Below are positions 1-64,000 of a DNA stretch of 64,000 nucleotides, one piece after another; within the stretch, counting starts at the first letter, position 1; each line of letters opens with the position of its first letter. The stretch comes from Pyrinomonadaceae bacterium. Lineage in GTDB: Bacteria; Acidobacteriota; Blastocatellia; Pyrinomonadales; Pyrinomonadaceae. The notes under the pieces were generated by a model. The model saw nothing but the letters and a program-made list of their open reading frames with translations, searched no databases and was not told the origin of the DNA. The translations under genes were made by a program, and so were the position numbers. The stretch is from contig JBOGOP010000003.1 of NCBI GenBank assembly GCA_050747225.1, positions 7,893 through 71,892 on the forward strand. The letters run 5' to 3'.

Positions 1-37
1 TCAAAGTCCGACGTGCTGCCAGTTGCACTATCCCGCA
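1..37 (-). tRNA. tRNA-Gln(UUG), 5' half only (truncated by window edge)
   Basis: Reverse complement reads TGCGGGA-TA-GTGC..GCAC-G-TCGGA-CTTTGA. This gives an acceptor strand, a D arm, and an anticodon stem plus loop with UUG. U1 is typical of tRNA-Gln. Confidence 0.7.
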
Positions 38-42
38 AAAGC

Positions 43-127
43 AAGGATGAAGGCGGAAGGATGAAGGATGAATAGACGGTGGGGAAATTCACGGAGCTTC
101 AGCCCTCATCCTTCAGCCCTCATCCTT
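43..127. repeat. Heptamer-periodic inverted repeat, unit GGATGAA
   Basis: Left arm 43-72 is AAGGATGAAGGCGGAAGGATGAAGGATGAA. Right arm 98-127 is its near reverse complement. Both arms are tandem 7-nt units. Confidence 0.9.
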
Positions 128-132
128 TGATT

Positions 133-228
133 TGGTCGGGGCACTGGGACTCGAACCCAGAACCTTGCGCTTATCTGGCGCTAACACCGCTTATAAGGCG
201 GCTGCTCTGCCGATTGAGCTATGCCCCT
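133..228 (-). tRNA. Atypical 96-nt tRNA-like gene, anticodon-position UAU
   Basis: Normal D arm (GCTC/GAGC), T arm (CTGGG-TTCGAGT-CCCAG), A73 and CCA. The anticodon arm GCCGC-CTTATAA-GCGGT is followed by a 25-nt extra arm that is itself a stem with a 7-nt loop (GCGC-CAGATAA-GCGC). Position 1:72 is an A:G mismatch. Confidence 0.55.
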
Positions 229-234
229 CGATTC

Positions 235-314
235 CAAGTCCAAAGTCACTGGTCCAAAGTCCAAAGTCGATTTTGACCCTGACGTTAGACTTTGGACGTT
301 GGACTTTGGACTGG
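235..314. repeat. Heptamer-periodic inverted repeat, unit CAAAGTC
   Basis: Left arm 235-268 is built from (C)CAAAGTC units. Right arm 281-314 is built from GACTTTG units. Confidence 0.85.
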
Positions 315-319
315 TTTGT

Positions 320-393
320 TGGTCGCGGCGGAAGGAATCGAACCTACGTCGCTCGATTATCGATCGAGGGCTCTGCCATTGAGCTACACCGCG
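320..393 (-). tRNA. tRNA-Ile(GAU) with C33
   Basis: Acceptor CGCGGTG/CGCCGCG, A73, CCA. D arm GCTC/GAGC. Anticodon arm CTCGA-TCGATAA-TCGAG, so the loop has C at position 33. The T stem has one U:U mismatch. Confidence 0.7.
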
Positions 394-419
394 AAGAACA
401 GTTTCGAAACTTTTTGATT

Positions 420-495
420 TGGTTGACCCGACGGGACTTGAACCCGCACATCACGGCTTAAAAGGCCGCTTCTCTGCCACTCGAGTTCCGGGCCA
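420..495 (-). tRNA. tRNA-Lys(UUU)
   Basis: Acceptor TGGCCCG/CGGGTCA, A73, CCA. Anticodon arm GCGGC-CTTTTAA-GCCGT. T arm GCGGG-TTCAAGT-CCCGT. Position 8 is G rather than U. Confidence 0.8.
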
Positions 496-502
496 ACAAT
501 AA

Positions 503-582
503 GTTTCAAGTTCCAAGTTTCAAGTTTCAAGTTTCGCGGTCTCGCTAGAACAACTTGAAAGTTGAAACTTGGAACTTGAAAC
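503..582. repeat. Heptamer-periodic inverted repeat, unit TTTCAAG
   Basis: Left arm 503-534 and right arm 552-582 are almost perfectly complementary. Both are tandem 7-mers. Confidence 0.9.
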
Positions 583-590
583 TATTTATT

Positions 591-667
591 TGGCTGTGGC
601 GGAAGGATTCGAACCTTCGCATGGTCGGATTAACAATCCGATGCCTTACCAACTTGGCTACGCCACA
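591..667 (-). tRNA. tRNA-Asn(GUU)
   Basis: Perfect acceptor TGTGGCG/CGCCACA, G73, CCA. Anticodon arm TCGGA-TTGTTAA-TCCGA. T arm GAAGG-TTCGAAT-CCTTC. Confidence 0.9.
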
Positions 668-674
668 ATAAATT

Positions 675-775
675 TGGACTTAGGGCTTGGGTCTTTGGCC
701 TTTGAGTTTGCCAGCTACGCCGCGCCCTTGCATGTGAAGCACTTCAAAGACCCAAGACCAAAGGCCAAAGACCTT
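675..775. repeat. Heptamer-periodic inverted repeat, units GGTCTTT/CAAAGAC
   Basis: Left arm about 675-706 and right arm about 742-775. The central loop is about 35 nt. Confidence 0.85.
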
Positions 776-783
776 CTCTTAGT

Positions 784-864
784 TGGAGGCGATGAAGGGA
801 GTTGAACCCTTATCGTTCGGTTTACAAGACCGACGCTCTGATTATCCAATTGAGCTACATCGCC
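784..864 (-). tRNA. tRNA-Thr(UGU)
   Basis: Acceptor GGCGATG/CATCGCC, U73, CCA. Anticodon arm TCGGT-CTTGTAA-ACCGA. T arm AAGGG-TTCAACT-CCCTT. The D loop is unusually long at 13 nt. Confidence 0.85.
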
Positions 865-869
865 GGAAT

Positions 870-964
870 CAGTAGGCAGTAGGCAGTGGGCAGTGGGCAG
901 TAGGCAGCGGTTGGAAGTCGAGTGACTCTATCACTGCCTTCTGCCTTCTGCTTCCTGCTTACTG
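870..964. repeat. Heptamer-periodic inverted repeat, unit GCAGTAG
   Basis: Left arm 870-907 is (CAGTAGG/CAGTGGG)n. Right arm 932-964 is an imperfect complement. Confidence 0.85.
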
Positions 965-967
965 GTC

Positions 968-1041
968 TGGTGGAGCTAAGAGGAGTCGAACCTCTACGTC
1001 CTGCTTGCAAAGCAGGCATCATGCCGTTAGATCATAGCCCC
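968..1041 (-). tRNA. tRNA-Ala(UGC)
   Basis: Acceptor GGGGCTA/TAGCTCC with the G3:U70 Ala identity pair, A73, CCA. Anticodon arm CCTGC-TTTGCAA-GCAGG. Confidence 0.9.
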
Positions 1042-1048
1042 TTAAAAG

Positions 1049-1146
1049 AAGTTTCGAGTTCCGAGTTTCGGGTTTCGAGTTCATGAAGGATACTTGTAAC
1101 AGACGAAACTCAACCGTCTTGTTCCGGACTCGAAACTCGAAACTTC
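1049..1146. repeat. Heptamer-periodic inverted repeat, unit GTTTCGA
   Basis: Left arm 1049-1081 and right arm 1124-1146. Confidence 0.8.
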
Positions 1147-1154
1147 TTAAAGTT

Positions 1155-1232
1155 TGGTCGCGGAGGCGGGATTCGAACCCGCACCCTTTCGTTTATGAGA
1201 CGAACGCTCTTTCCAGTTTGAGCTACTCCGCA
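1155..1232 (-). tRNA. tRNA-Met(CAU), elongator type (could be Ile2/lysidine)
   Basis: Acceptor TGCGGAG/CTCCGCG (U1:G72), A73, CCA. Anticodon arm TTCGT-CTCATAA-ACGAA. It lacks the initiator C1:A72 mismatch and the GGG/CCC anticodon stem. Confidence 0.85.
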
Positions 1233-1256
1233 TCTGATTTCTCGTTTTTGGTTTAC

Positions 1257-1341
1257 TGGAAGCCCGCGGAGGAGTTGAACCTCATGCCTTCCGCCCAGCT
1301 CTAAGGTTCGGTTTAGAAGACCGGTGCCGGGAACGCGGGCC
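1257..1341 (-). tRNA. Aberrant 85-nt tRNA-like gene, anticodon-position UCU (Arg)
   Basis: Acceptor GGCCCGC(G)/(C)GCGGGCT, U73, CCA. T arm GAGG-TTCAACT-CCTC. Anticodon arm CCGGT-CTTCTAA-ACCGA. Only about 9 nt lie where a D arm should be, and a D-arm-like hairpin CCTT-AGAGCTGGGCGG-AAGG sits in the variable position. Confidence 0.45.
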
Positions 1342-1356
1342 GAAGGGCGAAGGAAT

Positions 1357-1438
1357 CAGGAGGCAGGAGCAGGAGGCAGGAGGCAGGCGGCAGGTAACCC
1401 CGGGATTCCTGCCTCCTGCACCTGCCTACTGCCTCCTG
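1357..1438. repeat. Heptamer-periodic inverted repeat, unit CAGGAGG
   Basis: Left arm 1357-1394 and right arm 1408-1438. It is followed on the plus strand by TTTTCTTTT. Confidence 0.85.
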
Positions 1439-1446
1439 TTTTCTTT

Positions 1447-1522
1447 TGGTGCCCAAGGAAGGACTCGAACCTTCAACCTCTGGTTTGTAGGACCAGCGCT
1501 CAGCCAGTTGAGCTACTCGGGC
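1447..1522 (-). tRNA. tRNA-Val(UAC) with C33
   Basis: Acceptor GCCCGAG/CTTGGGC, A73, CCA. Anticodon arm CTGGT-CCTACAA-ACCAG, so loop positions 32 and 33 are both C. Confidence 0.85.
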
Positions 1523-1527
1523 GAATC

Positions 1528-1616
1528 GAAGGATGAGGGCTGAAGGATGAAGGATGAAAAAAGCAGCCGGGCTTCTCGAGTTAATTTCATCCTTCATCCT
1601 TCAACCTTCATCCTTT
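1528..1616. repeat. Heptamer-periodic inverted repeat, unit GGATGAA
   Basis: Left arm 1528-1557 and right arm 1586-1616. Confidence 0.9.
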
Positions 1617-1621
1617 GCTTA

Positions 1622-1696
1622 TGGTGGTCGGAGTTGGAATTGAACCAACCTCTCGGGTTTTTCAAACCCACGCTAATCCATCTCAGCTATCCGACC
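1622..1696 (-). tRNA. tRNA-Phe(GAA)
   Basis: Acceptor GGTCGGA/TCCGACC, A73, CCA. Anticodon arm TGGGT-TTGAAAA-ACCCG. Confidence 0.9.
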
Positions 1697-1699
1697 GGA

Positions 1700-1798
1700 T
1701 TTGGTCTTTGGCCTTCGGTCTTTGGGCTTTGGGTTGGTTACGTCAATTGAAGAGTCCTGCCGAAACCACCTCCAAAGACCCAAGACCAAAGACTTAAG
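1700..1798. repeat. Heptamer-periodic inverted repeat, units GGTCTTT/CAAAGAC
   Basis: Left arm about 1700-1735 and right arm about 1769-1798. Confidence 0.85.
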
Positions 1799-1815
1799 AT
1801 CTTTTCGTCAGAAAC

Positions 1816-2394
1816 CTAAGACCTTCTTTCTTTGTGCACCTTCTCCATAACGTCACGATCGTCGTGCACGTCCATGAAGAGGTACTTGCGCCATTCAGCG
1901 CGTGCCTCAGCGTAGTGACAAAGCACGACGCGTTCGAGTTTCACGCGCAGCGCTGACTGCGAAGTCAGGAGCGGCATGCGCGCTTCACCCGGAGTGCGGT
2001 TCGCCTTGCGGTTATTACAAGGAACGCAAGCTGTCACTATGTTCACTGGCGAGTTATCACCACCACGCGAACGCGGCATAATGTGATCGAGTGTCAGCTC
2101 AGCCACACCTTTCTTTTCCGCGCAATACTGGCAGCGAAACTTGTCGCGCATGTAAATCCGCAGACGCTTCATGCCCGACTGCTCGCGGCGACGGCGAACG
2201 TTGATGTAAGTGCGTCGGCGAATCACCGACGGCACCGGAAATTCATCATGCGCCGAACGCAGCACGCGATCGCCGTCCCATTCCTCAACGAAGACGCTGT
2301 TTTTGAAAGTCATGATGACCGCGCGTGCAACACCGACAGTGCCGAGCGGTTCGTAAGTTTGATTGAGTAGTAGAACTCTGCCATTGAGTGCCAT
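1816..2394 (-). CDS. HNH endonuclease (Zn-finger type) embedded in the tRNA array
   Basis: ORF 1816..2448 trimmed to the ATG at 2394, which lies 9 nt downstream of AAGGAGG (2404-2410). The motifs are CQYC...LDHIMPRSRGG...N..CVPCNNRK. Confidence 0.8.
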   Translation of the reverse strand: MALNGRVLLLNQTYEPLGTVGVARAVIMTFKNSVFVEEWDGDRVLRSAHDEFPVPSVIRRRTYINVRRRREQSGMKRLRIYMRDKFRCQYCAEKKGVAELTLDHIMPRSRGGDNSPVNIVTACVPCNNRKANRTPGEARMPLLTSQSALRVKLERVVLCHYAEARAEWRKYLFMDVHDDRDVMEKVHKERRS

Positions 2395-2569
2395 CACCCG
2401 GCACCTCCTTTCGTTTGTTTTTTGCCGCGGATTAACGCGGACGAACACAGATAAGAAACTTCGAAGCAGGAAGTCGAGGCCGGCCTGGTCATTTCTGATC
2501 CGCGTTTTTCTGCGTTCGTCCGCGGCTGATTTGGATTTGGACTGCAGCTTAAGACTCCGGAATTGGAGT

Positions 2570-2697
2570 CAAGAGCGGTGGTGAGGAATGACTCGCTAGG
2601 TGCGAGTCCCGCTCTTGAGACTTGAGTAACGCAAACGGTTAGTTTGCGATTGCAAGTTGAGTTAGCTGCAACGATCGCAAACTAACAGTTTGCGTTA
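2570..2697. repeat. Two long hairpins in the leader between tRNA-Cys and the HNH gene
   Basis: Hairpin 2570-2618 pairs CAAGAGCGG with CCGCTCTTG and has an inner GACTCGC/GCGAGTC stem. Hairpin 2627-2697 pairs TAACGCAAACGGTTAGTTTGCGAT with ATCGCAAACTAACAGTTTGCGTTA. Neither is heptamer-periodic. Confidence 0.8.
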
Positions 2698-2705
2698 GAT
2701 AAAAA

Positions 2706-2781
2706 TTGGAGCGCGCGGTGAGACTCGAACTCACGAGTAACGGATTTGCAATCCGCCGCCTTAGCCGCTTGGCGACGCGCG
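2706..2781 (-). tRNA. tRNA-Cys(GCA)
   Basis: Acceptor GCGCGCG/CGCGCGC, U73 (Cys identity), CCA. Anticodon arm GCGGA-TTGCAAA-TCCGT. Confidence 0.9.
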
Positions 2782-2784
2782 CAC

Positions 2785-2862
2785 TGGAAGGATGAAGGAT
2801 GAAGGCGGAAGGATGAACAAGGCTTTTGCACCAACGAACTTTCATCCTTCATCCTTCATCCT
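2785..2862. repeat. Heptamer-periodic inverted repeat, unit GGATGAA
   Basis: Left arm 2785-2817 and right arm 2839-2862. Confidence 0.9.
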
Positions 2863-2868
2863 TTCAAC

Positions 2869-2944
2869 TGGAGCGGAAGGAGAGATTCGAACTCTCGATT
2901 CGAGTTTGGAAGACTCGCGGGTTTCCAGCTACCGACACTTCCGC
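2869..2944 (-). tRNA. tRNA-Gly(UCC)
   Basis: Acceptor GCGGAAG/CTTCCGC, U73, CCA. Anticodon arm CGAGT-CTTCCAA-ACTCG. T arm GAGAG-TTCGAAT-CTCTC. Confidence 0.88.
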
Positions 2945-2948
2945 AGGG

Positions 2949-3074
2949 AATTTCGGATTGCGAATTTCGGATTTCGGATTTGAAGATTGCGTGGCAGGAA
3001 TCCGGCCACCACTGAAATCACTTGGCATCGAAGCAAAGCTGAATTCGAAATTCGCAATCCGAAATCCGAAATTT
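2949..3074. repeat. Heptamer-periodic inverted repeat, unit CGGATTT
   Basis: Left arm about 2949-2981 and right arm about 3041-3074. The loop is about 60 nt. Confidence 0.85.
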
Positions 3075-3079
3075 GTTTT

Positions 3080-3155
3080 TGGGGCTCCTGGCAGGATTCG
3101 AACCCGCAACCTCGACGTTCGAAGCGTCGCGCTCTTCCAGTTGCGCTACAGGAGC
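3080..3155 (-). tRNA. tRNA-Arg(UCG)
   Basis: Acceptor GCTCCTG/CAGGAGC, C73, CCA. Anticodon arm CGACG-CTTCGAA-CGTCG. Confidence 0.88.
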
Positions 3156-3162
3156 AAAGGGG

Positions 3163-3286
3163 AATTTCGGATTGCGGATTTCGGATTTCGGATTTGAAAA
3201 CGCGCGCGAAGAAGACGGGTGCGGTCGAAATCAGCTTGCGACTTGCCAAAGCCAAATCCGCAATTCGAAGTCCGAATTCCGAAATT
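3163..3286. repeat. Heptamer-periodic inverted repeat, unit CGGATTT
   Basis: Left arm about 3163-3195 and right arm about 3253-3286. Confidence 0.85.
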
Positions 3287-3290
3287 TTTT

Positions 3291-3322
3291 GACTTTAGAC
3301 CTTGGACTTTCGACTTTGGACT
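3291..3322. repeat. Solo heptamer tract (GACTTTG-like x4), no local partner arm
   Basis: Sequence is GACTTTAGACCTTGGACTTTCGACTTTGGACT. The complementary CAAAGTC arms occur in other spacers. Confidence 0.8.
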
Positions 3323-3328
3323 AACGGC

Positions 3329-3402
3329 TGGTCGGGGAGGACAGAATTGAACTGTCGCCACGAGTTCCCAGGACTCGGATGCTCGCGTTACACCACACCC
3401 CG
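3329..3402 (-). tRNA. tRNA-Pro(UGG) with C33
   Basis: C1:G72 and A73 (Pro-like), CCA. Anticodon arm CGAGT-CCTGGGA-ACTCG. The acceptor has one U:U mismatch, and the D loop lacks a GG dinucleotide. Confidence 0.75.
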
Positions 3403-3407
3403 GAAGA

Positions 3408-3518
3408 ATTTCGGATTGCGGATTGCGGATTTCGGATTTGTTGTGAGGCGAATTAGACTTTTACTGGGTTCACGTCGGTTTTTCAATTTCGAAATCCGAA
3501 TTCCGCAATCCGAAATTT
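3408..3518. repeat. Heptamer-periodic inverted repeat, unit CGGATTT/CGGATTG
   Basis: Left arm 3408-3439 and right arm 3485-3518. It abuts the rtcB stop codon. Confidence 0.85.
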
Positions 3519-4697
3519 TCAACCTTTGACGCAGACCACCTGCTTGATCTCGGCAACGATCTTCACCAGATCGCTCTGGTTACGCATCACCGCCTTGATG
3601 TCTTTGTAAGCGCCGGGAATTTCATCCAGCACGCCTACGTCCTTACGACACTCAACGCCGTGTGTTTGTCGCGCCAAATCGTCTTTCGTAAAAGCCCGCT
3701 TGGCAGCGCCACGCGACATCTTGCGTCCCGCTCCGTGCGAACAGGAGTTGAAACTCTCCGCCCGGCCTCGCCCCTGCACGATGAACGATTTCGCGCCCAT
3801 CGAACCGGGGATGATGCCGTACACATCCTTGTCCGCGTTAATCGCGCCCTTGCGTGTGACGAAAACTTTTTCGCCGTAGTGATCTTCGAGCGCAACGTAG
3901 TTGTGATGGCAGTTAACTGCAATCTCAGGCTTGAAAGGCTGACGATGATTAAACATCTTGTTGAAGACCTTCAACAGACGCGTCATCATGATCTCGCGGT
4001 TCTTCATCGCGTAAGCTTGCGCCCACTTCAGGTCTTTCCAGTACGCCGCGAATTCCGGCGTGCCTTGAATGAAGTAAGCAAGATCCGGCGCAGGAAGTTC
4101 CGACAATGCCCACAAACCCTTGGCGGTCGAGATATGACGTTCGGCCAATTCCTTACCGATATTGCGCGAGCCTGAGTGCAGCATCAACCAGACGAAGTTT
4201 TCCGTGTCCAGACAAACTTCGATGAAGTGGTTGCCGCCACCGAGTGTGCCCAGTTGCGTCATCGCTTTCTTCCTGCGATCGCGTACGCCCTGGTGCAGTT
4301 CGCCGAAGTCTTTCCAGCCGTCCCAATCCGAGGCTTCATCTAGGGATTCTTTGTAGGCATTGAAACCGACCGGGATTTCTTCTTCGATCTTCAGACGCAG
4401 ATCCTTCAACTTGCCGTCAAGGATGCCGCTTCTGAATGGTGTCTTCACAGCCATCATGCCGCATCCGATGTCGACGCCGACTGTGGCGGGGATCACCGCT
4501 TCTTTCGTGGCCACGACCGAGCCGACCATGCTGCCTTTGCCCAAATGCGCGTCAGGCATCAGCGCAACGTGCTTGAACAAACATGGCAGACGCGAAACGT
4601 TTCGCAGCATCGCTTGCTCTTCAAAGCTGAACTCGTGACCGGCCCACGACAAGACCTCGGCGTGAGCTCCGCCAATTGGTAGTTTTTCGTAGGGCAT
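3519..4697 (-). CDS. rtcB: RNA 3'-phosphate/5'-OH ligase RtcB, embedded in the tRNA array
   Basis: 392-aa ORF carrying the RtcB blocks DIGCGM, GGGNHFIE, HSGSRNIG, CHHNY, PGSMG and SHGAGR. AGGAG lies 7 nt upstream of the ATG. Confidence 0.93.
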   Translation of the reverse strand: MPYEKLPIGGAHAEVLSWAGHEFSFEEQAMLRNVSRLPCLFKHVALMPDAHLGKGSMVGSVVATKEAVIPATVGVDIGCGMMAVKTPFRSGILDGKLKDLRLKIEEEIPVGFNAYKESLDEASDWDGWKDFGELHQGVRDRRKKAMTQLGTLGGGNHFIEVCLDTENFVWLMLHSGSRNIGKELAERHISTAKGLWALSELPAPDLAYFIQGTPEFAAYWKDLKWAQAYAMKNREIMMTRLLKVFNKMFNHRQPFKPEIAVNCHHNYVALEDHYGEKVFVTRKGAINADKDVYGIIPGSMGAKSFIVQGRGRAESFNSCSHGAGRKMSRGAAKRAFTKDDLARQTHGVECRKDVGVLDEIPGAYKDIKAVMRNQSDLVKIVAEIKQVVCVKG

Positions 4698-4752
4698 GTT
4701 GATTCTCCTTTCTTTAGAATAGTTAAGAACGTGAATTTGTAAATGACAGTTG

Positions 4753-4817
4753 CTGCCTACTGCCTACTGCCCACTGCTTCCTCCTACTGCCCACTGCCTC
4801 CTGCCTCCTGCCTACTG
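4753..4817. repeat. Solo 65-nt heptamer tract (CTGCCTA/CTGCCCA/CTGCCTC units) in the rtcB leader
   Basis: Tandem 7-mers with no complementary arm nearby. On the rtcB-sense strand it reads (CAGTAGG/CAGGAGG)n and contains three AGGAGG. Confidence 0.85.
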
Positions 4818-4822
4818 ATTCT

Positions 4823-4900
4823 TGGTGCGCCAGGTGAGACTCGAACTCACAATCCCCTGCTTAAGAGGCAGGTGCCTTAATCCGATTTAGCTACTGACGC
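4823..4900 (-). tRNA. tRNA-Lys(CUU)
   Basis: Acceptor GCGTCAG/CTGGCGC, A73, CCA. Anticodon arm CCTGC-CTCTTAA-GCAGG. T arm GTGAG-TTCGAGT-CTCAC. Confidence 0.85.
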
Positions 4901-4902
4901 AA

Positions 4903-5003
4903 GGTAGGACAGACATTTCTGTCTGTCCCTGTTAGTTGGGCAAACATGTCTGTCTGTCGCTGTTGTTCGAAAATGGTGGACAGGCAGTGAATGCCTGTCC
5001 TAC
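4903..5003. repeat. Composite REP-like element (GTAGGACAGACA..TGTCTGTCC ... GACAGGCA..TGCCTGTCCTAC)
   Basis: Two internal hairpins plus complementary ends. A second copy is at 28639-28742. Confidence 0.85.
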
Positions 5004-5004
5004 T

Positions 5005-5079
5005 TGGCGGAACTGAACGGACTCGAACCGTCATCGGCCTGGCTGACAACCAGGTGCCTCACCCCTCGGCCACAGTTCC
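5005..5079 (-). tRNA. tRNA-Asp(GUC)
   Basis: Acceptor GGAACTG/CAGTTCC, G73, CCA. Anticodon arm CCTGG-TTGTCAG-CCAGG. Confidence 0.9.
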
Positions 5080-5082
5080 AGA

Positions 5083-5230
5083 CGATTGCGGATTGCGGAT
5101 TTCTGAATGCGGATTGGCATTAGCTCGATGCTTGAAGCGCCTGGTCTTCGCAAATCTCGTGAGACGGGGTCTAAATTCTCCATCGAGTTACCATGCTAAT
5201 CCGCATTCGGCAATCCGAAATCTGCAATCG
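5083..5230. repeat. Heptamer-periodic inverted repeat, unit CGGATTG/CGGATTT
   Basis: Left arm 5083-5124 and right arm 5194-5230. The loop is about 70 nt. Confidence 0.8.
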
Positions 5231-5232
5231 TT

Positions 5233-5308
5233 TGGGTGGGTCGAAGGGAGTTGAACCCTCACCTTACGCGGTCACAACGCGGCGCTCTGCCGTTAAGCTA
5301 CGACCCAC
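5233..5308 (-). tRNA. tRNA-His(GUG) with encoded G-1
   Basis: G-1 opposite C73, acceptor TGGGTCG/CGACCCA, CCA. Anticodon arm CCGCG-TTGTGAC-CGCGT. Confidence 0.9.
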
Positions 5309-5313
5309 ACAAT

Positions 5314-5378
5314 GGGCGACAAGGAATCGAGCGCGACAATCACATTTCAAAGATGTAGTCACGTTCAGCATTCGCCCC
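5314..5378. repeat. 65-nt spacer repeat, copy 1 (tRNA-remnant-like)
   Basis: Shares GGGCGACAAGGAATCGAGCGCGAC ... ATGTAGTCAC[G/A]TTCAGCATTCGCCC with 5595-5651. The minus-strand RNA has GGGCGA/TCGCCC closing pairs, an ACAT-CTTTGAA-ATGT hairpin and a TCGATTCC T-loop-like motif. Confidence 0.7.
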
Positions 5379-5390
5379 GCAATCTTTCTC

Positions 5391-5468
5391 TGGTGCGCGT
5401 GGAGAGATTCGAACTCATCATGTCGCTGATCTTAAGTCAGCCGCCTCTGCCAGTTGGGCTACACGCGC
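5391..5468 (-). tRNA. Class-I (78-nt, short variable region) tRNA with Leu anticodon UAA
   Basis: Acceptor GCGCGTG/CACGCGC, A73, CCA. Anticodon arm GCTGA-CTTAAGA-TCAGC. There is no long variable arm, and the T stem has only about 3 good pairs. Confidence 0.7.
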
Positions 5469-5482
5469 AATCAATTCTCAAC

Positions 5483-5560
5483 TGGTACTCGCGGAGGGAT
5501 TCGAACCCACACTGTACAGTTCTTGAAACTGTCGTCTCCTGCCGATTGGACTACGCGAGC
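5483..5560 (-). tRNA. Class-I (78-nt) tRNA with Leu anticodon CAA
   Basis: Acceptor GCTCGCG/CGCGAGT (G1:U72), A73, CCA. Anticodon arm ACAGT-TTCAAGA-ACTGT. The variable region is 5 nt. T arm GTGGG-TTCGAAT-CCCTC. Confidence 0.75.
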
Positions 5561-5594
5561 AATAGCATGGTGTAGAGTGACGACTCTGATAAAC

Positions 5595-5651
5595 GGGCGA
5601 CAAGGAATCGAGCGCGACTTTGGACAATGTAGTCACATTCAGCATTCGCCC
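5595..5651. repeat. Spacer repeat, copy 2 (tRNA-remnant-like)
   Basis: Direct repeat of 5314-5378 with a diverged middle segment. Confidence 0.7.
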
Positions 5652-5656
5652 GGGAT

Positions 5657-5733
5657 TGGCAGGGATGACGGGACTCGAACCCGCAAATCAGCTGATTGAA
5701 GGTCAGCTTGCTTTCCATTTCGCATTCATCCCC
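5657..5733 (-). tRNA. tRNA-Glu(UUC) with C33
   Basis: Acceptor GGGGATG/CATCCCT (G1:U72), G73, CCA. Anticodon arm (A)GCTGA-CCTTCAA-TCAGC(T). Position 8 is A. Confidence 0.75.
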
Positions 5734-5737
5734 TGAA

Positions 5738-5841
5738 AAATTCGGATTTCGGAATGCGGATTTCGGATTTGTTTCGGCGGAGGCATTCCCTTAACCCGGG
5801 GATTTGCAAATCCGCAATCCGAAATCCGCATTCCGAAATTT
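5738..5841. repeat. Heptamer-periodic inverted repeat, unit CGGATTT
   Basis: Left arm 5738-5771 and right arm 5807-5841. Confidence 0.85.
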
Positions 5842-5844
5842 GAC

Positions 5845-13240: not shown

Positions 13241-14920
13241 TCATTCGTTCCCCGGGTCATTGACCGCTTCGAGTATTTCCAGTTCTCGCCGCTGCAGCGA
13301 GTGACCCTGAGAACTAATCAGCAGCATATAAAACCCAAGCGAAAACACAGCCAGAACGGTGAGTGTAACATACTCAACCAGCAAACTCTGCGCGATATAG
13401 CCGGCCGCCGTCGCTGCTAGCGGCGGTAGAGTCAGCACGAAGATCATCGGTATCATCAGCAGCCCGGCGACGCCGGAAGCGTTAAGCCGCTTGCCAAATC
13501 TCATACGCCTCGGAAAGCGAATCGAAAGAGAGTTGCCCACTACTGAAATGAGCAGCGCAAAGATAGAAAAGCTGAGGACGGTGAAAAGAAAGGCGTTAAT
13601 GGTCAGGTCGCGAAACACCAGCTCATTTACGAATAGCAAGCCGGCAGAAAAGACGAGCGCCAGAGTTGACATAGCGATGTTCTTTCCCAGCAGAACAATT
13701 TTGCGATCAACTGGTGAAAGGACCAGCGTGCGCATTCCGGCGTGTTCAAGAGCGAACTGATTACAGTATAGGCCGGAGAGGATTAGGAACACATAAAGAA
13801 CGCCAACGGTCGCCATCAGCCCTTCACCATATTTGAAGAATTCGGTCCCGAAAGCGCTGCTTCCCGATTGACCAAAGCGTCGCCTGTTCATAAACCTCAC
13901 CACCAGCAGGATCAGTGGCGCGAGGATCAACGTTCGCACCTGCGCATTGCGGATCAGATAGCGCAACTCTTTCTCAACGACGGCCGAGAGAGCCGGCGGC
14001 ATTAGTGGGATTTCCCAACCCGTGTAATCTACGGCAACGGGTTTTTCCAACTTCGGCGGCGTGCGTCGGCGTTTGCCGCCACCAAGGATGGCGCGGCGAG
14101 ACAACCAATAAGCAATCGCGATCAGGACTACTGTGTAGGCAATGATTGCCAACAACGCAACCGCATAACCAACGGTGTTGCCGGCCCGCAATCCGTGAGT
14201 TAGCGCGTAAGCTATCGCGCCCGGTGGCGTCCAGCGCAGAAAGGAAATCGATTCCGCATGACGGAAAAGTACCGGAGCGATTTGGCCAAACAGAGCGCCA
14301 CCCAGACCCGCTATCACGCCAATTAAAGCGAGTAGAGTCTCGCCACGGGTGCGCTTCTTGCGAATTAATGAGCCAACCGAGATCGAGATCCATTTGGACA
14401 GTGCGACTCCGAACACGGCCGCAAGCAGCGCGACCAGAACCCCGCCGAAGAGGTTTCCCTGGGCCAGCCCAGCGCCAATTCCAAGCGCCAGAATCGCCGG
14501 TATGGCAAATACGGATTGGAGGCTGGCGACCTCGCTGATGAAGTCTAAGGCGAAGAGCTTACCCAAACTGACTGGGTAAAGAAGAAGATTTCCGGGATCA
14601 AATTGACGGCTGCTGCCAATGCTGAGTGGCAGCGTCGACCACAGCAGGTAACAGAGCGCCAGGATCGAAAAGAAGATAAACTCCGCCGGCGGAAGTGTCG
14701 GAGCGCCACCTCGCTGCGTCTGAATTCCAGCTATGCCCATGTCAGGTGAAGTCAGTACATAAGCAGCAACGCCGAGACCGAGGGCAACCAACAGCGCGAG
14801 CGCCAGCGCAGCAAGCATCCCCAGCACATTCGCGATGCGGTTAACGACAGCTTTGGACGAGCGGAACGAATTGCGGAACAGCAACCACTTCAGCCAGATT
14901 AGGGTCAGGAGTTGGGACAT
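13241..14920 (-). CDS. Polytopic membrane protein, putative ABC-exporter-like permease (no adjacent ATPase)
   Basis: 559 aa with at least 10 hydrophobic segments. No recognisable soluble domain. Confidence 0.55.
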   Translation of the reverse strand: MSQLLTLIWLKWLLFRNSFRSSKAVVNRIANVLGMLAALALALLVALGLGVAAYVLTSPDMGIAGIQTQRGGAPTLPPAEFIFFSILALCYLLWSTLPLSIGSSRQFDPGNLLLYPVSLGKLFALDFISEVASLQSVFAIPAILALGIGAGLAQGNLFGGVLVALLAAVFGVALSKWISISVGSLIRKKRTRGETLLALIGVIAGLGGALFGQIAPVLFRHAESISFLRWTPPGAIAYALTHGLRAGNTVGYAVALLAIIAYTVVLIAIAYWLSRRAILGGGKRRRTPPKLEKPVAVDYTGWEIPLMPPALSAVVEKELRYLIRNAQVRTLILAPLILLVVRFMNRRRFGQSGSSAFGTEFFKYGEGLMATVGVLYVFLILSGLYCNQFALEHAGMRTLVLSPVDRKIVLLGKNIAMSTLALVFSAGLLFVNELVFRDLTINAFLFTVLSFSIFALLISVVGNSLSIRFPRRMRFGKRLNASGVAGLLMIPMIFVLTLPPLAATAAGYIAQSLLVEYVTLTVLAVFSLGFYMLLISSQGHSLQRRELEILEAVNDPGNE

Positions 14921-14925
14921 GTTGG

Positions 14926-15099
14926 AGTAGTAGTCAGTAGTCAGTAGTCAGTAGTCAGTAGTCAGTAGTCAGTAGTCAGTTAATACGCGGTGTCTCTACG
15001 ATCTGTTCTAGATTCGTTCTGCGCACTCTATTCATTCTATACTCAACTGGCGCTGGCCGATGACTACTGTCTACTGACTCCTGTCTACTGTCTACTGTC
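14926..15099. repeat. Heptamer-periodic inverted repeat, unit TAGTCAG (x7)
   Basis: Left arm 14926-14982 and imperfect right arm 15061-15099. It lies in a divergent promoter region. Confidence 0.85.
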
Positions 15100-15108
15100 T
15101 TTGCACCT

Positions 15109-15615
15109 ATGCCTACGCACAGCCCAATTACCGCGTACGTCAGCCTCGGCTCCAACCTCGGCGACCGCGCGGGAAACCTGCTGCTGGGAATTCGTGGAAT
15201 GCTCGACGCGGGACTCGAGGTGACCCGACTTTCGCAAATCTATGAAACCGAGCCGGTGGAAACTTTCGCGCAACCACTCTTTCTAAACATGGTCGCGGAG
15301 TTCAGCGTAGACGCACCTCTAGACCCTGAGGAGGTAATGGCTCGACTAATGCGAGTGGAACAATCGTTAGGGCGCACGCGCGACTTAGTGAAGGGCCCAC
15401 GCGTTATAGATCTCGACCTTCTGCTCTATGGCAATCAGGTCAGGGAAAGCCAGGTTCTCACGCTGCCCCATCCGCGACTTCATAACCGGCGCTTTGTACT
15501 GGTGCCATTGGCCGAGCTTTCCCCTTACCTTGAGCATCCGACACTCCACCGAACCATAACCGAGTTGCTCCAGGAAACGACGGATCGATCCGAGGTGAAG
15601 CACTGGATACCGTGA
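15109..15615 (+). CDS. folK: 2-amino-4-hydroxy-6-hydroxymethyldihydropteridine diphosphokinase
   Basis: Motifs AYVSLGSNLGDR, IYETEPV, FLN, DLDLL and PHPR. Confidence 0.85.
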   Translation: MPTHSPITAYVSLGSNLGDRAGNLLLGIRGMLDAGLEVTRLSQIYETEPVETFAQPLFLNMVAEFSVDAPLDPEEVMARLMRVEQSLGRTRDLVKGPRVIDLDLLLYGNQVRESQVLTLPHPRLHNRRFVLVPLAELSPYLEHPTLHRTITELLQETTDRSEVKHWIP

Positions 15616-15635
15616 GTGTCTGGCAGTTTAGCTGG

Positions 15636-15664
15636 TTGCTACACTGGACGCACAGCCCTATAAT
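15636..15664 (+). promoter_or_regulatory. Candidate sigma-70 promoter for panB
   Basis: TTGCTA (15636-15641), a 17-nt spacer, then TATAAT (15659-15664). It lies about 95 nt upstream of the panB ATG. Confidence 0.5.
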
Positions 15665-15757
15665 GAGCCCCTTGCAAACACCCTTGGACATCAGAAAACT
15701 TCCCTGAGCAAAACCGTTCAATCCGGCCCATAAACGGCCGTGTAAGAGGGCTAAGCT

Positions 15758-16621
15758 ATGCCTTATCTCAAACCTGAACGTCCTGAAAAAGTTAATGCGC
15801 CATCGCTAAAAGCCAGCAAACAGCGCGGTGAGCGATTGGTTTGCCTGACCGCATACGACTTCCCCACAGCCCGAATTGTTGACGAGGCGGGCATCGACAT
15901 CATCCTCGTGGGCGACAGCCTCGGCAATGTGGTGTTGGGCTACGGCAATACGGTGCCGGTGACGCTCGATGAGATTCTGATTCACTTGAAGGCCGTGCGC
16001 CGGGCAGTGCAGCGCGCCTTGCTGGTCGCCGATATGCCTTATGGTTCGTTTCATACTGGCGCGGACGACGCGGTGAGGAATGCGCTGCGGCTGGTAAAAG
16101 AGGGCGGCGCCGAAGCCATCAAACTCGAAGGCGGACATAAACGCGTGCAACTGGTAAAGCGTCTTGTGGACGAGGAAATCGCGGTGATGGGCCACATTGG
16201 TTTGACGCCGCAGTCAATCAACAAACTCGGTGCGTACCGCGTTCAGGGCAAGACAGCGGTTACTGCGCGCCAGCTACTTGACGACGCGCGCGCCCTGGAA
16301 GACGCCGGCGCGTTCGCCATCGTTCTTGAAGTTGTGCCCCGCGAAATCGCCAGCTTAATTACCGAGAGCATCAGCATACCGACTATTGGAATTGGCGCGG
16401 GTGCCGGCTGCGACATTCAGGTGCTGGTGCTTCACGACATGCTGGGTTTGGCGTTTGGGAAATTGGCGCGTTTCGTGCGGCCCTACGCAAACCTCAATGA
16501 AGTAATCACCGAAGCGGTCACGCGCTATGCCGACGATGTGCGCAACGGAACATATCCTTCGAACGATGAATCCTACGCTCTGCCGGCGGAGGCGGCGGAA
16601 GAGCTCAAACTGAAAAAGTAA
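15758..16621 (+). CDS. panB: 3-methyl-2-oxobutanoate hydroxymethyltransferase
   Basis: Motifs LTAYDFP, ILVGDSLGNVVLGY, IKLEGG and GHIGLTPQS. Confidence 0.93.
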   Translation: MPYLKPERPEKVNAPSLKASKQRGERLVCLTAYDFPTARIVDEAGIDIILVGDSLGNVVLGYGNTVPVTLDEILIHLKAVRRAVQRALLVADMPYGSFHTGADDAVRNALRLVKEGGAEAIKLEGGHKRVQLVKRLVDEEIAVMGHIGLTPQSINKLGAYRVQGKTAVTARQLLDDARALEDAGAFAIVLEVVPREIASLITESISIPTIGIGAGAGCDIQVLVLHDMLGLAFGKLARFVRPYANLNEVITEAVTRYADDVRNGTYPSNDESYALPAEAAEELKLKK

Positions 16622-16627
16622 ATAGTG

Positions 16628-16754
16628 GATCGTAAATCGTAAATAGAAAGCACCGAAAAGCGAAGAGCGCAGGCACCTTCTATTTACGATTTACTACCCC
16701 GTTTATTATGCGCTTCGCTTTTTCTATTCACGATTTACTATTCACTATTCACTG
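16628..16754. repeat. Heptamer (CGTAAAT) arms interleaved with a second complementary pair (A-B-A'-B') plus a solo arm
   Basis: Within arm A (16628-16648), 16632-16648 pairs perfectly with A' (16678-16694) over 17 bp. B (16655-16671) pairs imperfectly with B' (16709-16724). An extra ATTCACG/ATTTACT/ATTCACT arm spans 16725-16754. Confidence 0.8.
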
Positions 16755-16759
16755 ATCTT

Positions 16760-17641
16760 ATGGAAATCATTAACCGCCGTCAGCGCATGAGTTCAGTCGC
16801 GCGCAAAATCCGCCGCGTGCAGGATAGAACGATCGGGCTGGTGCCAACGATGGGCGCGCTGCACGAAGGCCATCTTAGTCTGGTGCGCGAAGCGCGCCGA
16901 ATGTGTGACATCGTGGTGGTCTCGGTTTTTGTAAACCCGACGCAGTTTGGGCCAAGCGAAGATTACGAAGACTACCCACGAGATCTAACCAAAGACACGG
17001 CGCTGCTGACTGACTACAACGTTGACTATATTTTTGCGCCAGCCGCGGAAGAAATTTATCCGAAGGATTTTTCCACCTATGTAAATGTCGGCGGACTTTC
17101 AAAATTGCTGGAAGGTGAAAGCCGGCCGGGGCATTTTCGTGGCGTCGCTACCGTAGTCGCAGTTCTTCTCAACACCGTTCGCCCCGACTTCACCTTTTTT
17201 GGTCAGAAGGATGCGCAACAGGCCGTCATTATCAAGCGGATGGTTCGCGACCTGGCCTTCGACACCGAGATTGTTGTCTCACCAACCGTACGCGAGGATT
17301 CCGGGCTCGCGATTTCGTCGCGCAATCTTTACCTCGACGCAGAGGAGCAACAATCTGCGGCCGTCATACATCGGGCGTTGAAGCAGGCAAAAGAGACTTA
17401 CAGGAAGGGTGAACGGCACGCAGCCAAATTAGCGGAGATCGTGCGTACGACAATTGAAACTGAGCCTCGCGTACGCGTCGATTACGTGAGTGTGATCGAT
17501 GCAGAAACGCTTGAGAAGCTCGACAAACTCGATGAGCGGCCGATACTGATTGCAGTCGCCGCTTACGTGGGCAAGACGCGCCTGATCGATAACACGATAC
17601 TCAATAGAACGAAGAAGGATGCGGCTACAACAATGGGCTAG
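16760..17641 (+). CDS. panC: Pantoate--beta-alanine ligase
   Basis: Motifs VPTMGALHEGHLSL, FVNPTQF, GHFRGVATVV, FGQKDAQQ and SSRN. Confidence 0.93.
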   Translation: MEIINRRQRMSSVARKIRRVQDRTIGLVPTMGALHEGHLSLVREARRMCDIVVVSVFVNPTQFGPSEDYEDYPRDLTKDTALLTDYNVDYIFAPAAEEIYPKDFSTYVNVGGLSKLLEGESRPGHFRGVATVVAVLLNTVRPDFTFFGQKDAQQAVIIKRMVRDLAFDTEIVVSPTVREDSGLAISSRNLYLDAEEQQSAAVIHRALKQAKETYRKGERHAAKLAEIVRTTIETEPRVRVDYVSVIDAETLEKLDKLDERPILIAVAAYVGKTRLIDNTILNRTKKDAATTMG

Positions 17642-17697
17642 CGTTCGCACACCTGCGGTTTCCTCCCTGCTTTTGCTAAACTCCTTCCGTTAAAGTT

Positions 17698-18225
17698 ATG
17701 TCGGATCCAAACAAGCAGAAGAGTCACATTCAGTTTACGCTGAATGGCGAAGCGGCGGAGGTGGCGTTCGCGCCGCACAAGACGCTGCTCGAAGTTCTGC
17801 GCGAAGATCTGGGTCTGATGGGAACCAAGCACGGTTGTGAGCTGGGAGAGTGTGGCACCTGCGCAGTACTGGTGAACGGACGCTCGATCCTTTCGTGTTT
17901 GATGTTGGGTCTGGATGCTGAAGGGCAGCAAGTAAAAACGATCGAAGGAATGGCTGAGGGCACGGAGCTTCATCCATTGCAGACAACGTTTGCAGATCTT
18001 GGCGCGGCGCAATGCGGTTATTGTTCGCCCGGCTTCTTGCTGGTCGCCGAAGAATTGCTGAAAAAGAATCCGAATCCCTCGCGCGAAGCAATCAAAGAAG
18101 CGTTGTCAGGCAATCTCTGCCGTTGCACTGGCTACATAAAAATCTACGAAGCCGTGGAGTTGGCCGCAGCGCGTATGCGTGGTGAAGAGATGGAGCTGCC
18201 GCGCGAATCTGTTTACGGTTTGTGA
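17698..18225 (+). CDS. [2Fe-2S]x2 small subunit of a xanthine-dehydrogenase-family molybdoenzyme (HcrC/CoxS-like)
   Basis: CELGECGTCAV motif and CGYCSPG...CRCTGY motif. Confidence 0.88.
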   Translation: MSDPNKQKSHIQFTLNGEAAEVAFAPHKTLLEVLREDLGLMGTKHGCELGECGTCAVLVNGRSILSCLMLGLDAEGQQVKTIEGMAEGTELHPLQTTFADLGAAQCGYCSPGFLLVAEELLKKNPNPSREAIKEALSGNLCRCTGYIKIYEAVELAAARMRGEEMELPRESVYGL

Positions 18226-18382
18226 AGCTGGTAGTTTTAGGAAATCTCTCAAGGTCGAGAAGCTCTGGGTCGGGAAGGTGGGCTTGCCCCCGCGCTTGAT
18301 TCTGATTGCCAAAGGCAAGCGGGGGTAAACCACCCTGCCCAACCTGAGAGACAAGCAACTTGAGAGACTGACCGAAAGTTGA

Positions 18383-20839
18383 ATGGCTAATAACGGCTCA
18401 AAAAATGGGAAGCCGCTGAGCGTAGTCGGCAAGCCTTTTCGCAAGGTCGACGCACGCGCGAAGTGCACCGGCCAGACGAAGTTTGCCGACGACATCGTGC
18501 TGCCACGGATGTTGTTCTGTAAAATTCTCCGCACACATCTCCCGCATGCGCTGATCAAGAATATCGACACCTCGAAAGCCGCTGCCTTGCCCGGAGTTTT
18601 TGCAATTATCACCGGTACAGACCTGCCGATTTCTTACGGCATTCTTCCTGTCAGCCAGGATGAGCATGCGCTATGCATCGATAAGGTGCGCTTCATCGGC
18701 GATCCGGTTGCGGCCGTCGCTGCGGTTGACGAAGATGTCGCCTTCGATGCAATGAACCTCATCGAAGTGGAATATGAACCACTGAACACCATCTCCTCGA
18801 TTGAAGAAGCAATTTTGATCGACGAACCGCGGATTCATGAGTATGGCGACGAAGGGAACATTCACAAGAAAGTGTCACTGGAGTTCGGCAACGTCGAGGA
18901 TGGCTTCGCCGAAGCGGATCTAATTCGCGAGGACACTTTCTTCTACGAAGGCAACACCCACCTGCCGCTGGAACAACACGCCGCTGTCGGCAATTTCGAT
19001 CCTGACAACAAGCTGACGCTCTGGAGTTCGACCCAAACGCCCCACTACGTTCATCGCGCGCTGGCAAAGGTTCTGGAGTTACCTGCCAGCCATATTCGCG
19101 TTATCGCCACGCCAAACGGCGGCGGCTTTGGCGGCAAGAGCGACCCTTTCAATCACGAAGTTGTCGTCTGCAAACTATCGATGATGACGGGACGGCCAGT
19201 GAAGGTAACGCTCACGCGCGAAGAAGTTTTTTATTGTCATCGCGGCCGGCATCCGGTGTTAATGCACATCAAGACCGGCGTGAAAAAAGATGGCGCCATT
19301 ACCGGAATGCATTTCCAGTCGTTCCTCGACGGCGGCGCGTATGGCAGCTATGGCGTGGCCAGCACGTTCTACACGGGCGCTTTGCAAACGGTGACCTACG
19401 ACGTGCCGCGCTACAAGTTTCAGGGACTGCGCGCGTTTACAAACAAACCTCCCTGCGGGCCCAAGCGCGGGCATGGAACGCCGCAGCCGCGTTTTGGTTT
19501 GGAAGTTCAACTCGACAAGATCGCCGAGCAACTGAAACTGGATCCGGCCGCGATGCGTCGAAAGAATTTAGTCGAACCCGGTACCGTCACTGCAAACTAC
19601 CTGCGCATCGGCAGTATGGGGCTCGGTCAATGCATCGATAAGATTGTTGACGGCTCTGACTGGAAAAATAAATTCTCTGGTTGGAACCAGAACAATCGCA
19701 AGCTGCCATACGGCAAAGGCATCGGTATCGCGTGTAGCTCGTACATCTGCGGTGCGGGTTTGCCGATCTACTGGAACAACATGCCACAGTCAGGTGTGCA
19801 GCTTCGATTGGATCGACAGGGCGGCGTCTGCGTGATGTGCGGCTCGACAGATATCGGCCAGGGCTCCGATTCGATTCTCGCTTACATCGTCGCCGAAGTG
19901 CTCGGCATCGATCCTTTCGACATTCGCGTGATCACAGCCGACACGGATCTTACGCCGGTGGATCTAGGTAGTTACTCGAGTCGCGTCACCTTGATGACCG
20001 GCAACGCGGCAATTCAGGCCGCCGAACGCGCGCGGGAGTTGTTAGTGATGGCTGTTGCGGAAAAGCTGGGCGTGCCGATTGAGAATCTTTCGTTAGCTGA
20101 ACGTCGCGTCTTCGATGTCGAGAACCCGGAAGTTGCTGTCTCATTCGCCGAAGCCGTCGTGCTGGCAGAATCAAAGTTTGGAACCATCGGCACGGTCGGC
20201 TCTTATTCGCCTCCACGTTCGCCCGGCAAATATAAAGGCGCCGGCGTTGGCCCTTCGCCTGCCTACAGCTATTCCGCCGCGATTGCTGAAGTTGACGTAG
20301 ATCCCTCGACGGGTATTGTGATTGTCGAGCGCGTTTGGATTGCGCACGACATTGGTAAATCAATCAATCCGATGCTGGTGATGGGACAGGTTGAAGGCAG
20401 CGTCTACATGGGGCTTGGTGAAGCGCTGATGGAAGAGATGACTTACCGCGCCAACCGGAATGTCGTGCACAAGTTTCCTTCGCTGCTGGAATACAAGAGC
20501 CCGACGACGATGGAGATGTGCGACGTTAAGACTTACCTGATCGAGGATCCGGACCCGAATGGACCCTACGGCGCGAAGGAAGTTGGCCAGGGACCGCTGT
20601 TGCCAGTGCCGCCTGCCGTCGCGAACGCAGTCTACGATGCGGTAGGCGTGCGCATTGATGAAGTGCCGATTACGCCGGAGAAAGTTTTGAAAGCGCTGCG
20701 CGATAAAGCCAAGGGCGGCGCTGGGCGATTTGGTCCGGGCGCGGTTCCTTCTGTGGAATGGCCCGAACCGCTACGCGTGTTGACGCCGGCCGAAGGCGGC
20801 GACGGCCGGGAGATGCCGCGTGTGGCCGTGCATTCGTAA
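18383..20839 (+). CDS. Molybdopterin-binding large subunit (HcrA/CoxL-like)
   Basis: 818 aa. Aldehyde-oxidase/xanthine-dehydrogenase a/b hammerhead and MoCo-binding blocks (GGGFGGK, AHDIGKSINP, GAKEVGQGP). Confidence 0.88.
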   Translation: MANNGSKNGKPLSVVGKPFRKVDARAKCTGQTKFADDIVLPRMLFCKILRTHLPHALIKNIDTSKAAALPGVFAIITGTDLPISYGILPVSQDEHALCIDKVRFIGDPVAAVAAVDEDVAFDAMNLIEVEYEPLNTISSIEEAILIDEPRIHEYGDEGNIHKKVSLEFGNVEDGFAEADLIREDTFFYEGNTHLPLEQHAAVGNFDPDNKLTLWSSTQTPHYVHRALAKVLELPASHIRVIATPNGGGFGGKSDPFNHEVVVCKLSMMTGRPVKVTLTREEVFYCHRGRHPVLMHIKTGVKKDGAITGMHFQSFLDGGAYGSYGVASTFYTGALQTVTYDVPRYKFQGLRAFTNKPPCGPKRGHGTPQPRFGLEVQLDKIAEQLKLDPAAMRRKNLVEPGTVTANYLRIGSMGLGQCIDKIVDGSDWKNKFSGWNQNNRKLPYGKGIGIACSSYICGAGLPIYWNNMPQSGVQLRLDRQGGVCVMCGSTDIGQGSDSILAYIVAEVLGIDPFDIRVITADTDLTPVDLGSYSSRVTLMTGNAAIQAAERARELLVMAVAEKLGVPIENLSLAERRVFDVENPEVAVSFAEAVVLAESKFGTIGTVGSYSPPRSPGKYKGAGVGPSPAYSYSAAIAEVDVDPSTGIVIVERVWIAHDIGKSINPMLVMGQVEGSVYMGLGEALMEEMTYRANRNVVHKFPSLLEYKSPTTMEMCDVKTYLIEDPDPNGPYGAKEVGQGPLLPVPPAVANAVYDAVGVRIDEVPITPEKVLKALRDKAKGGAGRFGPGAVPSVEWPEPLRVLTPAEGGDGREMPRVAVHS

Positions 20840-20840
20840 G
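20810..20840. repeat. Direct repeat A (3' end of the large-subunit gene)
   Basis: GAGATGCCGCGTGTGGCCGTGCATTCGTAAG matches 22363-22392 with one internal mismatch and a different stop codon. Confidence 0.9.
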
Positions 20841-20968
20841 TTTGAAAGAAGGCTTGTATGGAAAAGAGAACGCGATCGGAAGCCTCGACATTGCGCTCTG
20901 CGGGCCATGTCCGCACAATTCGGACTATTAGAGAAATTGTGAAGCATGCTAGCGAGGTGGCTGCTCTC

Positions 20969-21418
20969 ATGGGTGAAGTCAGAGTACAAGTGAGGCTAGC
21001 CAACGGCGTTGACGAAGCATTGGTTCGGCGAGGACTGCTTGCGTCGGATCAGGTTCGTTATTACGAGACAACCGCGCTAGTTGATACGGGGGCGATTCGC
21101 TCCGTGCTGCCGGTTCAGGTGCTTCAGCATTTAGGATTGGGAGTTGTGAGAACGGCACGTGCCGTTTACGCGAATGACTCGCGCGAAGAAGTTGACGTTT
21201 CGGAAATGGTCGGTATAGACATTATGGGACGTCGTACCACGGAAGAGATGCTGGTGCTCGGCTCGGAAGTTTTGATCGGGCAAACGGTGCTTGAGACGCT
21301 CGATCTGCTGGTCGACTGCACCAATCTTCGCCTGGTACCAAACCCGGATCATCCCGATCAGCCACTGATAAAAGTTAAGCTGTTCCCCAGGCCCAAAGTG
21401 GCGACGACCGCGAGTTGA
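20969..21418 (+). CDS. Retropepsin-like (clan AA) aspartic protease
   Basis: ORF 20858..21418 trimmed to the ATG at 20969, which has GAGGTGG 8 nt upstream. It carries ALVDTGA (the DTG active-site motif) and a downstream LIGQTVLE. Confidence 0.6.
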   Translation: MGEVRVQVRLANGVDEALVRRGLLASDQVRYYETTALVDTGAIRSVLPVQVLQHLGLGVVRTARAVYANDSREEVDVSEMVGIDIMGRRTTEEMLVLGSEVLIGQTVLETLDLLVDCTNLRLVPNPDHPDQPLIKVKLFPRPKVATTAS

Positions 21419-21440
21419 GGTGCGCTCATGAGGCGAGCCG

Positions 21441-21704
21441 ATGGGTAAAGATGAGAAACTGCTGTCGGATCTTTTGCGCGGTAGATCGGATGCAAATATC
21501 GAGTTTGAAGACTTGTGCCAACTGCTCCGCAGTCTTGGCTTCGATGAGCGGATAAGCGGAAGCCATCACATCTTTCGCAGAACAGGGATTGAAGCAAGGA
21601 TTAACCTGCAGCGAGACAAAAGGAAGGCCAAGGTCTACCAGGTTCGGCAAGTGCGAGCCGTCATTGTTAAGCACGGACTAGCAGGAGAGAGTGACGATGC
21701 ATAA
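21441..21704 (+). CDS. hicA: HicA-family mRNA-interferase toxin
   Basis: About 87 aa. The pattern LLRSLGFDERISGSHHIFRR...VYQVRQVRAVIVKHGL is HicA/YcfA-like. Confidence 0.7.
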   Translation: MGKDEKLLSDLLRGRSDANIEFEDLCQLLRSLGFDERISGSHHIFRRTGIEARINLQRDKRKAKVYQVRQVRAVIVKHGLAGESDDA

Positions 21705-21909
21705 GTACGAAGTGATCATTTACTGGAGTAATGAAGATCAGGTTTTCGTCGCGGAAGTTCCCGAGCTCCCAGGTTGCATGGCGCACGGCGATACCAAGGC
21801 CGAAGCGCTGGCAAACGCCGATGAGGCGATTCAACTGTGGATCGACACCGCTCAAGAATTCGGCGATCCGATTCCTGAGCCAAAGGGTCAGCGACTGATG
21901 TTGGCCTAG
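21697..21909 (+). CDS. hicB: HicB-family antitoxin (short form)
   Basis: YEVIIYWSNEDQVFVAEVPELPGCMAHGDTKAEALANADEAIQLWI. The start overlaps the hicA stop, with AGGAGAGA upstream. Confidence 0.7.
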   Translation: MHKYEVIIYWSNEDQVFVAEVPELPGCMAHGDTKAEALANADEAIQLWIDTAQEFGDPIPEPKGQRLMLA

Positions 21910-21956
21910 CAGTCAATGAGCGAGGGTCGTGGCGGGAAAGTAGCTGTGCATTCGTT

Positions 21957-22292
21957 ATGAGCGTCTGGTATGCCTTCAAGTCTGGTGAATCGATTGGGCA
22001 GACAGGCTCCGAGAAGGGAAAGATTTTGCGTGACGACGAGCACAGGGACGGCGCTCGCGTTACCTTAGAGCGCGTCAGACACAATCGCTTCACGATCACA
22101 TGCGGGATTTATGGCTGGATGGTTCATACTCGATTCTTCAATTCTGAAGCCGCTGCGCAAATTGGATTCGATGAGACGAAAGATGAATTAAGCAAGATTC
22201 TCGGCTTGATACCGCTTGAAAGCGAAGCCGATGATGACAGACTAGAAGTTGCCAAGGTTGCGATCTCTGATTTCGTTGAACGAGGTGAATAG
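21957..22292 (+). CDS. Hypothetical protein (111 aa)
   Basis: Open frame with normal amino-acid composition. No motif recognised. Confidence 0.4.
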   Translation: MSVWYAFKSGESIGQTGSEKGKILRDDEHRDGARVTLERVRHNRFTITCGIYGWMVHTRFFNSEAAAQIGFDETKDELSKILGLIPLESEADDDRLEVAKVAISDFVERGE

Positions 22293-22362
22293 TTTGTGTC
22301 TTTGGATAAGATGAAGAGTAGGAAAGTGAAAACTGAGGCTGACGACGATCTTCAATGGCTAC

Positions 22363-22392
22363 GAGATGCCGCGCGTGGCCGTGCATTCGTGA
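22363..22392. repeat. Direct repeat B (orphan copy of the large-subunit 3' end)
   Basis: GAGATGCCGCGCGTGGCCGTGCATTCGTGA still encodes EMPRVAVHS-stop. An in-frame stop lies about 12 codons upstream, so it is not part of a gene. Confidence 0.9.
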
Positions 22393-22410
22393 TAAGGACT
22401 CAGCGTACGC

Positions 22411-22695
22411 ATGCAATTTGAATGGGATCCGAAAAAAGCAAAGAGCAATCTTCGCAAGCACCGTGTTTCATTCAGCGAGGCCATTATGGTTTTCAGTGAT
22501 GTTTTCTCATTCACTTACGATGATGCGGCAAACTCGCATGGCGAGCAAAGATACGTTACGCTTGGGATGTCCGCTCAAAGCCGCCGGGGTGTACTCGTAG
22601 TAGCGCATACCATGCAAGGCGAAAAAGTCAGGCTAATAAGCGCGCGAAAGGCTACACCGCGCGAAAGAAGAGCATATGAAGAAGAAAACAAATAG
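22411..22695 (+). CDS. brnT: BrnT-family (DUF497) toxin
   Basis: MQFEWDPKKAKSNLRKHRVSFSEA...VLVVAHT...RLISARKATPRERRAYEE. Confidence 0.85.
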   Translation: MQFEWDPKKAKSNLRKHRVSFSEAIMVFSDVFSFTYDDAANSHGEQRYVTLGMSAQSRRGVLVVAHTMQGEKVRLISARKATPRERRAYEEENK

Positions 22696-22960
22696 AGCCG
22701 AAGGCGAAGAGGACATGTTGCCAGAGTATGACTTCAGCAAGATGAAGCTCGTCGGGCGTGGAATCTATGCCAAACGGTTTCGTGCGGGCACGAACATTGT
22801 ATTGTTGGATCGTGACGTCCGAAAAGCTTTCCCTGATGACGAATCGGTGAATGAAGCGCTGCGTGTAATCGCCAAGCTGGCAAAACAGCAGGCCTCGCGC
22901 GCCCGAAAGCCTCAGCGGCGGAGCGCGAAACAGGCACCGAAGTCGCGACGGGCAGCATAA
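22676..22960 (+). CDS. brnA: BrnA-like antitoxin
   Basis: Overlaps the brnT stop. It carries the EYDFSKMK..GRGIYAKRF motif typical of BrnT partners. An alternative ATG is at 22715. Confidence 0.6.
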   Translation: MKKKTNRAEGEEDMLPEYDFSKMKLVGRGIYAKRFRAGTNIVLLDRDVRKAFPDDESVNEALRVIAKLAKQQASRARKPQRRSAKQAPKSRRAA

Positions 22961-23075
22961 GCCCGATGAGCAAACAAGAACCCTCGACCTATAGACCTTT
23001 TGTCTTCACTGTAATTGAAGACGATGGGGTGAACGTCGAAATAGAAGGCTACTCCCGGACACCGACGATCCCATC

Positions 23076-23609
23076 TTGAAAGCGAAAACCATCAATGTTG
23101 GAGCGTTCCTAGACGAGGGCCTTAGGCTTTTCAGAGAGCGGGGCATGGTTAGTTGCTGGCAGATGAACGCCTGTGAATCGGCGGGGATGTGGACTCAGTA
23201 CGGAAAGAACACCGACGCAATATGCATTCAAAGTACATACTCAACGTTTAGAGCGTGTCTTGATGGGGCGATCCACGACGCGTTAGCAAAGTGCGGTGAG
23301 ACCACGATTCATACGGGATTGGTGGATTATGGCTATGACCCCCCAAGCGATCATTGGAAAGCTGCTATGTACAAACGTAAAGAGTATGCACAAGAGCAAG
23401 AGATGCGCGCGCTTGTCTGTAATTATAACGAAGTACCCGAAGTCGGCATGTACATCAAAGTTGATCTTGACCTACTAGTGGACGTCATTTATGTAGCTCC
23501 GAATTCAAACCCTTGGTTCATATTTCTGGTAAAGCAGGTCATCAACAGGTACGGCTTGCCTAACAAGCCGGTTGAACGCTCAGCATTGGAAGAAAAGCCC
23601 TATTTCTGA
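23076..23609 (+). CDS. DUF2971-like protein, possibly 5'-truncated or frameshifted
   Basis: TTG start. The CWQMNACESAGMWTQYGKNTDAICIQ motif resembles DUF2971. A 37-codon ORF (22966-23079) in another frame abuts the start. Confidence 0.4.
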   Translation: MKAKTINVGAFLDEGLRLFRERGMVSCWQMNACESAGMWTQYGKNTDAICIQSTYSTFRACLDGAIHDALAKCGETTIHTGLVDYGYDPPSDHWKAAMYKRKEYAQEQEMRALVCNYNEVPEVGMYIKVDLDLLVDVIYVAPNSNPWFIFLVKQVINRYGLPNKPVERSALEEKPYF

Positions 23610-23624
23610 TTTCGTGACAAGCTT

Positions 23625-24614
23625 ATGATGCGACTGCCCAAATTTGACTACCGCGTCCCGCGAGAGATCGCGGAGGCGGTGAAGATCATCGCCGGCGCAG
23701 GACCGGAAGGGCAGTTCGTTGCCGGCGGCACCGATCTCTATCCAAACATGAAGCGCCGTCAACAGACGCCGCGCACTGTCATTTCCGTGATGCGCCTGCC
23801 GGAATTGAATCAGATAACAGGCGACGGCAAGTCAGGCATTCGCATCGGCGCGTCCGTTACCCTCACTGACATCGTCGAGCATCCACTAATCAACCGCGAC
23901 TATCCGGTCATCGCTCACGCAGCGCGCTCAATCTCCACGCCCATCCTGCGCAACATGGGCACCATCGGCGGAAATCTTTTATTGGATACGCGCTGCAACT
24001 ACTACGATCAGAACTACGAATGGCGCAAAGGCATAAATTTCTGTTTGAAAAAAGACGGCGACGTTTGTTGGGTTGCACCCGGGAGCTCGAAGTGTTGGGC
24101 GGTGCAGTCATCGGATCTGGTACCGGTAATGGTGGCGATCGGCGCCAGGTTTCGTTTGGCGTCAACGCTGGGCGAGCGAATGATCGACGCCGCGGGGTTC
24201 TACAACGACGACGGCATTGACTATCTGAAGAAGCGGCCGGACGAGTTGCTGGTCGACATTCATTTGCCGCCGCTCAATGGCTGGCGTGCGTCTTATCAAA
24301 AACTTCGCCGCCGTGGCGCGTTTGACTTTCCCGTTCTTGGGGTTGCTGCCTGGGTGCAAGTTGACCATGCGGGTTCGGTCAAGGATGCGAGACTGATCCT
24401 TGGAGGTATCGCGCCATCGCCCGTCGAAGTGAAGGAAGCCGGCGAAGCTTTGCTGGGCGAACCACTCGACGACGATCATATACAGGCCGCCGCTGAAGCC
24501 GCTTACATCAAGGCACGCCCGCTCGACAACACCGACTTCGTCATGAACTGGCGCAAACAGATGACGCGGCAATACACGCTTCGCGCTCTTCAGGAACTGG
24601 TTGCTTCGGAGTAG
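23625..24614 (+). CDS. FAD-binding medium subunit with a 4-Cys insertion (HcrB-like)
   Basis: FAD-binding PCMH-type blocks (AGGTDLYPNMK, GTIGGNL). A Cys-X15-Cys-X7-Cys-X8-Cys insertion spans residues 124-157. Confidence 0.85.
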   Translation: MMRLPKFDYRVPREIAEAVKIIAGAGPEGQFVAGGTDLYPNMKRRQQTPRTVISVMRLPELNQITGDGKSGIRIGASVTLTDIVEHPLINRDYPVIAHAARSISTPILRNMGTIGGNLLLDTRCNYYDQNYEWRKGINFCLKKDGDVCWVAPGSSKCWAVQSSDLVPVMVAIGARFRLASTLGERMIDAAGFYNDDGIDYLKKRPDELLVDIHLPPLNGWRASYQKLRRRGAFDFPVLGVAAWVQVDHAGSVKDARLILGGIAPSPVEVKEAGEALLGEPLDDDHIQAAAEAAYIKARPLDNTDFVMNWRKQMTRQYTLRALQELVASE

Positions 24615-24620
24615 GTCCTG

Positions 24621-24737
24621 GGTTGGTCTTTGGACTTAGGTCTTGGGCCTTTGGTCTTTGTGCCGAACCCGACCATGCCAACCTCATGACAAAAACCGAA
24701 ATCCAAAATCCAAAGTCCAAAGTCCAAAGACCAAAGA
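24621..24737. repeat. Heptamer-periodic inverted repeat, units GGTCTTT/CAAAGTC/CAAAGAC
   Basis: Left arm 24621-24660 and right arm 24701-24737. The right arm lies inside the 5' end of the next CDS. Confidence 0.85.
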
Positions 24738-25387
24738 CCGATTCGGTTTCCGCGATAATTCTCGCTGCCGGGCGCTCGCAGCGCATGGGCGCGTTCAAGC
24801 CTCTTCTCCCCTTTGGACCGAGGACCGTAATCGAAACCTGCATTGAGAATATGCGCAGCGGCGGTGTTGAGACTGTTGTGATCGTCATTGGCCAGGGCCC
24901 GCGAGCTGAAAAACTCAAAGCTCATCTGGAGAATTCCAACGTTAACTTTGCCATCAACCCCGATCCGCAGAGCGAGATGAGCGACTCAATCGCCTTTGGC
25001 ATTCGCGCGCTGCCCGAGGGCGTTCACGCTGTCATCATCAATCCCGTGGACCATGCGGCGGTGCCGGGCGAAGTAGTTGCAACGCTGATTAGCGAATGGA
25101 AGCAAGGCGCGCGGCTGGTTAAGCCGATCTGGAAAGAGCGTGGCGGACATCCGGTGTTGATAGACCTGGAATTTCGCGACAAGTTATTGAGTCTCGACCC
25201 AAACGGTGGTCTGAAAACCTTCTTTAGCAATCACCAGGCGCAGGTCAAACGCGTGGCAGTAAATTCGAATTATGTTGCGCGCGACATGGACACGTGGGAT
25301 GATTACGCCGCTTTGCACCAGGAGGTTTTTGGCGATGCAGCGCCGGATTTGCCTCGCGAGGGGGAACGAATGTCCGACGCCAACTAA
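24686..25387 (+). CDS. MobA/MocA-like molybdenum-cofactor nucleotidyltransferase
   Basis: AIILAAGRSQRMG motif. ATG 24686 is the only in-frame start upstream of that motif. Confidence 0.8.
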   Translation: MTKTEIQNPKSKVQRPKTDSVSAIILAAGRSQRMGAFKPLLPFGPRTVIETCIENMRSGGVETVVIVIGQGPRAEKLKAHLENSNVNFAINPDPQSEMSDSIAFGIRALPEGVHAVIINPVDHAAVPGEVVATLISEWKQGARLVKPIWKERGGHPVLIDLEFRDKLLSLDPNGGLKTFFSNHQAQVKRVAVNSNYVARDMDTWDDYAALHQEVFGDAAPDLPREGERMSDAN

Positions 25388-25492
25388 CAGTTTGCGTTGC
25401 ATTTAGAGCACCGTTACGTGTGACCAACTAAAACGCTGCCCCACTCATCTAATGCACTGCCCCATCCTTTAGGTAGGGGCAAAGGAGAGTAA

Positions 25493-26020
25493 ATGCATCT
25501 GACAAATCGAAGACCTCTATTGGCTCTGTTTTTTTTCGTCATTCTGGGTTCTTCGTTGGCGTTTGCCCAAAACGGGCCAACCGTCAACTTTTCGCTCCGC
25601 ACCATTGACGGCCAGACAATCACTTCCGACAGTTTGCGCGGTGAGGTTGTCGTGCTGGCGTTTGGCGCGTCCTGGCTGCCGCTGTCAAAGGCGCAGTTGC
25701 AGGGCATCAGGAAACTTGCAGACGAATACAGCGACCGCGGGCTGGTAGTCTACTGGGTAAGCACTGAGTCGGAAGATCCGAAGTCGAAGAATTTTGCCAG
25801 CGATGACCAACTGCGAGCGTTTGCGCAGAAGTACGGTCTTAAAGTTACCGTCCTGCGAGACCCGGATGCCGCAACTTCAAGAAAGTTTGGCGTCGATCAG
25901 CTACCATCTTTCGTAATCATTGATAAGAACGGCGCCGCCAGCGAACCGATTGGCGGACTCGATCCAAACGGCAACCTGGCGAACCAGCTTGCAGAGCGTC
26001 TCGACAAGGTGCTCAATTAA
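25493..26020 (+). CDS. Secreted TlpA/thioredoxin-fold protein lacking the CxxC motif
   Basis: Signal peptide. LAFGASWLPLSKAQL sits where TlpA-type proteins have FWATWCxPC. Confidence 0.7.
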   Translation: MHLTNRRPLLALFFFVILGSSLAFAQNGPTVNFSLRTIDGQTITSDSLRGEVVVLAFGASWLPLSKAQLQGIRKLADEYSDRGLVVYWVSTESEDPKSKNFASDDQLRAFAQKYGLKVTVLRDPDAATSRKFGVDQLPSFVIIDKNGAASEPIGGLDPNGNLANQLAERLDKVLN

Positions 26021-26043
26021 GCTCTTGCCGGATAACAACTACG

Positions 26044-26080
26044 AAGGCCGCCAGCTGCCTGGCGGCCTTTTTCGTTTTTT
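26044..26080 (+). terminator. Rho-independent terminator
   Basis: Stem AAGGCCGCCAG, loop CTGC, stem CTGGCGGCCTT, followed by TTTCGTTTTTT. Confidence 0.8.
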
Positions 26081-26140
26081 GCGCTTGCCCCATGCGGTGT
26101 AATCTAATAACTTGCTATCGTTGTTCATCTAAACATTCCC

Positions 26141-26545
26141 ATGACTTTCAAGTTGATTAATCCTGAGTCGCTGGGCGCACCGCGGGGCTATTCCAACGGC
26201 GTTTTGGCCGATGCTGGCGGCAGAATGCTTTTCGTCGCTGGTCAGATTGGTTGGGACGAGAAGCAAACTATTGTCAGCGACGACTTCGTCACGCAATTCG
26301 ATCGCGCACTTGCGAATGTTGTCACCGTCGTCACTGAAGCGGGTGGCATTGCGCAGCAGATCGCTCGACTCGTCATCTACGTGACCAACAAAAAGGAATA
26401 CGTCGATCGACGCGCCGAAGTCGGCCAGTGCTATCGTGCACATCTCGGCAAACATTTTCCCGCGATGGTGCTTGTCGAGGTGAAGAGCTTGCTGGACGAC
26501 AAAGCGAAGGTAGAAATTGAAGCAGTCGCTGTTTTAAATTCATAG
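26141..26545 (+). CDS. RidA/YjgF-family enamine/imine deaminase
   Basis: 134 aa. Motifs PRGYSNGV, FVAGQIG and the C-terminal VEIEAVA. Confidence 0.85.
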   Translation: MTFKLINPESLGAPRGYSNGVLADAGGRMLFVAGQIGWDEKQTIVSDDFVTQFDRALANVVTVVTEAGGIAQQIARLVIYVTNKKEYVDRRAEVGQCYRAHLGKHFPAMVLVEVKSLLDDKAKVEIEAVAVLNS

Positions 26546-26564
26546 CGCTCGGGTTTCTTCACTG

Positions 26565-27359
26565 ATGTTCACTCCGAATAGTTTCCGATTCGAAACCAGC
26601 GCGTCCGGTGTGGCGACGATCACGCTGAACCGGCCCGAACGCCTCAATGCGTTAACTTTCGAAGTCTATCGCGAACTGACTGATACCTTCGCAGCACTAA
26701 GAAATGAACCTGATGTACGCACGGTAGTGATCACAGGCGCAGGCCGAGCGTTCTGCTCCGGCGGCGATGTGCACGACATCATTGGCGAGCTCTTCAAACG
26801 CGATATGGAAGGCTTGCTCGAGTTTACCCGGATGACCTGTGAACTCGTCACTAACATCAGGGCGCTGCGCAAACCGGTTATCGCGAGTCTTAACGGAACA
26901 ACCGCCGGCGCGGGAGCCTGCATCGCGCTGGCTTCGGACATTCGCATTGCAGCCGAGGAAGCGAAGATTGCCTTTCTGTTTGTGAAGGTGGGGCTCTCAG
27001 GCGCCGACATGGGCGCGGCGTATTTGCTGCCGCGTGTGGTTGGCCTCGCTAAAGCGACGGAACTGCTCTACACCGGCGACTTCATTTCTGCGCAAGAGGC
27101 CGAACGCATAGGCTTGTACAATCGCGTAGTCCCTAACGATCGACTGGCAGCGACGACGCAGGAACTTGCGGAACGACTGGCGCATGGTCCGGCGTTCGCG
27201 CTTGCCAAAACCAAAGAGATGCTCGATCGCGAAGCGCACATGAATTTCGAAACGGCGTTGGAATGCGAGGCGCAGGCCCAGGCTATCTGCATGCAACATC
27301 CCGATTATCGCGAAGCGTATGAAGCGTTTGTTAATAAACGAGAAGCTAATTTCAAGTGA
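26565..27359 (+). CDS. Enoyl-CoA hydratase/isomerase family protein
   Basis: Crotonase blocks ITLNRPERLNAL, ITGAGRAFCSGGD and GTTAGAGACIALASD. Confidence 0.9.
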   Translation: MFTPNSFRFETSASGVATITLNRPERLNALTFEVYRELTDTFAALRNEPDVRTVVITGAGRAFCSGGDVHDIIGELFKRDMEGLLEFTRMTCELVTNIRALRKPVIASLNGTTAGAGACIALASDIRIAAEEAKIAFLFVKVGLSGADMGAAYLLPRVVGLAKATELLYTGDFISAQEAERIGLYNRVVPNDRLAATTQELAERLAHGPAFALAKTKEMLDREAHMNFETALECEAQAQAICMQHPDYREAYEAFVNKREANFK

Positions 27360-27368
27360 TTGCTTATT

Positions 27369-27471
27369 GAACTTTGTACTTTGTTCTTTGTGCTTTGAAC
27401 TTTGCGTCTGCTCGCGGTGGCAATTAAGAAATCGAAGCACAAAAACAAAGTACAAAGAACAAAGTACAAAG
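27369..27471. repeat. Heptamer-periodic inverted repeat, unit ACTTTGT
   Basis: Left arm 27369-27405 and right arm 27435-27471. Confidence 0.9.
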
Positions 27472-27487
27472 GTCGTTCTTAAGATAA

Positions 27488-28639
27488 ATGAACAAATTCA
27501 TAGACCAACTTCCCTTCTTCACGCCTGAGCATCGCACGCTGGCTGCGGACATGGAGTCGTTTGTACAGCTGGAGATTGAGCCGCGAGCAATTGAAGAGCG
27601 CGATCTGGATGCTCAACTGCGCGAATTCGTCGGCGTGCTCGCGAAGGCAGGCGCGTTGCAATACTCTGTTGCCTTGCCTGACACCAAACTAGACGTCCGC
27701 GCTCTGTGTCTAGTTCGCGAAGCGCTATCGTACTCCTCCGCGCTGGCTGACCTCGCTTTCGTCATGCAGGGGTTGGGCACCTTTGCTATCAGCCAGGCCG
27801 CACCGGAACACCTGCGCGATTTCTGGGTTACCCGCGCGGTCGAGGGAAAAGCGGTTGCCGCGTTTGCCTTGACCGAACCCGAAGCCGGCTCCGACGTGGC
27901 TGCAATCAAGACTACCGCCACGCGCGATGGCGATGCTTACGTGATCAATGGCCGGAAGCGTTTTATCTCCAACGCCGGTGTCGCCGATTTCTACACAGTG
28001 TTTGCGCGAACCGGAACCGACGCGAACGGACGGGCTTCTTTATCCGCGTTTGTGGTCGGCGCAAAGATGCCCGGTTTCAGTGTAATTGAGCGAACCGCGA
28101 TGATCTCTGCGCACCCGATTGGTGAAATTGAATTCAACGGTTGCCGCGTGCCGGCGGAAGATATGGTTGGGGGTGAAGGCGATGGCTTCGTCCTGGCCAT
28201 GCGCACTATGGACACTTTTCGCGCCAGCGTTGGCGCCGCCGCCTGTGGCATGGCGCGGCGGGCACTCGATGAAGCGCTGCGTTATGCGGTTACCCGCAGA
28301 CAATTCGGCCGTCTACTAGCTGAGCATCAACTGATCCAGGAGAAGTTGGCAGACATGGTCACCGAACTCGAGGCCGCCAGACTTCTCGTTTATCGCGCCG
28401 CGCATTTGAAAGATACGGGGACTGGCCGCGTTACTCGCGAGGCGAGCGAGGCAAAACTTTACGCCACCGAGGCGGCCTGCCGCATTATTGATCAGGCGGT
28501 GCAGATTCATGGTGGCTCGGGCCTCGTGCGTGGCAGTGTCGTTGAGAGACTCTATCGAGACGTTCGCGCGCTGCGTATTTACGAAGGAACATCTGAGATA
28601 CAGAAGCTAATCATCGCGAGCCAGCTATTGAAGGAATAG
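27488..28639 (+). CDS. Acyl-CoA dehydrogenase
   Basis: Motifs ALTEPEAGSD, KRFISNAG, QIHGGSG and YEGTSEIQ. Confidence 0.9.
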   Translation: MNKFIDQLPFFTPEHRTLAADMESFVQLEIEPRAIEERDLDAQLREFVGVLAKAGALQYSVALPDTKLDVRALCLVREALSYSSALADLAFVMQGLGTFAISQAAPEHLRDFWVTRAVEGKAVAAFALTEPEAGSDVAAIKTTATRDGDAYVINGRKRFISNAGVADFYTVFARTGTDANGRASLSAFVVGAKMPGFSVIERTAMISAHPIGEIEFNGCRVPAEDMVGGEGDGFVLAMRTMDTFRASVGAAACGMARRALDEALRYAVTRRQFGRLLAEHQLIQEKLADMVTELEAARLLVYRAAHLKDTGTGRVTREASEAKLYATEAACRIIDQAVQIHGGSGLVRGSVVERLYRDVRALRIYEGTSEIQKLIIASQLLKE

Positions 28640-28742
28640 GTAGGACAGACATTCCTGTCTGTCCTCTTTCGATTTCTAGCTTTTTTACGTTGCCATCGAA
28701 TCTTCAACTCCTAACCGGCGACAGGCAGGAATGCCTGTCCTA
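28639..28742. repeat. Composite REP-like element, second copy of 4903-5003
   Basis: GTAGGACAGACATTCCTGTCTGTCC ... GACAGGCAGGAATGCCTGTCCTAC. Confidence 0.85.
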
Positions 28743-28747
28743 CTTAA

Positions 28748-29878
28748 ATGAAAATCAACATCATCGGCGGCGGGCCGGCAGGAATGTACTTCGCCATCCT
28801 GATGAAGAAGGCGGACCCCGCGCATGAGATCACGGTTTACGAACGCAATGGGCCGGACGATACGTTTGGCTGGGGCGTGGTCTTTTCCGGAAAAACATTA
28901 GCAAACCTCCGCGCCGCAGATGAAGAGTCACATGCCGAGATAACGCGGGCGTTTGCCGCCTGGGACAATGTTGATGTCGTTCATGGACAGGAAAAGATTT
29001 CGATCCACGGCAATAGCTTTTCCGGCATCGCTCGTCTCCAGCTTCTCAAAATCCTGCAACGACGCTGCGAACAACTCGGCGTTCAGCTGCTTTTCCGGAC
29101 TGAAGTCCCTGATCTTGATTCACTGCGGCCAAACAGCGACTTGCTCGTAGCCGCAGACGGAGTCAACAGCACCGCGCGAAAACAATACTCAAAACATTTC
29201 CTTCCCACATTGGATGTTCGTCCGAATCGTTACATCTGGTATGGCACCAATCGGTTGTTTCATGGCCTGACGTTGACCTTTCGCGAAAACGAGGCCGGGG
29301 TATTTGCCGCCCACTCGTACAAATTCAACCAGACCACCAGCACGTTCATCGTCGAATGCGATCAAGAAGCCTGGCAGACAGCGGATTTTTCCTCGATGCC
29401 CGATGACGAGACGCAAGCGTACCTGGAAGGAGTGTTCGCACCGGATCTGGACGGCCAACCGTTGCTGTCAAACAATTCCAAGTGGATTAACTTTCTCCTG
29501 GTGAAAAACGACAAATGGTTTTTTGAGAATGTGGTAATGATTGGCGACGCGCTCCACACGGCGCACTTCTCCATTGGGTCAGGCACCAAGTTGGCATTGG
29601 AAGATGCCATCGCGCTCTTTGATTGTTTTCAAAAGAACGGAACGGTCTTCGACGCGCTGAGGGAATTCGAGTCAACGCGCAAACCGGTAATCGAGGAGTA
29701 TCAAGCGGCGGCATTTGAAAGCATGTGCTGGTTTGAGAATGCGCGAGAATATATGCATCTGAGCCCAATCGAACTTGCTTACACGCTAATGACGAGAAGT
29801 GGGCGAGTTGATAAAAGCGCGCTCCGACATCGGGATCCGGAGTTTGTTGCCGTATACGACGCTGCGAAAAGATCCTAG
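28748..29878 (+). CDS. FAD-dependent monooxygenase resembling the N-terminal half of 2-aminobenzoyl-CoA monooxygenase/reductase (salicylyl-CoA 5-hydroxylase type)
   Basis: IIGGGPAGMYFA...ERNGPDDTFGWGVVFSGKTL...FSGIARLQLLKILQ...ADGVNS...IGDALHTAHFSIGSGTKLALEDA. Confidence 0.75.
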   Translation: MKINIIGGGPAGMYFAILMKKADPAHEITVYERNGPDDTFGWGVVFSGKTLANLRAADEESHAEITRAFAAWDNVDVVHGQEKISIHGNSFSGIARLQLLKILQRRCEQLGVQLLFRTEVPDLDSLRPNSDLLVAADGVNSTARKQYSKHFLPTLDVRPNRYIWYGTNRLFHGLTLTFRENEAGVFAAHSYKFNQTTSTFIVECDQEAWQTADFSSMPDDETQAYLEGVFAPDLDGQPLLSNNSKWINFLLVKNDKWFFENVVMIGDALHTAHFSIGSGTKLALEDAIALFDCFQKNGTVFDALREFESTRKPVIEEYQAAAFESMCWFENAREYMHLSPIELAYTLMTRSGRVDKSALRHRDPEFVAVYDAAKRS

Positions 29879-31347
29879 CCCTTCCATTCAGGCGCGAGTA
29901 ATCGTCGTCGCCCTTCATCAACGGTCGCAATTCTCGGCTCGTCCAGCTCAAAACGATCCCAAAGCTTGCAGGTGACCGGACGATGCGCCTGATCAAGCGC
30001 TTCACAATAGTTGGTGTAGGTGCAGCGCCGTACCTCATCACCGCGTCCGAGTTTCACCTTAATAAACCAGTCCGGATCGGCAAGCGCCTGGCGAGCGAAG
30101 CCGGCGATGTCGGCCTGTCCCTGCGCCAGAATCGTTTCGGCTTGTGCGAAAGTAGTAATACCTCCGGCACCGACGATCGGTGTATCGAGCCGCGCTTCGT
30201 TCACTGCTCGTTTGATTGCGGCAACCAACGGAACGTTGCGACCAAATGGCCCGGCAGCATCAGAAAGAACTGTCGGCATACATTCGTAACCGCTCTGACC
30301 AGTGTAGGGATAGACTGCCTGACCAACTTTCGGCTGCTGCGCGTCTTCAAATTTTCCACCCTTTGAAAGCGAGAGAAAATCAAAACCTGCACGAGCAAAC
30401 TCAACGCCGAAATAGATCGCATCTTCAACTCGGTTGCCGCCCGCGATTACTTCATCCGCTAAAAACCGCGTGCCGACAACATAATCTTTACCCACCGTTC
30501 TTCTCACAGCCTGAAAAACTTCCAGAGGCAGCCGCAGGCGATTCTCGCGCGAGCCTCCATAACCGTCATCGCGATCATTAACGGCACTGAGAAAGCCGGC
30601 CATCGTGTAGGCGTGAGCGTAATGCAGCTCGACGCCGTCAAATCCCGCCTCGCGCGCGCGACCAGCCGCCGCTGCAAAAATGTTCGGCAATACCTGCGGC
30701 AATTCGCAGACATGTGGCAGATGCATATCGGTCACGTGCTCGCGATAACCAAAACGAAGCGATTCCAACTCACGCTCGTCGAGTATGTTATCGACAACTT
30801 CATCCGGCGCATTGTTAAGAAACGCGCGCACCTTTGCTTCGTCTGCATCCAGCCACGCTGCTTCTTCAGTAATCTCCGCGAGTGCCTTTCGATGACGATC
30901 TTTGACTTGCAGGAAGCGGGCGAAGTACTTCTCTTTTTCGGGACGGCGCTTTACAGACAGGAAGTCGATGATCTGGATGAACAGTTTGGTCTCGCCGCCG
31001 CTCGCCTCCTTCACGGTTTCCACCAGCTGCTTAAGCCCGGGGATGAACCGATCATGGCCAATGCGCAGCAAAGGTCCGCTGGGAATGTCACGCACTCCGG
31101 TCGCCTCAACAACCAAAACCCCAGGTCGCCCCTGAGCGAAACGTCGATACCAATCAAGGTTCTCAGGCGTGACGAAACCGTCTTCCGTGGCGCGCCAGGG
31201 AACCATCGCCGGCACCCAGGTGCGGCTGGTGGCTTGTAACGATCCAATGTTGATCGGTTGGTAAAGAAGAGACTGTGCTGCTTCCCTGGCTGTGGGCCAG
31301 CGCGTTGCGGGAATTGAGTGGCGGATTGGATTGGCAAACTTCCACAT
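29875..31347 (-). CDS. Old-yellow-enzyme-family NADH:flavin oxidoreductase
   Basis: 490 aa. TIM-barrel OYE blocks (GVLVVEATGV, GFDGVELHYAHAYTMAGFLS, NRLRLPLEV). Its stop overlaps the convergent monooxygenase stop within CTAG. Confidence 0.8.
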   Translation of the reverse strand: MWKFANPIRHSIPATRWPTAREAAQSLLYQPINIGSLQATSRTWVPAMVPWRATEDGFVTPENLDWYRRFAQGRPGVLVVEATGVRDIPSGPLLRIGHDRFIPGLKQLVETVKEASGGETKLFIQIIDFLSVKRRPEKEKYFARFLQVKDRHRKALAEITEEAAWLDADEAKVRAFLNNAPDEVVDNILDERELESLRFGYREHVTDMHLPHVCELPQVLPNIFAAAAGRAREAGFDGVELHYAHAYTMAGFLSAVNDRDDGYGGSRENRLRLPLEVFQAVRRTVGKDYVVGTRFLADEVIAGGNRVEDAIYFGVEFARAGFDFLSLSKGGKFEDAQQPKVGQAVYPYTGQSGYECMPTVLSDAAGPFGRNVPLVAAIKRAVNEARLDTPIVGAGGITTFAQAETILAQGQADIAGFARQALADPDWFIKVKLGRGDEVRRCTYTNYCEALDQAHRPVTCKLWDRFELDEPRIATVDEGRRRLLAPEWKG

Positions 31348-31433
31348 ATGTTCGCGTTCACTTTATCACGGAGCCTGCGGTTGCTGGGCGAATGCGACGA
31401 CAGCGATAGTGACGTGATTTGAGCTTGACACGC

Positions 31434-31513
31434 CGGGGCAGTAGCCCGACTGTTAAGGAGGGTTCTAACGTTTTCAATTCAAGGCCCTCCTTAACAGTCG
31501 GGCTACTGCCCCG
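31434..31513. repeat. Perfect 29-bp inverted repeat (22-nt loop)
   Basis: CGGGGCAGTAGCCCGACTGTTAAGGAGGG (31434-31462) pairs with its exact reverse complement at 31485-31513. It lies in a divergent intergenic region. Confidence 0.95.
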
Positions 31514-31635
31514 ACGATGCAAGCTTATAGGTCGCAGCAAGCCTCGGGATCAAACGCCCTGGAAGCAAACGAGAAAGATCGTCGAGTGTTATGGTAAATT
31601 AAACCTACCTCAAGAAATTTCCGGGGAGAGCCGCT

Positions 31636-32823
31636 TTGACTGATGAGCTTCTGAAATGGCGCAGTGAGTTTCCTATTCTGGACAAGACTGTTTACCTGAT
31701 TTCCCACAGTCTTGGTGCGATGCCCAGGGAGACTTACGCGCGTTTAAACGATTACGCCGAAACCTGGGCAACGCGTGGGGTGCGCGCCTGGGCCGAAGGC
31801 TGGTGGGACATGCCGGTCACGGTCGGCAATGAAGTGGCCGGCATTATTGGCGCTGAGCCCGGCAACATCGTGATGCATCAGAACGTTTCGATCTGCCAGT
31901 CGCTGATTCTTTCCTGTTTCGAGCCCAATCCGAAAAGAAACAAGATAGTCTATTCAGAACTGAATTTCCCTTCGGTCATGTACGTCTATGAGGCGAATGC
32001 GCGCGAAGGCAAACTGAGAATTGAAACGGTCCCGTCTGACGACGGCATCACAATTCCACTCGAACGTTTTCTCGCCGCAATTGACGAGGAGACGTTACTG
32101 GTGCCTTTCTCTCACGTGCTATTCAAGAGTGGTTTCCTGCAAAACGCCAAAGCGATTACCGAGCGCGCGCACGAAGTAGGGGCGCTGGTTGTGCTCGACA
32201 CTTATCAGTCTGCCGGCACGGTTCCCTTCAGCGTGAAGGAACTCGATGTTGATTTCGCCACTGGCGGCTCGGTGAAATGGCTCTGTGGTGGACCGGGAGC
32301 GGGATATCTCTACGTGCGTCCCGATCTGCAGGCGCAACTCCAACCAAAGACGACCGGCTGGATGGCGCATGAGTCGCCTTTTGCTTTCGACACCGAGCTG
32401 CGTTACGCAGCGGGCATCGGGCGGTTTCTCCACGGCTCGCCTGCTATTCCGGCGCTCTATGCCGCGCAGTCGGGTTATCGAATAATTAATGAAATTGGCG
32501 TAGACAACATTCGCGCCAAGAGCACGCGCCAAACGGAGCGCTTGATTGAGCTGGCCGAAGAAGCAGGATTTAGAGTGACGAGTCCAAAGGATGCCGCGCA
32601 ACGAGGCGGGACGATTACCGTCGGCCATGAGGATGCGGCGGCGATCACCAGCGAACTGATTCGGCGTGAGTTTATCGTCGATTATCGCCCCGGCGCCGGC
32701 GTGCGCATCTCACCCCATTTTTATACGAGTGATGAAGAAATCGAACTCGTAGTTCGCGAAATGAAAGAAATTAGAGACACCCGCGCGTATGCTGTTCACG
32801 AAACCGCGGGGGCAGCATTCTGA
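31636..32823 (+). CDS. kynU: Kynureninase
   Basis: TTG start. Class-V aminotransferase-like fold with FPILDKTVYLISHSLGAMP, VLDTYQSAG and GGSVKWLCGGPGAGYL (PLP-lysine region). Confidence 0.85.
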   Translation: MTDELLKWRSEFPILDKTVYLISHSLGAMPRETYARLNDYAETWATRGVRAWAEGWWDMPVTVGNEVAGIIGAEPGNIVMHQNVSICQSLILSCFEPNPKRNKIVYSELNFPSVMYVYEANAREGKLRIETVPSDDGITIPLERFLAAIDEETLLVPFSHVLFKSGFLQNAKAITERAHEVGALVVLDTYQSAGTVPFSVKELDVDFATGGSVKWLCGGPGAGYLYVRPDLQAQLQPKTTGWMAHESPFAFDTELRYAAGIGRFLHGSPAIPALYAAQSGYRIINEIGVDNIRAKSTRQTERLIELAEEAGFRVTSPKDAAQRGGTITVGHEDAAAITSELIRREFIVDYRPGAGVRISPHFYTSDEEIELVVREMKEIRDTRAYAVHETAGAAF

Positions 32824-32835
32824 AAAGAATGGGTT

Positions 32836-32988
32836 TTGTACTTTGTTCTTAGAACTTTGGTTCTCCTGGTCTTTGGACTTTGGTCTTAGTGCTTGACCAT
32901 AGCTATGAAATTGATGCTAAAGTCCGAAGATCAAAGACCTAAGTCCAAAGACCTAAGACCAGCCAAGCTCAAAGCGCCAAGTACCAAG
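32836..32988. repeat. Heptamer-periodic inverted repeat (ACTTTGT + GGTCTTT/GGACTTT units)
   Basis: Left arm about 32836-32893 and right arm about 32920-32988. Confidence 0.8.
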
Positions 32989-32992
32989 ATCA

Positions 32993-34246
32993 ATGACTAA
33001 AAACTACGGCAGCAACGCTCCGCTTTCCTACAATAAATACCTGCGTGTGCCCGACTTGATTGGCCTGCAGGACTGCCTGTCTGATCCGCAACATCACGAC
33101 GAGTTGCTATTCATAACCATCCATCAGGCGTATGAACTTTGGTTCAAACAGATTCTCCATGAAATCGATGCGGCCATCGAATTGATGAATGAAGACCGGC
33201 TGGCGGCCGCCGCGCGCACATTTCGACGCGTAGTTGAAATAGAGAAACTGCTGGTAAACCAGATTCACCTTCTGGAAACCATGACGCCTATCAACTTTCT
33301 CGGGTTTAGAGATCAACTCAATCCGGCCAGCGGCTTTCAGTCAATGCAGTTTCGTGAGATCGAGTTTGTCTCCGGACAAAAACACCAGAGCTTGTTGAAC
33401 GAATTTAGCGAGGATGAATTCGCGCGGTCGCGCATGCAAAAGCGTTTTGAGGCGCCGACGCTGGGAGACGCATTTTATGCCGCATTGCGTAAGCGTGGCC
33501 TGGATGCGCCGGCTAGTGACGATTCCAGCGGCGATCAAGAGCGCCGGAAGCGTTACGGACAACGGACCCAGGCTGTGCTTGAAATTCTCACGCACTTTGA
33601 GGAGCGCTTCGAAGAGTTTCAACTGGCAGAAGCTTTATTGGAACACGATGAGTATTTCGCTCTATGGCGTTCGCATCACATCAAGATGGTTGAGCGCATG
33701 GTCGGCACGAAGCGCGGTACCGGCGGCTCGGAAGGTGTCGGGTACTTGCAGACCACTCTCGACAAAAAGTTTTTCCCTGAACTCTGGGAAGCGCGCACGC
33801 ATCTGGACACAAAACACGGCGAGGCTGGTTGTCCGTTTGCCGGCGAGGGTGTCCGACGCGAGGAGGCTGCACCTGCCGAGCCCGAAAAAATCAAAAAGGC
33901 GCCGCCTAAGCCGGTCATCAAAAGCAAACGAATAGCTACAAACGAACGCAGGCGGGAGCCTCGCGCGAAAGTGAATCTTCGCGCACGTTGGGAAGGCGAC
34001 CTGGGTATGCATGAGGCAGAAGTAACCAGCCTAAGCAAGAGCGGTTGCTTTGTGCTCAGTGGCGGCAAGGTCAAGGCAAAGGAACTGATACGTCTGGAAC
34101 TCATGCTTCCCAATGACGAGTCGATCCATCTTTGGGCTGAGGTAGTTGAGGAGGCAGATGAGATCGGGTTTGCCCTGCAATTCACTTCTTCGGAGGAAGC
34201 GTACCAGGCGCGCCTCGAGCAGTTCCTCCAAAAATGTCTAATCTAG
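32993..34246 (+). CDS. kynA: Tryptophan 2,3-dioxygenase fused to a C-terminal PilZ domain
   Basis: Residues 1 to about 285 carry TDO blocks (YNKYLRVPDL, HDELLFITIHQAYELWFKQ, FRDQLNPASGFQS, SHHIKMVERMVGTKRGTGGS). A Pro/Lys-rich linker follows. Residues from about 318 to 417 form the PilZ domain (RRREPR ... SLSKSG ... IGFALQF). Confidence 0.85.
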   Translation: MTKNYGSNAPLSYNKYLRVPDLIGLQDCLSDPQHHDELLFITIHQAYELWFKQILHEIDAAIELMNEDRLAAAARTFRRVVEIEKLLVNQIHLLETMTPINFLGFRDQLNPASGFQSMQFREIEFVSGQKHQSLLNEFSEDEFARSRMQKRFEAPTLGDAFYAALRKRGLDAPASDDSSGDQERRKRYGQRTQAVLEILTHFEERFEEFQLAEALLEHDEYFALWRSHHIKMVERMVGTKRGTGGSEGVGYLQTTLDKKFFPELWEARTHLDTKHGEAGCPFAGEGVRREEAAPAEPEKIKKAPPKPVIKSKRIATNERRREPRAKVNLRARWEGDLGMHEAEVTSLSKSGCFVLSGGKVKAKELIRLELMLPNDESIHLWAEVVEEADEIGFALQFTSSEEAYQARLEQFLQKCLI

Positions 34247-34369
34247 TCGTTCGGAGTCTTCGATGAACTTTGAGTATGCCAGGCATGACCTCGTTCACTA
34301 ACCGGAGTGCCCAGGGAACAAGAGGCCCGGTATGGAATCTAAAGCGATAGGTTCACAGGAGGAATTGTC

Positions 34370-35452
34370 ATGCAAAAGCGAATTCTGGGCGCGTCAATTG
34401 TGGTTGTTCTGCTGGCCCTGGCGGTTGCTGGACAAAAACTTGAGCCTCCTAAGCTCGAGCCCAAACCCTCCACTGCCAGCCAGAAGCAGATGATCGATGA
34501 GGGCGTTGCCCTCCACGACCGTGGTGATTACGACGCCGCCATCCGTCTTTATGAACAAGTCTTGCGTGAGAATCCCGCCAACGTGGAGGCTCTCTATGAG
34601 ATGGCCTTCACTTACTACCTGAAGCAGGACTGTGTGAAAAGCCTGGAGATGGCCTATAAGGCTGCGCAGTACAAATCCAATCTCCTCGGCGAAGTCTATG
34701 GACAAATTGGCAACTGCCAGGACGATTTGGGCAACCCGAAGGCGGCGGTAGAGACCTACAAAGCGGGCATCAAGCTAATGCCTGCGAGTTTTCTCTTGCA
34801 CTACAACCTTGGCCTCACCTATGCGCGGTTAAGCCAGATCGAGGACGCGCGAATCGAAGTCAAGAAATCGGCTTCGCTAAATCCCAATCACGCCAGTAGC
34901 CACAATCTGATGAGCATAGCTTTCGATAGAGGCGGTTACAAAACACCCGCATTGTTGGCAGCTTGCCGTTTTCTGATTCTTGAACCAAAGTCGAACCGAT
35001 CTGAGACGGCGCTAACCCTGGTGCAAAAGATAATGCAGGCAGGCGCTTCTCAAAAGGACGCCAATACGATCACTGTGCTCATGGATCCGTCCCCGAAAAA
35101 AGATGAGGGCGATTTCGGTTCCATCGAACTGGTCCTGGGCCTACTCAGAGCAGGAAACCTCACCGAGAACAAGAAGGACAAGAGCGAAATGGAGTTGCTG
35201 GTTGATAATTTCGGAACGTTGTTCAGCATCCTTTCTGAGCAGTCAGGGAAATCAGATCGCGCGAAGTTTACCTGGACGTATTACGTGCCTTACTTTGCAG
35301 AGTTGAAGAAACAGGGCCACACCGAGGCTTTTGCTTACTACATCAATCAACGAAGCTCGATCAGCGGGGTCGACAAGTGGCTGGAACAGCATCAAAGCAA
35401 AGTCGCCGACTTTCTCAACTGGTCGAAAGGTTATCAGTGGCCCGGGATCTGA
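34370..35452 (+). CDS. Secreted TPR-repeat protein
   Basis: Signal peptide. Several TPR-like repeats (GDYDAAIRLYEQVLRENPANVEALYEMAFTY and others). Confidence 0.7.
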   Translation: MQKRILGASIVVVLLALAVAGQKLEPPKLEPKPSTASQKQMIDEGVALHDRGDYDAAIRLYEQVLRENPANVEALYEMAFTYYLKQDCVKSLEMAYKAAQYKSNLLGEVYGQIGNCQDDLGNPKAAVETYKAGIKLMPASFLLHYNLGLTYARLSQIEDARIEVKKSASLNPNHASSHNLMSIAFDRGGYKTPALLAACRFLILEPKSNRSETALTLVQKIMQAGASQKDANTITVLMDPSPKKDEGDFGSIELVLGLLRAGNLTENKKDKSEMELLVDNFGTLFSILSEQSGKSDRAKFTWTYYVPYFAELKKQGHTEAFAYYINQRSSISGVDKWLEQHQSKVADFLNWSKGYQWPGI

Positions 35453-35474
35453 TTCTGCCAACCAGCTCGCTGTC

Positions 35475-37082
35475 GTGAACATCACCTTCCCAGATCGCTT
35501 CAACATGGCCGACTACTTCCTCTACCACAACCTGGAGGAAGGGCGCGAAAACAAAGTTTGCCTGTACTTCCAGGATCAAACGTTCACCTATGGCGAGACC
35601 GCGGGAATGTCGAATCGCGTTGGCAACGCGCTGCGCGAATTGGGAGTCGAGATCGAAGACCGCGTACTCATCGTCCTGCCGGACTGTCCTGAGTTTGTCT
35701 GGACCTGGTTTGGTGCTGCTCGGATTGGCGCCGTCATTACGATGGTGAATCCGCTCCTGCCCGCTGAAGATTACAAATACTATCTGGACTACACCCGCGC
35801 GCGCGTCGCCATCGTTCATGAGTCCCTTCTGAGTACTTTCAATGCGGCGGCGGCAAACGCGCATTATCTAAGAGCGGTGCTGGTAGTTGGAGATCACGAA
35901 CACGTTGACGCCGTTGACTTCACCAAAGATTCTTTGGTTTGGAGTTCTTTCGGCGGCGCAGTTCTGACTGCCAGCGACGAGTGTAGCCGCGCCGACACGC
36001 GTCGGGACGACATCGCCATTTGGTTGTTCACTTCGGGTTCGACAGGACATCCGAAGGGCGCCGTGCATCTGCAACACGATTTGCCATTCAACACCGAAGT
36101 CTTTGCAAAACAGACAATGGGTGTGAATGAAAACGATTTGACTGTTTCGGTGCCCAAGCTCTTTTTTGGTTATGCGACGGGAACGAATCTGTTGTTCCCT
36201 TTCGCCGTCGGCGGCGCTACGGCGCTTTTTTCAGAACGCTCAACGCCTGAAAAACTGTTCGACGTGATCGAGCGGTATCGTCCCACCATTCTTACTACCG
36301 TGCCGACGATGATCAACTCGATGCTGAATGCGCCCGACGCCGGCAATCGCAATTTATCGAGCCTGCGCTTCTGCTATTCGGCGGGCGAGGCCTTGCCGCC
36401 GGAGCTTTACGAGCGATGGAAGAAGAGTTTGAGTGTGGAGATTTGCGACGGCATCGGATCGGCAGAGATGTTTCATATTTACATTACAAACCGGCCAGGC
36501 GATGTGAAGCCCGGGAGCCTGGGGAAGATCGTTCCGGGTTATGAAGCGAAGATTGTGGACGCTGCCGGTAATGAAGTTGCGCCGAATGAAATGGGCACAT
36601 TGAGAATCAAAGGCGACTCGGCCGCGCTTTGCTATTGGAACGCTCATGAGAAATCAAAGGAGACTTTTGCCGCCGACTGGTGCACCACCGGAGATCAATT
36701 TCACGTTGACGATGAAGGCTATTATTGGTATCACGGCCGCACGGACGACATGTTGAAGGTGTCAGGCATCTTCGTGGCGCCCGCAGAAATTGAGAACTGC
36801 CTGCTGCAACATGAGGCGGTACTGGAGTGCGCGGTAATCGGGAACGATGCGGGTGACGGTCTCGTCAAACCTAAGGCCTACGTGGTGTTGCGCGAGGAAC
36901 ACAAAGGCAGAGCCCTGAGCGATTCAGATCTGAATTCTCAAGCGAGCCTGATTGCAGAATTGCAGGGATTCGTTAAGTCTCAACTCGCTCCCTACAAGTA
37001 TCCTCGGTGGATCGAATTCGTACCTTCGCTTCCCAAGAACGATCGCGGCAAGATCGATCGCAAACTGCTGAAACGAAGCTAG
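35475..37082 (+). CDS. Benzoate-CoA ligase family enzyme (candidate 2-aminobenzoate/benzoate-CoA ligase)
   Basis: ORF 35331.. trimmed to the GTG at 35475, downstream of the TPR gene stop (alternative ATG at 35505). AMP-binding motif TSGSTGHPKG. The N-terminal INITFPDRFNMADYF resembles benzoate-CoA ligases. Confidence 0.82.
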   Translation: MNITFPDRFNMADYFLYHNLEEGRENKVCLYFQDQTFTYGETAGMSNRVGNALRELGVEIEDRVLIVLPDCPEFVWTWFGAARIGAVITMVNPLLPAEDYKYYLDYTRARVAIVHESLLSTFNAAAANAHYLRAVLVVGDHEHVDAVDFTKDSLVWSSFGGAVLTASDECSRADTRRDDIAIWLFTSGSTGHPKGAVHLQHDLPFNTEVFAKQTMGVNENDLTVSVPKLFFGYATGTNLLFPFAVGGATALFSERSTPEKLFDVIERYRPTILTTVPTMINSMLNAPDAGNRNLSSLRFCYSAGEALPPELYERWKKSLSVEICDGIGSAEMFHIYITNRPGDVKPGSLGKIVPGYEAKIVDAAGNEVAPNEMGTLRIKGDSAALCYWNAHEKSKETFAADWCTTGDQFHVDDEGYYWYHGRTDDMLKVSGIFVAPAEIENCLLQHEAVLECAVIGNDAGDGLVKPKAYVVLREEHKGRALSDSDLNSQASLIAELQGFVKSQLAPYKYPRWIEFVPSLPKNDRGKIDRKLLKRS

Positions 37083-37095
37083 CAATTTTAGCAGT

Positions 37096-37116
37096 GCGGC
37101 GACCTGTCGCCGCTTT
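37096..37116 (+). terminator. Weak candidate terminator hairpin
   Basis: Stem GCGGCGA, loop CCTG, stem TCGCCGC, followed only by TTT. Confidence 0.35.
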
Positions 37117-37295
37117 GGTAGTGGCGGTTTGACGCCACGCCTCTCGATGAAGCGAATTGCCAGTAACCATGGTCGCGACAAGTTGGGGCCGACCAAAGCG
37201 CTGACAGGTCAGCGCACTCCAAAGTAGAACCATTCCACCGTTTGCCGCGTATACTCTCTCCACGTCCAACTGATTCAGATTAGGAGCCACACTTA

Positions 37296-39017
37296 ATGCA
37301 TCCATTTTCTCGTAACGATTTCCGACGCAGCCGATTCTTGCACGCCGTCCTCTCTCTCTTCCTGGCAATAACGCTGCTTTCATCATCGGCCTTCGCATGG
37401 CAACAAGTCGCAGGGTCCGCCGCGGTCGCCACGAAGTCGGTAACGACTTTAACCACCACCGAGAAGAAAGCGGCCGCCCGCGTCAAACTGGAAACCATTC
37501 GTGAGGTCACAACCACACTGAGTTCGCCTGCTTTTGAAGGCCGTGGAACAGGCCAGCCGGGTGCCGACCGCGCCGCTCAGTATTTGGCTGACCGGTTCGC
37601 CAAACTTGGACTCAAACCAGCCGGTGAGAACGGCACATATCTGCAAGCGATCAAATTTAAGTCCGCCCGGGTGTTGGCCGAATCCTCCGTCACGATTGGC
37701 GATGCGGCTCTCAAGCATGGCGAAGACTACGTCATCCTGCCGCCGATGACTTTCGATCAAGCGAATGTTACTGGCGGGCTTGTGTTCGTGGGGTTCGGCG
37801 TTGTTTCACCTGAGTTGAAGCGAGACGATCTTGCGGGCCTTGACCTAAAAGACAAAATCGTAATCCTTCTCGGGGGCCAACCCGATGGAGTTGACGAAGC
37901 CGCGTGGAAGCGCGCCACCAATCCTCAGGCAAGAGCGATGAACGTTTTCGGACGCGGCGCGGTGGCCATGATCGTCGGTAACGCGGGCACGGCTGATCGA
38001 CCTTATTCCCTGATTGCGAGTTATCTTTCGCGCCGGCGCGTCAGTTTGGCATCTCAGGCCGCGCTGCCTTTTAAGATTCCGCCAATCTTGCTCGCGAGCG
38101 ATGCAGCAATAGAGAAAGCCTTCGCTGGTTCTGATACGACTTATGCGCAAACTCTGGTTAAGGCTAAGACGGGTGAAGCGGTCTCCCGCGAACTCGGGAA
38201 GACGGCGACCCTGGCGTTACGCATCAAGCGCGACGAGACCACCAGCAGCAACGTGGTCGGCGTGTTGGAAGGCTCTGACGCGAAACTGAAAGAAGAGGCT
38301 GTAGTTTTCTCGGCCCACTACGACGCGTATGGAATCGAGAGTGACGGTCGCATCTTTCCCGGCGCCGCTGACAACGCCCTTGGCGTGGGAACAATCACCT
38401 CTGTTGCTGAAGCCCTCGTCAAAGCGTTTCCAAAACCAGCAGCGCGGCCCCGTCGCTCAATGATCTTTCTCGCGGTGACGGGCGAAGAGTATGGACTATT
38501 CGGCTCGGAACATTGGGTGGCACATCCGACATGGCCGCTCGAAAAAGTGGCCGCCGATATCAATTTTGACGGCATCGGTACAGAGATTTATGGTCCCGTG
38601 AAACGCGTCGTCGGTTTCGGCGCCGAGCATTCGGACCTGGGCGCAATCTTCGAGGAGGTTGCCGCCGCTACTGGGAACATCGTGACACCCGACCCTTTGC
38701 CGGAAGAGAACGCTTTTGTTCGTTCCGACCATTATGCGTTTGTGAAGAAAGGCGTACCGGCGTTGATGCTGCTTGGCGGTCCGGCTGGAGACGTCGCTAC
38801 CTGGATCCCACGCGCAAAGCAATGGATGGAGGTTGATTACCACTCACCCAGCGATACAGTGAAACCTGACTGGGACTGGACTGGTCCGCAAACGCTGGCA
38901 CAGTTGGGAATGATCATAGGTCTGCGCGTTGCGAATGCCGACGCGATGCCCGCCTGGCGAGCAACGTCACCTTTCAACAAACCGCGGAGTCCACTCAAAG
39001 CTGTGCCGGCGAATTAG
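37296..39017 (+). CDS. Secreted M28-family aminopeptidase with PA domain
   Basis: Signal peptide. Motifs SNVVGVLEGSD, AHYDAYG, GAADNALGVG and GEEYGLFGSEHW. Confidence 0.85.
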   Translation: MHPFSRNDFRRSRFLHAVLSLFLAITLLSSSAFAWQQVAGSAAVATKSVTTLTTTEKKAAARVKLETIREVTTTLSSPAFEGRGTGQPGADRAAQYLADRFAKLGLKPAGENGTYLQAIKFKSARVLAESSVTIGDAALKHGEDYVILPPMTFDQANVTGGLVFVGFGVVSPELKRDDLAGLDLKDKIVILLGGQPDGVDEAAWKRATNPQARAMNVFGRGAVAMIVGNAGTADRPYSLIASYLSRRRVSLASQAALPFKIPPILLASDAAIEKAFAGSDTTYAQTLVKAKTGEAVSRELGKTATLALRIKRDETTSSNVVGVLEGSDAKLKEEAVVFSAHYDAYGIESDGRIFPGAADNALGVGTITSVAEALVKAFPKPAARPRRSMIFLAVTGEEYGLFGSEHWVAHPTWPLEKVAADINFDGIGTEIYGPVKRVVGFGAEHSDLGAIFEEVAAATGNIVTPDPLPEENAFVRSDHYAFVKKGVPALMLLGGPAGDVATWIPRAKQWMEVDYHSPSDTVKPDWDWTGPQTLAQLGMIIGLRVANADAMPAWRATSPFNKPRSPLKAVPAN

Positions 39018-39090
39018 TCAGAGGAGCGAACGTGTGAGATTCGTGCCGCACTTTCTACTTTTTTCATGGCGAACCTGATCTAAACGTCGG

Positions 39091-40521
39091 TCAGCCGTTG
39101 CGGCGTTCGAGGTTGTAGTCGCGGAGGCGGCGATAGAGTGTCGAGGGAGAGATGCCGAGTATCTCGGCGGTCTTGCCGCGGTGCCAGCCGGTTTGTTCGA
39201 GCGCGGAGAGAATTTGCTGACGCTCTACGTCACGAAGTGAAGTGGGCGAAGACACCGGGCCGGGAGCGAACGAACTGGAGCCGGCGTTGAAGTCGAGAGC
39301 GGTACCGGGCTGTGAAGGGGAGCTGATAAATGCTGCAGGAACTGCGGGTCGCACGACCTCAGGCGGCAATTCGGCGACAGTAATGCGACCGTTGTTGGAG
39401 AGTATCACCGCGCGCTCGATGCAGTTTTTTAACTGGCGCACATTCCCCGGCCAACTATAGGCACGCAACGCTTCGAGCGCCGCCGGGTCAAGCTCCGGTG
39501 AAGGCGTCCCACCCACATCCGCTAGCAGATGTCGAGCCAGTGGTTCGATGTCTTCCGGTCTATCACGCAAGGGCGCGAGATCAATCTGAAAACCATTGAT
39601 ACGATATAAAAGATCGGAACGAAACGATTCGTTAGCCACAACTGAATCCAAATTACGATTCGTTGCGGCAACGATGCGCACGTTGACTTCCACTTTGCGT
39701 ACCCCACCGACGCGGAAGAACGTTCTGGTCTCAATCGCCCGCAGGAGTTTTGCCTGCAACTGGGCCGGCAATTCCGTAACTTCGTCGAGAAACAACGTGC
39801 CGCCGTCGGCGAGTTCTATCAGTCCGAGTTTGCGTCCTTTTGCGCCTGAAAACGCGCCCGCCTCGTAACCAAATAATTCCGACTCAAGCAGCGATTCCTG
39901 AAACGCTGCGCAATTGATGTCAATAAAAGAGCCATCGGCGCGAGGCGACAGGCGATGAATCGCATGGGCGACCAGTTCCTTGCCGGTACCTGACTCGCCG
40001 GTTATCAAAACCGAAGCTTCAGAAGGAGCAACGCGCTCCACCAGCCGGATAGCTTCCGTCATCGCGGCTGATACGGAAACGATCTCAGGCAAACCAGACT
40101 GCCGCGCCAGTTGTTCGCGCAGGCGCAGATTGTCTACGCGCAGTCGCCGCTTCTCAGCGGCCTGTTTCACGCGCACGTCCAGTTCGGTGATGCTGTAGGG
40201 CTTGGTGAGATAATCGTAGGCGCCAAGCTTCATGGCTTCGACCGCAGTCTCGACCGTTGCCTGTCCAGTCAACATAATCACTTCCGGCGGGTTTGGGCGC
40301 TGATGAACGCGCCGCAGGACTTCCATTCCGTCGATGCGCGGCATGTTGATATCGCAGAGCAAGACATCAACATTACTCTCTTCGAGCTTGCGCAGCGCGG
40401 CTTCTCCATCAGGCGCGGCCTGCACCCGATAGCCCAACCGCTCCAATTCCTTCTGCAACACCAGGCGCAGGTTGGCTTCGTCTTCGGCGATCAGAATTCG
40501 TGCTGTTTTTTGTTCGCTCAA
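39091..40521 (-). CDS. Sigma-54-dependent (NtrC-family) response regulator
   Basis: REC domain (ILIAEDE...DINMP), AAA+ domain (GESGTGKE, GAFSGA), and a Fis-type HTH. The TTG start overlaps the kinase TGA stop as TTGA at 40518-40521. Confidence 0.88.
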   Translation of the reverse strand: MSEQKTARILIAEDEANLRLVLQKELERLGYRVQAAPDGEAALRKLEESNVDVLLCDINMPRIDGMEVLRRVHQRPNPPEVIMLTGQATVETAVEAMKLGAYDYLTKPYSITELDVRVKQAAEKRRLRVDNLRLREQLARQSGLPEIVSVSAAMTEAIRLVERVAPSEASVLITGESGTGKELVAHAIHRLSPRADGSFIDINCAAFQESLLESELFGYEAGAFSGAKGRKLGLIELADGGTLFLDEVTELPAQLQAKLLRAIETRTFFRVGGVRKVEVNVRIVAATNRNLDSVVANESFRSDLLYRINGFQIDLAPLRDRPEDIEPLARHLLADVGGTPSPELDPAALEALRAYSWPGNVRQLKNCIERAVILSNNGRITVAELPPEVVRPAVPAAFISSPSQPGTALDFNAGSSSFAPGPVSSPTSLRDVERQQILSALEQTGWHRGKTAEILGISPSTLYRRLRDYNLERRNG

Positions 40522-42569
40522 GCCTGCGGTTCTCCGTCGCTGCTTATTGCCGGAAGCGAAATCGTAAAAGTAGTTCCGACGCCTGGCGTGGATTGCACGT
40601 CGAGACTGCCTTCGTGCTCGGTTAAGATACCATAACAAACCGCTAGGCCAAGACCTGTGCCCTTGCCAATTTCCTTCGTAGTGAAGAACGGCTCAAAAAT
40701 TTTGGTGATGTTCTGCTGCGGAATACCGACGCCAGTGTCGCTAACTTCTATCAACACACTGTTGCCATTTCTTCGGCTGCCAATTTTCAGTACGCCCCCA
40801 TCCGGCATAGCGTCAATGGCATTGGTCGCTAGCGCAATGACTGCCTGTTGCAACTGGCCCGCGTCGCCGGCAATGAGCGGCAAGTCATTCGGGGTTTCGA
40901 TCTGAAATTCTACTTGTTCGCCACGCTGCTGGTGCGACAGCAGGCGAGTAGCTGAAGCAATCACGTCAGCGATATTCACCAGAATGTGTTCGCTGGAGCG
41001 CGTGTGACTGAAATCCAGTAGACCATTGGTAATCGTTTTGCAGCGAAAAGCCTCGCTACGAATCAAACCCAGGTATTCACGCAGGTCGTCAAGAGCCTCT
41101 GATTCTTTAAACTCGCCACCGCTAACCCGCGACTCAAGAGCTTCCGCGCATGCGGAGATAGTGGCGAGCGGATTATTTATTTCATGCACAACTCCGGCGG
41201 CCAGGCGTCCAATCGCCGCGAGCTTCTCAGCGCGCGCGACCGCGCGATTCGCCTCTACGCGGGCGGTAATGTCCTCCCCGATCGCAATCACATGGGAAAC
41301 TTCGCCGCTGCGATCAATCCACATCGGAATCTTGCTGATCAACCAGTGCTTCAGCTCGCCGTTTGTGAGTGCGGTTGTGTTTTCAACACGCTGGATTTCT
41401 CCACTCGCAAACACGCGAGCAAATTCGCTTTCCAGTAGTTCGCGCTTCTGCCGCGTCAAGACGCCGAAAATACTCTTGCCCAGGACGGAGCCGCGCGGAA
41501 TTCCCAACTCACCAAGCTCTCGGTTACGATTCCAGGCAACAATCTCGAAGTTGCGATCCACAGCGTAAAGCGAGAGCGGCAGGCTATCAATAATTGCCTC
41601 GATGAAGCGGCGTTGCGCCTGAACCTCAGCGGTGCGCCGCTCGACTTCTATTGTTAGATTAGCCGACGCTTCGCGCGCCGCCTGGTATAGACTGGAAATG
41701 TGCGCCGCCAATGCAGCCTGCTGTGCCGCCGCATCAACCAACCGGCAAACGGTGTCGTCGCAGTCTTCACGTTTGTCAAAAGCAACAATTAGAGCGCCCT
41801 TGGGACGACCGCCAAACCTGAGCGGCGCCGCATATTCCACGGCATGCGCTTCGTCGCGCAATAGAAATTTGTTCTGCTCACTGATGAGTAACGGCGCGAC
41901 ACTTGCCGATGTGGAGGCGGTCAACCAGTTCTTTAATCGATCTACTTCCAGCAGCGCTGAACCTTCCGCACTTCCTTCGCGGTCAAAAACACACGCTGCC
42001 TCGCTTTCATCACCAAGACTTATGAAGGCTGCGCACATGGCAGCGCTCGTGCCTTCGTAGGTCGCACCAGCGACGCGGTTTACCAGCTGATCGAGCTCAA
42101 GCGTCCGCAAGAGTCCGCGGCCCAGATCGGCGAGGAACCTCAGTTCACGATTGCTGTCAATGAGTTCCCATTCTCTCTGTGCTGCTCGTAGGTGGGCCGC
42201 CGATCGGGAAACAATTTCGGCCACAGAAGATTTGGCAAGACACTCGTCGGCTCCGGCTGCGAAGGCCTCCTGTTTTTGGCTTTCTGACTCGTGATCCGAT
42301 AGCCCGATTATGGGCAGTTTACTTGTGGCGGGTTGCGCGCGAAGCAGTCTACAAAGCGCCAGTCCATCGACCTCGGATAGCGCCAGATCAACCACCACCA
42401 GATCGCAGGGCTCTGCCTGCAGTAAGCGCAGCGCCGATGTTGTCTGGGCAGCGGTCAGCGCGCGGTAACCGGCCTTCTCGAACATACTGCGAAGCCGTTC
42501 GCCCGCGCTGACGTCGTCGTCAACAATAAGAACGGTGGGGTCTTGTTGGGGGTTAGTTGCAGAAGGCAT
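40518..42569 (-). CDS. Hybrid sensor histidine kinase (REC-GAF-PAS-HisKA-HATPase)
   Basis: N-terminal receiver (LIVDDD...VVVDL). H-box [12 protein letters not shown] boxes DTGVGIP and GTGLGLAV. Confidence 0.88.
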
Positions 42570-42777
42570 GCTTCAATCCTGAAACGCATGGCTGGTCTGG
42601 GGGACCTTAAGCCCTGAGACTGCGTACATCGCTTCGGTTACCCGAAAACGGAACACATCTCAAACAGCGATTGAAAGCGATGCGAATAGGAATGTCAAGA
42701 CTGTTAGATTAAAGCAACCGTATCGATCGCGGGAAAATCAGCTGCAGGCGGGGTTCAAGGTAGAGCATGAGAATCAA

Positions 42778-44763
42778 TTAGTTGACGCAAGTCAGGGCTT
42801 CGTCGTGCCCGGCTGGCATCGGCTTGTCGCTCTTGAAGCTGTTAGCACTGCCTGTCTGTCCCAGCTTTGATATTCTGTCGAGTTTGTGACCCGACTTGGC
42901 GCGGTACATAGCCTGGTCAGCGGCTACGAGCAGCTGATCCAGCGTTTCGCCATCAGCACCATAAGTCGAGGTGCCGACGCTGATTCCCACCCGTGCCTTG
43001 GCCCCACCGCGAACATGAAGCGAGAACTCTGAAACAGCGGTTTCGATGCGTTGCTTTAGGTCTTCAACCTGGTTCTCGCCCAATTCCTGCACAATGGCAA
43101 CAAACTCATCGCCGGCGTAACGGGCAAGAAAATCGTACTCGCGAAGTTGCGCCTGAATGATTCGCGCCATTTCGCGCAGCATCTTATCGCCAACTTTATG
43201 TCCAAATGAATCGTTCACGATTTTGAAGTCGTCCAGGTCAAGCATAACAACCTGAAAAGGCCGCGCGTTGCGTCTCGCCCGCGCAGCTTCTTCATCAAAG
43301 CGCAAAGCCATATAGCGCGCGTTCGGCAGTCCGGTGAGTTGATCGGTAAGTGCATTCGACTCAGCTTCGGCGTGCTGCATAGAATTAGACAAGGCGTCGG
43401 AAGCCAACCTGGTAACCGTCTCCAACAAACGCATGTGGTCTTCAGTGTAGTGCTGCAGCTCCGTCGAATAGACGGAAATTGCGCCCAGGATCATGTCGTC
43501 CTTAAACAAGGGCAGCGATGCCATCGAGCGGTATTCGTGTTCGATTTCAAGGCCAGCCAAGTCGAGACTGGGATGGAGTTGATTGATGGGACTGCGGTTC
43601 GCGAGAGCGAATCCAGTTACGCCTTCGCCCAGTGCAACACACTTGGTGGCCATGACCTGAGCGTTCTGTCCGGCAACGTGAGCGGGTGTGGCAAAGCCTT
43701 TCACCTCATCGTAAAGATAAACCACGCATGTTTGAAACGGGACCACGTGTCCTACTTTGTCAACCAGAACTTCCACCGTGTTGCGCACGCTCAGCGAGGA
43801 ACCGAACGTACGTGCTATTTCATATAGCGCATAAACCTCCTGATGAGCGCTCTTGATCTGGTCGTAAGCCAGATAAGCACCGCGCTCACGACTCTGGGTC
43901 ATGTCGACGTCAGGCAACACCAACGGTTCCGAGCCGTCGCTCGGCGGCAGTTGCTGCGGGAGACCAGCAGCTGCAATTTCCGACTCGAAGCGCGAAAGAT
44001 TTTTGATAAACGAGTCCACTACGGCTGGATCGAATTGACTTGCTGACCCGCGCAAAAGAAACGCTACCGCCTCATCACGCGTCATGCCCCGACGGAAAGG
44101 ACGATCCTCCCTAACTGAGTCAAAACAATCTACCACCGACATGATGCGGGCTGTGAGGGGAATCTGTTCCGCCTTCAGACCATCCGGATAGCCAAGTCCA
44201 TTCCAGTGCTCATGATGGTGACGCACGATTGGTAGTACCGGATAAGGAAACTCAACGCGCCTGAGAATTTCTGCGCCGACGGTCGTATGGATTTTCATTT
44301 TTTCAAACTCGGCCGGCGTTAGGCGGCCAGGTTTGTTAACGATGTGCGCAGGCACGGCAAGCTTTCCAATGTCGTGAAGTAACGCCCCGGCCTTTAGCGC
44401 CGCAATTTCAGCTTCTGAAAGCCCCAGCACTTGGCCCAACCCGGCGGCGTAGATTTGCACGCGCCGCACGTGGCAATGCGTAGTCTGATCGTTAGCGTCG
44501 ATGGCCGTCGCCAAAGCCTCGGCAGTCGCGAAATGTAAGCGACTTAGCTCTTCGCTCTCGCAAATCTTGGCAGTAAGACGTGACCTGATAATATGAATCA
44601 CGTGCGCGACGGCAACTGTCGCAATGCTCAGGACCGCCAGGGAGTAAGCTTGATTTGTGCTCCAGGCAACAATGAAAGCCACACCGGCAAAAAGAAATAG
44701 CCGGTAGTGGCTAAATGAAATAATTCGGCCCCTGATGTAATCCGCCGCGTTGAGCAGGCTCAT
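42778..44763 (-). CDS. Membrane-anchored HD-GYP / GAF / GGDEF(AGDEF) c-di-GMP turnover protein
   Basis: Two N-terminal TM segments. HDIGK...HHEHWNGLGYPDGL is the HD-GYP domain. A GAF-like middle domain follows. The C-terminal REYDFLARYAGDEF carries the RxxD I-site plus an AGDEF A-site. Confidence 0.85.
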   Translation of the reverse strand: MSLLNAADYIRGRIISFSHYRLFLFAGVAFIVAWSTNQAYSLAVLSIATVAVAHVIHIIRSRLTAKICESEELSRLHFATAEALATAIDANDQTTHCHVRRVQIYAAGLGQVLGLSEAEIAALKAGALLHDIGKLAVPAHIVNKPGRLTPAEFEKMKIHTTVGAEILRRVEFPYPVLPIVRHHHEHWNGLGYPDGLKAEQIPLTARIMSVVDCFDSVREDRPFRRGMTRDEAVAFLLRGSASQFDPAVVDSFIKNLSRFESEIAAAGLPQQLPPSDGSEPLVLPDVDMTQSRERGAYLAYDQIKSAHQEVYALYEIARTFGSSLSVRNTVEVLVDKVGHVVPFQTCVVYLYDEVKGFATPAHVAGQNAQVMATKCVALGEGVTGFALANRSPINQLHPSLDLAGLEIEHEYRSMASLPLFKDDMILGAISVYSTELQHYTEDHMRLLETVTRLASDALSNSMQHAEAESNALTDQLTGLPNARYMALRFDEEAARARRNARPFQVVMLDLDDFKIVNDSFGHKVGDKMLREMARIIQAQLREYDFLARYAGDEFVAIVQELGENQVEDLKQRIETAVSEFSLHVRGGAKARVGISVGTSTYGADGETLDQLLVAADQAMYRAKSGHKLDRISKLGQTGSANSFKSDKPMPAGHDEALTCVN

Positions 44764-45353
44764 CCACGCTCCTCAAAATTACCCCTGGTTCCATAAAAAC
44801 GAAATAGACCCTCATTCCCCGTTCTCCGCGCGGCCGACAGCTTGATCGTCGGTCAGTTTTTTGGCCGGAAGCAGAACTGGGGCAATCAGCTTTGCTTCCG
44901 GCCACGAGCGGGGCAAGCGAGCAAGCTCTCGGGCTTGCCTTGCTGGGTGAGAGTCTTGTCAAAATTGAGTGGCAGGCACTGCACCATTCAATTTTAGAAA
45001 TTGTGGCGGCTCGGACTCCGTGCGGAGAGTCCGTGAAGCTCTGCGCTTCATCAGCCGCGCATTTCTCTTTCTCAATTGTCGTGCCGCACACAAACAATGT
45101 GACCGAGCAATTAGATCGGTCGCGTTGTTGACAGTTTTGCAATGCCATACCTTTGGTCATTCCGCAGTTAACGCACGCAAAATCATAATGACAGGTCAGA
45201 TTGGAAAGTCCTGTCAAACTGGTCAATCCCTCGTTGACAAACGTTCAAGTAAGCGGGCAACCTTCGTCTTTACGCTAAGACGCGGAGCATTTTGTGAAGG
45301 TCAGTTTGTTGTAAACGCGTGCGTCTTCGTCACTGATCACTCACTGGTCATTA

Positions 45354-46733
45354 GTGTTCAAGTTGAGCAAAGTGGCAGATTCAATCAGTAACCCGTTAGA
45401 CATGAGCCGGCCAGCAGGTTACGTCGAACTGCTGCGCGGGAATCGCAGCTTTCGCCAGGTATGGCTCGGTCAGGTTGTCAGTCAGATGGGCGACTGGTTT
45501 GACACCATCGCTCTCTACACAATCATCCTTAGACTGACCGGGTCGGGCCGCGCCGTGGGACTCTTGTTAGTGGCTCGCTTTGTACCGAGCTTTCTCCTCG
45601 GCTCACTTTCCGGAGTCGTTGCCGACCGATTTAGTCGCCGTTCGATCATGATCATTTCTGATCTGTTGCGTGCGGTGGTCGTTCTGGGCTTTCTATTTGT
45701 TCGGCGCGCCGATCAGTTATGGATTATTTACTTTCTAACCGTACTGCAGCTGGCGCTTTCCACTTTTTTCGAGCCTGCCAAGACCGCGATCATTCCCTCG
45801 ATCGTTTCTGACCGCGAACTAGTCGCCGCCAACGCAATCACTTCCGTCACCTGGTCTGCGATGCTTACCATAGGTGCAGCTATTGGCGGGGTGGTAACCG
45901 GATTGTTTGGAACCGACGTCGCCTTCATTCTTGATGCGATGACGTACTTGCTTTCGGCAGCGCTGATAGCAAGCGTACGCATCTCGAAGCGCCCACCGCG
46001 CCAGAAGGCCAAGCTTACCGTCGGCCGGGCCCTGGGCATCACGCAAACGATCGAGGGAGCGCGCTACGTAAAGCGCCGTCCGGAGGTGCTTGCTCTGTTG
46101 TTGGTGAAACCAGCCTGGGGCCTGGGCGGCGGGATCCTGACATTACTGGCGGTCTTTGGCGAAAAGATTTTTCCAGTGGGAAAGAGCGCGGCCACCGGCA
46201 TCGGCGTGCTGTTCGCAGCGCGCGGCATCGGCACCGCTGTGGGGCCGATTGTCGCCCGTCGCATTTCTGGTGAAGGCAAGAAACGTATGCAAGTTTCGAT
46301 CGGCATAGCATTTCTTATCGGCGGTGCGTTCTACATGGCGTTTGGCTGGGCTACAAGTTTTGTGGTGGCGCTCATTGTGCTGGGAATGGCTCATACAGGC
46401 GGCAGTATTCTCTGGGTCTTCTCAACCGTGCTCCTGCAACGCGGAGTCGAAGACAACTTTCGCGGCCGCGTCTTTGCGGCGGAGTTAGCATTGCTTACAC
46501 TGACGATGGCAATCTCAAACTATGCGACCGGCGAACTGCTCGATCGGTTCAAGCTCTCACCTCGAGCGGTCGCCATTGGAATCGGGGCGCTTTTCGTGGT
46601 TCCGGGTGTTGCCTGGTTTTTTACCCAGAGATGGTGGGACAAGGACGAAGGTGGCGAGGCGCGGAGCGCGCGAGCAAATACGATCGAGGCTGACGATGTT
46701 AATCAGGAGCTAAAACATGGAACCCCCAATTAA
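45354..46733 (+). CDS. MFS transporter
   Basis: About 12 TM segments with MFS loop motifs. The start codon is uncertain (GTG 45354 or ATG 45402). Confidence 0.82.
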   Translation: MFKLSKVADSISNPLDMSRPAGYVELLRGNRSFRQVWLGQVVSQMGDWFDTIALYTIILRLTGSGRAVGLLLVARFVPSFLLGSLSGVVADRFSRRSIMIISDLLRAVVVLGFLFVRRADQLWIIYFLTVLQLALSTFFEPAKTAIIPSIVSDRELVAANAITSVTWSAMLTIGAAIGGVVTGLFGTDVAFILDAMTYLLSAALIASVRISKRPPRQKAKLTVGRALGITQTIEGARYVKRRPEVLALLLVKPAWGLGGGILTLLAVFGEKIFPVGKSAATGIGVLFAARGIGTAVGPIVARRISGEGKKRMQVSIGIAFLIGGAFYMAFGWATSFVVALIVLGMAHTGGSILWVFSTVLLQRGVEDNFRGRVFAAELALLTLTMAISNYATGELLDRFKLSPRAVAIGIGALFVVPGVAWFFTQRWWDKDEGGEARSARANTIEADDVNQELKHGTPN

Positions 46734-47127
46734 AGTCACTCCGAATCTCGTACGGCCCAAAGCGGTCACCAGAGCAATCCGGGTGATTTCAGCCTCCTTC
46801 GTCATTGGCGGCATCCGATCCGTTTTTGACCTCAAACAGAAACTGTCCGGCGGTTCGTTTCTGGCGGCAATATTGTTGCTGATCGTCTTTCTTGGTATTT
46901 GCTTCTTCTTCGTGAGCAAGATAGCGGCTGGCCGGAACTGGGCACGGTTCACGTTGTTAGTCCTCTTACTTATTCAACTTCCCTTCGCAGTCTTAGGTAG
47001 CATAGCGGAACTGAAAATGAATCTGCTCCATGGTTCTCTCAGCGTCATCATCGCGCTCTTACAGTTGATTGGAACTTACCTTCTCTTTACAAAGAACGCT
47101 AATCCCTGGTTTAGAAGTCGCAAATGA
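46717..47127 (+). CDS. Small 4-TM membrane protein
   Basis: Overlaps the MFS stop and the next gene's start (ATGA). Confidence 0.55.
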   Translation: MEPPIKVTPNLVRPKAVTRAIRVISASFVIGGIRSVFDLKQKLSGGSFLAAILLLIVFLGICFFFVSKIAAGRNWARFTLLVLLLIQLPFAVLGSIAELKMNLLHGSLSVIIALLQLIGTYLLFTKNANPWFRSRK

Positions 47128-47678
47128 GTATCACTGTTGGAGTGATGGGATCAGCTGGCGATGCGCCGGGCGTGAGTAATAAAGAAGCACTCGCAGAAAA
47201 AGCGAACGCTCTGGCGTTGGCGCTGGCAGAACGCAAAGTCCTGCTCCTGACTGGCGCCACGACCGGAATTGTCTATGTGGTTGGCAAGGCTGCTCGCGAG
47301 GCTGGAATTTTTCACGTCGGTGTTTCACCGGCCAACAATAGCGACGACCATGTTGATACGTACCAATTGCCGCTCGATGCTTGCAACTTGATCGTCTACA
47401 CGGGCTTTGGTTTGAAAGGACGCAACGTTGTTCTGGTACGCTCCTGCAATATCGTTCTGTTCATCGCGGGAGCGATGGGCTCGCTCAATGAATTCACAAT
47501 TGCGCACGATGAAGGGAAAGTAATCGGCTGTTTGACGGGCACCGGCGGCGTAGCAGACGAGGTCGATTACCTGCTTAAGAGATTTGCAAAAAATACCGGA
47601 ACGCGCGTTTTCCAGGACGAGGATGCAGGACGACTGCTCAACGCTTGTATCAATGAACTACGAAAGCGACAGCAATAG
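47124..47678 (+). CDS. TIGR00725/LOG-like (SLOG-fold) family protein
   Basis: ITVGVMGSAG...LLLTGATTGIVYVVGKAAREAG...GAMGSLNEFTIA. Confidence 0.7.
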   Translation: MSITVGVMGSAGDAPGVSNKEALAEKANALALALAERKVLLLTGATTGIVYVVGKAAREAGIFHVGVSPANNSDDHVDTYQLPLDACNLIVYTGFGLKGRNVVLVRSCNIVLFIAGAMGSLNEFTIAHDEGKVIGCLTGTGGVADEVDYLLKRFAKNTGTRVFQDEDAGRLLNACINELRKRQQ

Positions 47679-47684
47679 TAAAGG

Positions 47685-48353
47685 GTGATGTCGGACAGTG
47701 CGGAGTCTTTTCTGATGACGAGGGAGCCATCAATCGGAGCCCTATACTCTGAGCTCGGCGTGACTGCGAATGCGCTCGATCATCCCGAATGGACGCGGGC
47801 TCACCCGATCCAGATTACTCGTAAGTGGTCAGGAGCAGACGCACCTGCCTCGCGCCACGCAGAAGCACGAATCATCTGGACAGATGAATCCCTGATCGTA
47901 CGTTTCGTTTGCCGGCAAGAAGAGCCGTTGATAGTCAATCCCAATCCGCAATTCAGCAAAAAGACAATCAAGTTGTGGGACCGGGATGTGTGTGAGATTT
48001 TTATCGCGCCTGATGCGCAAGCTCCGGAACGTTATTTCGAGTTTGAAGTTTCGCCACTGGGCGAGTGGGTTGACCTCGCTATTTCCTTCAAACCAGCTGG
48101 CCGAGAGACCGATTTCGAATTTCACTCAGGCATGACTACGGCAGCGACCATGGACGGAAGTCAGATGACTGTCGCGATGGAAATTCCCTGGAGCAGCTCT
48201 CTTCCGAAACCGCAAAAGGGCGACGTGTGGCGAGTTAACTTATTTCGTTGTGTGGGATTTGGAGATGATCGTTATTTGGCGTGGCAACCTACGTATGCCC
48301 CAGAACCAAATTTTCATGTGCCGGAAGTTTTTGGTTGGCTTGCTTTTCTTTAG
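47685..48353 (+). CDS. Carbohydrate-binding family 9-like (DOMON-like) protein
   Basis: Motifs LWDRDVCEIFIAPD..RYFEFEVSPLGEWVD, GDVWRVNLFR and NFHVPEVFGWLAF. Confidence 0.7.
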   Translation: MMSDSAESFLMTREPSIGALYSELGVTANALDHPEWTRAHPIQITRKWSGADAPASRHAEARIIWTDESLIVRFVCRQEEPLIVNPNPQFSKKTIKLWDRDVCEIFIAPDAQAPERYFEFEVSPLGEWVDLAISFKPAGRETDFEFHSGMTTAATMDGSQMTVAMEIPWSSSLPKPQKGDVWRVNLFRCVGFGDDRYLAWQPTYAPEPNFHVPEVFGWLAFL

Positions 48354-48354
48354 C

Positions 48355-48804
48355 TCAGTTTGGACTTATTTCTTTGCTTTCGCGTAAGTTTGAAACGTAA
48401 GCCAAAAACCTCGCGCGATCTTCTTCAGGCATCCGTACGATCTTTAGCGCAATCACGTAGCCCGTTTCGCCCCGGTCTTCTTCAAGCCGTTCATAACGAA
48501 CCGGCGTTGCCTGCATTTCAACCAGCCCACCTGGTAACTGGATTTTCACGTTTAGACCGCGATTCTCACCTACCAGGTGATGTTCTCCCAGTGTGATTCT
48601 AGGGACGACAATCGCGAGTCCGTTTGAACTCAGATCCATCGTGTGACCATCCATCCAGTTGATGCGTCGCGTTCCATTCAAGCCCTTGGTGGCGGAGATT
48701 AGTGAAAGACTCAGGCTCAAGCGAACGCGCTGCCGCTTTGAATGGCGGCGATCGCCGACGTACTGCCGCAGGCGTGACACTATTGTTCTGGTAAATTCTG
48801 CCAT
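48355..48804 (-). CDS. Stand-alone PilZ-domain protein
   Basis: RRHSKRQR (RxxxR) and DLSSNG (DxSxxG) motifs. Confidence 0.75.
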   Translation of the reverse strand: MAEFTRTIVSRLRQYVGDRRHSKRQRVRLSLSLSLISATKGLNGTRRINWMDGHTMDLSSNGLAIVVPRITLGEHHLVGENRGLNVKIQLPGGLVEMQATPVRYERLEEDRGETGYVIALKIVRMPEEDRARFLAYVSNLRESKEISPN

Positions 48805-48999
48805 GGTTCGCTTTTGACACTTCGGCTTAACCAGAGTGTCTCTTGTCTAAATGGGAGGGGGGCAGAACCAGCGAAGCCGGTCGGGATGTCGCACTTCCAT
48901 TCTAGTTAGCCCGACGCCCCGGCGCAACAAAAGATTGAGGCTGGCCGCTGGGAGTGTCCGGCGTCATCTCCGGCAAATCAAGAGACCAGCCGCTGGCGT

Positions 49000-49839
49000 T
49001 CAGTTCTTGATTTCAGGAGTAAGGGGTTTTCCGCCAATATCGCCGTTCCTGACGCCGGCGGCGTCCAGGTAAAACGAGAGCTTACCGCTGCGACCGTATT
49101 GAGCAGGTTCGGCTGCGGCGTTCCAGGTCTTGCCGCCGTTTGGGGCGTTAACGTGAAAGCGGTAACCAGTCGACTCCGTACCCTCGAGATCCTTCGGCAG
49201 CAGGCCCAACGAAATCAACGTAGCCAAATCCGCAAACCGGCCCTCGTGTTGTTGACTGTAGAGCAATTCGGCCAGTGAGATGCGCGTAAGCATGTCTTGA
49301 ACATCGCCATGATGAGCGTCTATGCGGGTGTCGAAAAAGTAACGCTTGCCAGCCTTCTTCACGACCTGTTGGCTCTCACGATCACCGACAATCCACACAC
49401 CATTGACCAACAATAACGGCGCCGGCTGAGTGGTTGGTTTGCCCTCACTATCAAGAATGTTCACAAACACAGTGGCATCACTGCCGCTGATTTGTTCTCC
49501 AGCTATGTCCACTTTAGCGGGTATTTTCTCGCTGATAGCTAACGCCACCTTCTCAAAGTCTGGCCGAAGATCCTCAAACTCCTCGGGCTTCAACCCGTCC
49601 ACCGCGGGTTTGAAAATGGACATGTCGAAGGCCTCGCGATATTTCTTCTCACGCAGCAGGCGGTAAAACTCGCGTATTGTGTCTGACGGCGAGCGTCCTG
49701 CCGGCGACTGCGCAGGCTTTGTTTGTGGCTGCTCGGTTTGCGACATTGCCGGCGAGGCACACAACGCCACACTCAGGAGCACGGCGATGACAACAAAAGT
49801 ATGGAGGAATCGCGATCGTGAAATTGAAGCTCGCATCAA
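49000..49839 (-). CDS. Secreted hypothetical protein
   Basis: Signal peptide. No catalytic motif recognised. Confidence 0.55.
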   Translation of the reverse strand: MMRASISRSRFLHTFVVIAVLLSVALCASPAMSQTEQPQTKPAQSPAGRSPSDTIREFYRLLREKKYREAFDMSIFKPAVDGLKPEEFEDLRPDFEKVALAISEKIPAKVDIAGEQISGSDATVFVNILDSEGKPTTQPAPLLLVNGVWIVGDRESQQVVKKAGKRYFFDTRIDAHHGDVQDMLTRISLAELLYSQQHEGRFADLATLISLGLLPKDLEGTESTGYRFHVNAPNGGKTWNAAAEPAQYGRSGKLSFYLDAAGVRNGDIGGKPLTPEIKN

Positions 49840-49958
49840 CTTTTATCCTCTGTAATCATAAAGATGAGGCGCGCTCCGGTCTTAGCAGCGCGCCTCGGCT
49901 GTCCTGAATGATTTGTCAGGTAACCATATCGACGTCGATGATAATCTCAGGCAGTCCG

Positions 49959-52532
49959 TCAGCGTCGGTTCACCGCGTTGGGTTTATTGGTAAGCAAAAC
50001 CTCGCGCCCGACCAAGTATAGCAAGAGCATAAGGATCAGGAATGGGATCATCGAAAGCATGTCGGCATTGCCGCCATGGAACAGCGGATTGTTTGCGGTA
50101 GCCCAATCCTCAACGCTCTTGTTGAAGGCTGCCAGGGCCGGACGGGGCACGCCTTGGAGAATGGCGATCACGATGGCGGCGAGCGCGCCCCCGGCAATAT
50201 ATCCGGAAGCCATCAGTACCCCGGGACTCTTATCAGTCTCGGCCACCAGTTCGTCTTCACTAAGTTTCTTGTCCTTCAACTTCTTGCGCAGGTAACGATC
50301 AACGCCCAAACGAATCATACCGCCGATGAAGATTGGGCTCGATGACGAAAGCGGCAGGTAAACGCCGACCGCGAATGCGAGCGAAGGAATTCCGGCCATC
50401 TCAAGCACGATGGCGATCATCACGCCCAACAGCACCAGTCCCCACGGCAGTTGCCGGTTGAGAATTCCTTTGATGATGTAAGACATCAGGGTGGCCTTGG
50501 GCGCGTCATATTTAGTGACCGCCGAACCATCGGGTCTCGTCTTGTGGATGCCGTTGATGCCCGGGTCGGACAGGTAAACCGCAGCGCCCTGATCGTTAAC
50601 CAGGTAGCGGCCAGCCGGACCACCCTCGGTGTCTGTCTTGTGCCAGGGCTTGTAGCTACCCGTATCTTTGTTGGCCTGCGGTCCCTTCAATTTCTCCGGA
50701 GCACCGGCTTGTGAAGGATCAACCCTGAGCGTTGCCGGAAAATTCTCTTCCATTTTGTAAGCAACTTTGCCGGAGGCATCTATCAAATACTCGCCGGGAT
50801 CGAGACCGGCAACTGCGCCGGCGCCGGCCTCATTCTTCAACACGCGATAGTCGCCCGCTGCCACCGGTTTGATCGAATCAGTGTAGGCCGGCAATGAAGC
50901 GGCCTTCGTCGAATCCAGCATCACGCTCTGCGTTGCAGGTTCAAAACTCACGCGCGGCACGTAAACCGTAGCCGAGTCGTTAAGCACGAGAAGAATCGGT
51001 CCAAGTATGAGTGCTGATGCAAACGCGCCTATCAGGATGGCAATCTGCTGATACTTCGGAGTCGATCCGACGAGGAACCCTGTCTTCAAATCCTGCGACG
51101 TGGTGCCACCGTTCGAAGAAGCGATACAAACGATGCCGCCAATCGAGAGCGCTGTGATGTAGTAACTCGGGCCAGTCCACTTCAACAGTAAGAAGATCAA
51201 ACAGGTGAGCAGCAGCGTTGCTACTGTCATGCCGGAAATAGGATTCGAGGATGAACCGATCTCGCCGGTCAGGCGCGATGAAACTGTGACAAACAGGAAA
51301 CCAAAAGCGATGATTAGAATTGCCCCCATGAACGCGACAAAAATATTTTGCTGTAATCCCAGTTGGGGAAACGCCATGATCATGCAAATCAGAGCAAGGA
51401 TGCCACCGATCACGAACTTCATCGAGAGATCCTGATCGGTTCGGGGCGCGTTAGCGGTTGCCGCTGGGCCACCTCGAAGATCAGCCAGTCCACCTTTTAA
51501 GCCGCTCCAAATTGTCGGCAGCGAGCGAAAGAGACTGATGATGCCGCCTGCAGCAACGGCGCCGGCACCGATATAAAGGATGTAAGCGCCGCGTATCTGC
51601 GACGGCCCCATCTCGCTGATAGGAACAGCACCGGGAGGCAGGATGGTTGTAGAACCTTCGCCGAAAAATTTGATCGCCGGGATCAATACCAGGTAAGCCA
51701 ACACACCGCCGGCACACATGATCGATGCGATGCGCGGGCCGATGATGTATCCCACCCCCAACAACGCCGGCGAGATTTCTGCCGAGATCGAACCCGCCTT
51801 AAAGGGAGCGCCAAAAACCTTCTCCGGCGTATCTTTCCAACCCTTCAGTCCTGTCATCAGCACTTGATAAAGAAAGCCAATACCCAGTCCGCCAAATATT
51901 GTTTTCGCTCCGGTTTGCGCGCCCTCGTCTGCAGCGCTCGCGTGTTGAGCTGAGCCCGCAGCGGCAGCCTTGCGCGATTCTTCGGAAGCTCCAGCCTTCA
52001 AGACTTCGGCGCAGGCTGTGCCTTCCGGATACTTCAAGTAGCCATGCTGCGCAACTATCAAAGCTCGCCGCAGGGGAATCATCATCAAAATGCCGAGCAG
52101 TCCCCCGAGCATTGCGACCAGCATCACTCGAGTAAACTCCAGGTCCATCCCCAGGATCATGATCGCCGGCATAGTTACACCGACGCCGAAAGCGATCGAT
52201 TCACCAGCAGAACCTGCCGTCTGCACAATGTTGTTTTCGAGGATGTTCGCATCGCGCAAACCAAACTTAGAAAACAACCGGAAAACTGTGATTGAAATAA
52301 CCGCGACCGGAATGGACGCACTGACAGTCAAACCAACTTTGAGAACGAGATAAAGCGACGATGCGCCAAAAACCATTCCGAGCAACGTGCCGATGATCAG
52401 TGGCAGTACGGTAAGTTCCGGCAGTCGCACCCCGGCAGGAATGTAAGGCTTGAACGTTGCCAGGTAAGGGTTGTCCGGTACAAAGCCGATTCTGTCCGGA
52501 TACTCGTTCGCAGGAATGCTTTCAGAAGACAT
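49959..52532 (-). CDS. OPT-family oligopeptide transporter
   Basis: 857 aa, polytopic, with OPT-type conserved segments and a large extracytoplasmic insertion. Confidence 0.85.
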   Translation of the reverse strand: MSSESIPANEYPDRIGFVPDNPYLATFKPYIPAGVRLPELTVLPLIIGTLLGMVFGASSLYLVLKVGLTVSASIPVAVISITVFRLFSKFGLRDANILENNIVQTAGSAGESIAFGVGVTMPAIMILGMDLEFTRVMLVAMLGGLLGILMMIPLRRALIVAQHGYLKYPEGTACAEVLKAGASEESRKAAAAGSAQHASAADEGAQTGAKTIFGGLGIGFLYQVLMTGLKGWKDTPEKVFGAPFKAGSISAEISPALLGVGYIIGPRIASIMCAGGVLAYLVLIPAIKFFGEGSTTILPPGAVPISEMGPSQIRGAYILYIGAGAVAAGGIISLFRSLPTIWSGLKGGLADLRGGPAATANAPRTDQDLSMKFVIGGILALICMIMAFPQLGLQQNIFVAFMGAILIIAFGFLFVTVSSRLTGEIGSSSNPISGMTVATLLLTCLIFLLLKWTGPSYYITALSIGGIVCIASSNGGTTSQDLKTGFLVGSTPKYQQIAILIGAFASALILGPILLVLNDSATVYVPRVSFEPATQSVMLDSTKAASLPAYTDSIKPVAAGDYRVLKNEAGAGAVAGLDPGEYLIDASGKVAYKMEENFPATLRVDPSQAGAPEKLKGPQANKDTGSYKPWHKTDTEGGPAGRYLVNDQGAAVYLSDPGINGIHKTRPDGSAVTKYDAPKATLMSYIIKGILNRQLPWGLVLLGVMIAIVLEMAGIPSLAFAVGVYLPLSSSSPIFIGGMIRLGVDRYLRKKLKDKKLSEDELVAETDKSPGVLMASGYIAGGALAAIVIAILQGVPRPALAAFNKSVEDWATANNPLFHGGNADMLSMIPFLILMLLLYLVGREVLLTNKPNAVNRR

Positions 52533-52776
52533 TCAGGTTTTCCTCCAACTAAGATGCTAATACGGGGAGTGCGCAGGGGTTAGTTCGCCGTTACTTTACA
52601 CGGGTGGCCCGCGCTTGGGCAAGCTGATTGCCGAACAAGGCCGGTCTCGTACACTTTGACCCACAACGAACAGCGCGAGTTGCCTAAGCTTGTCGCAACG
52701 GCCCGGTTTAGCTTCAACCAACCATGGTCTTTCGATTACACTCTTCGCGCTCAGAAAACCGTCGGCCAAAAGAACT

Positions 52777-55179
52777 ATGCACACACGTATACTTATCGGC
52801 TTCATTATTGTCGCGCTCACCCTGCCGCTGCTCTCCAGTTCGACGAACGCCCGCCTCAATGACATAACAAAAACGCTGGTATCGGTGCCAGCGCACATTC
52901 CGGCACCAGAAGATATTCTCGGCTTTGTTCCCGGCGACGATCGCAAACTCGCTAGTTGGGCGCAGGTACTCCACTATTTTGAGGAACTGGATAAGGCGAG
53001 TGACCGGGTGAAGTTTGAGACGCTGGGCAGCTCGACGATGGGTAAGCCTTTTGTGATGGCCACGATTAGCGCGCCGGAAAACCTCGCGCGGCTGGATGAA
53101 TACCAGAAGATTCAAGGGCTATTGGCCGATCCTCGCAAGCTCGGTGCTCAAGGCGTTCGTAACCGCAAGGCGGCGGAACTAGTCAAACGCGGAAAGACGA
53201 TTGTCCTAATCACGTGTGGAATACACTCGACCGAAGTGGGCTCGTATCTCTCGAGCATTCTGATCGCCCATCGCCTGGCTTCTTCAGATGCGCCGGAGAT
53301 TCAGAACATCCTGCGCAACACGATTATCCTGTTAGTGCCCTCGCTGAATCCCGATGGCGTCGACATCGTCAAAACCTGGTACGACAAAACGCTCGGCACA
53401 CCTTACGAAGGAACTGATCCGCCCGAGCTCTATCACAAGTACACAGGCCACGATAACAATCGCGACTGGTATGCGTTCACCCAGGTCGAGACGCAAATCA
53501 CCGTAGATAAGATTCACAACGTGTGGCATCCGCAGATTGTCCATGACATTCACCAGCAAGGTGAATTCGGTTCAAGGCTTTTCCTGCCGCCCTACATGCA
53601 GCCTGTCGAACCCAATGTGCCCAAGCAGATCGTTGCCGGCTACACCGAACTCGGAACCTACATGGCGCGCGAGATGCGCGCCGCTGGTTTCACCGGCATC
53701 ACAACGAATTCAACGTACGACGCCTGGTCACCCGCGCGCGCTTATTCGCACTATCACGGTGGCGTGCGAATTCTCTCCGAGACGGCCTCATGCAAGATCG
53801 CGACTCCGATCACTGTTAAGTTTGGTGAGTTGAAGAAGGACGAAGGCTACGATCCGAAAAAGGAATCCGCGACCTTCGGACCGCTTTGGCGTGGCGGCGA
53901 ATGGCATCTGCGCGATATTACAAACTACATGACGACTGCGGCCTTTCTCTTGTTGCGCCACGCTTCCGAGAATCGCAGTGAATGGTTGAGCAGGTTTTAC
54001 GAAATCGGGAAAGAAGCCGTGCGACCGCGTAAGCCAGGTGAACTTAATGCCTTCGTTATCCCACCCGAGGGAAATCAGTGGACGATCCTAAACATATTGC
54101 ACCAGGCAAGGGTTGAGACTGAAGAGGTCGCGCCATTTAGGCTTGATGGCGTCAACTACACCAACCGAACACAAGTTATTCGCATGACGCAACCATATGG
54201 TAGTTTCGCCAAGGCTCTCCTCGAGTCGCAACGATATCCGGATCTTCGGGACGCAGCTGGACACCCTGTCGAACCCTACGACGTCACCGCTCACACATTA
54301 CCGTTGCTCATGAACGCGCAAGCAGTTCCAACATTCAAGCCGTTAAAATATTCAAAAGCAAAGCCTGAACGAGACGATGGTGGGGGCTGTGCGGTTGCCT
54401 CACCACGACGAGTCGCGGCATACAAGTCTTATGTGCCATCGACCGACGAAGGTTGGACAAGATGGGTTTTTGAACACCAGGGTGTCTTTGGAATCAATGG
54501 TCAGGTATGCTCGCCCCATTTAGCGTCGTTAGAAAACAAGTTTCTGCAGGATAACTTAGTTAGCGCTCTCGATGTCATCATCCTTCCGGATCAGTCTTCG
54601 GAAACAATTCTGAACGGCCACAAAGCCGGCACGATGCCGCCGGAATATACGGGCGGCCTGGGACAGGACGGCGTGAAGGCGTTGCGTGAATTTGTCGAGG
54701 GGGGTGGCACGCTGGTTTGTTTAAATCGCGCATCCAGCTTTGCGATCGAGCAATTCAAACTTCCGGTGCGCGATGTCGTTGGCGGTTTATCGGAAAAAGA
54801 ATTCTTTGTGCCCGGATCGATTCTGCGCATCGAGCTGGATACCAGTAATCCGATTGCTCGAGGAATGCCGAAGGAATCGATTGCCTGGGTTGAGGCCTCG
54901 CCTGTGTTTGAACTTGTCAGAACCGGGAGTAGTAGCGAGGGAGTGGATCCGCCAAATGTACGCGTCATTGCGCGCTACCCGGCCGACAAGAATCCGCTGT
55001 TGTCCGGCTGGCTGCTGGGCGAAAATCGAATTAGAGGCAAGGCCGCGCTGGTTGAAGTCACGATGGGCAAGGGCCGCATTATCCTTTTCGGCTTTCGGCC
55101 GCAATACCGTGGCCAGTCGCTGGCGACTTATCCGCTGTTTTTCAATGCGATCTTGAGCGGCCGCCCTAAGGACCGGTGA
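52777..55179 (+). CDS. Secreted M14-family metallocarboxypeptidase with C-terminal extension
   Basis: ORF trimmed to the ATG at 52777, which gives a signal peptide. Motifs CGIHSTEVG (HxxE zinc motif), LNPDG and GHDNNRDW. Confidence 0.8.
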   Translation: MHTRILIGFIIVALTLPLLSSSTNARLNDITKTLVSVPAHIPAPEDILGFVPGDDRKLASWAQVLHYFEELDKASDRVKFETLGSSTMGKPFVMATISAPENLARLDEYQKIQGLLADPRKLGAQGVRNRKAAELVKRGKTIVLITCGIHSTEVGSYLSSILIAHRLASSDAPEIQNILRNTIILLVPSLNPDGVDIVKTWYDKTLGTPYEGTDPPELYHKYTGHDNNRDWYAFTQVETQITVDKIHNVWHPQIVHDIHQQGEFGSRLFLPPYMQPVEPNVPKQIVAGYTELGTYMAREMRAAGFTGITTNSTYDAWSPARAYSHYHGGVRILSETASCKIATPITVKFGELKKDEGYDPKKESATFGPLWRGGEWHLRDITNYMTTAAFLLLRHASENRSEWLSRFYEIGKEAVRPRKPGELNAFVIPPEGNQWTILNILHQARVETEEVAPFRLDGVNYTNRTQVIRMTQPYGSFAKALLESQRYPDLRDAAGHPVEPYDVTAHTLPLLMNAQAVPTFKPLKYSKAKPERDDGGGCAVASPRRVAAYKSYVPSTDEGWTRWVFEHQGVFGINGQVCSPHLASLENKFLQDNLVSALDVIILPDQSSETILNGHKAGTMPPEYTGGLGQDGVKALREFVEGGGTLVCLNRASSFAIEQFKLPVRDVVGGLSEKEFFVPGSILRIELDTSNPIARGMPKESIAWVEASPVFELVRTGSSSEGVDPPNVRVIARYPADKNPLLSGWLLGENRIRGKAALVEVTMGKGRIILFGFRPQYRGQSLATYPLFFNAILSGRPKDR

Positions 55180-55391
55180 CTAAGAAGTATTCAACCAGCC
55201 TGCGATAGCGGGCGGCAGCTGAAGCGCAGCGGAACCCTGGGTAATGGACGCCATAAGATCGCAGCCCTGAAGCGGGCGACAGAGTGTCGTGCACCACTTT
55301 CTGCCGCCCGCTCCGCAGGCTGCTTGAATGGTTTTGGCGCAAAAGCCTGTGTTGAACGTAAAATCTAATGTCACCACGGCGCATTCGGATT

Positions 55392-55422
55392 CTTGAACCT
55401 TCCTCGTCTCCTTAGCGTATAA
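55392..55422 (+). promoter_or_regulatory. Weak candidate promoter
   Basis: TTGAAC, a long 19-nt spacer, then TATAAT (55417-55422). It lies upstream of the 55476 gene. Confidence 0.3.
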
Positions 55423-55475
55423 TGCATTACACGGCGCACGGAGAAGATTTGGCAGTAACCGCCGCCGAGGCCTGA

Positions 55476-56162
55476 ATGGTCGCACTTCTTTTCACCGCAA
55501 TATTCATCATCGGACTCCTTGCTATTCCCCTTTTGTTTTGGGCAGTGCGCTCGAAAGGCTCGGGGGAGGCTTTTTTGCCTCCGCCGGAAAGGCCACGTGG
55601 CCTCTTTACCGAAAAGGAAGGTTTCGAGTCTGCGGTGTTGCCGCCGGCCGACCCCGACAAGCTTGAGAATGATCTCAAGTTGTTGAGCGAACGGGCCAGA
55701 GCGGGCGACAAGAGTGCGCTGGCTGAAGCCCAGGCGCTTGGCGATCGAAAGTTCTACGACGAAGTGTTGGACCAACTGACAGCCAACGCTGATGGCGGTC
55801 CGACCCTTCTGGCGCTGGCGTCTTATGTCACGCGAAACGAATTGCCTGTCAACCGCACGCTTGCGGAGGCGCTTATCAGTTCCTGGAAGGGCTCGCCCGA
55901 CCGCAGTTCTACTGCAACTACGCTGCACCTGACTGCCCTGGCGGACGATGCCGATTTATACCAACGTACAGTTGAGACTGCGTTAGAGCTCTGGCGCCAG
56001 GGGTTGATCGCGAATGTTTCAGCGGCGGAGCTGAGAGCTCTATTTGACGGGGAGTTCTGGGTGCTGTCTGCACGCACCAGAGGCTCCGGTGCCGGCTTCA
56101 TTTTGAAACGCAAACTTGCAAGCGCTCGTCGCGAATTGGAAACCGCGATGCGCGTCAACTGA
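55476..56162 (+). CDS. Membrane-anchored hypothetical protein
   Basis: N-terminal TM helix and an alpha-helical Ala/Leu-rich body. It sits immediately upstream of the SPFH gene. Confidence 0.55.
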   Translation: MVALLFTAIFIIGLLAIPLLFWAVRSKGSGEAFLPPPERPRGLFTEKEGFESAVLPPADPDKLENDLKLLSERARAGDKSALAEAQALGDRKFYDEVLDQLTANADGGPTLLALASYVTRNELPVNRTLAEALISSWKGSPDRSSTATTLHLTALADDADLYQRTVETALELWRQGLIANVSAAELRALFDGEFWVLSARTRGSGAGFILKRKLASARRELETAMRVN

Positions 56163-56203
56163 AACTCAGTTTCCGCACGTTCGGAAAGGTAGATCGACAA
56201 AAC

Positions 56204-58405
56204 ATGGAAAACTTAGACATCGTTTCCCTCCTGCCAGTCTTACTGATCGGCTTTGTAATCTTGATTGTGTTGCTCATCATCGTAAGGCGCATTTTCGTCA
56301 ACGTTGGCGCCCGTGAAATCGCGATCAAAGAGAGGCGTTACTTCGGCGCAAAAATGCCGCCGGGAAGAGTAGTCGCGACTGAAGGCGAGGTTGGCATCCA
56401 GGCAGACGTGCTTAAGCCCGGCTTGCACTTAATTAAGTGGCCCTTTGAGAAAGTCGTGCACAAGGTGCCATTAATTGAAATTGCCGCCGACGAACTGGGC
56501 GTGGTCGAAGCGATCGACGGCGAGCCTATGCCGCCGGGAAGAATCTTTGCCCTCGACCGTGCTCAGAATGCTCACAATAACTTTCAGGATCCGATTGCCT
56601 TCATCAAACAAGGCGGCGTGAAGGGCATTCAATTACGGACCTTACCGCCCGGCCTGTGGCCGATTCACCCTTACCTGTTTCGCATGTCGGTTGCTAAGAC
56701 GACCGTAATCCCACAGGGCAAGGTTGGCGTGATCGTTGCGGCCGACGGCGCTGCGCTTGATCCGGGTCGATTGTTGGCGCGGGCCGTTGAGGGGCACATC
56801 AGTTTTCAAAACGCCGAGCTGTTTGTTTCAACAGGAGGGCAGCGAGGTCCGCAGGTGGACATTCTTACGCCCGGCACCTATCGCATCCTGACGCAGTCTG
56901 GCCCACTCGAAGGCGGCGGCGAAGCCAAGCCAGGCCTGTTCTCGATTAGGGTGTTTGACGCCACCGTGATCAATGAAAACCAGATTGGTTTAGTGGAGGC
57001 CCTGGATGGCGCGGCGCTGAGCCCTGGTGACTACGTCGCCGAGTCGGTTGCCGGTCACGATAATTTCCAGGACGGACACGAGTTCATCGACGGTAAAGGA
57101 CAGCGCGGTCCGCAGAAGGACATCCTGTTGCCCGGTACTTACTACATCAACCCGCTGCTTTTCAAAGTAATTCCGGAATCCGCTAAGGAGATCAAGCCGG
57201 GTGAGGTGGCAGTCATCGTTTCCAACACCGGCAAAGACCCTTCAGACGATATTCGCCGCCAAATGGCTGCGAAAGTGCGCGAGCGAATGGAGCGAGAGGA
57301 GAAAGAGCAAGCTGAACAATCAGCGGCGATACTCGACAAGATTGACGACGGTCGTACAGCTGCAGAGATCAAAGTGGAATTGATGACCGGCGATCCGGCT
57401 GACCGCCGATTGGATGAAGGCGCACACGAAGCTTACGTTGTGCCCGAAGGCTATCGCGGTATTCAGGAAAGTGTGGTCGGCCCAGGCCGCTACTACGTCA
57501 ACACCCTGGCCATCACTCCAATCATAATTCCAACGACCAACCAAACTGTGGAATGGACTGCCGGCGAAGTCGTCAACACCTTCAACCCATTTGAAGTGAT
57601 TTCGAAAGACGGCTTCACGATGCAGTTGGAAGTGCGCGTTGTTTTCCGCGTCAAACCGGAAGATGCACCTTTCATGGTCGCGAAGATTGGCGGCATCGAA
57701 CGTTTGATCCAAAACGTGATGCACCCGCTGATCGACTCGATCTTTCGTAACCAGGCTTCCGAATCTTCGGCGATGGCCTACTTGCAGAACCGCCACGAAG
57801 AACAGGAACGCGCCGAAGCTCGTGTACGCGCGCATTTGCTGAAGTATCACGTGGATGTAGTCAACGTGCTCATTTGCCACATTCATCTGCCAGAAGACCT
57901 GATGATTACGCAGACCGAAAAAATTCTCGCCGAGCAGCGCCAGAACATGTACAACGCGCAGCGCGAGGCCGAGGAGAAACGTATTCAACTGGAGCGGACC
58001 AAGTCGCAGGCCGATAACCAGAAGGACTTGATGGGCGCCACCGTGGGCGTTGAGATTGCCGGCAAACGCGCCGAGCAACGCAAGGCCGAAGGTGAAGGCG
58101 AAGCCCACTACATTCAGCAAACCGGCCGCGCCGAGGCTGAGAAGGTTCGTTTGATGGGTGAAGCCCAGGGCGTTGCCTATCGTGAACAAGTCAACGCGCT
58201 CGGGGCTCAGGGAGTCGCGTTGGTGGAAGTGCTGAAAGTGATTGGCGAGAAAGGCGTACGCATCACACCGGACATCATGGCGTCGGGCGGTGGCGCAGCC
58301 GGCGGCGACGGCGGCGGCGGCATCGGTACGCTACTCCTGCTAAATCTCTTCCGCAACCAGATGAACCTGCCGGCTGCGAATGGCGAGAAGGCACCCGGGA
58401 AGTAG
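56204..58405 (+). CDS. SPFH/band-7 (flotillin-like) membrane-scaffold protein
   Basis: N-terminal TM helix, an SPFH-like region, and a long Glu/Ala/Arg/Gln-rich coiled-coil (AEQRQNMYNAQREAEEKRIQLE...). Confidence 0.75.
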   Translation: MENLDIVSLLPVLLIGFVILIVLLIIVRRIFVNVGAREIAIKERRYFGAKMPPGRVVATEGEVGIQADVLKPGLHLIKWPFEKVVHKVPLIEIAADELGVVEAIDGEPMPPGRIFALDRAQNAHNNFQDPIAFIKQGGVKGIQLRTLPPGLWPIHPYLFRMSVAKTTVIPQGKVGVIVAADGAALDPGRLLARAVEGHISFQNAELFVSTGGQRGPQVDILTPGTYRILTQSGPLEGGGEAKPGLFSIRVFDATVINENQIGLVEALDGAALSPGDYVAESVAGHDNFQDGHEFIDGKGQRGPQKDILLPGTYYINPLLFKVIPESAKEIKPGEVAVIVSNTGKDPSDDIRRQMAAKVRERMEREEKEQAEQSAAILDKIDDGRTAAEIKVELMTGDPADRRLDEGAHEAYVVPEGYRGIQESVVGPGRYYVNTLAITPIIIPTTNQTVEWTAGEVVNTFNPFEVISKDGFTMQLEVRVVFRVKPEDAPFMVAKIGGIERLIQNVMHPLIDSIFRNQASESSAMAYLQNRHEEQERAEARVRAHLLKYHVDVVNVLICHIHLPEDLMITQTEKILAEQRQNMYNAQREAEEKRIQLERTKSQADNQKDLMGATVGVEIAGKRAEQRKAEGEGEAHYIQQTGRAEAEKVRLMGEAQGVAYREQVNALGAQGVALVEVLKVIGEKGVRITPDIMASGGGAAGGDGGGGIGTLLLLNLFRNQMNLPAANGEKAPGK

Positions 58406-58615
58406 TCAAGCGAACTGCTGGGAGCGCGGGCGTCTCGCCCGCAACGAGCGCGAAGCGCGATGAAGGCGCTTGAAAACCACTCAGCACTTAATACAAACGG
58501 CTGTTGCTCCGAAAGCAACAGCCGTTTTCCTGTGAATCTCTGAAGAGCAAAGATCTTCTTCGCGCTCCGCGCTCATTTGCAGGCGAGACGCCTGCGCTCC
58601 CAGCAGTTCGCTTGA
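58406..58615. repeat. MITE-like palindromic element enclosing a terminator
   Basis: About 55-bp imperfect terminal inverted repeats. 58406-58460 carries TCAAGCGAACTGCTGGGAGCGCGGGCGTCTCGCC.., matched by 58560-58615 carrying ..GGCGAGACGCCTGCGCTCCCAGCAGTTCGCTTGA. Confidence 0.85.
58495..58528. terminator. Bidirectional rho-independent terminator between convergent genes
   Basis: Stem AAACGGCTGTTGC, loop TCCGAAA, stem GCAACAGCCGTTT, with T/A runs on both sides. Confidence 0.75.
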
Positions 58616-58636
58616 ACTGAAGTCAAGAGGATTGTT

Positions 58637-60352
58637 CTACTGAAGATACATCTGCGCGGCCATCTTTGTCAGTTTCCAGACGCGCGACCATTCAATACCG
58701 CGGCCGCCATTTTCACGTCCACTCAGCTTGTCGAGGATGAGCTTGCCAAACTTTCGTCCCTCGCGTCGCAGCATGAACTCTTTCGCGTAAGGCTTAGCAG
58801 TTTCGAAGAAGCTGAATTCCGGATCGGTGACGATGCCGATGCCTTCGAGCGTCATCAGCGCCCGCATAATGTAGGTGAAGTTTGCCGGCAGCCGGAACGG
58901 GTATTCATAGATCACTTCCGCAAGATCGTAAGTCAACTCTTTAAACTTGACCTCACCGAGTTTGAGGTTCAAATAGACTTCGAATAGTTTTTCGACGACG
59001 GGCCGGACAGTCTCGGGATCGACGCCGGGCTTCAGGAAGTTGAGATTGATAATGTCCTGTCCCAGGCCATGCACGTCGCGGCCGACTACGTGAAAGAAGG
59101 CGTCAATCATTTGCGCCTGCAGTTTGGGAGTGATGCGACCGACCATCCCAAAGTCGAAGAACGCAAGATGTCCGGAGTCCAGCACCAGCAAGTTTCCCGG
59201 ATGCGGATCGGCATGGAAGAACCCATCCTCCAATAACTGCTTGAGATAACTGCGAACCAGCAAACGGTTCACTTTAACAGCAGAAATGCGACGCGCCCGC
59301 AGCTGCTCAACGTCGGTCACCTTCGTGCCGCGAATGAACTCAAGCGTCAAAACGCGCCGGCTCGTGTGTGACCAGTAAATTTTGGGAACGAGGATTACCT
59401 GCCAGGTGCGGAAGTTGTAACGGAACCGATCCGCATTTCGCCCTTCCTTCACGTAATCCATCTCTTCAAAAATCGTAGAGTGGAATTCGCGGAGCATGCC
59501 TTCCCAATCCGCATTCTCGTTAGCGCGCGGAAAGAAGCGGTTGGTGAGTTTTACAATCTTGTAAAGAATTGCCACGTCGAAAGAAATGATTCGCTCAAGA
59601 TCCGGGCGCTGAACCTTAACCGCCACTTCTTGTCCGGTCGAGAGACGTGCCCGGTACACCTGACCCAGTGATGCCGAGGCAACCGGCTCGCTATCAATCT
59701 CCGCATAGCACTCCTGCAGACTGCGTCCCAATTCCAGTTCGATGCGTGCGAAAGCTTCTGCGGTTGAGAACGCGGGCACCTGATCCTGCAGGGTCGCCAA
59801 CTCTTTCACATACGCCAGCGGCAGGAGATCCGCCCTCGTCCCGAGCGCTTGCCCGATCTTGATGAAGGTCGGTCCCAGGTTAATTAGACTTTGACTTAAC
59901 CACACTGCCTGCTTTTCGAGACGGGCCTCCTTGTTGTCTGAACCATCATGACCGCGAAAGACGATCAAACGCAGCAGCCGGATGAAGCGGTCGGAGGAGA
60001 GGTGAACGAGGTAACGGGAGCGGGACTTCACTCGCGCGGTTAGGCTCCCAGGAGTTGTGTCCTCATGAAGTCGCTTGACCATGCGGCGGTTGAAGTCTGC
60101 GCGGATGTCGTAGGTATCGAGGAACAGGTAAAGAGTAAACAATCCGAGCACGCGAGCTACACGCGCAAGTCGCCACCAACCGCGCAGGCCGCGTCCTTTG
60201 AGAATTTCGGCTACCAGTTCGTCAGTTAGCGGCGCGGCGGCAGCGCCGCTTTTCACGGACGACGACGGATCCCTGGCATTGATGCTACTAATCGCGCCGC
60301 CATTTTTCCGCGGCGACGCTGATGCTGGAACTAATGCTTGCGTGGTACTCAT
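58637..60352 (-). CDS. ABC1/UbiB-family atypical kinase
   Basis: Motifs PVASASLGQVYRA, VAVKVQRP and HADPHPGNLLV. Confidence 0.88.
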   Translation of the reverse strand: MSTTQALVPASASPRKNGGAISSINARDPSSSVKSGAAAAPLTDELVAEILKGRGLRGWWRLARVARVLGLFTLYLFLDTYDIRADFNRRMVKRLHEDTTPGSLTARVKSRSRYLVHLSSDRFIRLLRLIVFRGHDGSDNKEARLEKQAVWLSQSLINLGPTFIKIGQALGTRADLLPLAYVKELATLQDQVPAFSTAEAFARIELELGRSLQECYAEIDSEPVASASLGQVYRARLSTGQEVAVKVQRPDLERIISFDVAILYKIVKLTNRFFPRANENADWEGMLREFHSTIFEEMDYVKEGRNADRFRYNFRTWQVILVPKIYWSHTSRRVLTLEFIRGTKVTDVEQLRARRISAVKVNRLLVRSYLKQLLEDGFFHADPHPGNLLVLDSGHLAFFDFGMVGRITPKLQAQMIDAFFHVVGRDVHGLGQDIINLNFLKPGVDPETVRPVVEKLFEVYLNLKLGEVKFKELTYDLAEVIYEYPFRLPANFTYIMRALMTLEGIGIVTDPEFSFFETAKPYAKEFMLRREGRKFGKLILDKLSGRENGGRGIEWSRVWKLTKMAAQMYLQ

Positions 60353-60391
60353 GAATCAAGAATTCAAACTTACAACCACAAAGTCAGAACG

Positions 60392-60467
60392 GGGAGCGGT
60401 AGCGACCTGGTCCGCTTTGGCCGGGATGGCTTTTCCCCCACCCTTGGACCCGGTCGCTACTGCTCCC
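60392..60467. repeat. Inverted repeat related to the 31434-31513 palindrome
   Basis: GGGAGCGGTAGCGACCTGGTCC (60392-60413) pairs with GGACCCGGTCGCTACTGCTCCC (60446-60467) with 2 mismatches over 22 bp. Confidence 0.8.
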
Positions 60468-60535
60468 GGTTCCGTATTAGCCGACCCACTATGCAAAACC
60501 TCGCCAGCCACCGCTTTGTAATCGTTCTCTACTAT

Positions 60536-64000: not shown

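Follow-up and report, generated by a model that had tools for sequence, protein, structure and literature searches.

The tRNA array and its long-armed gene

The window, that is, the whole stretch of 64,000 nucleotides considered here, comes from a Pyrinomonadaceae genome and starts inside a long array of tRNA genes, which in its entirety comprises 25 genes on one strand and covers 20 amino acids (contig C3:7855-14411). Genes for an HNH endonuclease and an RtcB RNA ligase lie within the array, and an Rsr-like gene is located directly downstream of it on the same strand, just outside the window (Table 1). Of the 41 related loci searched, 14 have a homologue of the latter gene beside the end of their array. 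In Salmonella, rsr, Y RNA and rtcBA form an RNA-repair operon, of which the RtcB gene in the array and the adjoining Rsr-like gene are reminiscent. An Rfam search of the 330-nt gap before rsr gave no match, Y-RNA families included, and the array spacers gave only weak YrlB-like matches, far below threshold.

The array is of the L-array type. L-arrays have been described as runs of about 25 tRNA genes on one strand, with HNH and rtcB neighbours and a patchy distribution suggesting horizontal transfer (Santamaria-Gomez 2021, PMC8421152). The linkage to HNH and rtcB is described there for cyanobacteria. The present array shows the corresponding traits, namely at least 20 tRNA genes in an operon-like run beyond the housekeeping set, linked HNH and rtcB genes and a patchy distribution. 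The host genome (5.9 Mb in 524 contigs) has 43 other ARAGORN calls outside the array, a few of them doubtful. L-arrays were described mainly in cyanobacteria and other phyla, whereas Acidobacteria are listed in the same source among the phyla with accretive arrays only (PMC8421152). The array of the Pyrinomonadaceae host shows that L-arrays are present in Acidobacteriota, here tied to RtcB and a Ro60-like gene. The literature searched for arrays that contain RtcB or come from Acidobacteria yielded PMC8421152 and a single follow-up paper only; neither 'variable arm' nor 'UAU' appears in the main text of the former.

The second-to-last of the 25 genes, at 133-228, is called by ARAGORN on the minus strand as tRNA-Ile(tat). 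It scores 56.4 bits against RF00005 (gathering score 29), with model positions 1-71 matched, and in the Infernal alignment the first of its two central hairpins is the anticodon arm, the second being placed as an insertion in the variable region. The unconstrained minimum-free-energy fold of the 96 nt consists of five helices (-36.9 kcal/mol, z -2.3), and 6 of 200 shuffled sequences fold as well. The cloverleaf is of the 7/5 acceptor/T type and has 25 nt between the anticodon stem and the T stem. The anticodon loop has the canonical 7 nt with U33 and A37, and the sequence that links the extra hairpin to the T stem looks like the variable loop of an ordinary class-I tRNA.

This architecture had been described in a sequence-only reading of the window. 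The acceptor stem, D arm, T arm, A73 and CCA, which it took to be normal, are all present according to ARAGORN, RF00005 and the fold; the two consecutive hairpins, with UAU and then GAU at the anticodon position of loops CUUAUAA and CAGAUAA, recur among the five helices of the unconstrained fold; and the cloverleaf gives the same length of 25 nt for the extra region beyond the anticodon arm. The check that it proposed, ARAGORN with RNA folding, thus returns both a tRNA call and the described structure as the minimum-free-energy fold. The A:G that it noted at pair 1:72 is likewise there, the other helices and the loops being intact. The nearest relatives (97.9% identity) carry C1:G72, and among 110 distinct relatives C:G is the commonest pair at this position (76 rows), a non-standard pair being found in 3 rows including the 133-228 copy. 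A1 could be a true mutation or an assembly error, and the A1:G72 mismatch could impair this particular copy. We are highly confident that 133-228 is a real gene of a conserved structured family.

Table 1. Features of the array and of the tRNA gene at 133-228. For the parts of this tRNA, the window coordinate equals 229 minus the RNA position.
Feature	Window coordinates	RNA positions	Strand	Evidence
Long tRNA gene array; 24 genes in the window plus tRNA-Gln(UUG) cut by its left edge	1..6519		-	
tRNA gene, anticodon UAU, extra hairpin, encoded CCA, 96 nt	133..228		-	ARAGORN; RF00005; fold
Acceptor stem, 7 bp		1-7 with 86-92	-	cloverleaf
D arm, 4-bp stem, 8-nt loop containing GG		10-25	-	cloverleaf
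Anticodon arm, 5-bp stem, loop CUUAUAA	186..202	27-43	-	cloverleaf; Infernal alignment
Anticodon UAU	193-195	34-36	-	cloverleaf; Infernal alignment
Linker from anticodon stem to extra hairpin, 4 nt		44-47	-	cloverleaf
Extra hairpin, 4-bp G/C stem, 7-nt loop CAGAUAA	167..181	48-62	-	fold; covariation
GAU of the extra loop	173-175	54-56	-	fold
3' linker AAGGUU, extra hairpin to T stem	161..166	63-68	-	family linkers
T arm, 5-bp stem	144..160	69-85	-	cloverleaf; 3/5 pairs changed on both sides
A73; CCA		93; 94-96	-	cloverleaf
tRNA-Ile(GAU), ordinary length, 74 nt, loop UCGAUAA	320..393		-	ARAGORN; cloverleaf
HNH endonuclease gene inside the array	1816..2448		-	PF14279 2e-14; PF01844 3.9e-13
RtcB RNA ligase gene inside the array	3519..4697		-	PF01139 2.9e-121
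Rsr-like (Ro60/TROVE) gene, 527 aa	left of the window (L310:5941-7524 = G000:C3:5941-7524)		-	Ro60 vWA and weak TROVE matches

Conservation of the extra hairpin

Copies of the gene were gathered by four routes, and 110 distinct sequences of the 7/5 type (23 from related genomes, 26 from GTDB contigs, 51 from metagenomes and 10 from viral contigs) were aligned with MAFFT with no structure fitting. In the alignment, 97.3% of the cells are paired and 19 of the 25 pairs have changed on both sides, values reached by none of 500 shuffles, and shifting the partners by 1-3 columns lowers the pairing to 33-44%. The anticodon stem appears invariant, but only because it was fixed by two of the search patterns. 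The extra helix is 96.5% paired, and all four of its pairs have changed on both sides. The G and A of its loop are invariant in 110 of 110 sequences and are followed by U in at least 90% of them. A73 is found in 107 of the 110 sequences. Judged by this alignment, the sequences form a family, the GAY-hairpin tRNA(UAU) genes, with a hairpin between position 43 and the variable loop, a G-A-Y centre in its loop and a covarying stem, and the gene at 133-228 has all of these features.

Searches with either hairpin left free

A pattern that fixes the extra hairpin and leaves the anticodon loop free found 51 loci, which say nothing about the hairpin since it was part of the pattern. When these were pooled with the BLAST copies, the resulting 54 distinct sequences had UAU in all intact copies, the exceptions being L051 and the degraded copies. 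The converse pattern, in which the UAU arm and the T loop were fixed and the 4-34 nt separating them were free, matched at least 119 loci in metagenomes and 56 viral loci. These matches are of four kinds: class-I tRNA(UAU), the GAY-hairpin type, a marine phage type that lacks a normal D arm and a few allo-tRNA-like genes. Among the matches listed, a GAY-centred hairpin occurs in 64 of the 68 distinct 7/5 sequences that have at least 18 nt free; the remaining four are three allo-like genes and one unrelated sequence. Across the whole set, the GAY loop sits on 19 different stem sequences. The loops are CAGAUNA, CUGAUAA, UAGAUAA (AGAUA if the closing U:A pairs), CCGAUUA, CGGAYNA, AGAUC, AGAUG, GGACG and GUGACG, and the commonest 3' linkers are AAGGUU, GAGGUU and CCAGGU.

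A third pattern, blind to the anticodon because it fixes the hairpin and the T loop only, found at least 120 viral loci. ARAGORN calls a tRNA in 106 of them and, among the matches listed, all 106 have the anticodon UAU. The other 14 listed phage loci include 11 with a UAU loop by eye, one that is truncated and two that are not tRNAs. Each of the two hairpins is thus conserved when the other serves as bait. These genes also matter for annotation, as 'tRNA-Ile(tat)' genes of odd length may be discarded as pseudogenes.

The marine type, a separate observation, was seen in marine metagenomes and large phage contigs (L094, L105, L111, L143, L170, L224, L235, L266 and about 45 more) as a UAU tRNA-like gene with no ordinary D arm. 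It has the same anticodon arm, and a short C-rich stretch before this arm could pair with a G-rich stretch within the long region that follows it. Most of these genes are missed by ARAGORN.

Distribution and origin

GAY-hairpin tRNAs occur far beyond chance. With the 96 nt as a BLAST query, 50 of 185 genomes of the genus gave a match at E<=0.001, about 40 of the 185 having a near-full-length copy (counted from the table). At E<=1e-10, a match was found in 27 of the 401 genomes sampled from the class, and these belong to 12 of 88 genera in three families; the tallies for genus and class both take in the unpublished genome G035. Close copies come from genomes labelled Pyrinomonadaceae, Blastocatellia or Acidobacteriota and from one bin labelled Gammaproteobacteria. 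BLAST of the 133-228 gene against INPHARED phages and PLSDB plasmids returned only partial matches to D/anticodon-arm stretches of other tRNAs, and two divergent family members had no match in INPHARED. A search of sequencing runs for the window listed no RNA run, the hits being soil DNA runs with small shares only. The GAY-hairpin type is common both among phages and among mobile arrays of tRNA genes. One complete phage record of 210 kb encodes a long-armed UAU tRNA as well as an ordinary tRNA-Ile(GAU) that has the same acceptor stem and A73, and a separate Ile(GAU) is also present in four of the five phage records checked.

A large phage subgroup of the family (L329, L332, L336 and many more) has a compact D arm, consisting of a 4-bp stem and a tetraloop, and a different 3' linker. 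This D arm resembles that of tRNA-Sec or allo-tRNA, so the hairpin travels on more than one kind of tRNA core.

The sequence-only reading had raised the possibility of a duplication intermediate and, as an outcome that homologues might reveal, a decaying fusion of two Ile genes. Genes of such arrays do fuse. At L003:1869-1964 (minus strand) there is a 96-nt Met/Thr chimera with two anticodon arms, in which tRNA-Met from its 5' end through the anticodon arm is joined to tRNA-Thr from the anticodon arm through the 3' end; it shows deletion-fusion of neighbouring array genes. Degraded copies exist as well: L013 and L055 are truncated, the 5' half is broken in L019 and L064, and L051 lacks 2 nt of the UAU loop. 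In the lineage of the 133-228 gene the two hairpins share the loop-flanking bases on both sides. Genes of these arrays thus do undergo fusion, but fusion does not explain the GAY-hairpin family. The homologues do not bear out a decaying fusion: compensatory changes are found in all helices and keep the five of them paired, the loop triplet is kept on 19 stem sequences, and the gene occurs in 12 of the 88 sampled genera of the class and at no fewer than 120 phage loci. A duplication intermediate is equally unsupported as an account of what the gene is now, given the four covarying pairs of the extra helix and the invariant G-A of its loop in 110 sequences. We consider it very improbable that the gene is an intermediate or decaying fusion devoid of a function of its own. 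For the family, decay is contradicted; it could hold for the 133-228 copy alone, and only if the change to A1 kills this copy. An ancient origin of the extra hairpin from a duplicated anticodon arm is plausible.

Amino-acid identity and probable AUA decoding

The isoleucine determinants of E. coli comprise A73, A35, U36, A37, A38, U12:A23, C29:G41 and C4:G69 (PMC9976931). The 133-228 copy matches these at A35, U36, A37, A38, A73, U12:A23 and C29:G41, whereas its pair 4:69 is G:C and not C4:G69, in a set of determinants defined for E. coli, which belongs to another phylum. Distant copies from Blastocatellia, collected by BLAST alone (n=11), are informative as to the anticodon: four of the 11 have the same body and the GAY hairpin with GAU instead of UAU as the main anticodon. 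In one of these arrays, the long-armed GAU gene occupies the usual place at the end, with a class-I UAU gene located elsewhere in the array; a second array, of 23 genes, has no Ile gene besides the long-armed GAU one; and in a third the long-armed GAU and UAU genes stand in tandem and have the same acceptor stem. An anticodon outside the Ile box was not seen by any collection route; since UAU changes only to GAU, the anticodon stays within this box. When the hairpin was removed and the body compared with the genome's own tRNAs, Ile was not singled out, the best scores being those of Val, Lys and His.

On the basis of these sequence features, we infer that GAY-hairpin tRNA is probably charged with isoleucine and reads AUA. 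An unusual AUA decoder had been one of three readings proposed from the sequence alone, and it is the one that best fits the canonical anticodon loop, the UAU in 106 of 106 listed phage tRNAs and the change to GAU only. The accompanying remark that Ile tRNAs are class I holds for the described tRNAs; the GAY-hairpin family has a class-I core with an added hairpin. Two working anticodons on one tRNA were also considered and appear unlikely, as most extra loops lack U33 and a purine at 37 and a separate Ile(GAU) is available in four of five phage records.

The third of the proposed readings, a tRNA-like RNA with no part in translation, would make the gene product a regulator, a decoy or a partner of the Ro60-like protein, as Y RNAs with tRNA-like domains are. 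The Rsr gene next to the array and the A1:G72 mismatch of the 133-228 copy are in line with such a role, which we nonetheless regard as improbable: the acceptor stem, A73, the T loop and the canonical 7-nt anticodon loop are kept under compensatory change, the anticodon is limited to the Ile box, the gene sits in sets that otherwise provide one tRNA per amino acid, and no Y-RNA family of Rfam matches near rsr.

Relation to other long-armed tRNAs

In the full-text literature searched, which covers openly accessible papers, we found no description of an Ile-type 7/5 tRNA with a GAY hairpin. The allo-tRNAs(UAU) of Acidobacteria share with the 133-228 tRNA the phylum, the UAU anticodon, a long extra arm and a mobile context (Mukai 2017, PMC5389517). 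According to the same source, they differ in that the acceptor/T arrangement is 8/4 or 9/3, the long D stem carries a tetraloop, base 73 is mostly G or U and the extra arm is of the serine type, as opposed to 7/5, A73 and the GAY loop. Membership in this group is ruled out by the 7-bp acceptor stem and the 5-bp T stem, both supported by covariation. Allo-like UAU genes found by the UAU-fixed scan (L109, L119 and L158) are without the GAY hairpin. The nematode nev-tRNA-Ile(UAU) also combines UAU with a long variable arm, but it is eukaryotic, derived from tRNA-Leu and charged with leucine (Hamashima 2012, PMC3333845), in contrast to the GAY-hairpin family, which has a class-I-like core and an anticodon that does not leave the Ile box. 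Class II tRNAs (Leu, Ser and bacterial Tyr) likewise have an extra helix between the anticodon and T arms. In the class II copies of the host, the 3' linkers are short, the D stems have 3 bp and the arm loops are not conserved, whereas GAY-hairpin tRNAs have a 4-bp D stem, a 3' linker of 5-6 nt that resembles a variable loop and a conserved loop triplet. The 133-228 gene was accordingly rejected as a class II member on its 4-bp D stem, 8-nt D loop, UAU anticodon and 6-nt 3' linker.

These tRNAs bear on the possibility that the gene product is a class-II-like tRNA which, through its long arm, is mischarged with serine or leucine and so recodes AUA. The long arm in combination with UAU would fit, UAU allo-tRNAs being common in Acidobacteria (PMC5389517), as would the leucine charging of nev-tRNA-Ile(UAU) (PMC3333845) and A73, the leucine discriminator. 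However, the acceptor/T arrangement is 7/5 instead of 8/4 or 9/3, the D arm has a 4-bp stem and an 8-nt loop as against the 3-bp D stems and long D loops of the array's own Leu tRNAs, base 73 is A and not the serine-type G, and the hairpin lies 5' of an intact linker of the variable-loop kind. Bacterial LeuRS is not known to need a long arm, which also counts against mischarging. For SerRS, reviews give the orientation of the arm more weight than its sequence; under serine charging, conservation of the extra loop would thus be unexpected. The anticodon confined to the Ile box, moreover, speaks against an identity-free drift. Mischarging is accordingly an improbable reading, even more so than an RNA outside translation.

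A possible role of the extra hairpin

AUA is the one sense codon that demands a special solution in bacteria, either lysidine made by TilS or an adapted IleRS. A widespread and structurally distinct tRNA for AUA, used by phages and mobile arrays, would be a third solution. The host of the array has tilS (167 bits), and its IleRS is of the Trp type, with R-C-W aligned to R888-C889-W890 of S. aureus. A chromosomal tRNA(CAU) of this genome looks like tRNA-Ile2, an assignment that is our interpretation, and ATA makes up 11% of the Ile codons in long open frames. In IleRS, this Trp stacks on the wobble base, and the Trp-type enzyme of E. coli charges tRNA-Ile(UAU) poorly, its W905R variant having an approximately 20-fold higher specificity for the UAU anticodon than the wild type (Taniguchi 2013, PMC3575796). 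A mobile UAU tRNA would consequently be a poor substrate in such hosts. The class-I tRNA-Ile2(UAU) of Mycoplasma mobile shares with the 133-228 tRNA the UAU anticodon, A37, A73 and the reading of AUA without lysidine, which is predicted for the latter; the Mycoplasma tRNA is about 76 nt long with a variable loop of 4-5 nt, and its IleRS has Arg or Lys at the site that contacts the wobble base (PMC3575796). Compared with this type, the 133-228 tRNA adds a 15-nt GAY-tipped hairpin and a linker, and it resides in a host with a Trp-type IleRS and tilS.

The explanation that we tentatively favour is that the gene encodes a working or recently working UAU tRNA of a conserved family, which would accept isoleucine and read AUA and whose extra arm would be a handle for IleRS. 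In this scheme, an isoleucine body of the class-I type would read AUA through its UAU anticodon. The short hairpin is an insert that follows the anticodon stem (position 43) and precedes the variable loop, and the centre of its own loop is G-A-U or, rarely, G-A-C. It has about the length of the anticodon arm and starts from the same junction, and it would present a GAU pseudo-anticodon to IleRS. By virtue of the GAU hairpin, a tRNA with U at the wobble position might still be charged with isoleucine by an ordinary Trp-type IleRS, while the true UAU loop would decode on the ribosome. A mobile set of tRNAs, be it a phage cluster or a moving array, would then be able to read AUA in any host, with no call on the host's TilS or on an adapted IleRS.

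The near-exclusive link between the hairpin and UAU in phages fits the handle role, and so does an engineered precedent. In V-arm tRNAs, an extra arm that copies the cognate anticodon arm can raise aminoacylation, a GUG pseudo-anticodon in the arm having enhanced histidylation (Mukai 2020, PMC7590224). These tRNAs are, however, synthetic, are built on an allo-tRNA chassis and needed a HisRS fused to a second anticodon-binding domain (PMC7590224), a requirement that counts against the handle. Several properties of the extra loop also set it apart from a true Ile anticodon loop: the base at the position of 33 is A in most copies, that at the position of 37 is A, C or U, and in some members loop-closing U:A, U:G or C:G pairs reduce the loop to 5 nt. 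In a few copies, the loop triplet is GAC, the valine anticodon. IleRS is a monomer with a single anticodon-binding site, which is a further argument against a second point of recognition. Finally, the hairpin cannot be only a fix for U34 because it is kept on copies whose main anticodon is already GAU. In view of the single binding site, the atypical loop, the GAC copies and the hairpin on GAU-anticodon copies, we rate a function of the hairpin as an IleRS handle as possible rather than probable. A tertiary partner for GAY was looked for as well; the idea was dropped, no conserved complement being found by eye in the D loop or T loop.

The main rival to the handle is an isoleucine-accepting AUA decoder whose hairpin has some other purpose, be it a decoy for nucleases, a site of repair or quality control, a block to modification of the wobble U or an aid to decoding accuracy. 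As a nuclease decoy, the hairpin would be a sacrificial target for nucleases that cut the anticodon loop of tRNA-Ile(GAU). The array itself offers some grounds for this group of roles: RtcB is encoded within it, a Ro60/TROVE (Rsr) gene follows directly downstream, Rsr adjoining the array in 14 of 41 related loci, and array tRNAs have been proposed to be sponges for toxin RNases (PMC8421152). The retention of the hairpin on copies with a GAU anticodon and the dissimilarity of its loop to a canonical anticodon loop point in the same direction. On the other hand, all such roles would leave to coincidence both the link to UAU in phages (106 of 106 listed) and the choice of GAU as the loop triplet. 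Taken jointly, with the decoy included, they have in our judgement a rather low probability, though a substantial one.

Returning to the handle, its broadest form would be a natural tRNA that splits identity, read by IleRS from the GAU hairpin, from decoding, carried out by the UAU hairpin on the ribosome, and that would thereby decode AUA in hosts with any type of TilS and IleRS. This we put forward as a doubtful but specific idea on AUA decoding and synthetase recognition, which becomes directly testable. If true, a pseudo-anticodon arm would be seen for the first time in a natural tRNA, no case having been found in the literature searched. If the extra arm is a synthetase handle, it would also offer a natural, ready design for orthogonal tRNAs, based on a principle that has so far been engineered only.

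Other features of the array

The neighbouring tRNA-Ile(GAU) at 320-393 has C at position 33 and not the near-universal U; its relatives have U or C. Most gaps between the tRNA genes of the array are 75-215 nt long (e.g., window 42-132, 229-319, 496-590, 865-967, 1042-1154 and 1341-1446). Three spacers were folded, and each is a long, near-perfect hairpin made of short tandem repeats and their complement (z -6.4, -12.6 and -8.3), with a repeat unit that differs from spacer to spacer among the three. Since the same tRNA genes are only 3-10 nt apart in related arrays, the hairpin spacers look like later additions.

The three tRNA-Leu genes of the array (window 5391-5468, 5483-5560 and 5845-5922, all on the minus strand) are 78 nt long, with a short variable loop, a D stem of 3 bp and a long D loop, as against 85-87 nt for the chromosomal Leu tRNAs of the host. 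Short Leu tRNAs are also found in the phage tRNA clusters examined. Between tRNA-Met and tRNA-Val, the segment at 1258-1345 (minus strand) is tRNA-like in that its ends pair and it has a hairpin resembling a T arm and perhaps a UCU loop. It is not called by ARAGORN, matches tRNA-Sec of Rfam weakly (26 bits, E 0.08) and folds no better than its shuffles (z -1.1); in related arrays, a normal tRNA-Arg(UCU) stands at about this place. Approximately 5 kb past the array, the window encodes a protein of 450 aa with a Schlafen AlbA_2 domain (11704-13056, minus strand).

What the first reader, a model, noticed from the sequence alone, without database searches (positions are those of the whole stretch)
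20810..22392. 1.55-kb insertion inside the molybdoenzyme operon, bracketed by ~30-bp direct repeats that duplicate the large-subunit 3' end
Seen in sequence:
- GAGATGCCGCGTGTGGCCGTGCATTCGTAA (20810-20839, the real end of the large-subunit gene) recurs at 22363-22392 as GAGATGCCGCGCGTGGCCGTGCATTCGTGA.
- The second copy still encodes EMPRVAVHS-stop but is cut off by an in-frame stop about 12 codons upstream.
- Between the copies lie a retropepsin-like protease, a hicA-hicB pair and a 111-aa ORF.
- Beyond the second copy lie brnT-brnA and a DUF2971-like gene, before the operon resumes with the FAD subunit at 23625.

Established knowledge: integrative elements that target a gene's 3' end often carry a replacement copy of it, which leaves att-like direct repeats.

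Inference: this is a small integrated cassette, or the scar of a larger element, that delivered TA modules into a catabolic operon. No integrase is present.
Basis: partly seen in the sequence, partly recalled or inferred. Interest (0 to 1): 0.7.

Follow-up and report, generated by a model that had tools for sequence, protein, structure and literature searches.

The report
Integrase-free gene-cassette hotspot inside an operon
The 30-bp repeat is real, but it is one of several leftover copies of a gene's tail that mark where toxin-antitoxin and other small genes were stacked, apparently by ordinary recombination and not by an integrase, into a spot between two enzyme-subunit genes that differs in almost every related species.

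Summary
GAGATGCCGCGTGTGGCCGTGCATTCGTAA (20810-20839) recurs at 22363-22392 with 28/30 matches, against 0 expected by chance.

It is not one 1.55-kb element. Two more decayed copies of the large-subunit 3' end (R) lie at about 21377-21431 and 21928-21957. Each R sits directly upstream of a cassette (hicAB, orf111, brnTA). In other species that same cassette directly follows the real large-subunit stop codon.

In 63 Pyrinomonadaceae species genomes the large-subunit|FAD-subunit spacer runs from 17 bp (empty) to 3.6 kb. It holds about 40 gene families. All credible ORFs point the same way as the operon, and none is an integrase or transposase.

Single-cassette arrays lack flanking repeats, with one exception (L034). 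R lengths vary. R is conserved as codons, not as a DNA site. One related contig (L082) lacks hicAB and is 100% identical to the window from the orf111 stop into the FAD gene, but only 82-88% identical to its left.

Best reading (confidence about 0.6): this is a recombination-driven cassette hotspot. R copies are scars of donor large-subunit tails, carried in by one-sided homologous plus illegitimate recombination anchored on the FAD-gene side. The site-specific att reading is only partly supported.

It is a new variant of a known kind, of moderate interest.

The parts
18383..20839 (+). Large (molybdopterin-binding) subunit gene, 4-hydroxybenzoyl-CoA-reductase-alpha-like. It forms the left border of the hotspot.
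   Evidence: Pfam MoCoBD_1, MoCoBD_2 and Ald_Xan_dh_C. NCBIfam TIGR03194: 826 bits, below the 995-bit cut-off, matching residues 21-772. Relatives in 80 loci are 87-96% identical at the amino-acid level.
20810..20839 (+). R1, the functional 3' end of the large-subunit gene (EMPRVAVHS plus stop). It is the template of the repeat.
   Evidence: It is conserved in all loci, including empty sites, and sequences diverge immediately after the stop codon.
20858..21418 (+). RETRO, a clan-AA (retropepsin-like) aspartic-protease ORF. The conserved core starts near 20972. Whenever it is present in related species, it is the first cassette.
   Evidence: Pfam and NCBIfam hits are weak. There are 877 homologues, named 'clan AA aspartic protease' by their sources. 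It is first in 17 of 64 arrays.
21377..21431 (+). R4, a decayed copy of the large-subunit 3' end with an apparent internal deletion of about 10 nt. It overlaps the RETRO stop and lies 9 nt before hicA.
   Evidence: Local alignment z=5.1 and a PSSM hit. WIN 21420-21909 aligns with L005 10446-10935, and WIN 21408-21909 with L061. Both alignments run through those genomes' real large-subunit 3' ends into hicA.
21441..21909 (+). hicA (21441-21704) and hicB (21691-21909), a type II toxin-antitoxin cassette.
   Evidence: Pfam HicA_toxin and HicB_lk_antitox. 86% nucleotide identity to L005, where it is the first cassette. Absent from L082. 68.5% nucleotide identity to a Thiolapillus plasmid hicAB.
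21928..21957 (+). R2, a partial copy of the large-subunit 3' end. The core, 21940-21957, is GTAGCTGTGCATTCGTTA. Its last base is the A of the orf111 ATG.
   Evidence: The exact 10-mer GTGCATTCGT occurs 3 times in the window against 0.11 expected. The 18-nt PSSM score is 20.4, against a threshold of 5.3 for a null rate of 5e-5. On its own the alignment is weak (z=2.4). In L007 and L082, orf111 is also preceded by decayed R-like sequence.
21957..22292 (+). orf111, a 111-aa cassette of unknown function.
   Evidence: No Pfam or NCBIfam hit. Present in the same hotspot in L007, L082 and L085. Relatives at 41-64% identity are widespread in soil metagenomes.
22355..22392 (+). R3, the best-preserved copy of the large-subunit 3' end. 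The core 22363-22392 matches R1 at 28/30 positions. It lies 18 nt before brnT.
   Evidence: It matches the L063 large-subunit terminus at 34 of 36 positions (WIN 22355-22390), with an exact 29-nt core at 22362-22390. R3 plus brnTA aligns as one piece with the large-subunit|brnTA junctions of L006, L050 and L059, and with the internal R+brnTA units of L016, L063, L007 and L010.
22411..22960 (+). brnT (22411-22695) and an antitoxin candidate in the brnA position (22676-22960).
   Evidence: Pfam BrnT_toxin E=1e-25. The second gene has no family hit, but it is the conserved partner in at least 8 loci.
22966..23079 (+). c1', a 3'-truncated remnant (37 codons) of the small gene that follows brnA in other arrays.
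   Evidence: WIN 22966-23036 is 90% identical to L078 and 76-79% identical to L062 and L017, within the c1 gene. The full c1 is 70-79 aa.
23076..23609 (+). orf177, a 5'-truncated DUF2971-like gene.
   Evidence: It aligns to residues 79-245 of the 249-aa DUF2971 protein P0122. It is unique to this lineage among the 64 arrays.
23625..24614 (+). FAD-binding (beta-like) subunit gene. It forms the right border of the hotspot.
   Evidence: Pfam FAD_binding_5 and CO_deh_flav_C. NCBIfam TIGR03195. Sequence upstream of its ATGATG start is unrelated among loci.

Best explanation
The spacer between the large-subunit and FAD-subunit genes of a 4-hydroxybenzoyl-CoA-reductase-like operon is a family-wide hotspot. 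Small genes accumulate there as a co-oriented array: toxin-antitoxin pairs, defence-like genes and a retropepsin-like gene.

**What the repeats are.** They are not att sites. Each R copy is the tail of a donor genome's large-subunit gene. It arrived attached to a cassette that sat directly after that gene in the donor.

**How the array is built and reshuffled (inferred).** General recombination does the work.
- Double homologous crossovers in the conserved flanks, or in shared cassettes, replace blocks.
- Occasionally a donor fragment with long homology on the FAD side but only about 65 nt or less of the large-subunit gene on its left is joined behind the resident cassettes. That left joint is illegitimate or uses very short homology. 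This is homology-facilitated illegitimate recombination.
- The result adds 'R + donor array' to the right of what was already there. It leaves truncated genes at some joints.
- Once present, internal R copies can act as short portable homology for further swaps and deletions.

**Shown versus inferred.** Shown: the anatomy, the comparative pattern and the mosaic identity with L082. Inferred: the recombination pathway, its direction (additions from the FAD side), and co-transcription of the cassettes with the operon.
For: 1. **Hotspot.** Across 63 species genomes the spacer is 17-3598 nt. It exceeds 300 nt in 49 of 63. The other nine gene junctions of the same cluster exceed 300 nt in 0-18 loci each, and none has a median above 277 nt (the spacer's median is 630 nt).
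2. **Sharp borders.** The variable DNA begins exactly after the large-subunit stop and ends exactly at the FAD ATGATG.
3. **Contents.** There are 39 ORF clusters, and all credible ORFs are on the + strand. No recombinase domain was found in the families scanned.
4. **R sits at cassette borders.** It lies upstream of cassettes that are first in other species, with the same spacing. R4 to hicA is 9 nt, and the stop to hicA is 9 nt in L005. R to the deacetylase gene is 9-10 nt, against 8 nt where that gene is first. R3 to brnT is 18 nt, against 20-28 nt.
5. **R travels with its cassette.** Internal R+cassette units align as single pieces across the real gene-end|cassette junctions of other genomes. 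This holds in WIN (twice), L007, L010, L016, L063, L020 and L054.
6. **No repeats where there is no stacking.** Single-cassette arrays have no R at their far end, except L034. Single toxin-antitoxin insertions at panC|small and small|large show no duplication of the upstream gene's end.
7. **No fixed site.** R lengths vary from about 18 to about 65 nt. Third-codon positions of R carry little information.
8. **R3 is foreign.** It differs from the window's own R1 at two sites that vary among species (CGT/CGC and TAA/TGA). It differs from L082's own gene end, yet it is identical in WIN and L082.
9. **Mosaic identity.** WIN and L082 are 82-88% identical through panB to the large-subunit gene, 65-77% in RETRO and 77-90% in orf111. 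They are then 100% identical for 2039 nt, from 22287 to the contig end inside the FAD gene. Of 1953 locus pairs, the 99th percentile of FAD-gene identity is 87%.
10. **L082 has one R where WIN has two.** L082 has RETRO-R-orf111. WIN has RETRO-R4-hicAB-R2-orf111.
11. **An illegitimate joint is visible.** c1 is 3'-truncated and orf177 is 5'-truncated at about 23040-23075.
12. **Decay gradient.** In WIN, R4 is more decayed than R2, which is more decayed than R3. In L023 the first R is more decayed than the second. This fits older material on the left and newer material on the FAD side.
13. **Foreign composition and origin.** GC falls to 0.46-0.51 in several cassettes, against 0.55-0.61 in the flanks. 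hicAB has a plasmid-borne relative.
[quoted passage not shown] Hotspots without mobile-element genes, driven by recombination at flanking core genes, are documented (PMC5635113).
Against: - No recombination event was observed directly. The pathway is inferred from scars.
- Natural competence, or any other DNA-entry route, is unknown for these bacteria.
- All comparators are metagenome-assembled genomes. The 100%-identical block in L082 ends at a contig end, so a chimeric join between co-occurring strains is possible. That would still need at least one assembly k-mer (roughly 127-141 nt, judging from contig names in the same project) of shared identical sequence to the right of 22287.
- RETRO is always first and is followed by R at about the same place in more than 10 species. 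This could mean one ancient event, or some specificity, and not repeated random joints.
- The strong preference for this one junction over neighbouring junctions is not explained by the mechanism itself.
- R2 alone is statistically weak (z=2.4).
- The decay gradient rests on only two informative arrays.
Confidence: 0.6

Rival explanations
1. Left-anchored sequential displacement. New cassettes enter next to the large-subunit gene through recombination anchored in that gene. The illegitimate joint falls inside the recipient's last 20-65 nt. The recipient's own gene tail and its older cassettes are pushed downstream, so the newest cassette is first. This is the model proposed for V. cholerae type VI effector-immunity arrays.
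For: It predicts the same anatomy of R copies in front of displaced cassettes. In L034 an R is fused directly to the FAD ATG as ...TCGTCATGATG. That looks like an old overlapping stop/start junction pushed behind RETRO. The precedent is PMC5361080.
Against: It predicts that the copy nearest the gene is the youngest. In WIN and L023 the proximal R is the most decayed and the distal R is the best preserved. RETRO, which is always first, is only 58-72% identical in amino acids among species whose large subunits are 87-96% identical to the window's, so it is old and not a recent arrival. The recently shared 100% block between WIN and L082 lies on the FAD side.
Confidence: 0.15
2. Site-specific integration. 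The large-subunit 3' end is an attB-like or attI-like site. Cassettes are inserted by a tyrosine or serine recombinase encoded elsewhere and acting in trans. The R copies are att scars.
For: Insertions recur at one precise site in many species. Direct repeats of the target lie between cassettes. All cassettes share one orientation, as in integrons. R follows RETRO at a similar position in many species.
Against: No integrase was found in any scanned cassette family or in the syntenic flanks. There are no attC-like or dif-like inverted repeats at cassette borders. Single cassettes lack the second repeat. R length is variable, and there is no DNA-level conservation beyond the codons. No copy of R occurs elsewhere in the window or in 2.9 million viral contigs. 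At least one joint in the array truncates genes on both sides.
Confidence: 0.12
3. The repeats arose in place, by local tandem duplication or replication slippage of the gene end, and have nothing to do with cassette acquisition.
For: The copies are short, direct and close together.
Against: R3 differs from the resident R1 at sites that vary among species, and it is identical in a genome with a different R1. Each R is contiguous with a cassette exactly as in genomes where that cassette follows the real gene end.
Confidence: 0.04
4. Assembly artefact: the array is a chimera of strains joined at short repeats.
For: Two other assemblies break at the hicB|orf111 junction.
Against: Both halves were recovered independently at 99.9-100% identity in two other assemblies. 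The R copies are 38 nt or less, are imperfect, and share at most 17 identical bases in a row, which is shorter than usual assembly k-mers. Analogous arrays occur in many independent genomes.
Confidence: 0.02

Closest known systems
Orphan or displaced module arrays downstream of a conserved gene: V. cholerae type VI effector-immunity arrays, and Rhs/CDI orphan toxin-immunity strings (PMC5361080 and the references it cites)
   Same: A conserved upstream gene is followed by a variable array. Displaced modules keep a fragment of the upstream gene's 3' region. There is no dedicated recombinase. The proposed route is homologous plus homology-facilitated illegitimate recombination. Identity between strains is mosaic.
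   Different: Here the cassettes have no functional link to the upstream gene, which encodes a molybdoenzyme subunit. The array sits between two subunit genes of one enzyme. The decay pattern suggests additions from the downstream (FAD) side and not displacement from the upstream side. The host is Acidobacteriota.
Hotspots of horizontal transfer flanked by core genes and free of mobile-element genes (Oliveira et al. 2017, PMC5635113; P. aeruginosa core defence hotspots, PMC10250203)
   Same: The flanking core genes are the same in all genomes. Content turns over rapidly. There are no integrases or transposases. Defence and toxin-antitoxin genes are present. Exchange is by homologous recombination in the flanks.
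   Different: This hotspot is very small (17 bp when empty) and lies inside an operon. Orientation is strictly the same as the operon's. Stacking events can be read from gene-tail scars.
Integron cassette arrays and CALINs (clusters of attC sites lacking an integron integrase)
   Same: Small genes are co-oriented and tightly packed in an array downstream of a fixed point. Toxin-antitoxin cassettes are common. Arrays differ between relatives.
   Different: There is no IntI, no attC sites and no attI. The repeats are coding-sequence remnants and not structured recombination sites.
Integrative islands that target the 3' end of a gene (for example tRNA-targeting islands)
   Same: Direct repeats of a gene's 3' end lie between successive inserts. 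An empty site carries a single copy.
   Different: There is no integrase. The repeats are absent around single inserts. Their length is variable. The target is a protein-coding tail conserved only at the codon level.
Toxin-antitoxin modules flanked by duplicated res-like palindromes (Photorhabdus, PMC13617665)
   Same: Chromosomal toxin-antitoxin operons are bracketed by a short duplicated sequence that is single-copy at the empty site.
   Different: Those repeats are palindromic recombinase sites. R is not palindromic and is part of a coding sequence.

Membership tests
Integrative element with att duplication at a gene's 3' end | An integrase or recombinase gene inside or next to the insert | tested here: not met
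   Pfam scans of the window's cassettes and of the scanned cassette families from 64 arrays found no integrase or transposase. The called genes within about 6 kb of loci L081-L083 contain none either.
Integrative element with att duplication at a gene's 3' end | Every insertion is flanked by two copies of the core, and the empty site has one | tested here: not met
   Empty sites do have one copy (L022, L040). Single-cassette arrays have none at the far end, except L034.
Integrative element with att duplication at a gene's 3' end | A constant core or crossover segment conserved at the DNA level | tested here: not met
   Copy lengths are about 18, 38 and 55-65 nt in the window and 15-45 nt elsewhere. 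Third-codon positions carry 0.1-0.9 bits.
Integron / CALIN | attC sites (structured imperfect inverted repeats) between cassettes | tested here: not met
   Inter-cassette spacers in the window are 5-118 nt. No inverted repeats lie at the borders. Rfam finds nothing. No attC-specific covariance model was available.
Integron / CALIN | An IntI integrase with an adjacent attI and Pc promoter | tested here: not met
   The gene upstream of the array is the molybdoenzyme large subunit in all 64 loci.
Integron / CALIN | Co-oriented, tightly packed cassettes | tested here: met
   All credible ORFs in the 64 arrays are on the operon strand.
Displaced-module arrays built by homology-facilitated illegitimate recombination (type VI effector-immunity, Rhs/CDI orphans) | Non-first modules carry a remnant of the conserved upstream gene's 3' end | tested here: met
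   Three R copies lie in the window. Further copies occur in L007, L010, L016, L063, L020, L023, L034, L054 and L082.
Displaced-module arrays built by homology-facilitated illegitimate recombination (type VI effector-immunity, Rhs/CDI orphans) | Recombination breakpoints and mosaic identity around the array | tested here: met
   Identity between WIN and L082 switches from 77-90% to 100% at 22287. The caveat is a possible chimeric metagenome contig.
Displaced-module arrays built by homology-facilitated illegitimate recombination (type VI effector-immunity, Rhs/CDI orphans) | Modules are functionally tied to the upstream gene (toxin domain plus immunity) | tested here: not met
   The cassettes are HicAB, BrnT, DUF6883/DUF4926, a deacetylase, HNH and others. 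None is related to a molybdoenzyme.
Displaced-module arrays built by homology-facilitated illegitimate recombination (type VI effector-immunity, Rhs/CDI orphans) | One-sided homologous anchor with an illegitimate joint shown experimentally | not testable with these tools
   This needs transformation or conjugation assays in a cultured relative.
Core-gene-flanked hotspot without mobile-element genes | The same flanking core genes, variable content across genomes, no mobility genes | tested here: met
Xer/dif modules | 28-bp XerC/XerD sites flanking each module | tested here: not met
   The sequence 3' of R is unrelated among copies and loci, and there is no dyad symmetry.

The most novel reading that the evidence does not exclude
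The tail of the large-subunit gene could be a genuine recombination site. An as-yet unidentified recombinase acting in trans, or a host system, would use it. The locus would then be an integron-like cassette platform embedded in, and expressed from, a metabolic operon. Its landing pad would be a coding gene tail instead of attI/attC.
Probability: 0.08. Interest if true: 0.85.

Novelty: new variant of a known kind. Interest (0 to 1): 0.5.

Why it matters
This locus shows, at base-pair resolution and across more than 60 species of a little-studied soil family, how toxin-antitoxin and defence-like genes pile up without any mobile-element machinery. The scars in the array record each stacking step.

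The hotspot sits between two subunit genes of one enzyme, and every cassette points the same way. The cassettes therefore probably ride on the operon's transcript. They may in turn stabilise the operon or burden it.

The gene-tail scars could be used as a general signature for detecting recombination-built cassette arrays in other genomes.

Tried and rejected
- **Other copies of the repeat.** None in the window beyond the gap. None in viral contigs.
- **RNA families.** Rfam finds nothing in 20000-24500.
- **Inverted repeats or attC/dif-like structure at cassette borders.** None found.
- **Target-site duplication as a general rule.** Rejected. Single inserts at this junction and at neighbouring junctions lack duplications.
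- **Extending the R copies to a common left boundary near the LRVLT codons.** The upstream parts are not individually significant (p=0.05-0.96), so no fixed boundary is claimed.
- **Other mosaic pairs among the species representatives.** Only WIN/L082 stands out.
- **Exact-protein look-ups.** The 159-aa RETRO variant and orf111 found nothing.
- **Plasmid and phage searches of the gap.** One distant hicAB match and nothing else.
- **Promoter and terminator scans.** Uninformative. No convincing + strand terminator lies between cassettes.

Full report
**1. The observation**

The two 30-mers are at the stated coordinates and match at 28 of 30 positions. With up to three mismatches the motif occurs only at these two places in the 64-kb window. 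It occurs in none of 100 shuffles.

The second copy reads EMPRVAVHS-stop in frame. An in-frame stop lies 11 codons upstream of the first codon (E) of that peptide.

- HicA, HicB and BrnT are clear Pfam hits.
- The 'retropepsin' ORF gives only sub-threshold hits to clan-AA aspartic-protease models. It has 877 homologues that their sources name the same way.
- The brnA-position gene and orf111 match no family.
- orf177 is a 5'-truncated, very divergent DUF2971-like gene.

Two further copies of the same gene tail were missed.
- GTAGCTGTGCATTCGTTA lies at 21940-21957, ending on the orf111 start codon. The core 10-mer occurs 3 times against 0.11 expected.
- A decayed copy lies at about 21377-21431, overlapping the end of the protease ORF (z=5.1).

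I call the copies R1 (the real gene end), R4, R2 and R3, from left to right.

**2. What the locus is**

The operon encodes the gamma-, alpha- and beta-like subunits of a 4-hydroxybenzoyl-CoA-reductase-like molybdoenzyme, plus a cytidylyltransferase-like maturation gene. The NCBIfam scores fall below the cut-offs that would assign that exact function.

A scan of one genome per species returned 80 loci. All are Pyrinomonadaceae or Blastocatellia genomes assembled from metagenomes. Their large subunits are 87-96% identical to the window's.

In the 63 loci that hold both genes, the spacer between them ranges from 17 and 22 nt (L022, L040) to 3598 nt (L009). Sequence similarity among loci stops exactly at the large-subunit stop codon and resumes exactly at the FAD ATGATG.

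This junction is the outlier of the gene cluster. The spacer exceeds 300 nt in 49 of 63 loci, with a median of 630 nt. The other nine junctions exceed 300 nt in 0-18 loci each, and none has a median above 277 nt.

The spacers hold 39 ORF clusters:
- the protease-like gene (RETRO), present in 17 arrays and always first;
- a polysaccharide deacetylase;
- BrnT, its partner, and a small gene c1;
- DUF6883/DUF4926 pairs;
- HicAB;
- a coiled-coil protein;
- DUF4062, HNH, adenylate-cyclase, NOV_C, UDG-like and ChaC genes.

Every credible ORF is on the operon strand. No integrase or transposase domain was found in the families scanned. Almost every species has a different array.

**3. What the repeats are**

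Each internal R lies immediately upstream of a cassette that directly follows the real gene end in some other species. The spacing is the same in both settings.

The alignments show this directly.
- WIN 21420-21909 matches L005 10446-10935 at 86% identity. WIN 21408-21909 matches L061. Both alignments run through those genomes' genuine large-subunit 3' ends into hicA.
- WIN 22355-23036 matches the large-subunit|brnTA-c1 junctions of L006, L050 and L059. It also matches internal R+brnTA units in L016, L063, L007 and L010.
- Further R copies precede the deacetylase gene (L019, L020, L023, L031, L009), DUF6883 (L020), brnT (L023) and orf111 (L007, L082).

So R travels with the cassette on its right. 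It is the tail of a large-subunit gene to which that cassette was once adjacent.

R3 is not a copy of the resident R1. It differs at two sites that vary among species. It is identical in L082, whose own gene end is different.

**4. Against a site-specific origin**

- Single-cassette arrays have no second repeat. L034 is the exception: an R is fused directly to the FAD start.
- Single toxin-antitoxin insertions at neighbouring junctions (panC|small, small|large) show no duplication of the upstream gene's end.
- R copies range from about 18 to about 65 nt, with no demonstrable common boundary.
- Among species, R varies freely at third-codon positions. It is constrained as a peptide and not as a DNA site.
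- No inverted repeats or known RNA or DNA elements mark the cassette borders.
- The motif is absent from viral contigs.

**5. Evidence for general recombination**

L082 comes from another assembly. It carries RETRO-R-orf111-spacer-R3-brnTA-c1'-orf177-FAD and lacks hicAB. Compared with the window:

| Region | Identity, WIN vs L082 |
|---|---|
| panB to the large-subunit gene | 82-88% |
| RETRO | 65-77% |
| orf111 | 77-90% |
| 22287 to the contig end inside the FAD gene (2039 nt) | 100%, zero differences |

Among 1953 locus pairs, the 99th percentile of FAD-gene identity is 87%. This is a recombination breakpoint at the end of orf111 and a very recent exchange of the distal array between diverged lineages. 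A chimeric metagenome contig is the caveat.

Where L082 has one decayed R between RETRO and orf111, the window has R4-hicAB-R2. The hicAB unit therefore entered or left by recombination within or next to R.

At about 23040-23075, a 3'-truncated c1 abuts a 5'-truncated DUF2971-like gene. That is the signature of an illegitimate joint.

Two independent assemblies break exactly at hicB|R2|orf111. This is consistent with polymorphism there.

Several cassettes have lower GC than the flanks. hicAB has a plasmid-borne relative.

**6. Mechanism**

I propose that most turnover is block replacement by double homologous recombination, in the flanks or in shared cassettes.

Arrays grow when a donor fragment has long homology on the FAD side but only a short stub of the large-subunit gene on its left. 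A longer stub would pair with the resident gene and simply replace the whole array. That would explain why all R copies are about 65 nt or shorter. The left end is then joined behind the resident cassettes by illegitimate or very-short-homology recombination.

This predicts that older material lies to the left. Four observations fit.
- In the window, R4 is more decayed than R2, which is more decayed than R3.
- In L023, the first R is more decayed than the second.
- The always-first RETRO gene is old and divergent.
- The 100% block lies on the FAD side.

The mirror-image 'sequential displacement' model, described for Vibrio type VI clusters (PMC5361080), explains the same anatomy but fits the decay gradient less well.

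Internal R copies may later serve as short homology for swaps or deletions. For example, R1xR3 recombination would remove the 1553 bp.

**7. Comparison with what is known, and verdict**

The locus works like two known kinds of system. One is the hotspot that lacks mobile-element genes and is flanked by core genes (PMC5635113, PMC10250203). The other is the orphan-module array of type VI, Rhs and CDI loci.

It differs from both in four ways. It is lodged between two subunit genes of one enzyme. It is strictly co-oriented with the operon. It is filled with unrelated toxin-antitoxin and defence-like genes. It is found throughout an acidobacterial family.

It fails the tests for integrons, for att-forming islands and for Xer modules.

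No paper on this locus turned up in the one targeted literature search I ran.

The att/integrative-cassette interpretation is only partly supported. The feature is a new variant of a known kind and is of moderate interest.

Noticed in passing
window 133-6519 (- strand): 24 tRNA genes lie in one tight cluster. The spacers between them are filled with period-7 tandem repeats.
   Followed up: partly
window 10270-10387, 11615-11705, 24625-24739, 27367-27471, 32919-32961 and others: Many intergenic spacers hold two short arrays of heptamer repeats that are reverse complements of each other, for example GCAGTAG x6.6 facing CTGCCTA. These could form long periodic hairpins. Similar CTTTTGTGC repeats fill the 'empty' large-subunit|FAD spacers of L064, L048 and L065.
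   Followed up: no
loci L104, L105, L111, L113, L117, L118, L120, L121, L124, L130-L133, L136-L138, L140, L142, L151, L153: In about 20 metagenome contigs, relatives of orf111 (41-64% identical across the hits) sit in the same orientation next to a 767-aa gene that looks like a penicillin-binding protein, or next to 503-aa genes that look like murE/murF, usually between the two. I named those neighbours from their sequences, not from a database search. This would be another small gene lodged inside a conserved operon.
   Followed up: partly
L081 1174-2073 and 2725-3525; panC|small and small|large junctions of L006, L009, L013, L015, L028, L037, L038, L043, L050, L056, L072: Neighbouring junctions of the same gene cluster also take co-oriented small inserts in some species. 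An Mrr-type nuclease and a Polbeta/HepT-like gene have Pfam support. Others I identified only by eye from their sequences: a 73+102-aa pair that looks like a ParE/RelE toxin-antitoxin pair, and a PIN-like gene. None of the inserts at the junctions tested (panC|small, small|large and two others) duplicates the upstream gene's end; the L081 inserts were not tested for this.
   Followed up: partly
window 21922-21953: Two independent assemblies (GCA_975253635.1 and Logan SRR27067736) both break here. Their left contigs end just after hicB, and their right contigs start at R2/orf111. This suggests strain-level polymorphism at the junction.
   Followed up: partly
window 20699-20839 (large-subunit residues 773-818): The large subunit has a C-terminal extension of about 46 residues beyond the 4-hydroxybenzoyl-CoA-reductase alpha profile. 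The repeated tail EMPRVAVHS is the end of this extension. The last 20 codons shown for the 63 compared loci are conserved, including empty-site genomes. Its function is unknown.
   Followed up: no
L034 11033-11062: An R copy is fused directly to the FAD start codon as ...GTGCATTCGTCATGATG. That is one base away from an overlapping TGATG stop/start. The ancestral empty junction may therefore have been translationally coupled.
   Followed up: no
window 24623-24742: The listed 254-aa ORF for the MobA-like gene starts at a TTG inside heptamer repeats. Its Pfam and NCBIfam matches begin at residues 39-44, so the true start is probably about 30-40 codons downstream.
   Followed up: no

Follow-up and report, generated by a model that had tools for sequence, protein, structure and literature searches.

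Does c-di-GMP reach the first step of tryptophan catabolism in some Acidobacteriota? This question is raised by a gene lying in a stretch of 64,000 nucleotides from a Pyrinomonadaceae bacterium (hereafter the window, meaning the whole of the DNA analysed), for which the original prediction proposed a tryptophan 2,3-dioxygenase (TDO) fused to a PilZ domain. The characterised outputs of c-di-GMP are mostly motility, adhesion, exopolysaccharide and development, and the known control of bacterial kynA is transcriptional (e.g., by KynR in Pseudomonas aeruginosa) rather than exerted through a second-messenger receptor domain. The list of characterised PilZ partners currently comprises flagellar motors, polysaccharide synthases, transcription factors, and proteins of chemotaxis or two-component systems. 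In agreement with the earlier remark that no characterised TDO–PilZ fusion was known, a literature search found no paper that joins TDO to PilZ or to c-di-GMP. Among the matches listed, the literature on PilZ and kynurenine consisted of human and clinical kynurenine work, in which "Pilz" is apparently a surname, and neither a PilZ census preprint nor a 2025 review of effectors mentions tryptophan or dioxygenase.

Architecture and authenticity of the fusion gene

The kynA–pilZ gene (32993..34246, forward strand) starts with an ATG and encodes 417 aa plus a stop codon. Its product has three parts, namely a TDO domain (residues 1–283), a linker of 34 aa and a PilZ domain (residues 318–417). When the 417-aa protein is scored with PF03301 and PF07238, each domain exceeds its curated Pfam cut-off and the fold of the PilZ part is backed by AlphaFold2 and Foldseek, so that the proposed fusion stands. 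The identical protein is on record on two contigs and occurs in a Pyrinomonadaceae metagenome-assembled genome, or MAG (GCA_975253635.1), and both the TDO–PilZ architecture and the reading frame are kept in 80 further clusters (72–92% identity) from NCBI, JGI, ENA and Logan assemblies. The fused family thus comprises 81 protein clusters from independent assemblies and four data sources.

The linker, G284–N317 (33842..33943, forward strand; GEGVRREEAAPAEPEKIKKAPPKPVIKSKRIATN), had been described as rich in Pro, Lys and Glu, and it is indeed P/K/A/E-rich across the 81 fused homologues (P 19%, K 15%, A 13%, E 10%), among which its length varies from 31 to 62 aa. It is predicted to be disordered, with a pLDDT below 50 at residues 279–320 of the AlphaFold2 model. 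Mean pairwise identity within the fused family is 87% for TDO and 82% for PilZ, compared with 34% for the linker. The difference between PilZ and linker, together with the presence of RxxxR in 81/81 fused proteins, points to purifying selection on the PilZ domain, and these alignments show both domains to be intact and under such selection.

Frameshifts do occur in some of the long-read MAGs (e.g., in the TDO of locus L012, and in neighbouring genes of L004, L025 and L034), which would suit an origin of the fusion in misassembly, a frameshift or pseudogene-like read-through. Nevertheless, the probability of such an origin is negligible, since the reading frame is kept in 81 independent clusters from four data sources, the PilZ domain is under purifying selection, and the fused forms constitute a monophyletic clade in which both the kynA stop and the former pilZ ATG are gone. 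On these grounds a misassembly or frameshift at the TDO–PilZ junction, a concern of the original prediction, is ruled out.

The dioxygenase domain

The TDO domain (32993..33841, forward strand) had been placed at residues 1 to about 285 as a full-length core, and the comparisons set it at 1–283. It matches PF03301 (Trp_dioxygenase; E 2.9e-61, 208.2 bits, cut-off 34.9), is paired by phmmer in the PDB with the Xanthomonas campestris TDO 2NW7 (E 4e-56), and its all-helical AlphaFold2 model is matched by Foldseek to the TDOs of X. campestris and C. metallidurans (E about 1e-14, target-normalised TM 0.72–0.81). Against the TDO equivalog TIGR03036 it scores 253.2 bits, below the cut-off of 390.7, over profile positions 6–264 of 264, that is, full-length but divergent. 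In the alignment to 2NW7, the distal His44 (33122..33124), the substrate-carboxylate ligand Arg106 (33308..33310) and the proximal haem ligand His229 (33677..33679), all encoded on the forward strand, correspond to His55, Arg117 and His240 of X. campestris TDO, and the three are invariant in 60 homologues. Thr243 and Tyr13/Tyr16/Leu17 align likewise with Thr254 and Tyr24/Tyr27/Leu28, the sole departure among the compared residues being Phe102 where X. campestris has Tyr113. The TDO is therefore full-length and predicted to be catalytically intact. Because the scores against TIGR03036 and, for the adjacent kynureninase-like protein, TIGR01814 lie below the NCBI cut-offs, the identity of the substrate is something that we infer from conserved residues, not something proven; on this footing the gene product would be KynA, the haem-dependent TDO responsible for the first step of the kynurenine pathway.

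The domain closes with a clade-specific tail, H-G-E-A-G-C-P-F-A (33815..33841, forward strand), which carries a Cys-Pro-Phe motif and is missing from X. campestris TDO in the 2NW7 alignment. Five of its residues (H275, G279, C280, P281, F282) do not vary among 60 TDOs, fused and split, nor in any of the related loci.

The PilZ domain and its c-di-GMP motifs

The C-terminal 100 residues or so (318–417; 33944..34243, forward strand) had been read as PilZ, and PF07238 matches them at residues 318–413 with 38.8 bits when the full protein is scored and 43.2 bits for the isolated C-terminus (cut-off 22.5). The domain does not belong to TIGR02266, the Myxococcus-type PilZ paralogue domain, against which it scores 22.5–26.8 bits, below the cut-off of 68.7. 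In the PDB, a single-sequence search with the protein returned TDO chains only and nothing for the PilZ part, and a profile search with that part gave a weak match to PlzD/VCA0042 (E 0.08) whose alignment spans both motifs; a fold search was therefore needed to settle the fold. In AlphaFold2 the domain has the canonical PilZ topology, a six-stranded beta-barrel with strands at 325–335, 338–347, 351–355, 365–371, 377–387 and 393–400, followed by a C-terminal helix at 402–416, and the domain-only model has a pLDDT of 82.6. The top ~40 PDB matches to this model in Foldseek are all PilZ domains, and the best are PlzD in its c-di-GMP-bound form, Alg44, MapZ, PA0012 and BcsA.

Both c-di-GMP motifs of the original prediction are present, once their numbering is corrected by one residue. 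The first, R320-R-E-P-R324 (33950..33964, forward strand; RRxxxR when R319 is included), occurs in 81/81 fused homologues, and both of its arginines are invariant in the alignments of fused and split orthologues. The second, S346-L-S-K-S-G351 (34028..34045, forward strand), is a variant of the canonical [D/N]hSxxG: all 81 fused proteins read S-L-S-x-x-G, with h, S and G kept and Ser at the first position, and so depart from the canonical form, whereas that position is Asp in 116/120 and Asn in 4/120 stand-alone orthologues. The h, S and G are invariant in all fused and split members. A protein with Ser at the D/N position, PA2989, still binds c-di-GMP (Galperin and Chou, bioRxiv 10.1101/814665). 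This precedent and the invariant RxxxR argue that the fused PilZ has retained c-di-GMP binding, although affinity in the fused clade could be reduced or lost as a result of Ser replacing the canonical D/N.

Two further c-di-GMP genes predicted in the window, both on the reverse strand, are real by domain match. One (42778..44763) encodes an HD_5 (HD-GYP type), GAF and GGDEF protein with HD and GYP signatures, whose GGDEF motif reads AGDEF, and it represents predicted c-di-GMP turnover capacity in the same genome. The other (48355..48804) is a stand-alone PilZ protein (31 bits) unrelated to the fused PilZ and canonical in its motifs, RRHSKR and DLSSNG.

Split relatives and origin of the fusion

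The original prediction proposed a survey of the taxonomic distribution of the fusion, and the PilZ subfamily was examined in loci from 32 species-representative genomes carrying it (Pyrinomonadaceae, Blastocatellia or Chloracidobacterium sp.), all of them Acidobacteriota. PilZ lies directly downstream of kynA in every one, fused in 9 and split in 23, with kynA–pilZ spacers of 12–129 nt in the split loci; on this sample the pairing is shown to be universal in the family (32/32 loci). By sequence comparison, the fused domain is the orthologue of the stand-alone PilZ gene of these relatives, and the related locus L002 has a stand-alone PilZ that is 64% identical to it. The 22 split-locus orthologues that could be extracted are single-domain proteins of 105–133 aa that start right at RRxxxR and all contain RxxxR. 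Their second motif is of the D-h-S-x-x-G type in 12, N-L-S in 6 and S-L-S in 4, and across the tree it shifts from D-h-S-x-x-G in the deepest-branching forms to N and then to S. Since Ser is common to the fused clade and its split sister group, the change to Ser predates the fusion.

The fused forms are monophyletic in the tree, which indicates one fusion event. In the DNA alignment with split relatives, a sense codon stands in place of the TGA or TAA stop of kynA and the former pilZ ATG is gone, and the linker corresponds to the former kynA stop, the intergenic spacer and the 5′ end of pilZ. Tree and alignment together show the fusion to have arisen once, through loss of the kynA stop codon.

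A search of a representative library with the PilZ domain returned 277 matches, nearly all of them stand-alone proteins of 100–150 aa. None of the 277 was a protein of TDO length, the fused proteins being probably clustered under TDO representatives, and the search therefore says nothing on independent TDO–PilZ fusions in other phyla. Its two top matches, P0121 and P0226, were spurious, low-complexity repeat proteins. Ten longer matches were scanned and comprised two spurious repeats, one REC–PilZ protein, two with two PilZ stretches and five with PilZ plus an unannotated extension; PilZ joined to an enzyme domain was not seen among these ten.

Genomic context

The fusion gene belongs to a block that is kept across relatives and consists of OYE reductase, kynureninase, TDO, PilZ and aryl-CoA ligase. 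Upstream of it lies a kynureninase-like gene, kynU (31636..32823, forward strand; Aminotran_5 and KYNU_C), which scores 152 bits against the TIGR01814 kynureninase equivalog, below the cut-off of 246, and which is syntenic in all related loci with sequence reaching upstream of kynA (29 of 32). Divergent from kynU is the gene of a 490-aa Old-Yellow-Enzyme-type FMN oxidoreductase (29875..31347, reverse strand; PF00724). The protein partly matches the C-terminal half of PRK08255, and the gene is syntenic in each related locus whose sequence extends that far upstream (28 of 32). The next gene encodes a FAD monooxygenase (28748..29878, forward strand; FAD_binding_3) resembling the N-terminal half of aroyl-CoA hydroxylase/oxidoreductase, with 475 bits against NF006101 (PRK08255) over profile positions 1–382 of 768. 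An enoyl-CoA hydratase (26565–27359) and an acyl-CoA dehydrogenase (27488–28639) precede it (26565..28639, forward strand), in the same order as in L002. On the other side, an aryl-CoA ligase of the benzoate-CoA ligase family (35331..37082, forward strand; TIGR02262, 536 bits, cut-off 375) follows PilZ directly in 31/32 related loci and also in L002, the gap being ~440 nt in L013; its true start is probably ~45 codons downstream of the listed TTG.

Aerobic hybrid aroyl-CoA routes are described in Azoarcus and Streptomyces. The enzymes predicted in this cluster fit a route from Trp through kynurenine and anthranilate to 2-aminobenzoyl-CoA, followed by ring hydroxylation/reduction and beta-oxidation-like steps; the ORFs scanned in the window gave no kynurenine formamidase. 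Between the fusion gene and the ligase lies a TPR gene (34370–35452) with no counterpart in any related locus, which we judge from this comparison to be an unrelated insertion. The kynU–kynA spacer (32824..32992) contains two inverted arrays of 7-nt repeats, which form a 29-nt imperfect inverted repeat, an architecture that recurs in related loci with different heptamers. A scan of 31300–35600 gave no sigma-70-like promoter, and terminator-like matches were at chance level.

Possible function and alternatives

Functional coupling has more in its favour than the original prediction could have known, because a stand-alone orthologue follows kynA throughout the 32 loci and the fusion arose once. 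The reading that we favour, with a probability of roughly 55%, is that KynA has captured an adjacent PilZ adaptor by gene fusion and that the c-di-GMP-loaded PilZ would act on TDO. The PilZ module would bind c-di-GMP through RxxxR and [D/N/S]-h-S-x-x-G, and binding would order the loop at the N-terminus of PilZ, into which the linker runs directly. With its ligand bound, the module could then dock on the TDO tetramer, each subunit receiving one PilZ, and alter catalysis, access of the substrate, loading of haem or the stability of the tetramer, so that the first step of Trp catabolism would come to depend on the c-di-GMP state of the cell. In split relatives the same interaction would take place in trans, as MapZ acts on CheR1, and the fusion would hold the two partners at 1:1 and keep their local concentration high. 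A wider proposition, which falls a little short of even odds, is that entry into the kynurenine pathway is under direct c-di-GMP control, exerted by a dedicated PilZ adaptor that acts in trans in most Pyrinomonadaceae but in cis here. What adjacency and fusion show, as genomic evidence, is functional association, not which property of TDO would be regulated. As to the mode of docking, the AlphaFold2 monomer model (pTM 0.54) gives no confident placement of PilZ on TDO, and the long, unconserved and disordered linker offers no structural hint. More boldly, the drift from D to N to S at the residue that contacts guanine, taken with the invariant Cys-Pro-Phe tail at the junction, could reflect either a switch to another ligand or a link between second-messenger sensing and the haem loading of TDO.

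Other explanations agree with part of these data. The fused PilZ may have lost c-di-GMP binding and become a constitutive TDO subunit (cf. the eponymous PilZ and XC1028), the fusion having been possible precisely because a signal-dependent, reversible association was no longer needed. The Ser that replaces D/N in every fused protein would agree with such a loss, as would the fact that this change came before the fusion and is found in the split sister group, and documented PilZ domains without binding do keep protein–protein roles (e.g., 3dsg). However, we regard this as fairly unlikely, since the RxxxR arginines and the h, S and G are invariant in all members, which is hard to explain without a ligand, the documented non-binding PilZ proteins lost RxxxR, and PA2989 binds c-di-GMP despite the same D/N-to-Ser change. 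Quite unlikely, in our estimate, is a role as pathway organiser, in which PilZ with c-di-GMP would recruit TDO to KynU, to the aryl-CoA ligase or to a cell site, or would control TDO turnover, and catalysis would be untouched, TDO being no more than the subunit to which PilZ became attached. In nearly all loci the PilZ gene has kynA on one side and the ligase gene on the other and is equally close to both, a long flexible linker suits recruiting or scaffolding, and the known single-domain PilZ adaptors act by protein binding (MapZ–CheR1, HapZ–SagS). On the other hand, it was with kynA that PilZ fused, no ligase–PilZ fusion appears in the 32 loci or among the PilZ matches listed, and spacers to kynA as short as 12–24 nt suggest translational coupling with kynA.

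The direction of information flow is not fixed by the data, and signalling could run the other way, TDO sensing Trp, O2 or haem and controlling whether the tethered PilZ binds or sequesters c-di-GMP or engages a downstream target, in the manner of a trigger enzyme. TDO binds O2, haem and Trp and could in principle report them, and the invariant, clade-specific tail sits exactly at the linker junction. This is nevertheless very unlikely, because catalytic residues that are all kept and a catabolic operon with downstream enzymes mark a working enzyme, there is no evident output partner, and, to our knowledge, all characterised PilZ domains are inputs.

Control of TDO by a c-di-GMP-loaded PilZ would, if true, be the first case of a PilZ receptor that acts on a haem dioxygenase and on a route of amino-acid catabolism. 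The reach of c-di-GMP would then include the catabolism of aromatic amino acids, controlled post-translationally, and this in the Acidobacteriota, a phylum abundant in soil whose signalling has hardly been studied. Our verdict from the genomes is that the novelty lies in a PilZ-to-enzyme coupling that is apparently real and uncharacterised, in cis in this protein and in trans among its relatives. Together, the fused and split forms offer a natural Rosetta-stone experiment in which the putative interacting partners are named in advance, the D-, N- and S-type motif variants are a ready-made structure–function series, and the enzyme is soluble and easily assayed by spectrophotometry (N-formylkynurenine, 321 nm). 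For these reasons, the hypothesis is testable with two recombinant proteins.

Comparison with known systems

The enzyme half of the protein has its closest known counterparts in the TDOs of X. campestris (2NW7–2NW9) and C. metallidurans (2NOX), to which the domain is ~35–37% identical over the whole 265-residue core. With bacterial KynA it has in common the haem ligand, the substrate-binding residues and the fold, and in known kynurenine-pathway operons kynA adjoins the kynureninase gene, as it does here. The differences are the additional HGxxGCPFA tail and PilZ extension, Phe102 for Tyr113 and the sub-equivalog score. The surrounding set of ligase, FAD monooxygenase, OYE reductase, enoyl-CoA hydratase and acyl-CoA dehydrogenase is like that of the 2-aminobenzoyl-CoA/salicylyl-CoA monooxygenase-reductase pathways (PRK08255), except that monooxygenase and reductase are here separate genes on opposite strands; this likeness is predicted from genes and bears on the context, not on the fusion.

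As regards the receptor half, PA2989 of P. aeruginosa, a tetramer-forming tPilZ, provides the sole precedent found for this variant of the motif, having RxxxR and Ser for D/N as here; it belongs to a class with two extra helices, whereas the present domain has the canonical six strands and one helix. BcsA cellulose synthase, the example named in the original prediction, and Alg44 show PilZ in cis with a polysaccharide synthase whose catalysis it gates upon binding c-di-GMP, with the canonical fold and RxxxR at the N-terminal hinge, as in this protein. In BcsA, however, PilZ is packed rigidly on the glycosyltransferase and controls a gating loop, while a disordered and unconserved linker of 31–62 aa separates the domains here, and the partner of BcsA and Alg44 is a membrane exopolysaccharide machine instead of what is, by homology, a soluble tetrameric catabolic enzyme. 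Finally, in the MapZ (PA4608)–CheR1 system of P. aeruginosa, a PilZ adaptor of one domain binds an enzyme and inhibits it once it carries c-di-GMP, and the split orthologues are likewise single-domain proteins of 105–133 aa. The sequence identity between MapZ and the PilZ domain is just ~15%, but the model superposes on the MapZ fold with a TM of 0.77–0.78 (5xly, 5y4r). The logic proposed for PilZ and TDO, in which a c-di-GMP-loaded PilZ would dock on a soluble enzyme, would be the same. The candidate target here is a haem dioxygenase of amino-acid catabolism and not a chemotaxis methyltransferase, and the adaptor has become covalently fused to its presumed target.

Domain composition and structure of the fusion protein

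The open reading frame at 32993–34246 on the forward strand is real and encodes a protein of 417 aa, labelled in public databases only as 'tryptophan 2,3-dioxygenase family protein'. The original prediction was that of a tryptophan 2,3-dioxygenase (TDO) fused to a C-terminal PilZ domain, and as an observation it has been confirmed in every particular. Both domains lie above their Pfam cut-offs: Trp_dioxygenase (PF03301) with an E-value of 2.9e-61 and 208 bits (cut-off 34.9), and PilZ (PF07238, residues 318–413) with 38.8 bits in context and 43.2 alone (cut-off 22.5). NCBIfam's equivalog model for TDO, TIGR03036, aligns over its full length with 253 bits, under its strict cut-off of 390.7, and the protein scores far under the threshold of the Myxococcus-type PilZ model TIGR02266. 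The predicted RxxxR motif is R320-R-E-P-R324, and the second motif, with Ser for D/N relative to [D/N]hSxxG, is S346-L-S-K-S-G351; the numbering of both has been corrected by one residue.

The enzyme part is intact. It aligns without large gaps to the Xanthomonas campestris TDO 2NW7 (E-value 4e-56) and retains the enzyme-defining residues: the proximal haem ligand His240 (His229 in the fusion protein), the distal His55 (His44), the substrate carboxylate ligand Arg117 (Arg106), the substrate-binding Thr254 (Thr243), and the N-terminal Tyr24, Tyr27 and Leu28 (Tyr13, Tyr16 and Leu17), which complete the active site of the neighbouring subunit; Tyr113 differs, being Phe102. When the whole protein is modelled with AlphaFold2, the N-terminal domain is all-helical and matches solved TDOs in Foldseek (E about 1e-14, target-normalised TM 0.72–0.81), the tether is disordered (pLDDT below 50 at residues 279–320), and the C-terminal module consists of six β-strands and one α-helix. 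The PilZ fold is also intact: PilZ domains account for all of the approximately 40 best PDB matches to a domain-only model from 44 sequences (pLDDT 82.6). Most of these were crystallised with c-di-GMP; they include PlzD/VCA0042, BcsA, Alg44, PA0012, MotI, MapZ (TM 0.78), YcgR and MrkH.

Every PilZ-linked TDO, fused or split, ends in an invariant H-G-x-x-G-C-P-F-A tail (residues 275–283, positions 33815–33841), missing from the X. campestris TDO. Its Cys-Pro-Phe, similar to a haem-regulatory (CP) motif, stands exactly at the fusion junction; the tail may serve in PilZ docking or in the handling of haem.

A conserved fused family

In a search of 5.8 billion proteins, 81 clusters among the matches listed carry both Pfam domains, with 72–100% identity to the query and lengths of 401–454 aa (all but one 415–454). 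The fusion had to be weighed against misassembly across the junction, but the annotation of a Pyrinomonadaceae MAG contains the identical 417-aa protein and the 81 clusters derive from independent sources (NCBI, JGI, ENA and Logan assemblies), so that the probability of an artefact is negligible. Across these clusters, mean pairwise identity is 87% for TDO and 82% for PilZ, so purifying selection acts on PilZ about as strongly as on TDO; RxxxR and S-L-S-x-x-G each occur in 81/81. The linker has 34% mean pairwise identity, a length of 31–62 aa and a composition of P 19%, K 15%, A 13% and E 10%, and is a tether free to vary.

Split relatives and origin of the fusion

The next-best TDO homologues (84–89% identity in the enzyme part) end at about 285 aa, directly after ...GCPFAKE. 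For example, in L002, a related locus on a 1.2-Mb contig, a 133-aa PilZ gene begins 116 nt past the TDO stop, and its product shares 64% identity with the fused domain. A scan with a PilZ-subfamily profile over one genome per GTDB species yielded 32 loci, all from Acidobacteriota MAGs named Pyrinomonadaceae, Blastocatellia or 'Chloracidobacterium sp.', and the genomic pairing is obligatory: in 32/32, kynA, the TDO gene, is immediately followed by a PilZ coding sequence. Where sequence extends far enough, the conserved block comprises an OYE-type reductase (opposite strand), kynureninase, TDO, PilZ and an aryl-CoA ligase. Nine loci are fused, including L012, which has a frameshift within the TDO body; the remaining 23 are split, with kynA–pilZ spacers of 12–129 nt or a short overlap, and their PilZ proteins are minimal single domains of 105–133 aa starting essentially at the RRxxxR motif. 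The PilZ profile search returned 2,365 proteins at an E-value at or below 0.001, the best 120 of which are all stand-alone (103–136 aa).

Neighbour-joining of TDO alone, and of TDO, kynureninase and ligase together, places the fused forms as a single clade nested among split forms. In the junction DNA alignment, the TGA/TAA that follows ...TTC GCC AAA GAG in split forms has given way to a sense codon where the genes are fused, the linker is a read-through of the old spacer plus the first pilZ codons, and the old pilZ ATG is lost. The origin of kynA–pilZ is thus a textbook case of one gene-fusion event, which ties the PilZ adaptor to KynA in Rosetta-stone fashion. Frameshifts in TDO, OYE, kynureninase or ligase genes of long-contig MAG loci (L012, L004, L025 and L034), read from tblastn segments split between frames, are probably indel errors rather than pseudogenes.

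Genomic context

The gene is preceded by a kynureninase-like PLP enzyme (kynU, 31636–32823; Aminotran_5 and KYNU_C) and followed by an aryl-CoA ligase of the benzoate-CoA-ligase family (35331–37082; TIGR02262, 536 bits, above cut-off). Further upstream are an enoyl-CoA hydratase (26565–27359; ECH_1 and NF006107 (PRK08258), 394 bits, above the cut-off of 330), an acyl-CoA dehydrogenase (27488–28639; Acyl-CoA_dh N, M and C domains, no NCBIfam match reaching its cut-off), a FAD monooxygenase (28748–29878; 475 bits to the N-terminal half of PRK08255, which models a bifunctional aroyl-CoA hydroxylase/oxidoreductase) and a 490-aa OYE-type reductase (29875–31347, reverse strand; partial match to the C-terminal half of that model). 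The aerobic 2-aminobenzoyl-CoA and salicylyl-CoA routes are established and served as the model here. The flanking genes (26565–31347 and 35331–37082) resemble a split aroyl-CoA monooxygenase/reductase pathway, which suggests tryptophan degradation via anthraniloyl-CoA; most likely the cluster takes Trp through kynurenine and anthranilate to an aroyl-CoA that is dearomatised and β-oxidised, with TDO catalysing the first reaction. The ORFs scanned in the window include no kynurenine formamidase. The three subunits of a molybdenum hydroxylase, which may have a link to N-heteroaromatic or kynurenine-derived substrates, are encoded a few kb further upstream (2Fe-2S subunit, 17698–18225; MoCo subunit of 818 aa, 18383–20839; FAD subunit, 23625–24614), with a MobA-like gene at 24623.

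Between kynA–pilZ and the ligase, a TPR-repeat gene with a signal-peptide-like N-terminus (34370–35452, forward strand) has a counterpart in no related locus and is peculiar to this genome. As listed, with its TTG start, the ligase frame overlaps the 3' end of the TPR gene; its true start is therefore probably about 45 codons further on. The kynU–kynA spacer (32824–32992) holds an array of approximately 7-nt repeats (TGGTCTT/TGGACTT) and, after it, its inverted counterpart (AAGACCT/AAGTCCA), together forming a 29-nt inverted repeat, 83% complementary, with a 39-nt loop. Related loci L003–L007, L009, L011, L012, L014, L021 and L029 share this architecture with entirely different heptamers (GGATGAA/CATCCTT, GGTCAGT/ACTGACC, or (GTTGTCA)x9 with TGATAAC); in the deepest-branching genomes, kynU and kynA nearly abut. 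The repeats could act as a hairpin, terminator or processing element specific to the lineage, or belong to a repeat class characteristic of these genomes. The split loci L015–L018 and L026 have an additional insert of approximately 600 nt between kynureninase and TDO, of which the approximately 260 nt covered per locus are open in frame (MKQFLES...LNW...W(S)(I/M)AQCLDHL...).

Probable ligand binding and proposed mechanism

RxxxR has no exception in any fused or split member examined. The second motif begins with Asp in the deepest-branching split group (D-[IL]-S-x-x-G) and with Asn in an intermediate one. Ser is common to the fused clade and to the split group that is its sister (L002, L008, L010 and L014), so Ser predates the fusion; one independent Ser occurs in L026. 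Among the best 120 stand-alone orthologues, Asp is found in 116 and Asn in 4, and therefore the family is ancestrally of the canonical c-di-GMP type. The Ser variant may no longer bind, leaving a ligand-independent PilZ partner; this is unlikely, as non-binding PilZ proteins have lost RxxxR, and PA2989, with exactly the D/N-to-Ser change and RxxxR intact, binds c-di-GMP (Galperin and Chou, bioRxiv 10.1101/814665). That both arginines stay invariant, as do h, S and G, speaks for ligand binding having been kept.

The original prediction had proposed that c-di-GMP gates TDO. This interpretation is partly supported, and the linkage evidence strengthens it: we would put the probability that c-di-GMP acts on TDO through PilZ at about 55%. 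The PilZ module would bind c-di-GMP, with the RxxxR loop, contiguous with the linker, folding around the ligand as structures of PilZ complexes show; PilZ loaded in this way would then engage the TDO tetramer and alter its activity, substrate access, haem loading or stability. Genes for c-di-GMP turnover are present in the same genome. As predicted, the window encodes a separate stand-alone PilZ protein (48358–48804, reverse strand) and an HD-GYP/GAF/GGDEF protein (42781–44763, reverse strand; 661 aa), whose HD-GYP signatures (HD, HHExxxGxGYP) look intact and whose cyclase motif is AGDEF, not GGDEF. Alternatively, c-di-GMP might direct scaffolding, localisation or turnover rather than gate catalysis, which we judge unlikely and marginally less probable than loss of binding; a reversed flow of information, with TDO as the sensor, is very improbable.

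Full-text searches found no paper joining PilZ or c-di-GMP with tryptophan 2,3-dioxygenase, and tryptophan and dioxygenases are likewise absent from the PilZ domain census and from a 2025 review of c-di-GMP effectors. For specialists in c-di-GMP the fusion comes as a real surprise; its taxonomic range is narrow. The coupling of PilZ to enzymes is already known from BcsA, Alg44 and MapZ–CheR1, and hence TDO–PilZ is not a new category; new are the partner, a haem dioxygenase heading an amino-acid catabolic pathway, and the phylum. The proposed action of c-di-GMP on TDO would correspond to that of MapZ on CheR1 in trans and to that of the BcsA PilZ domain in cis.
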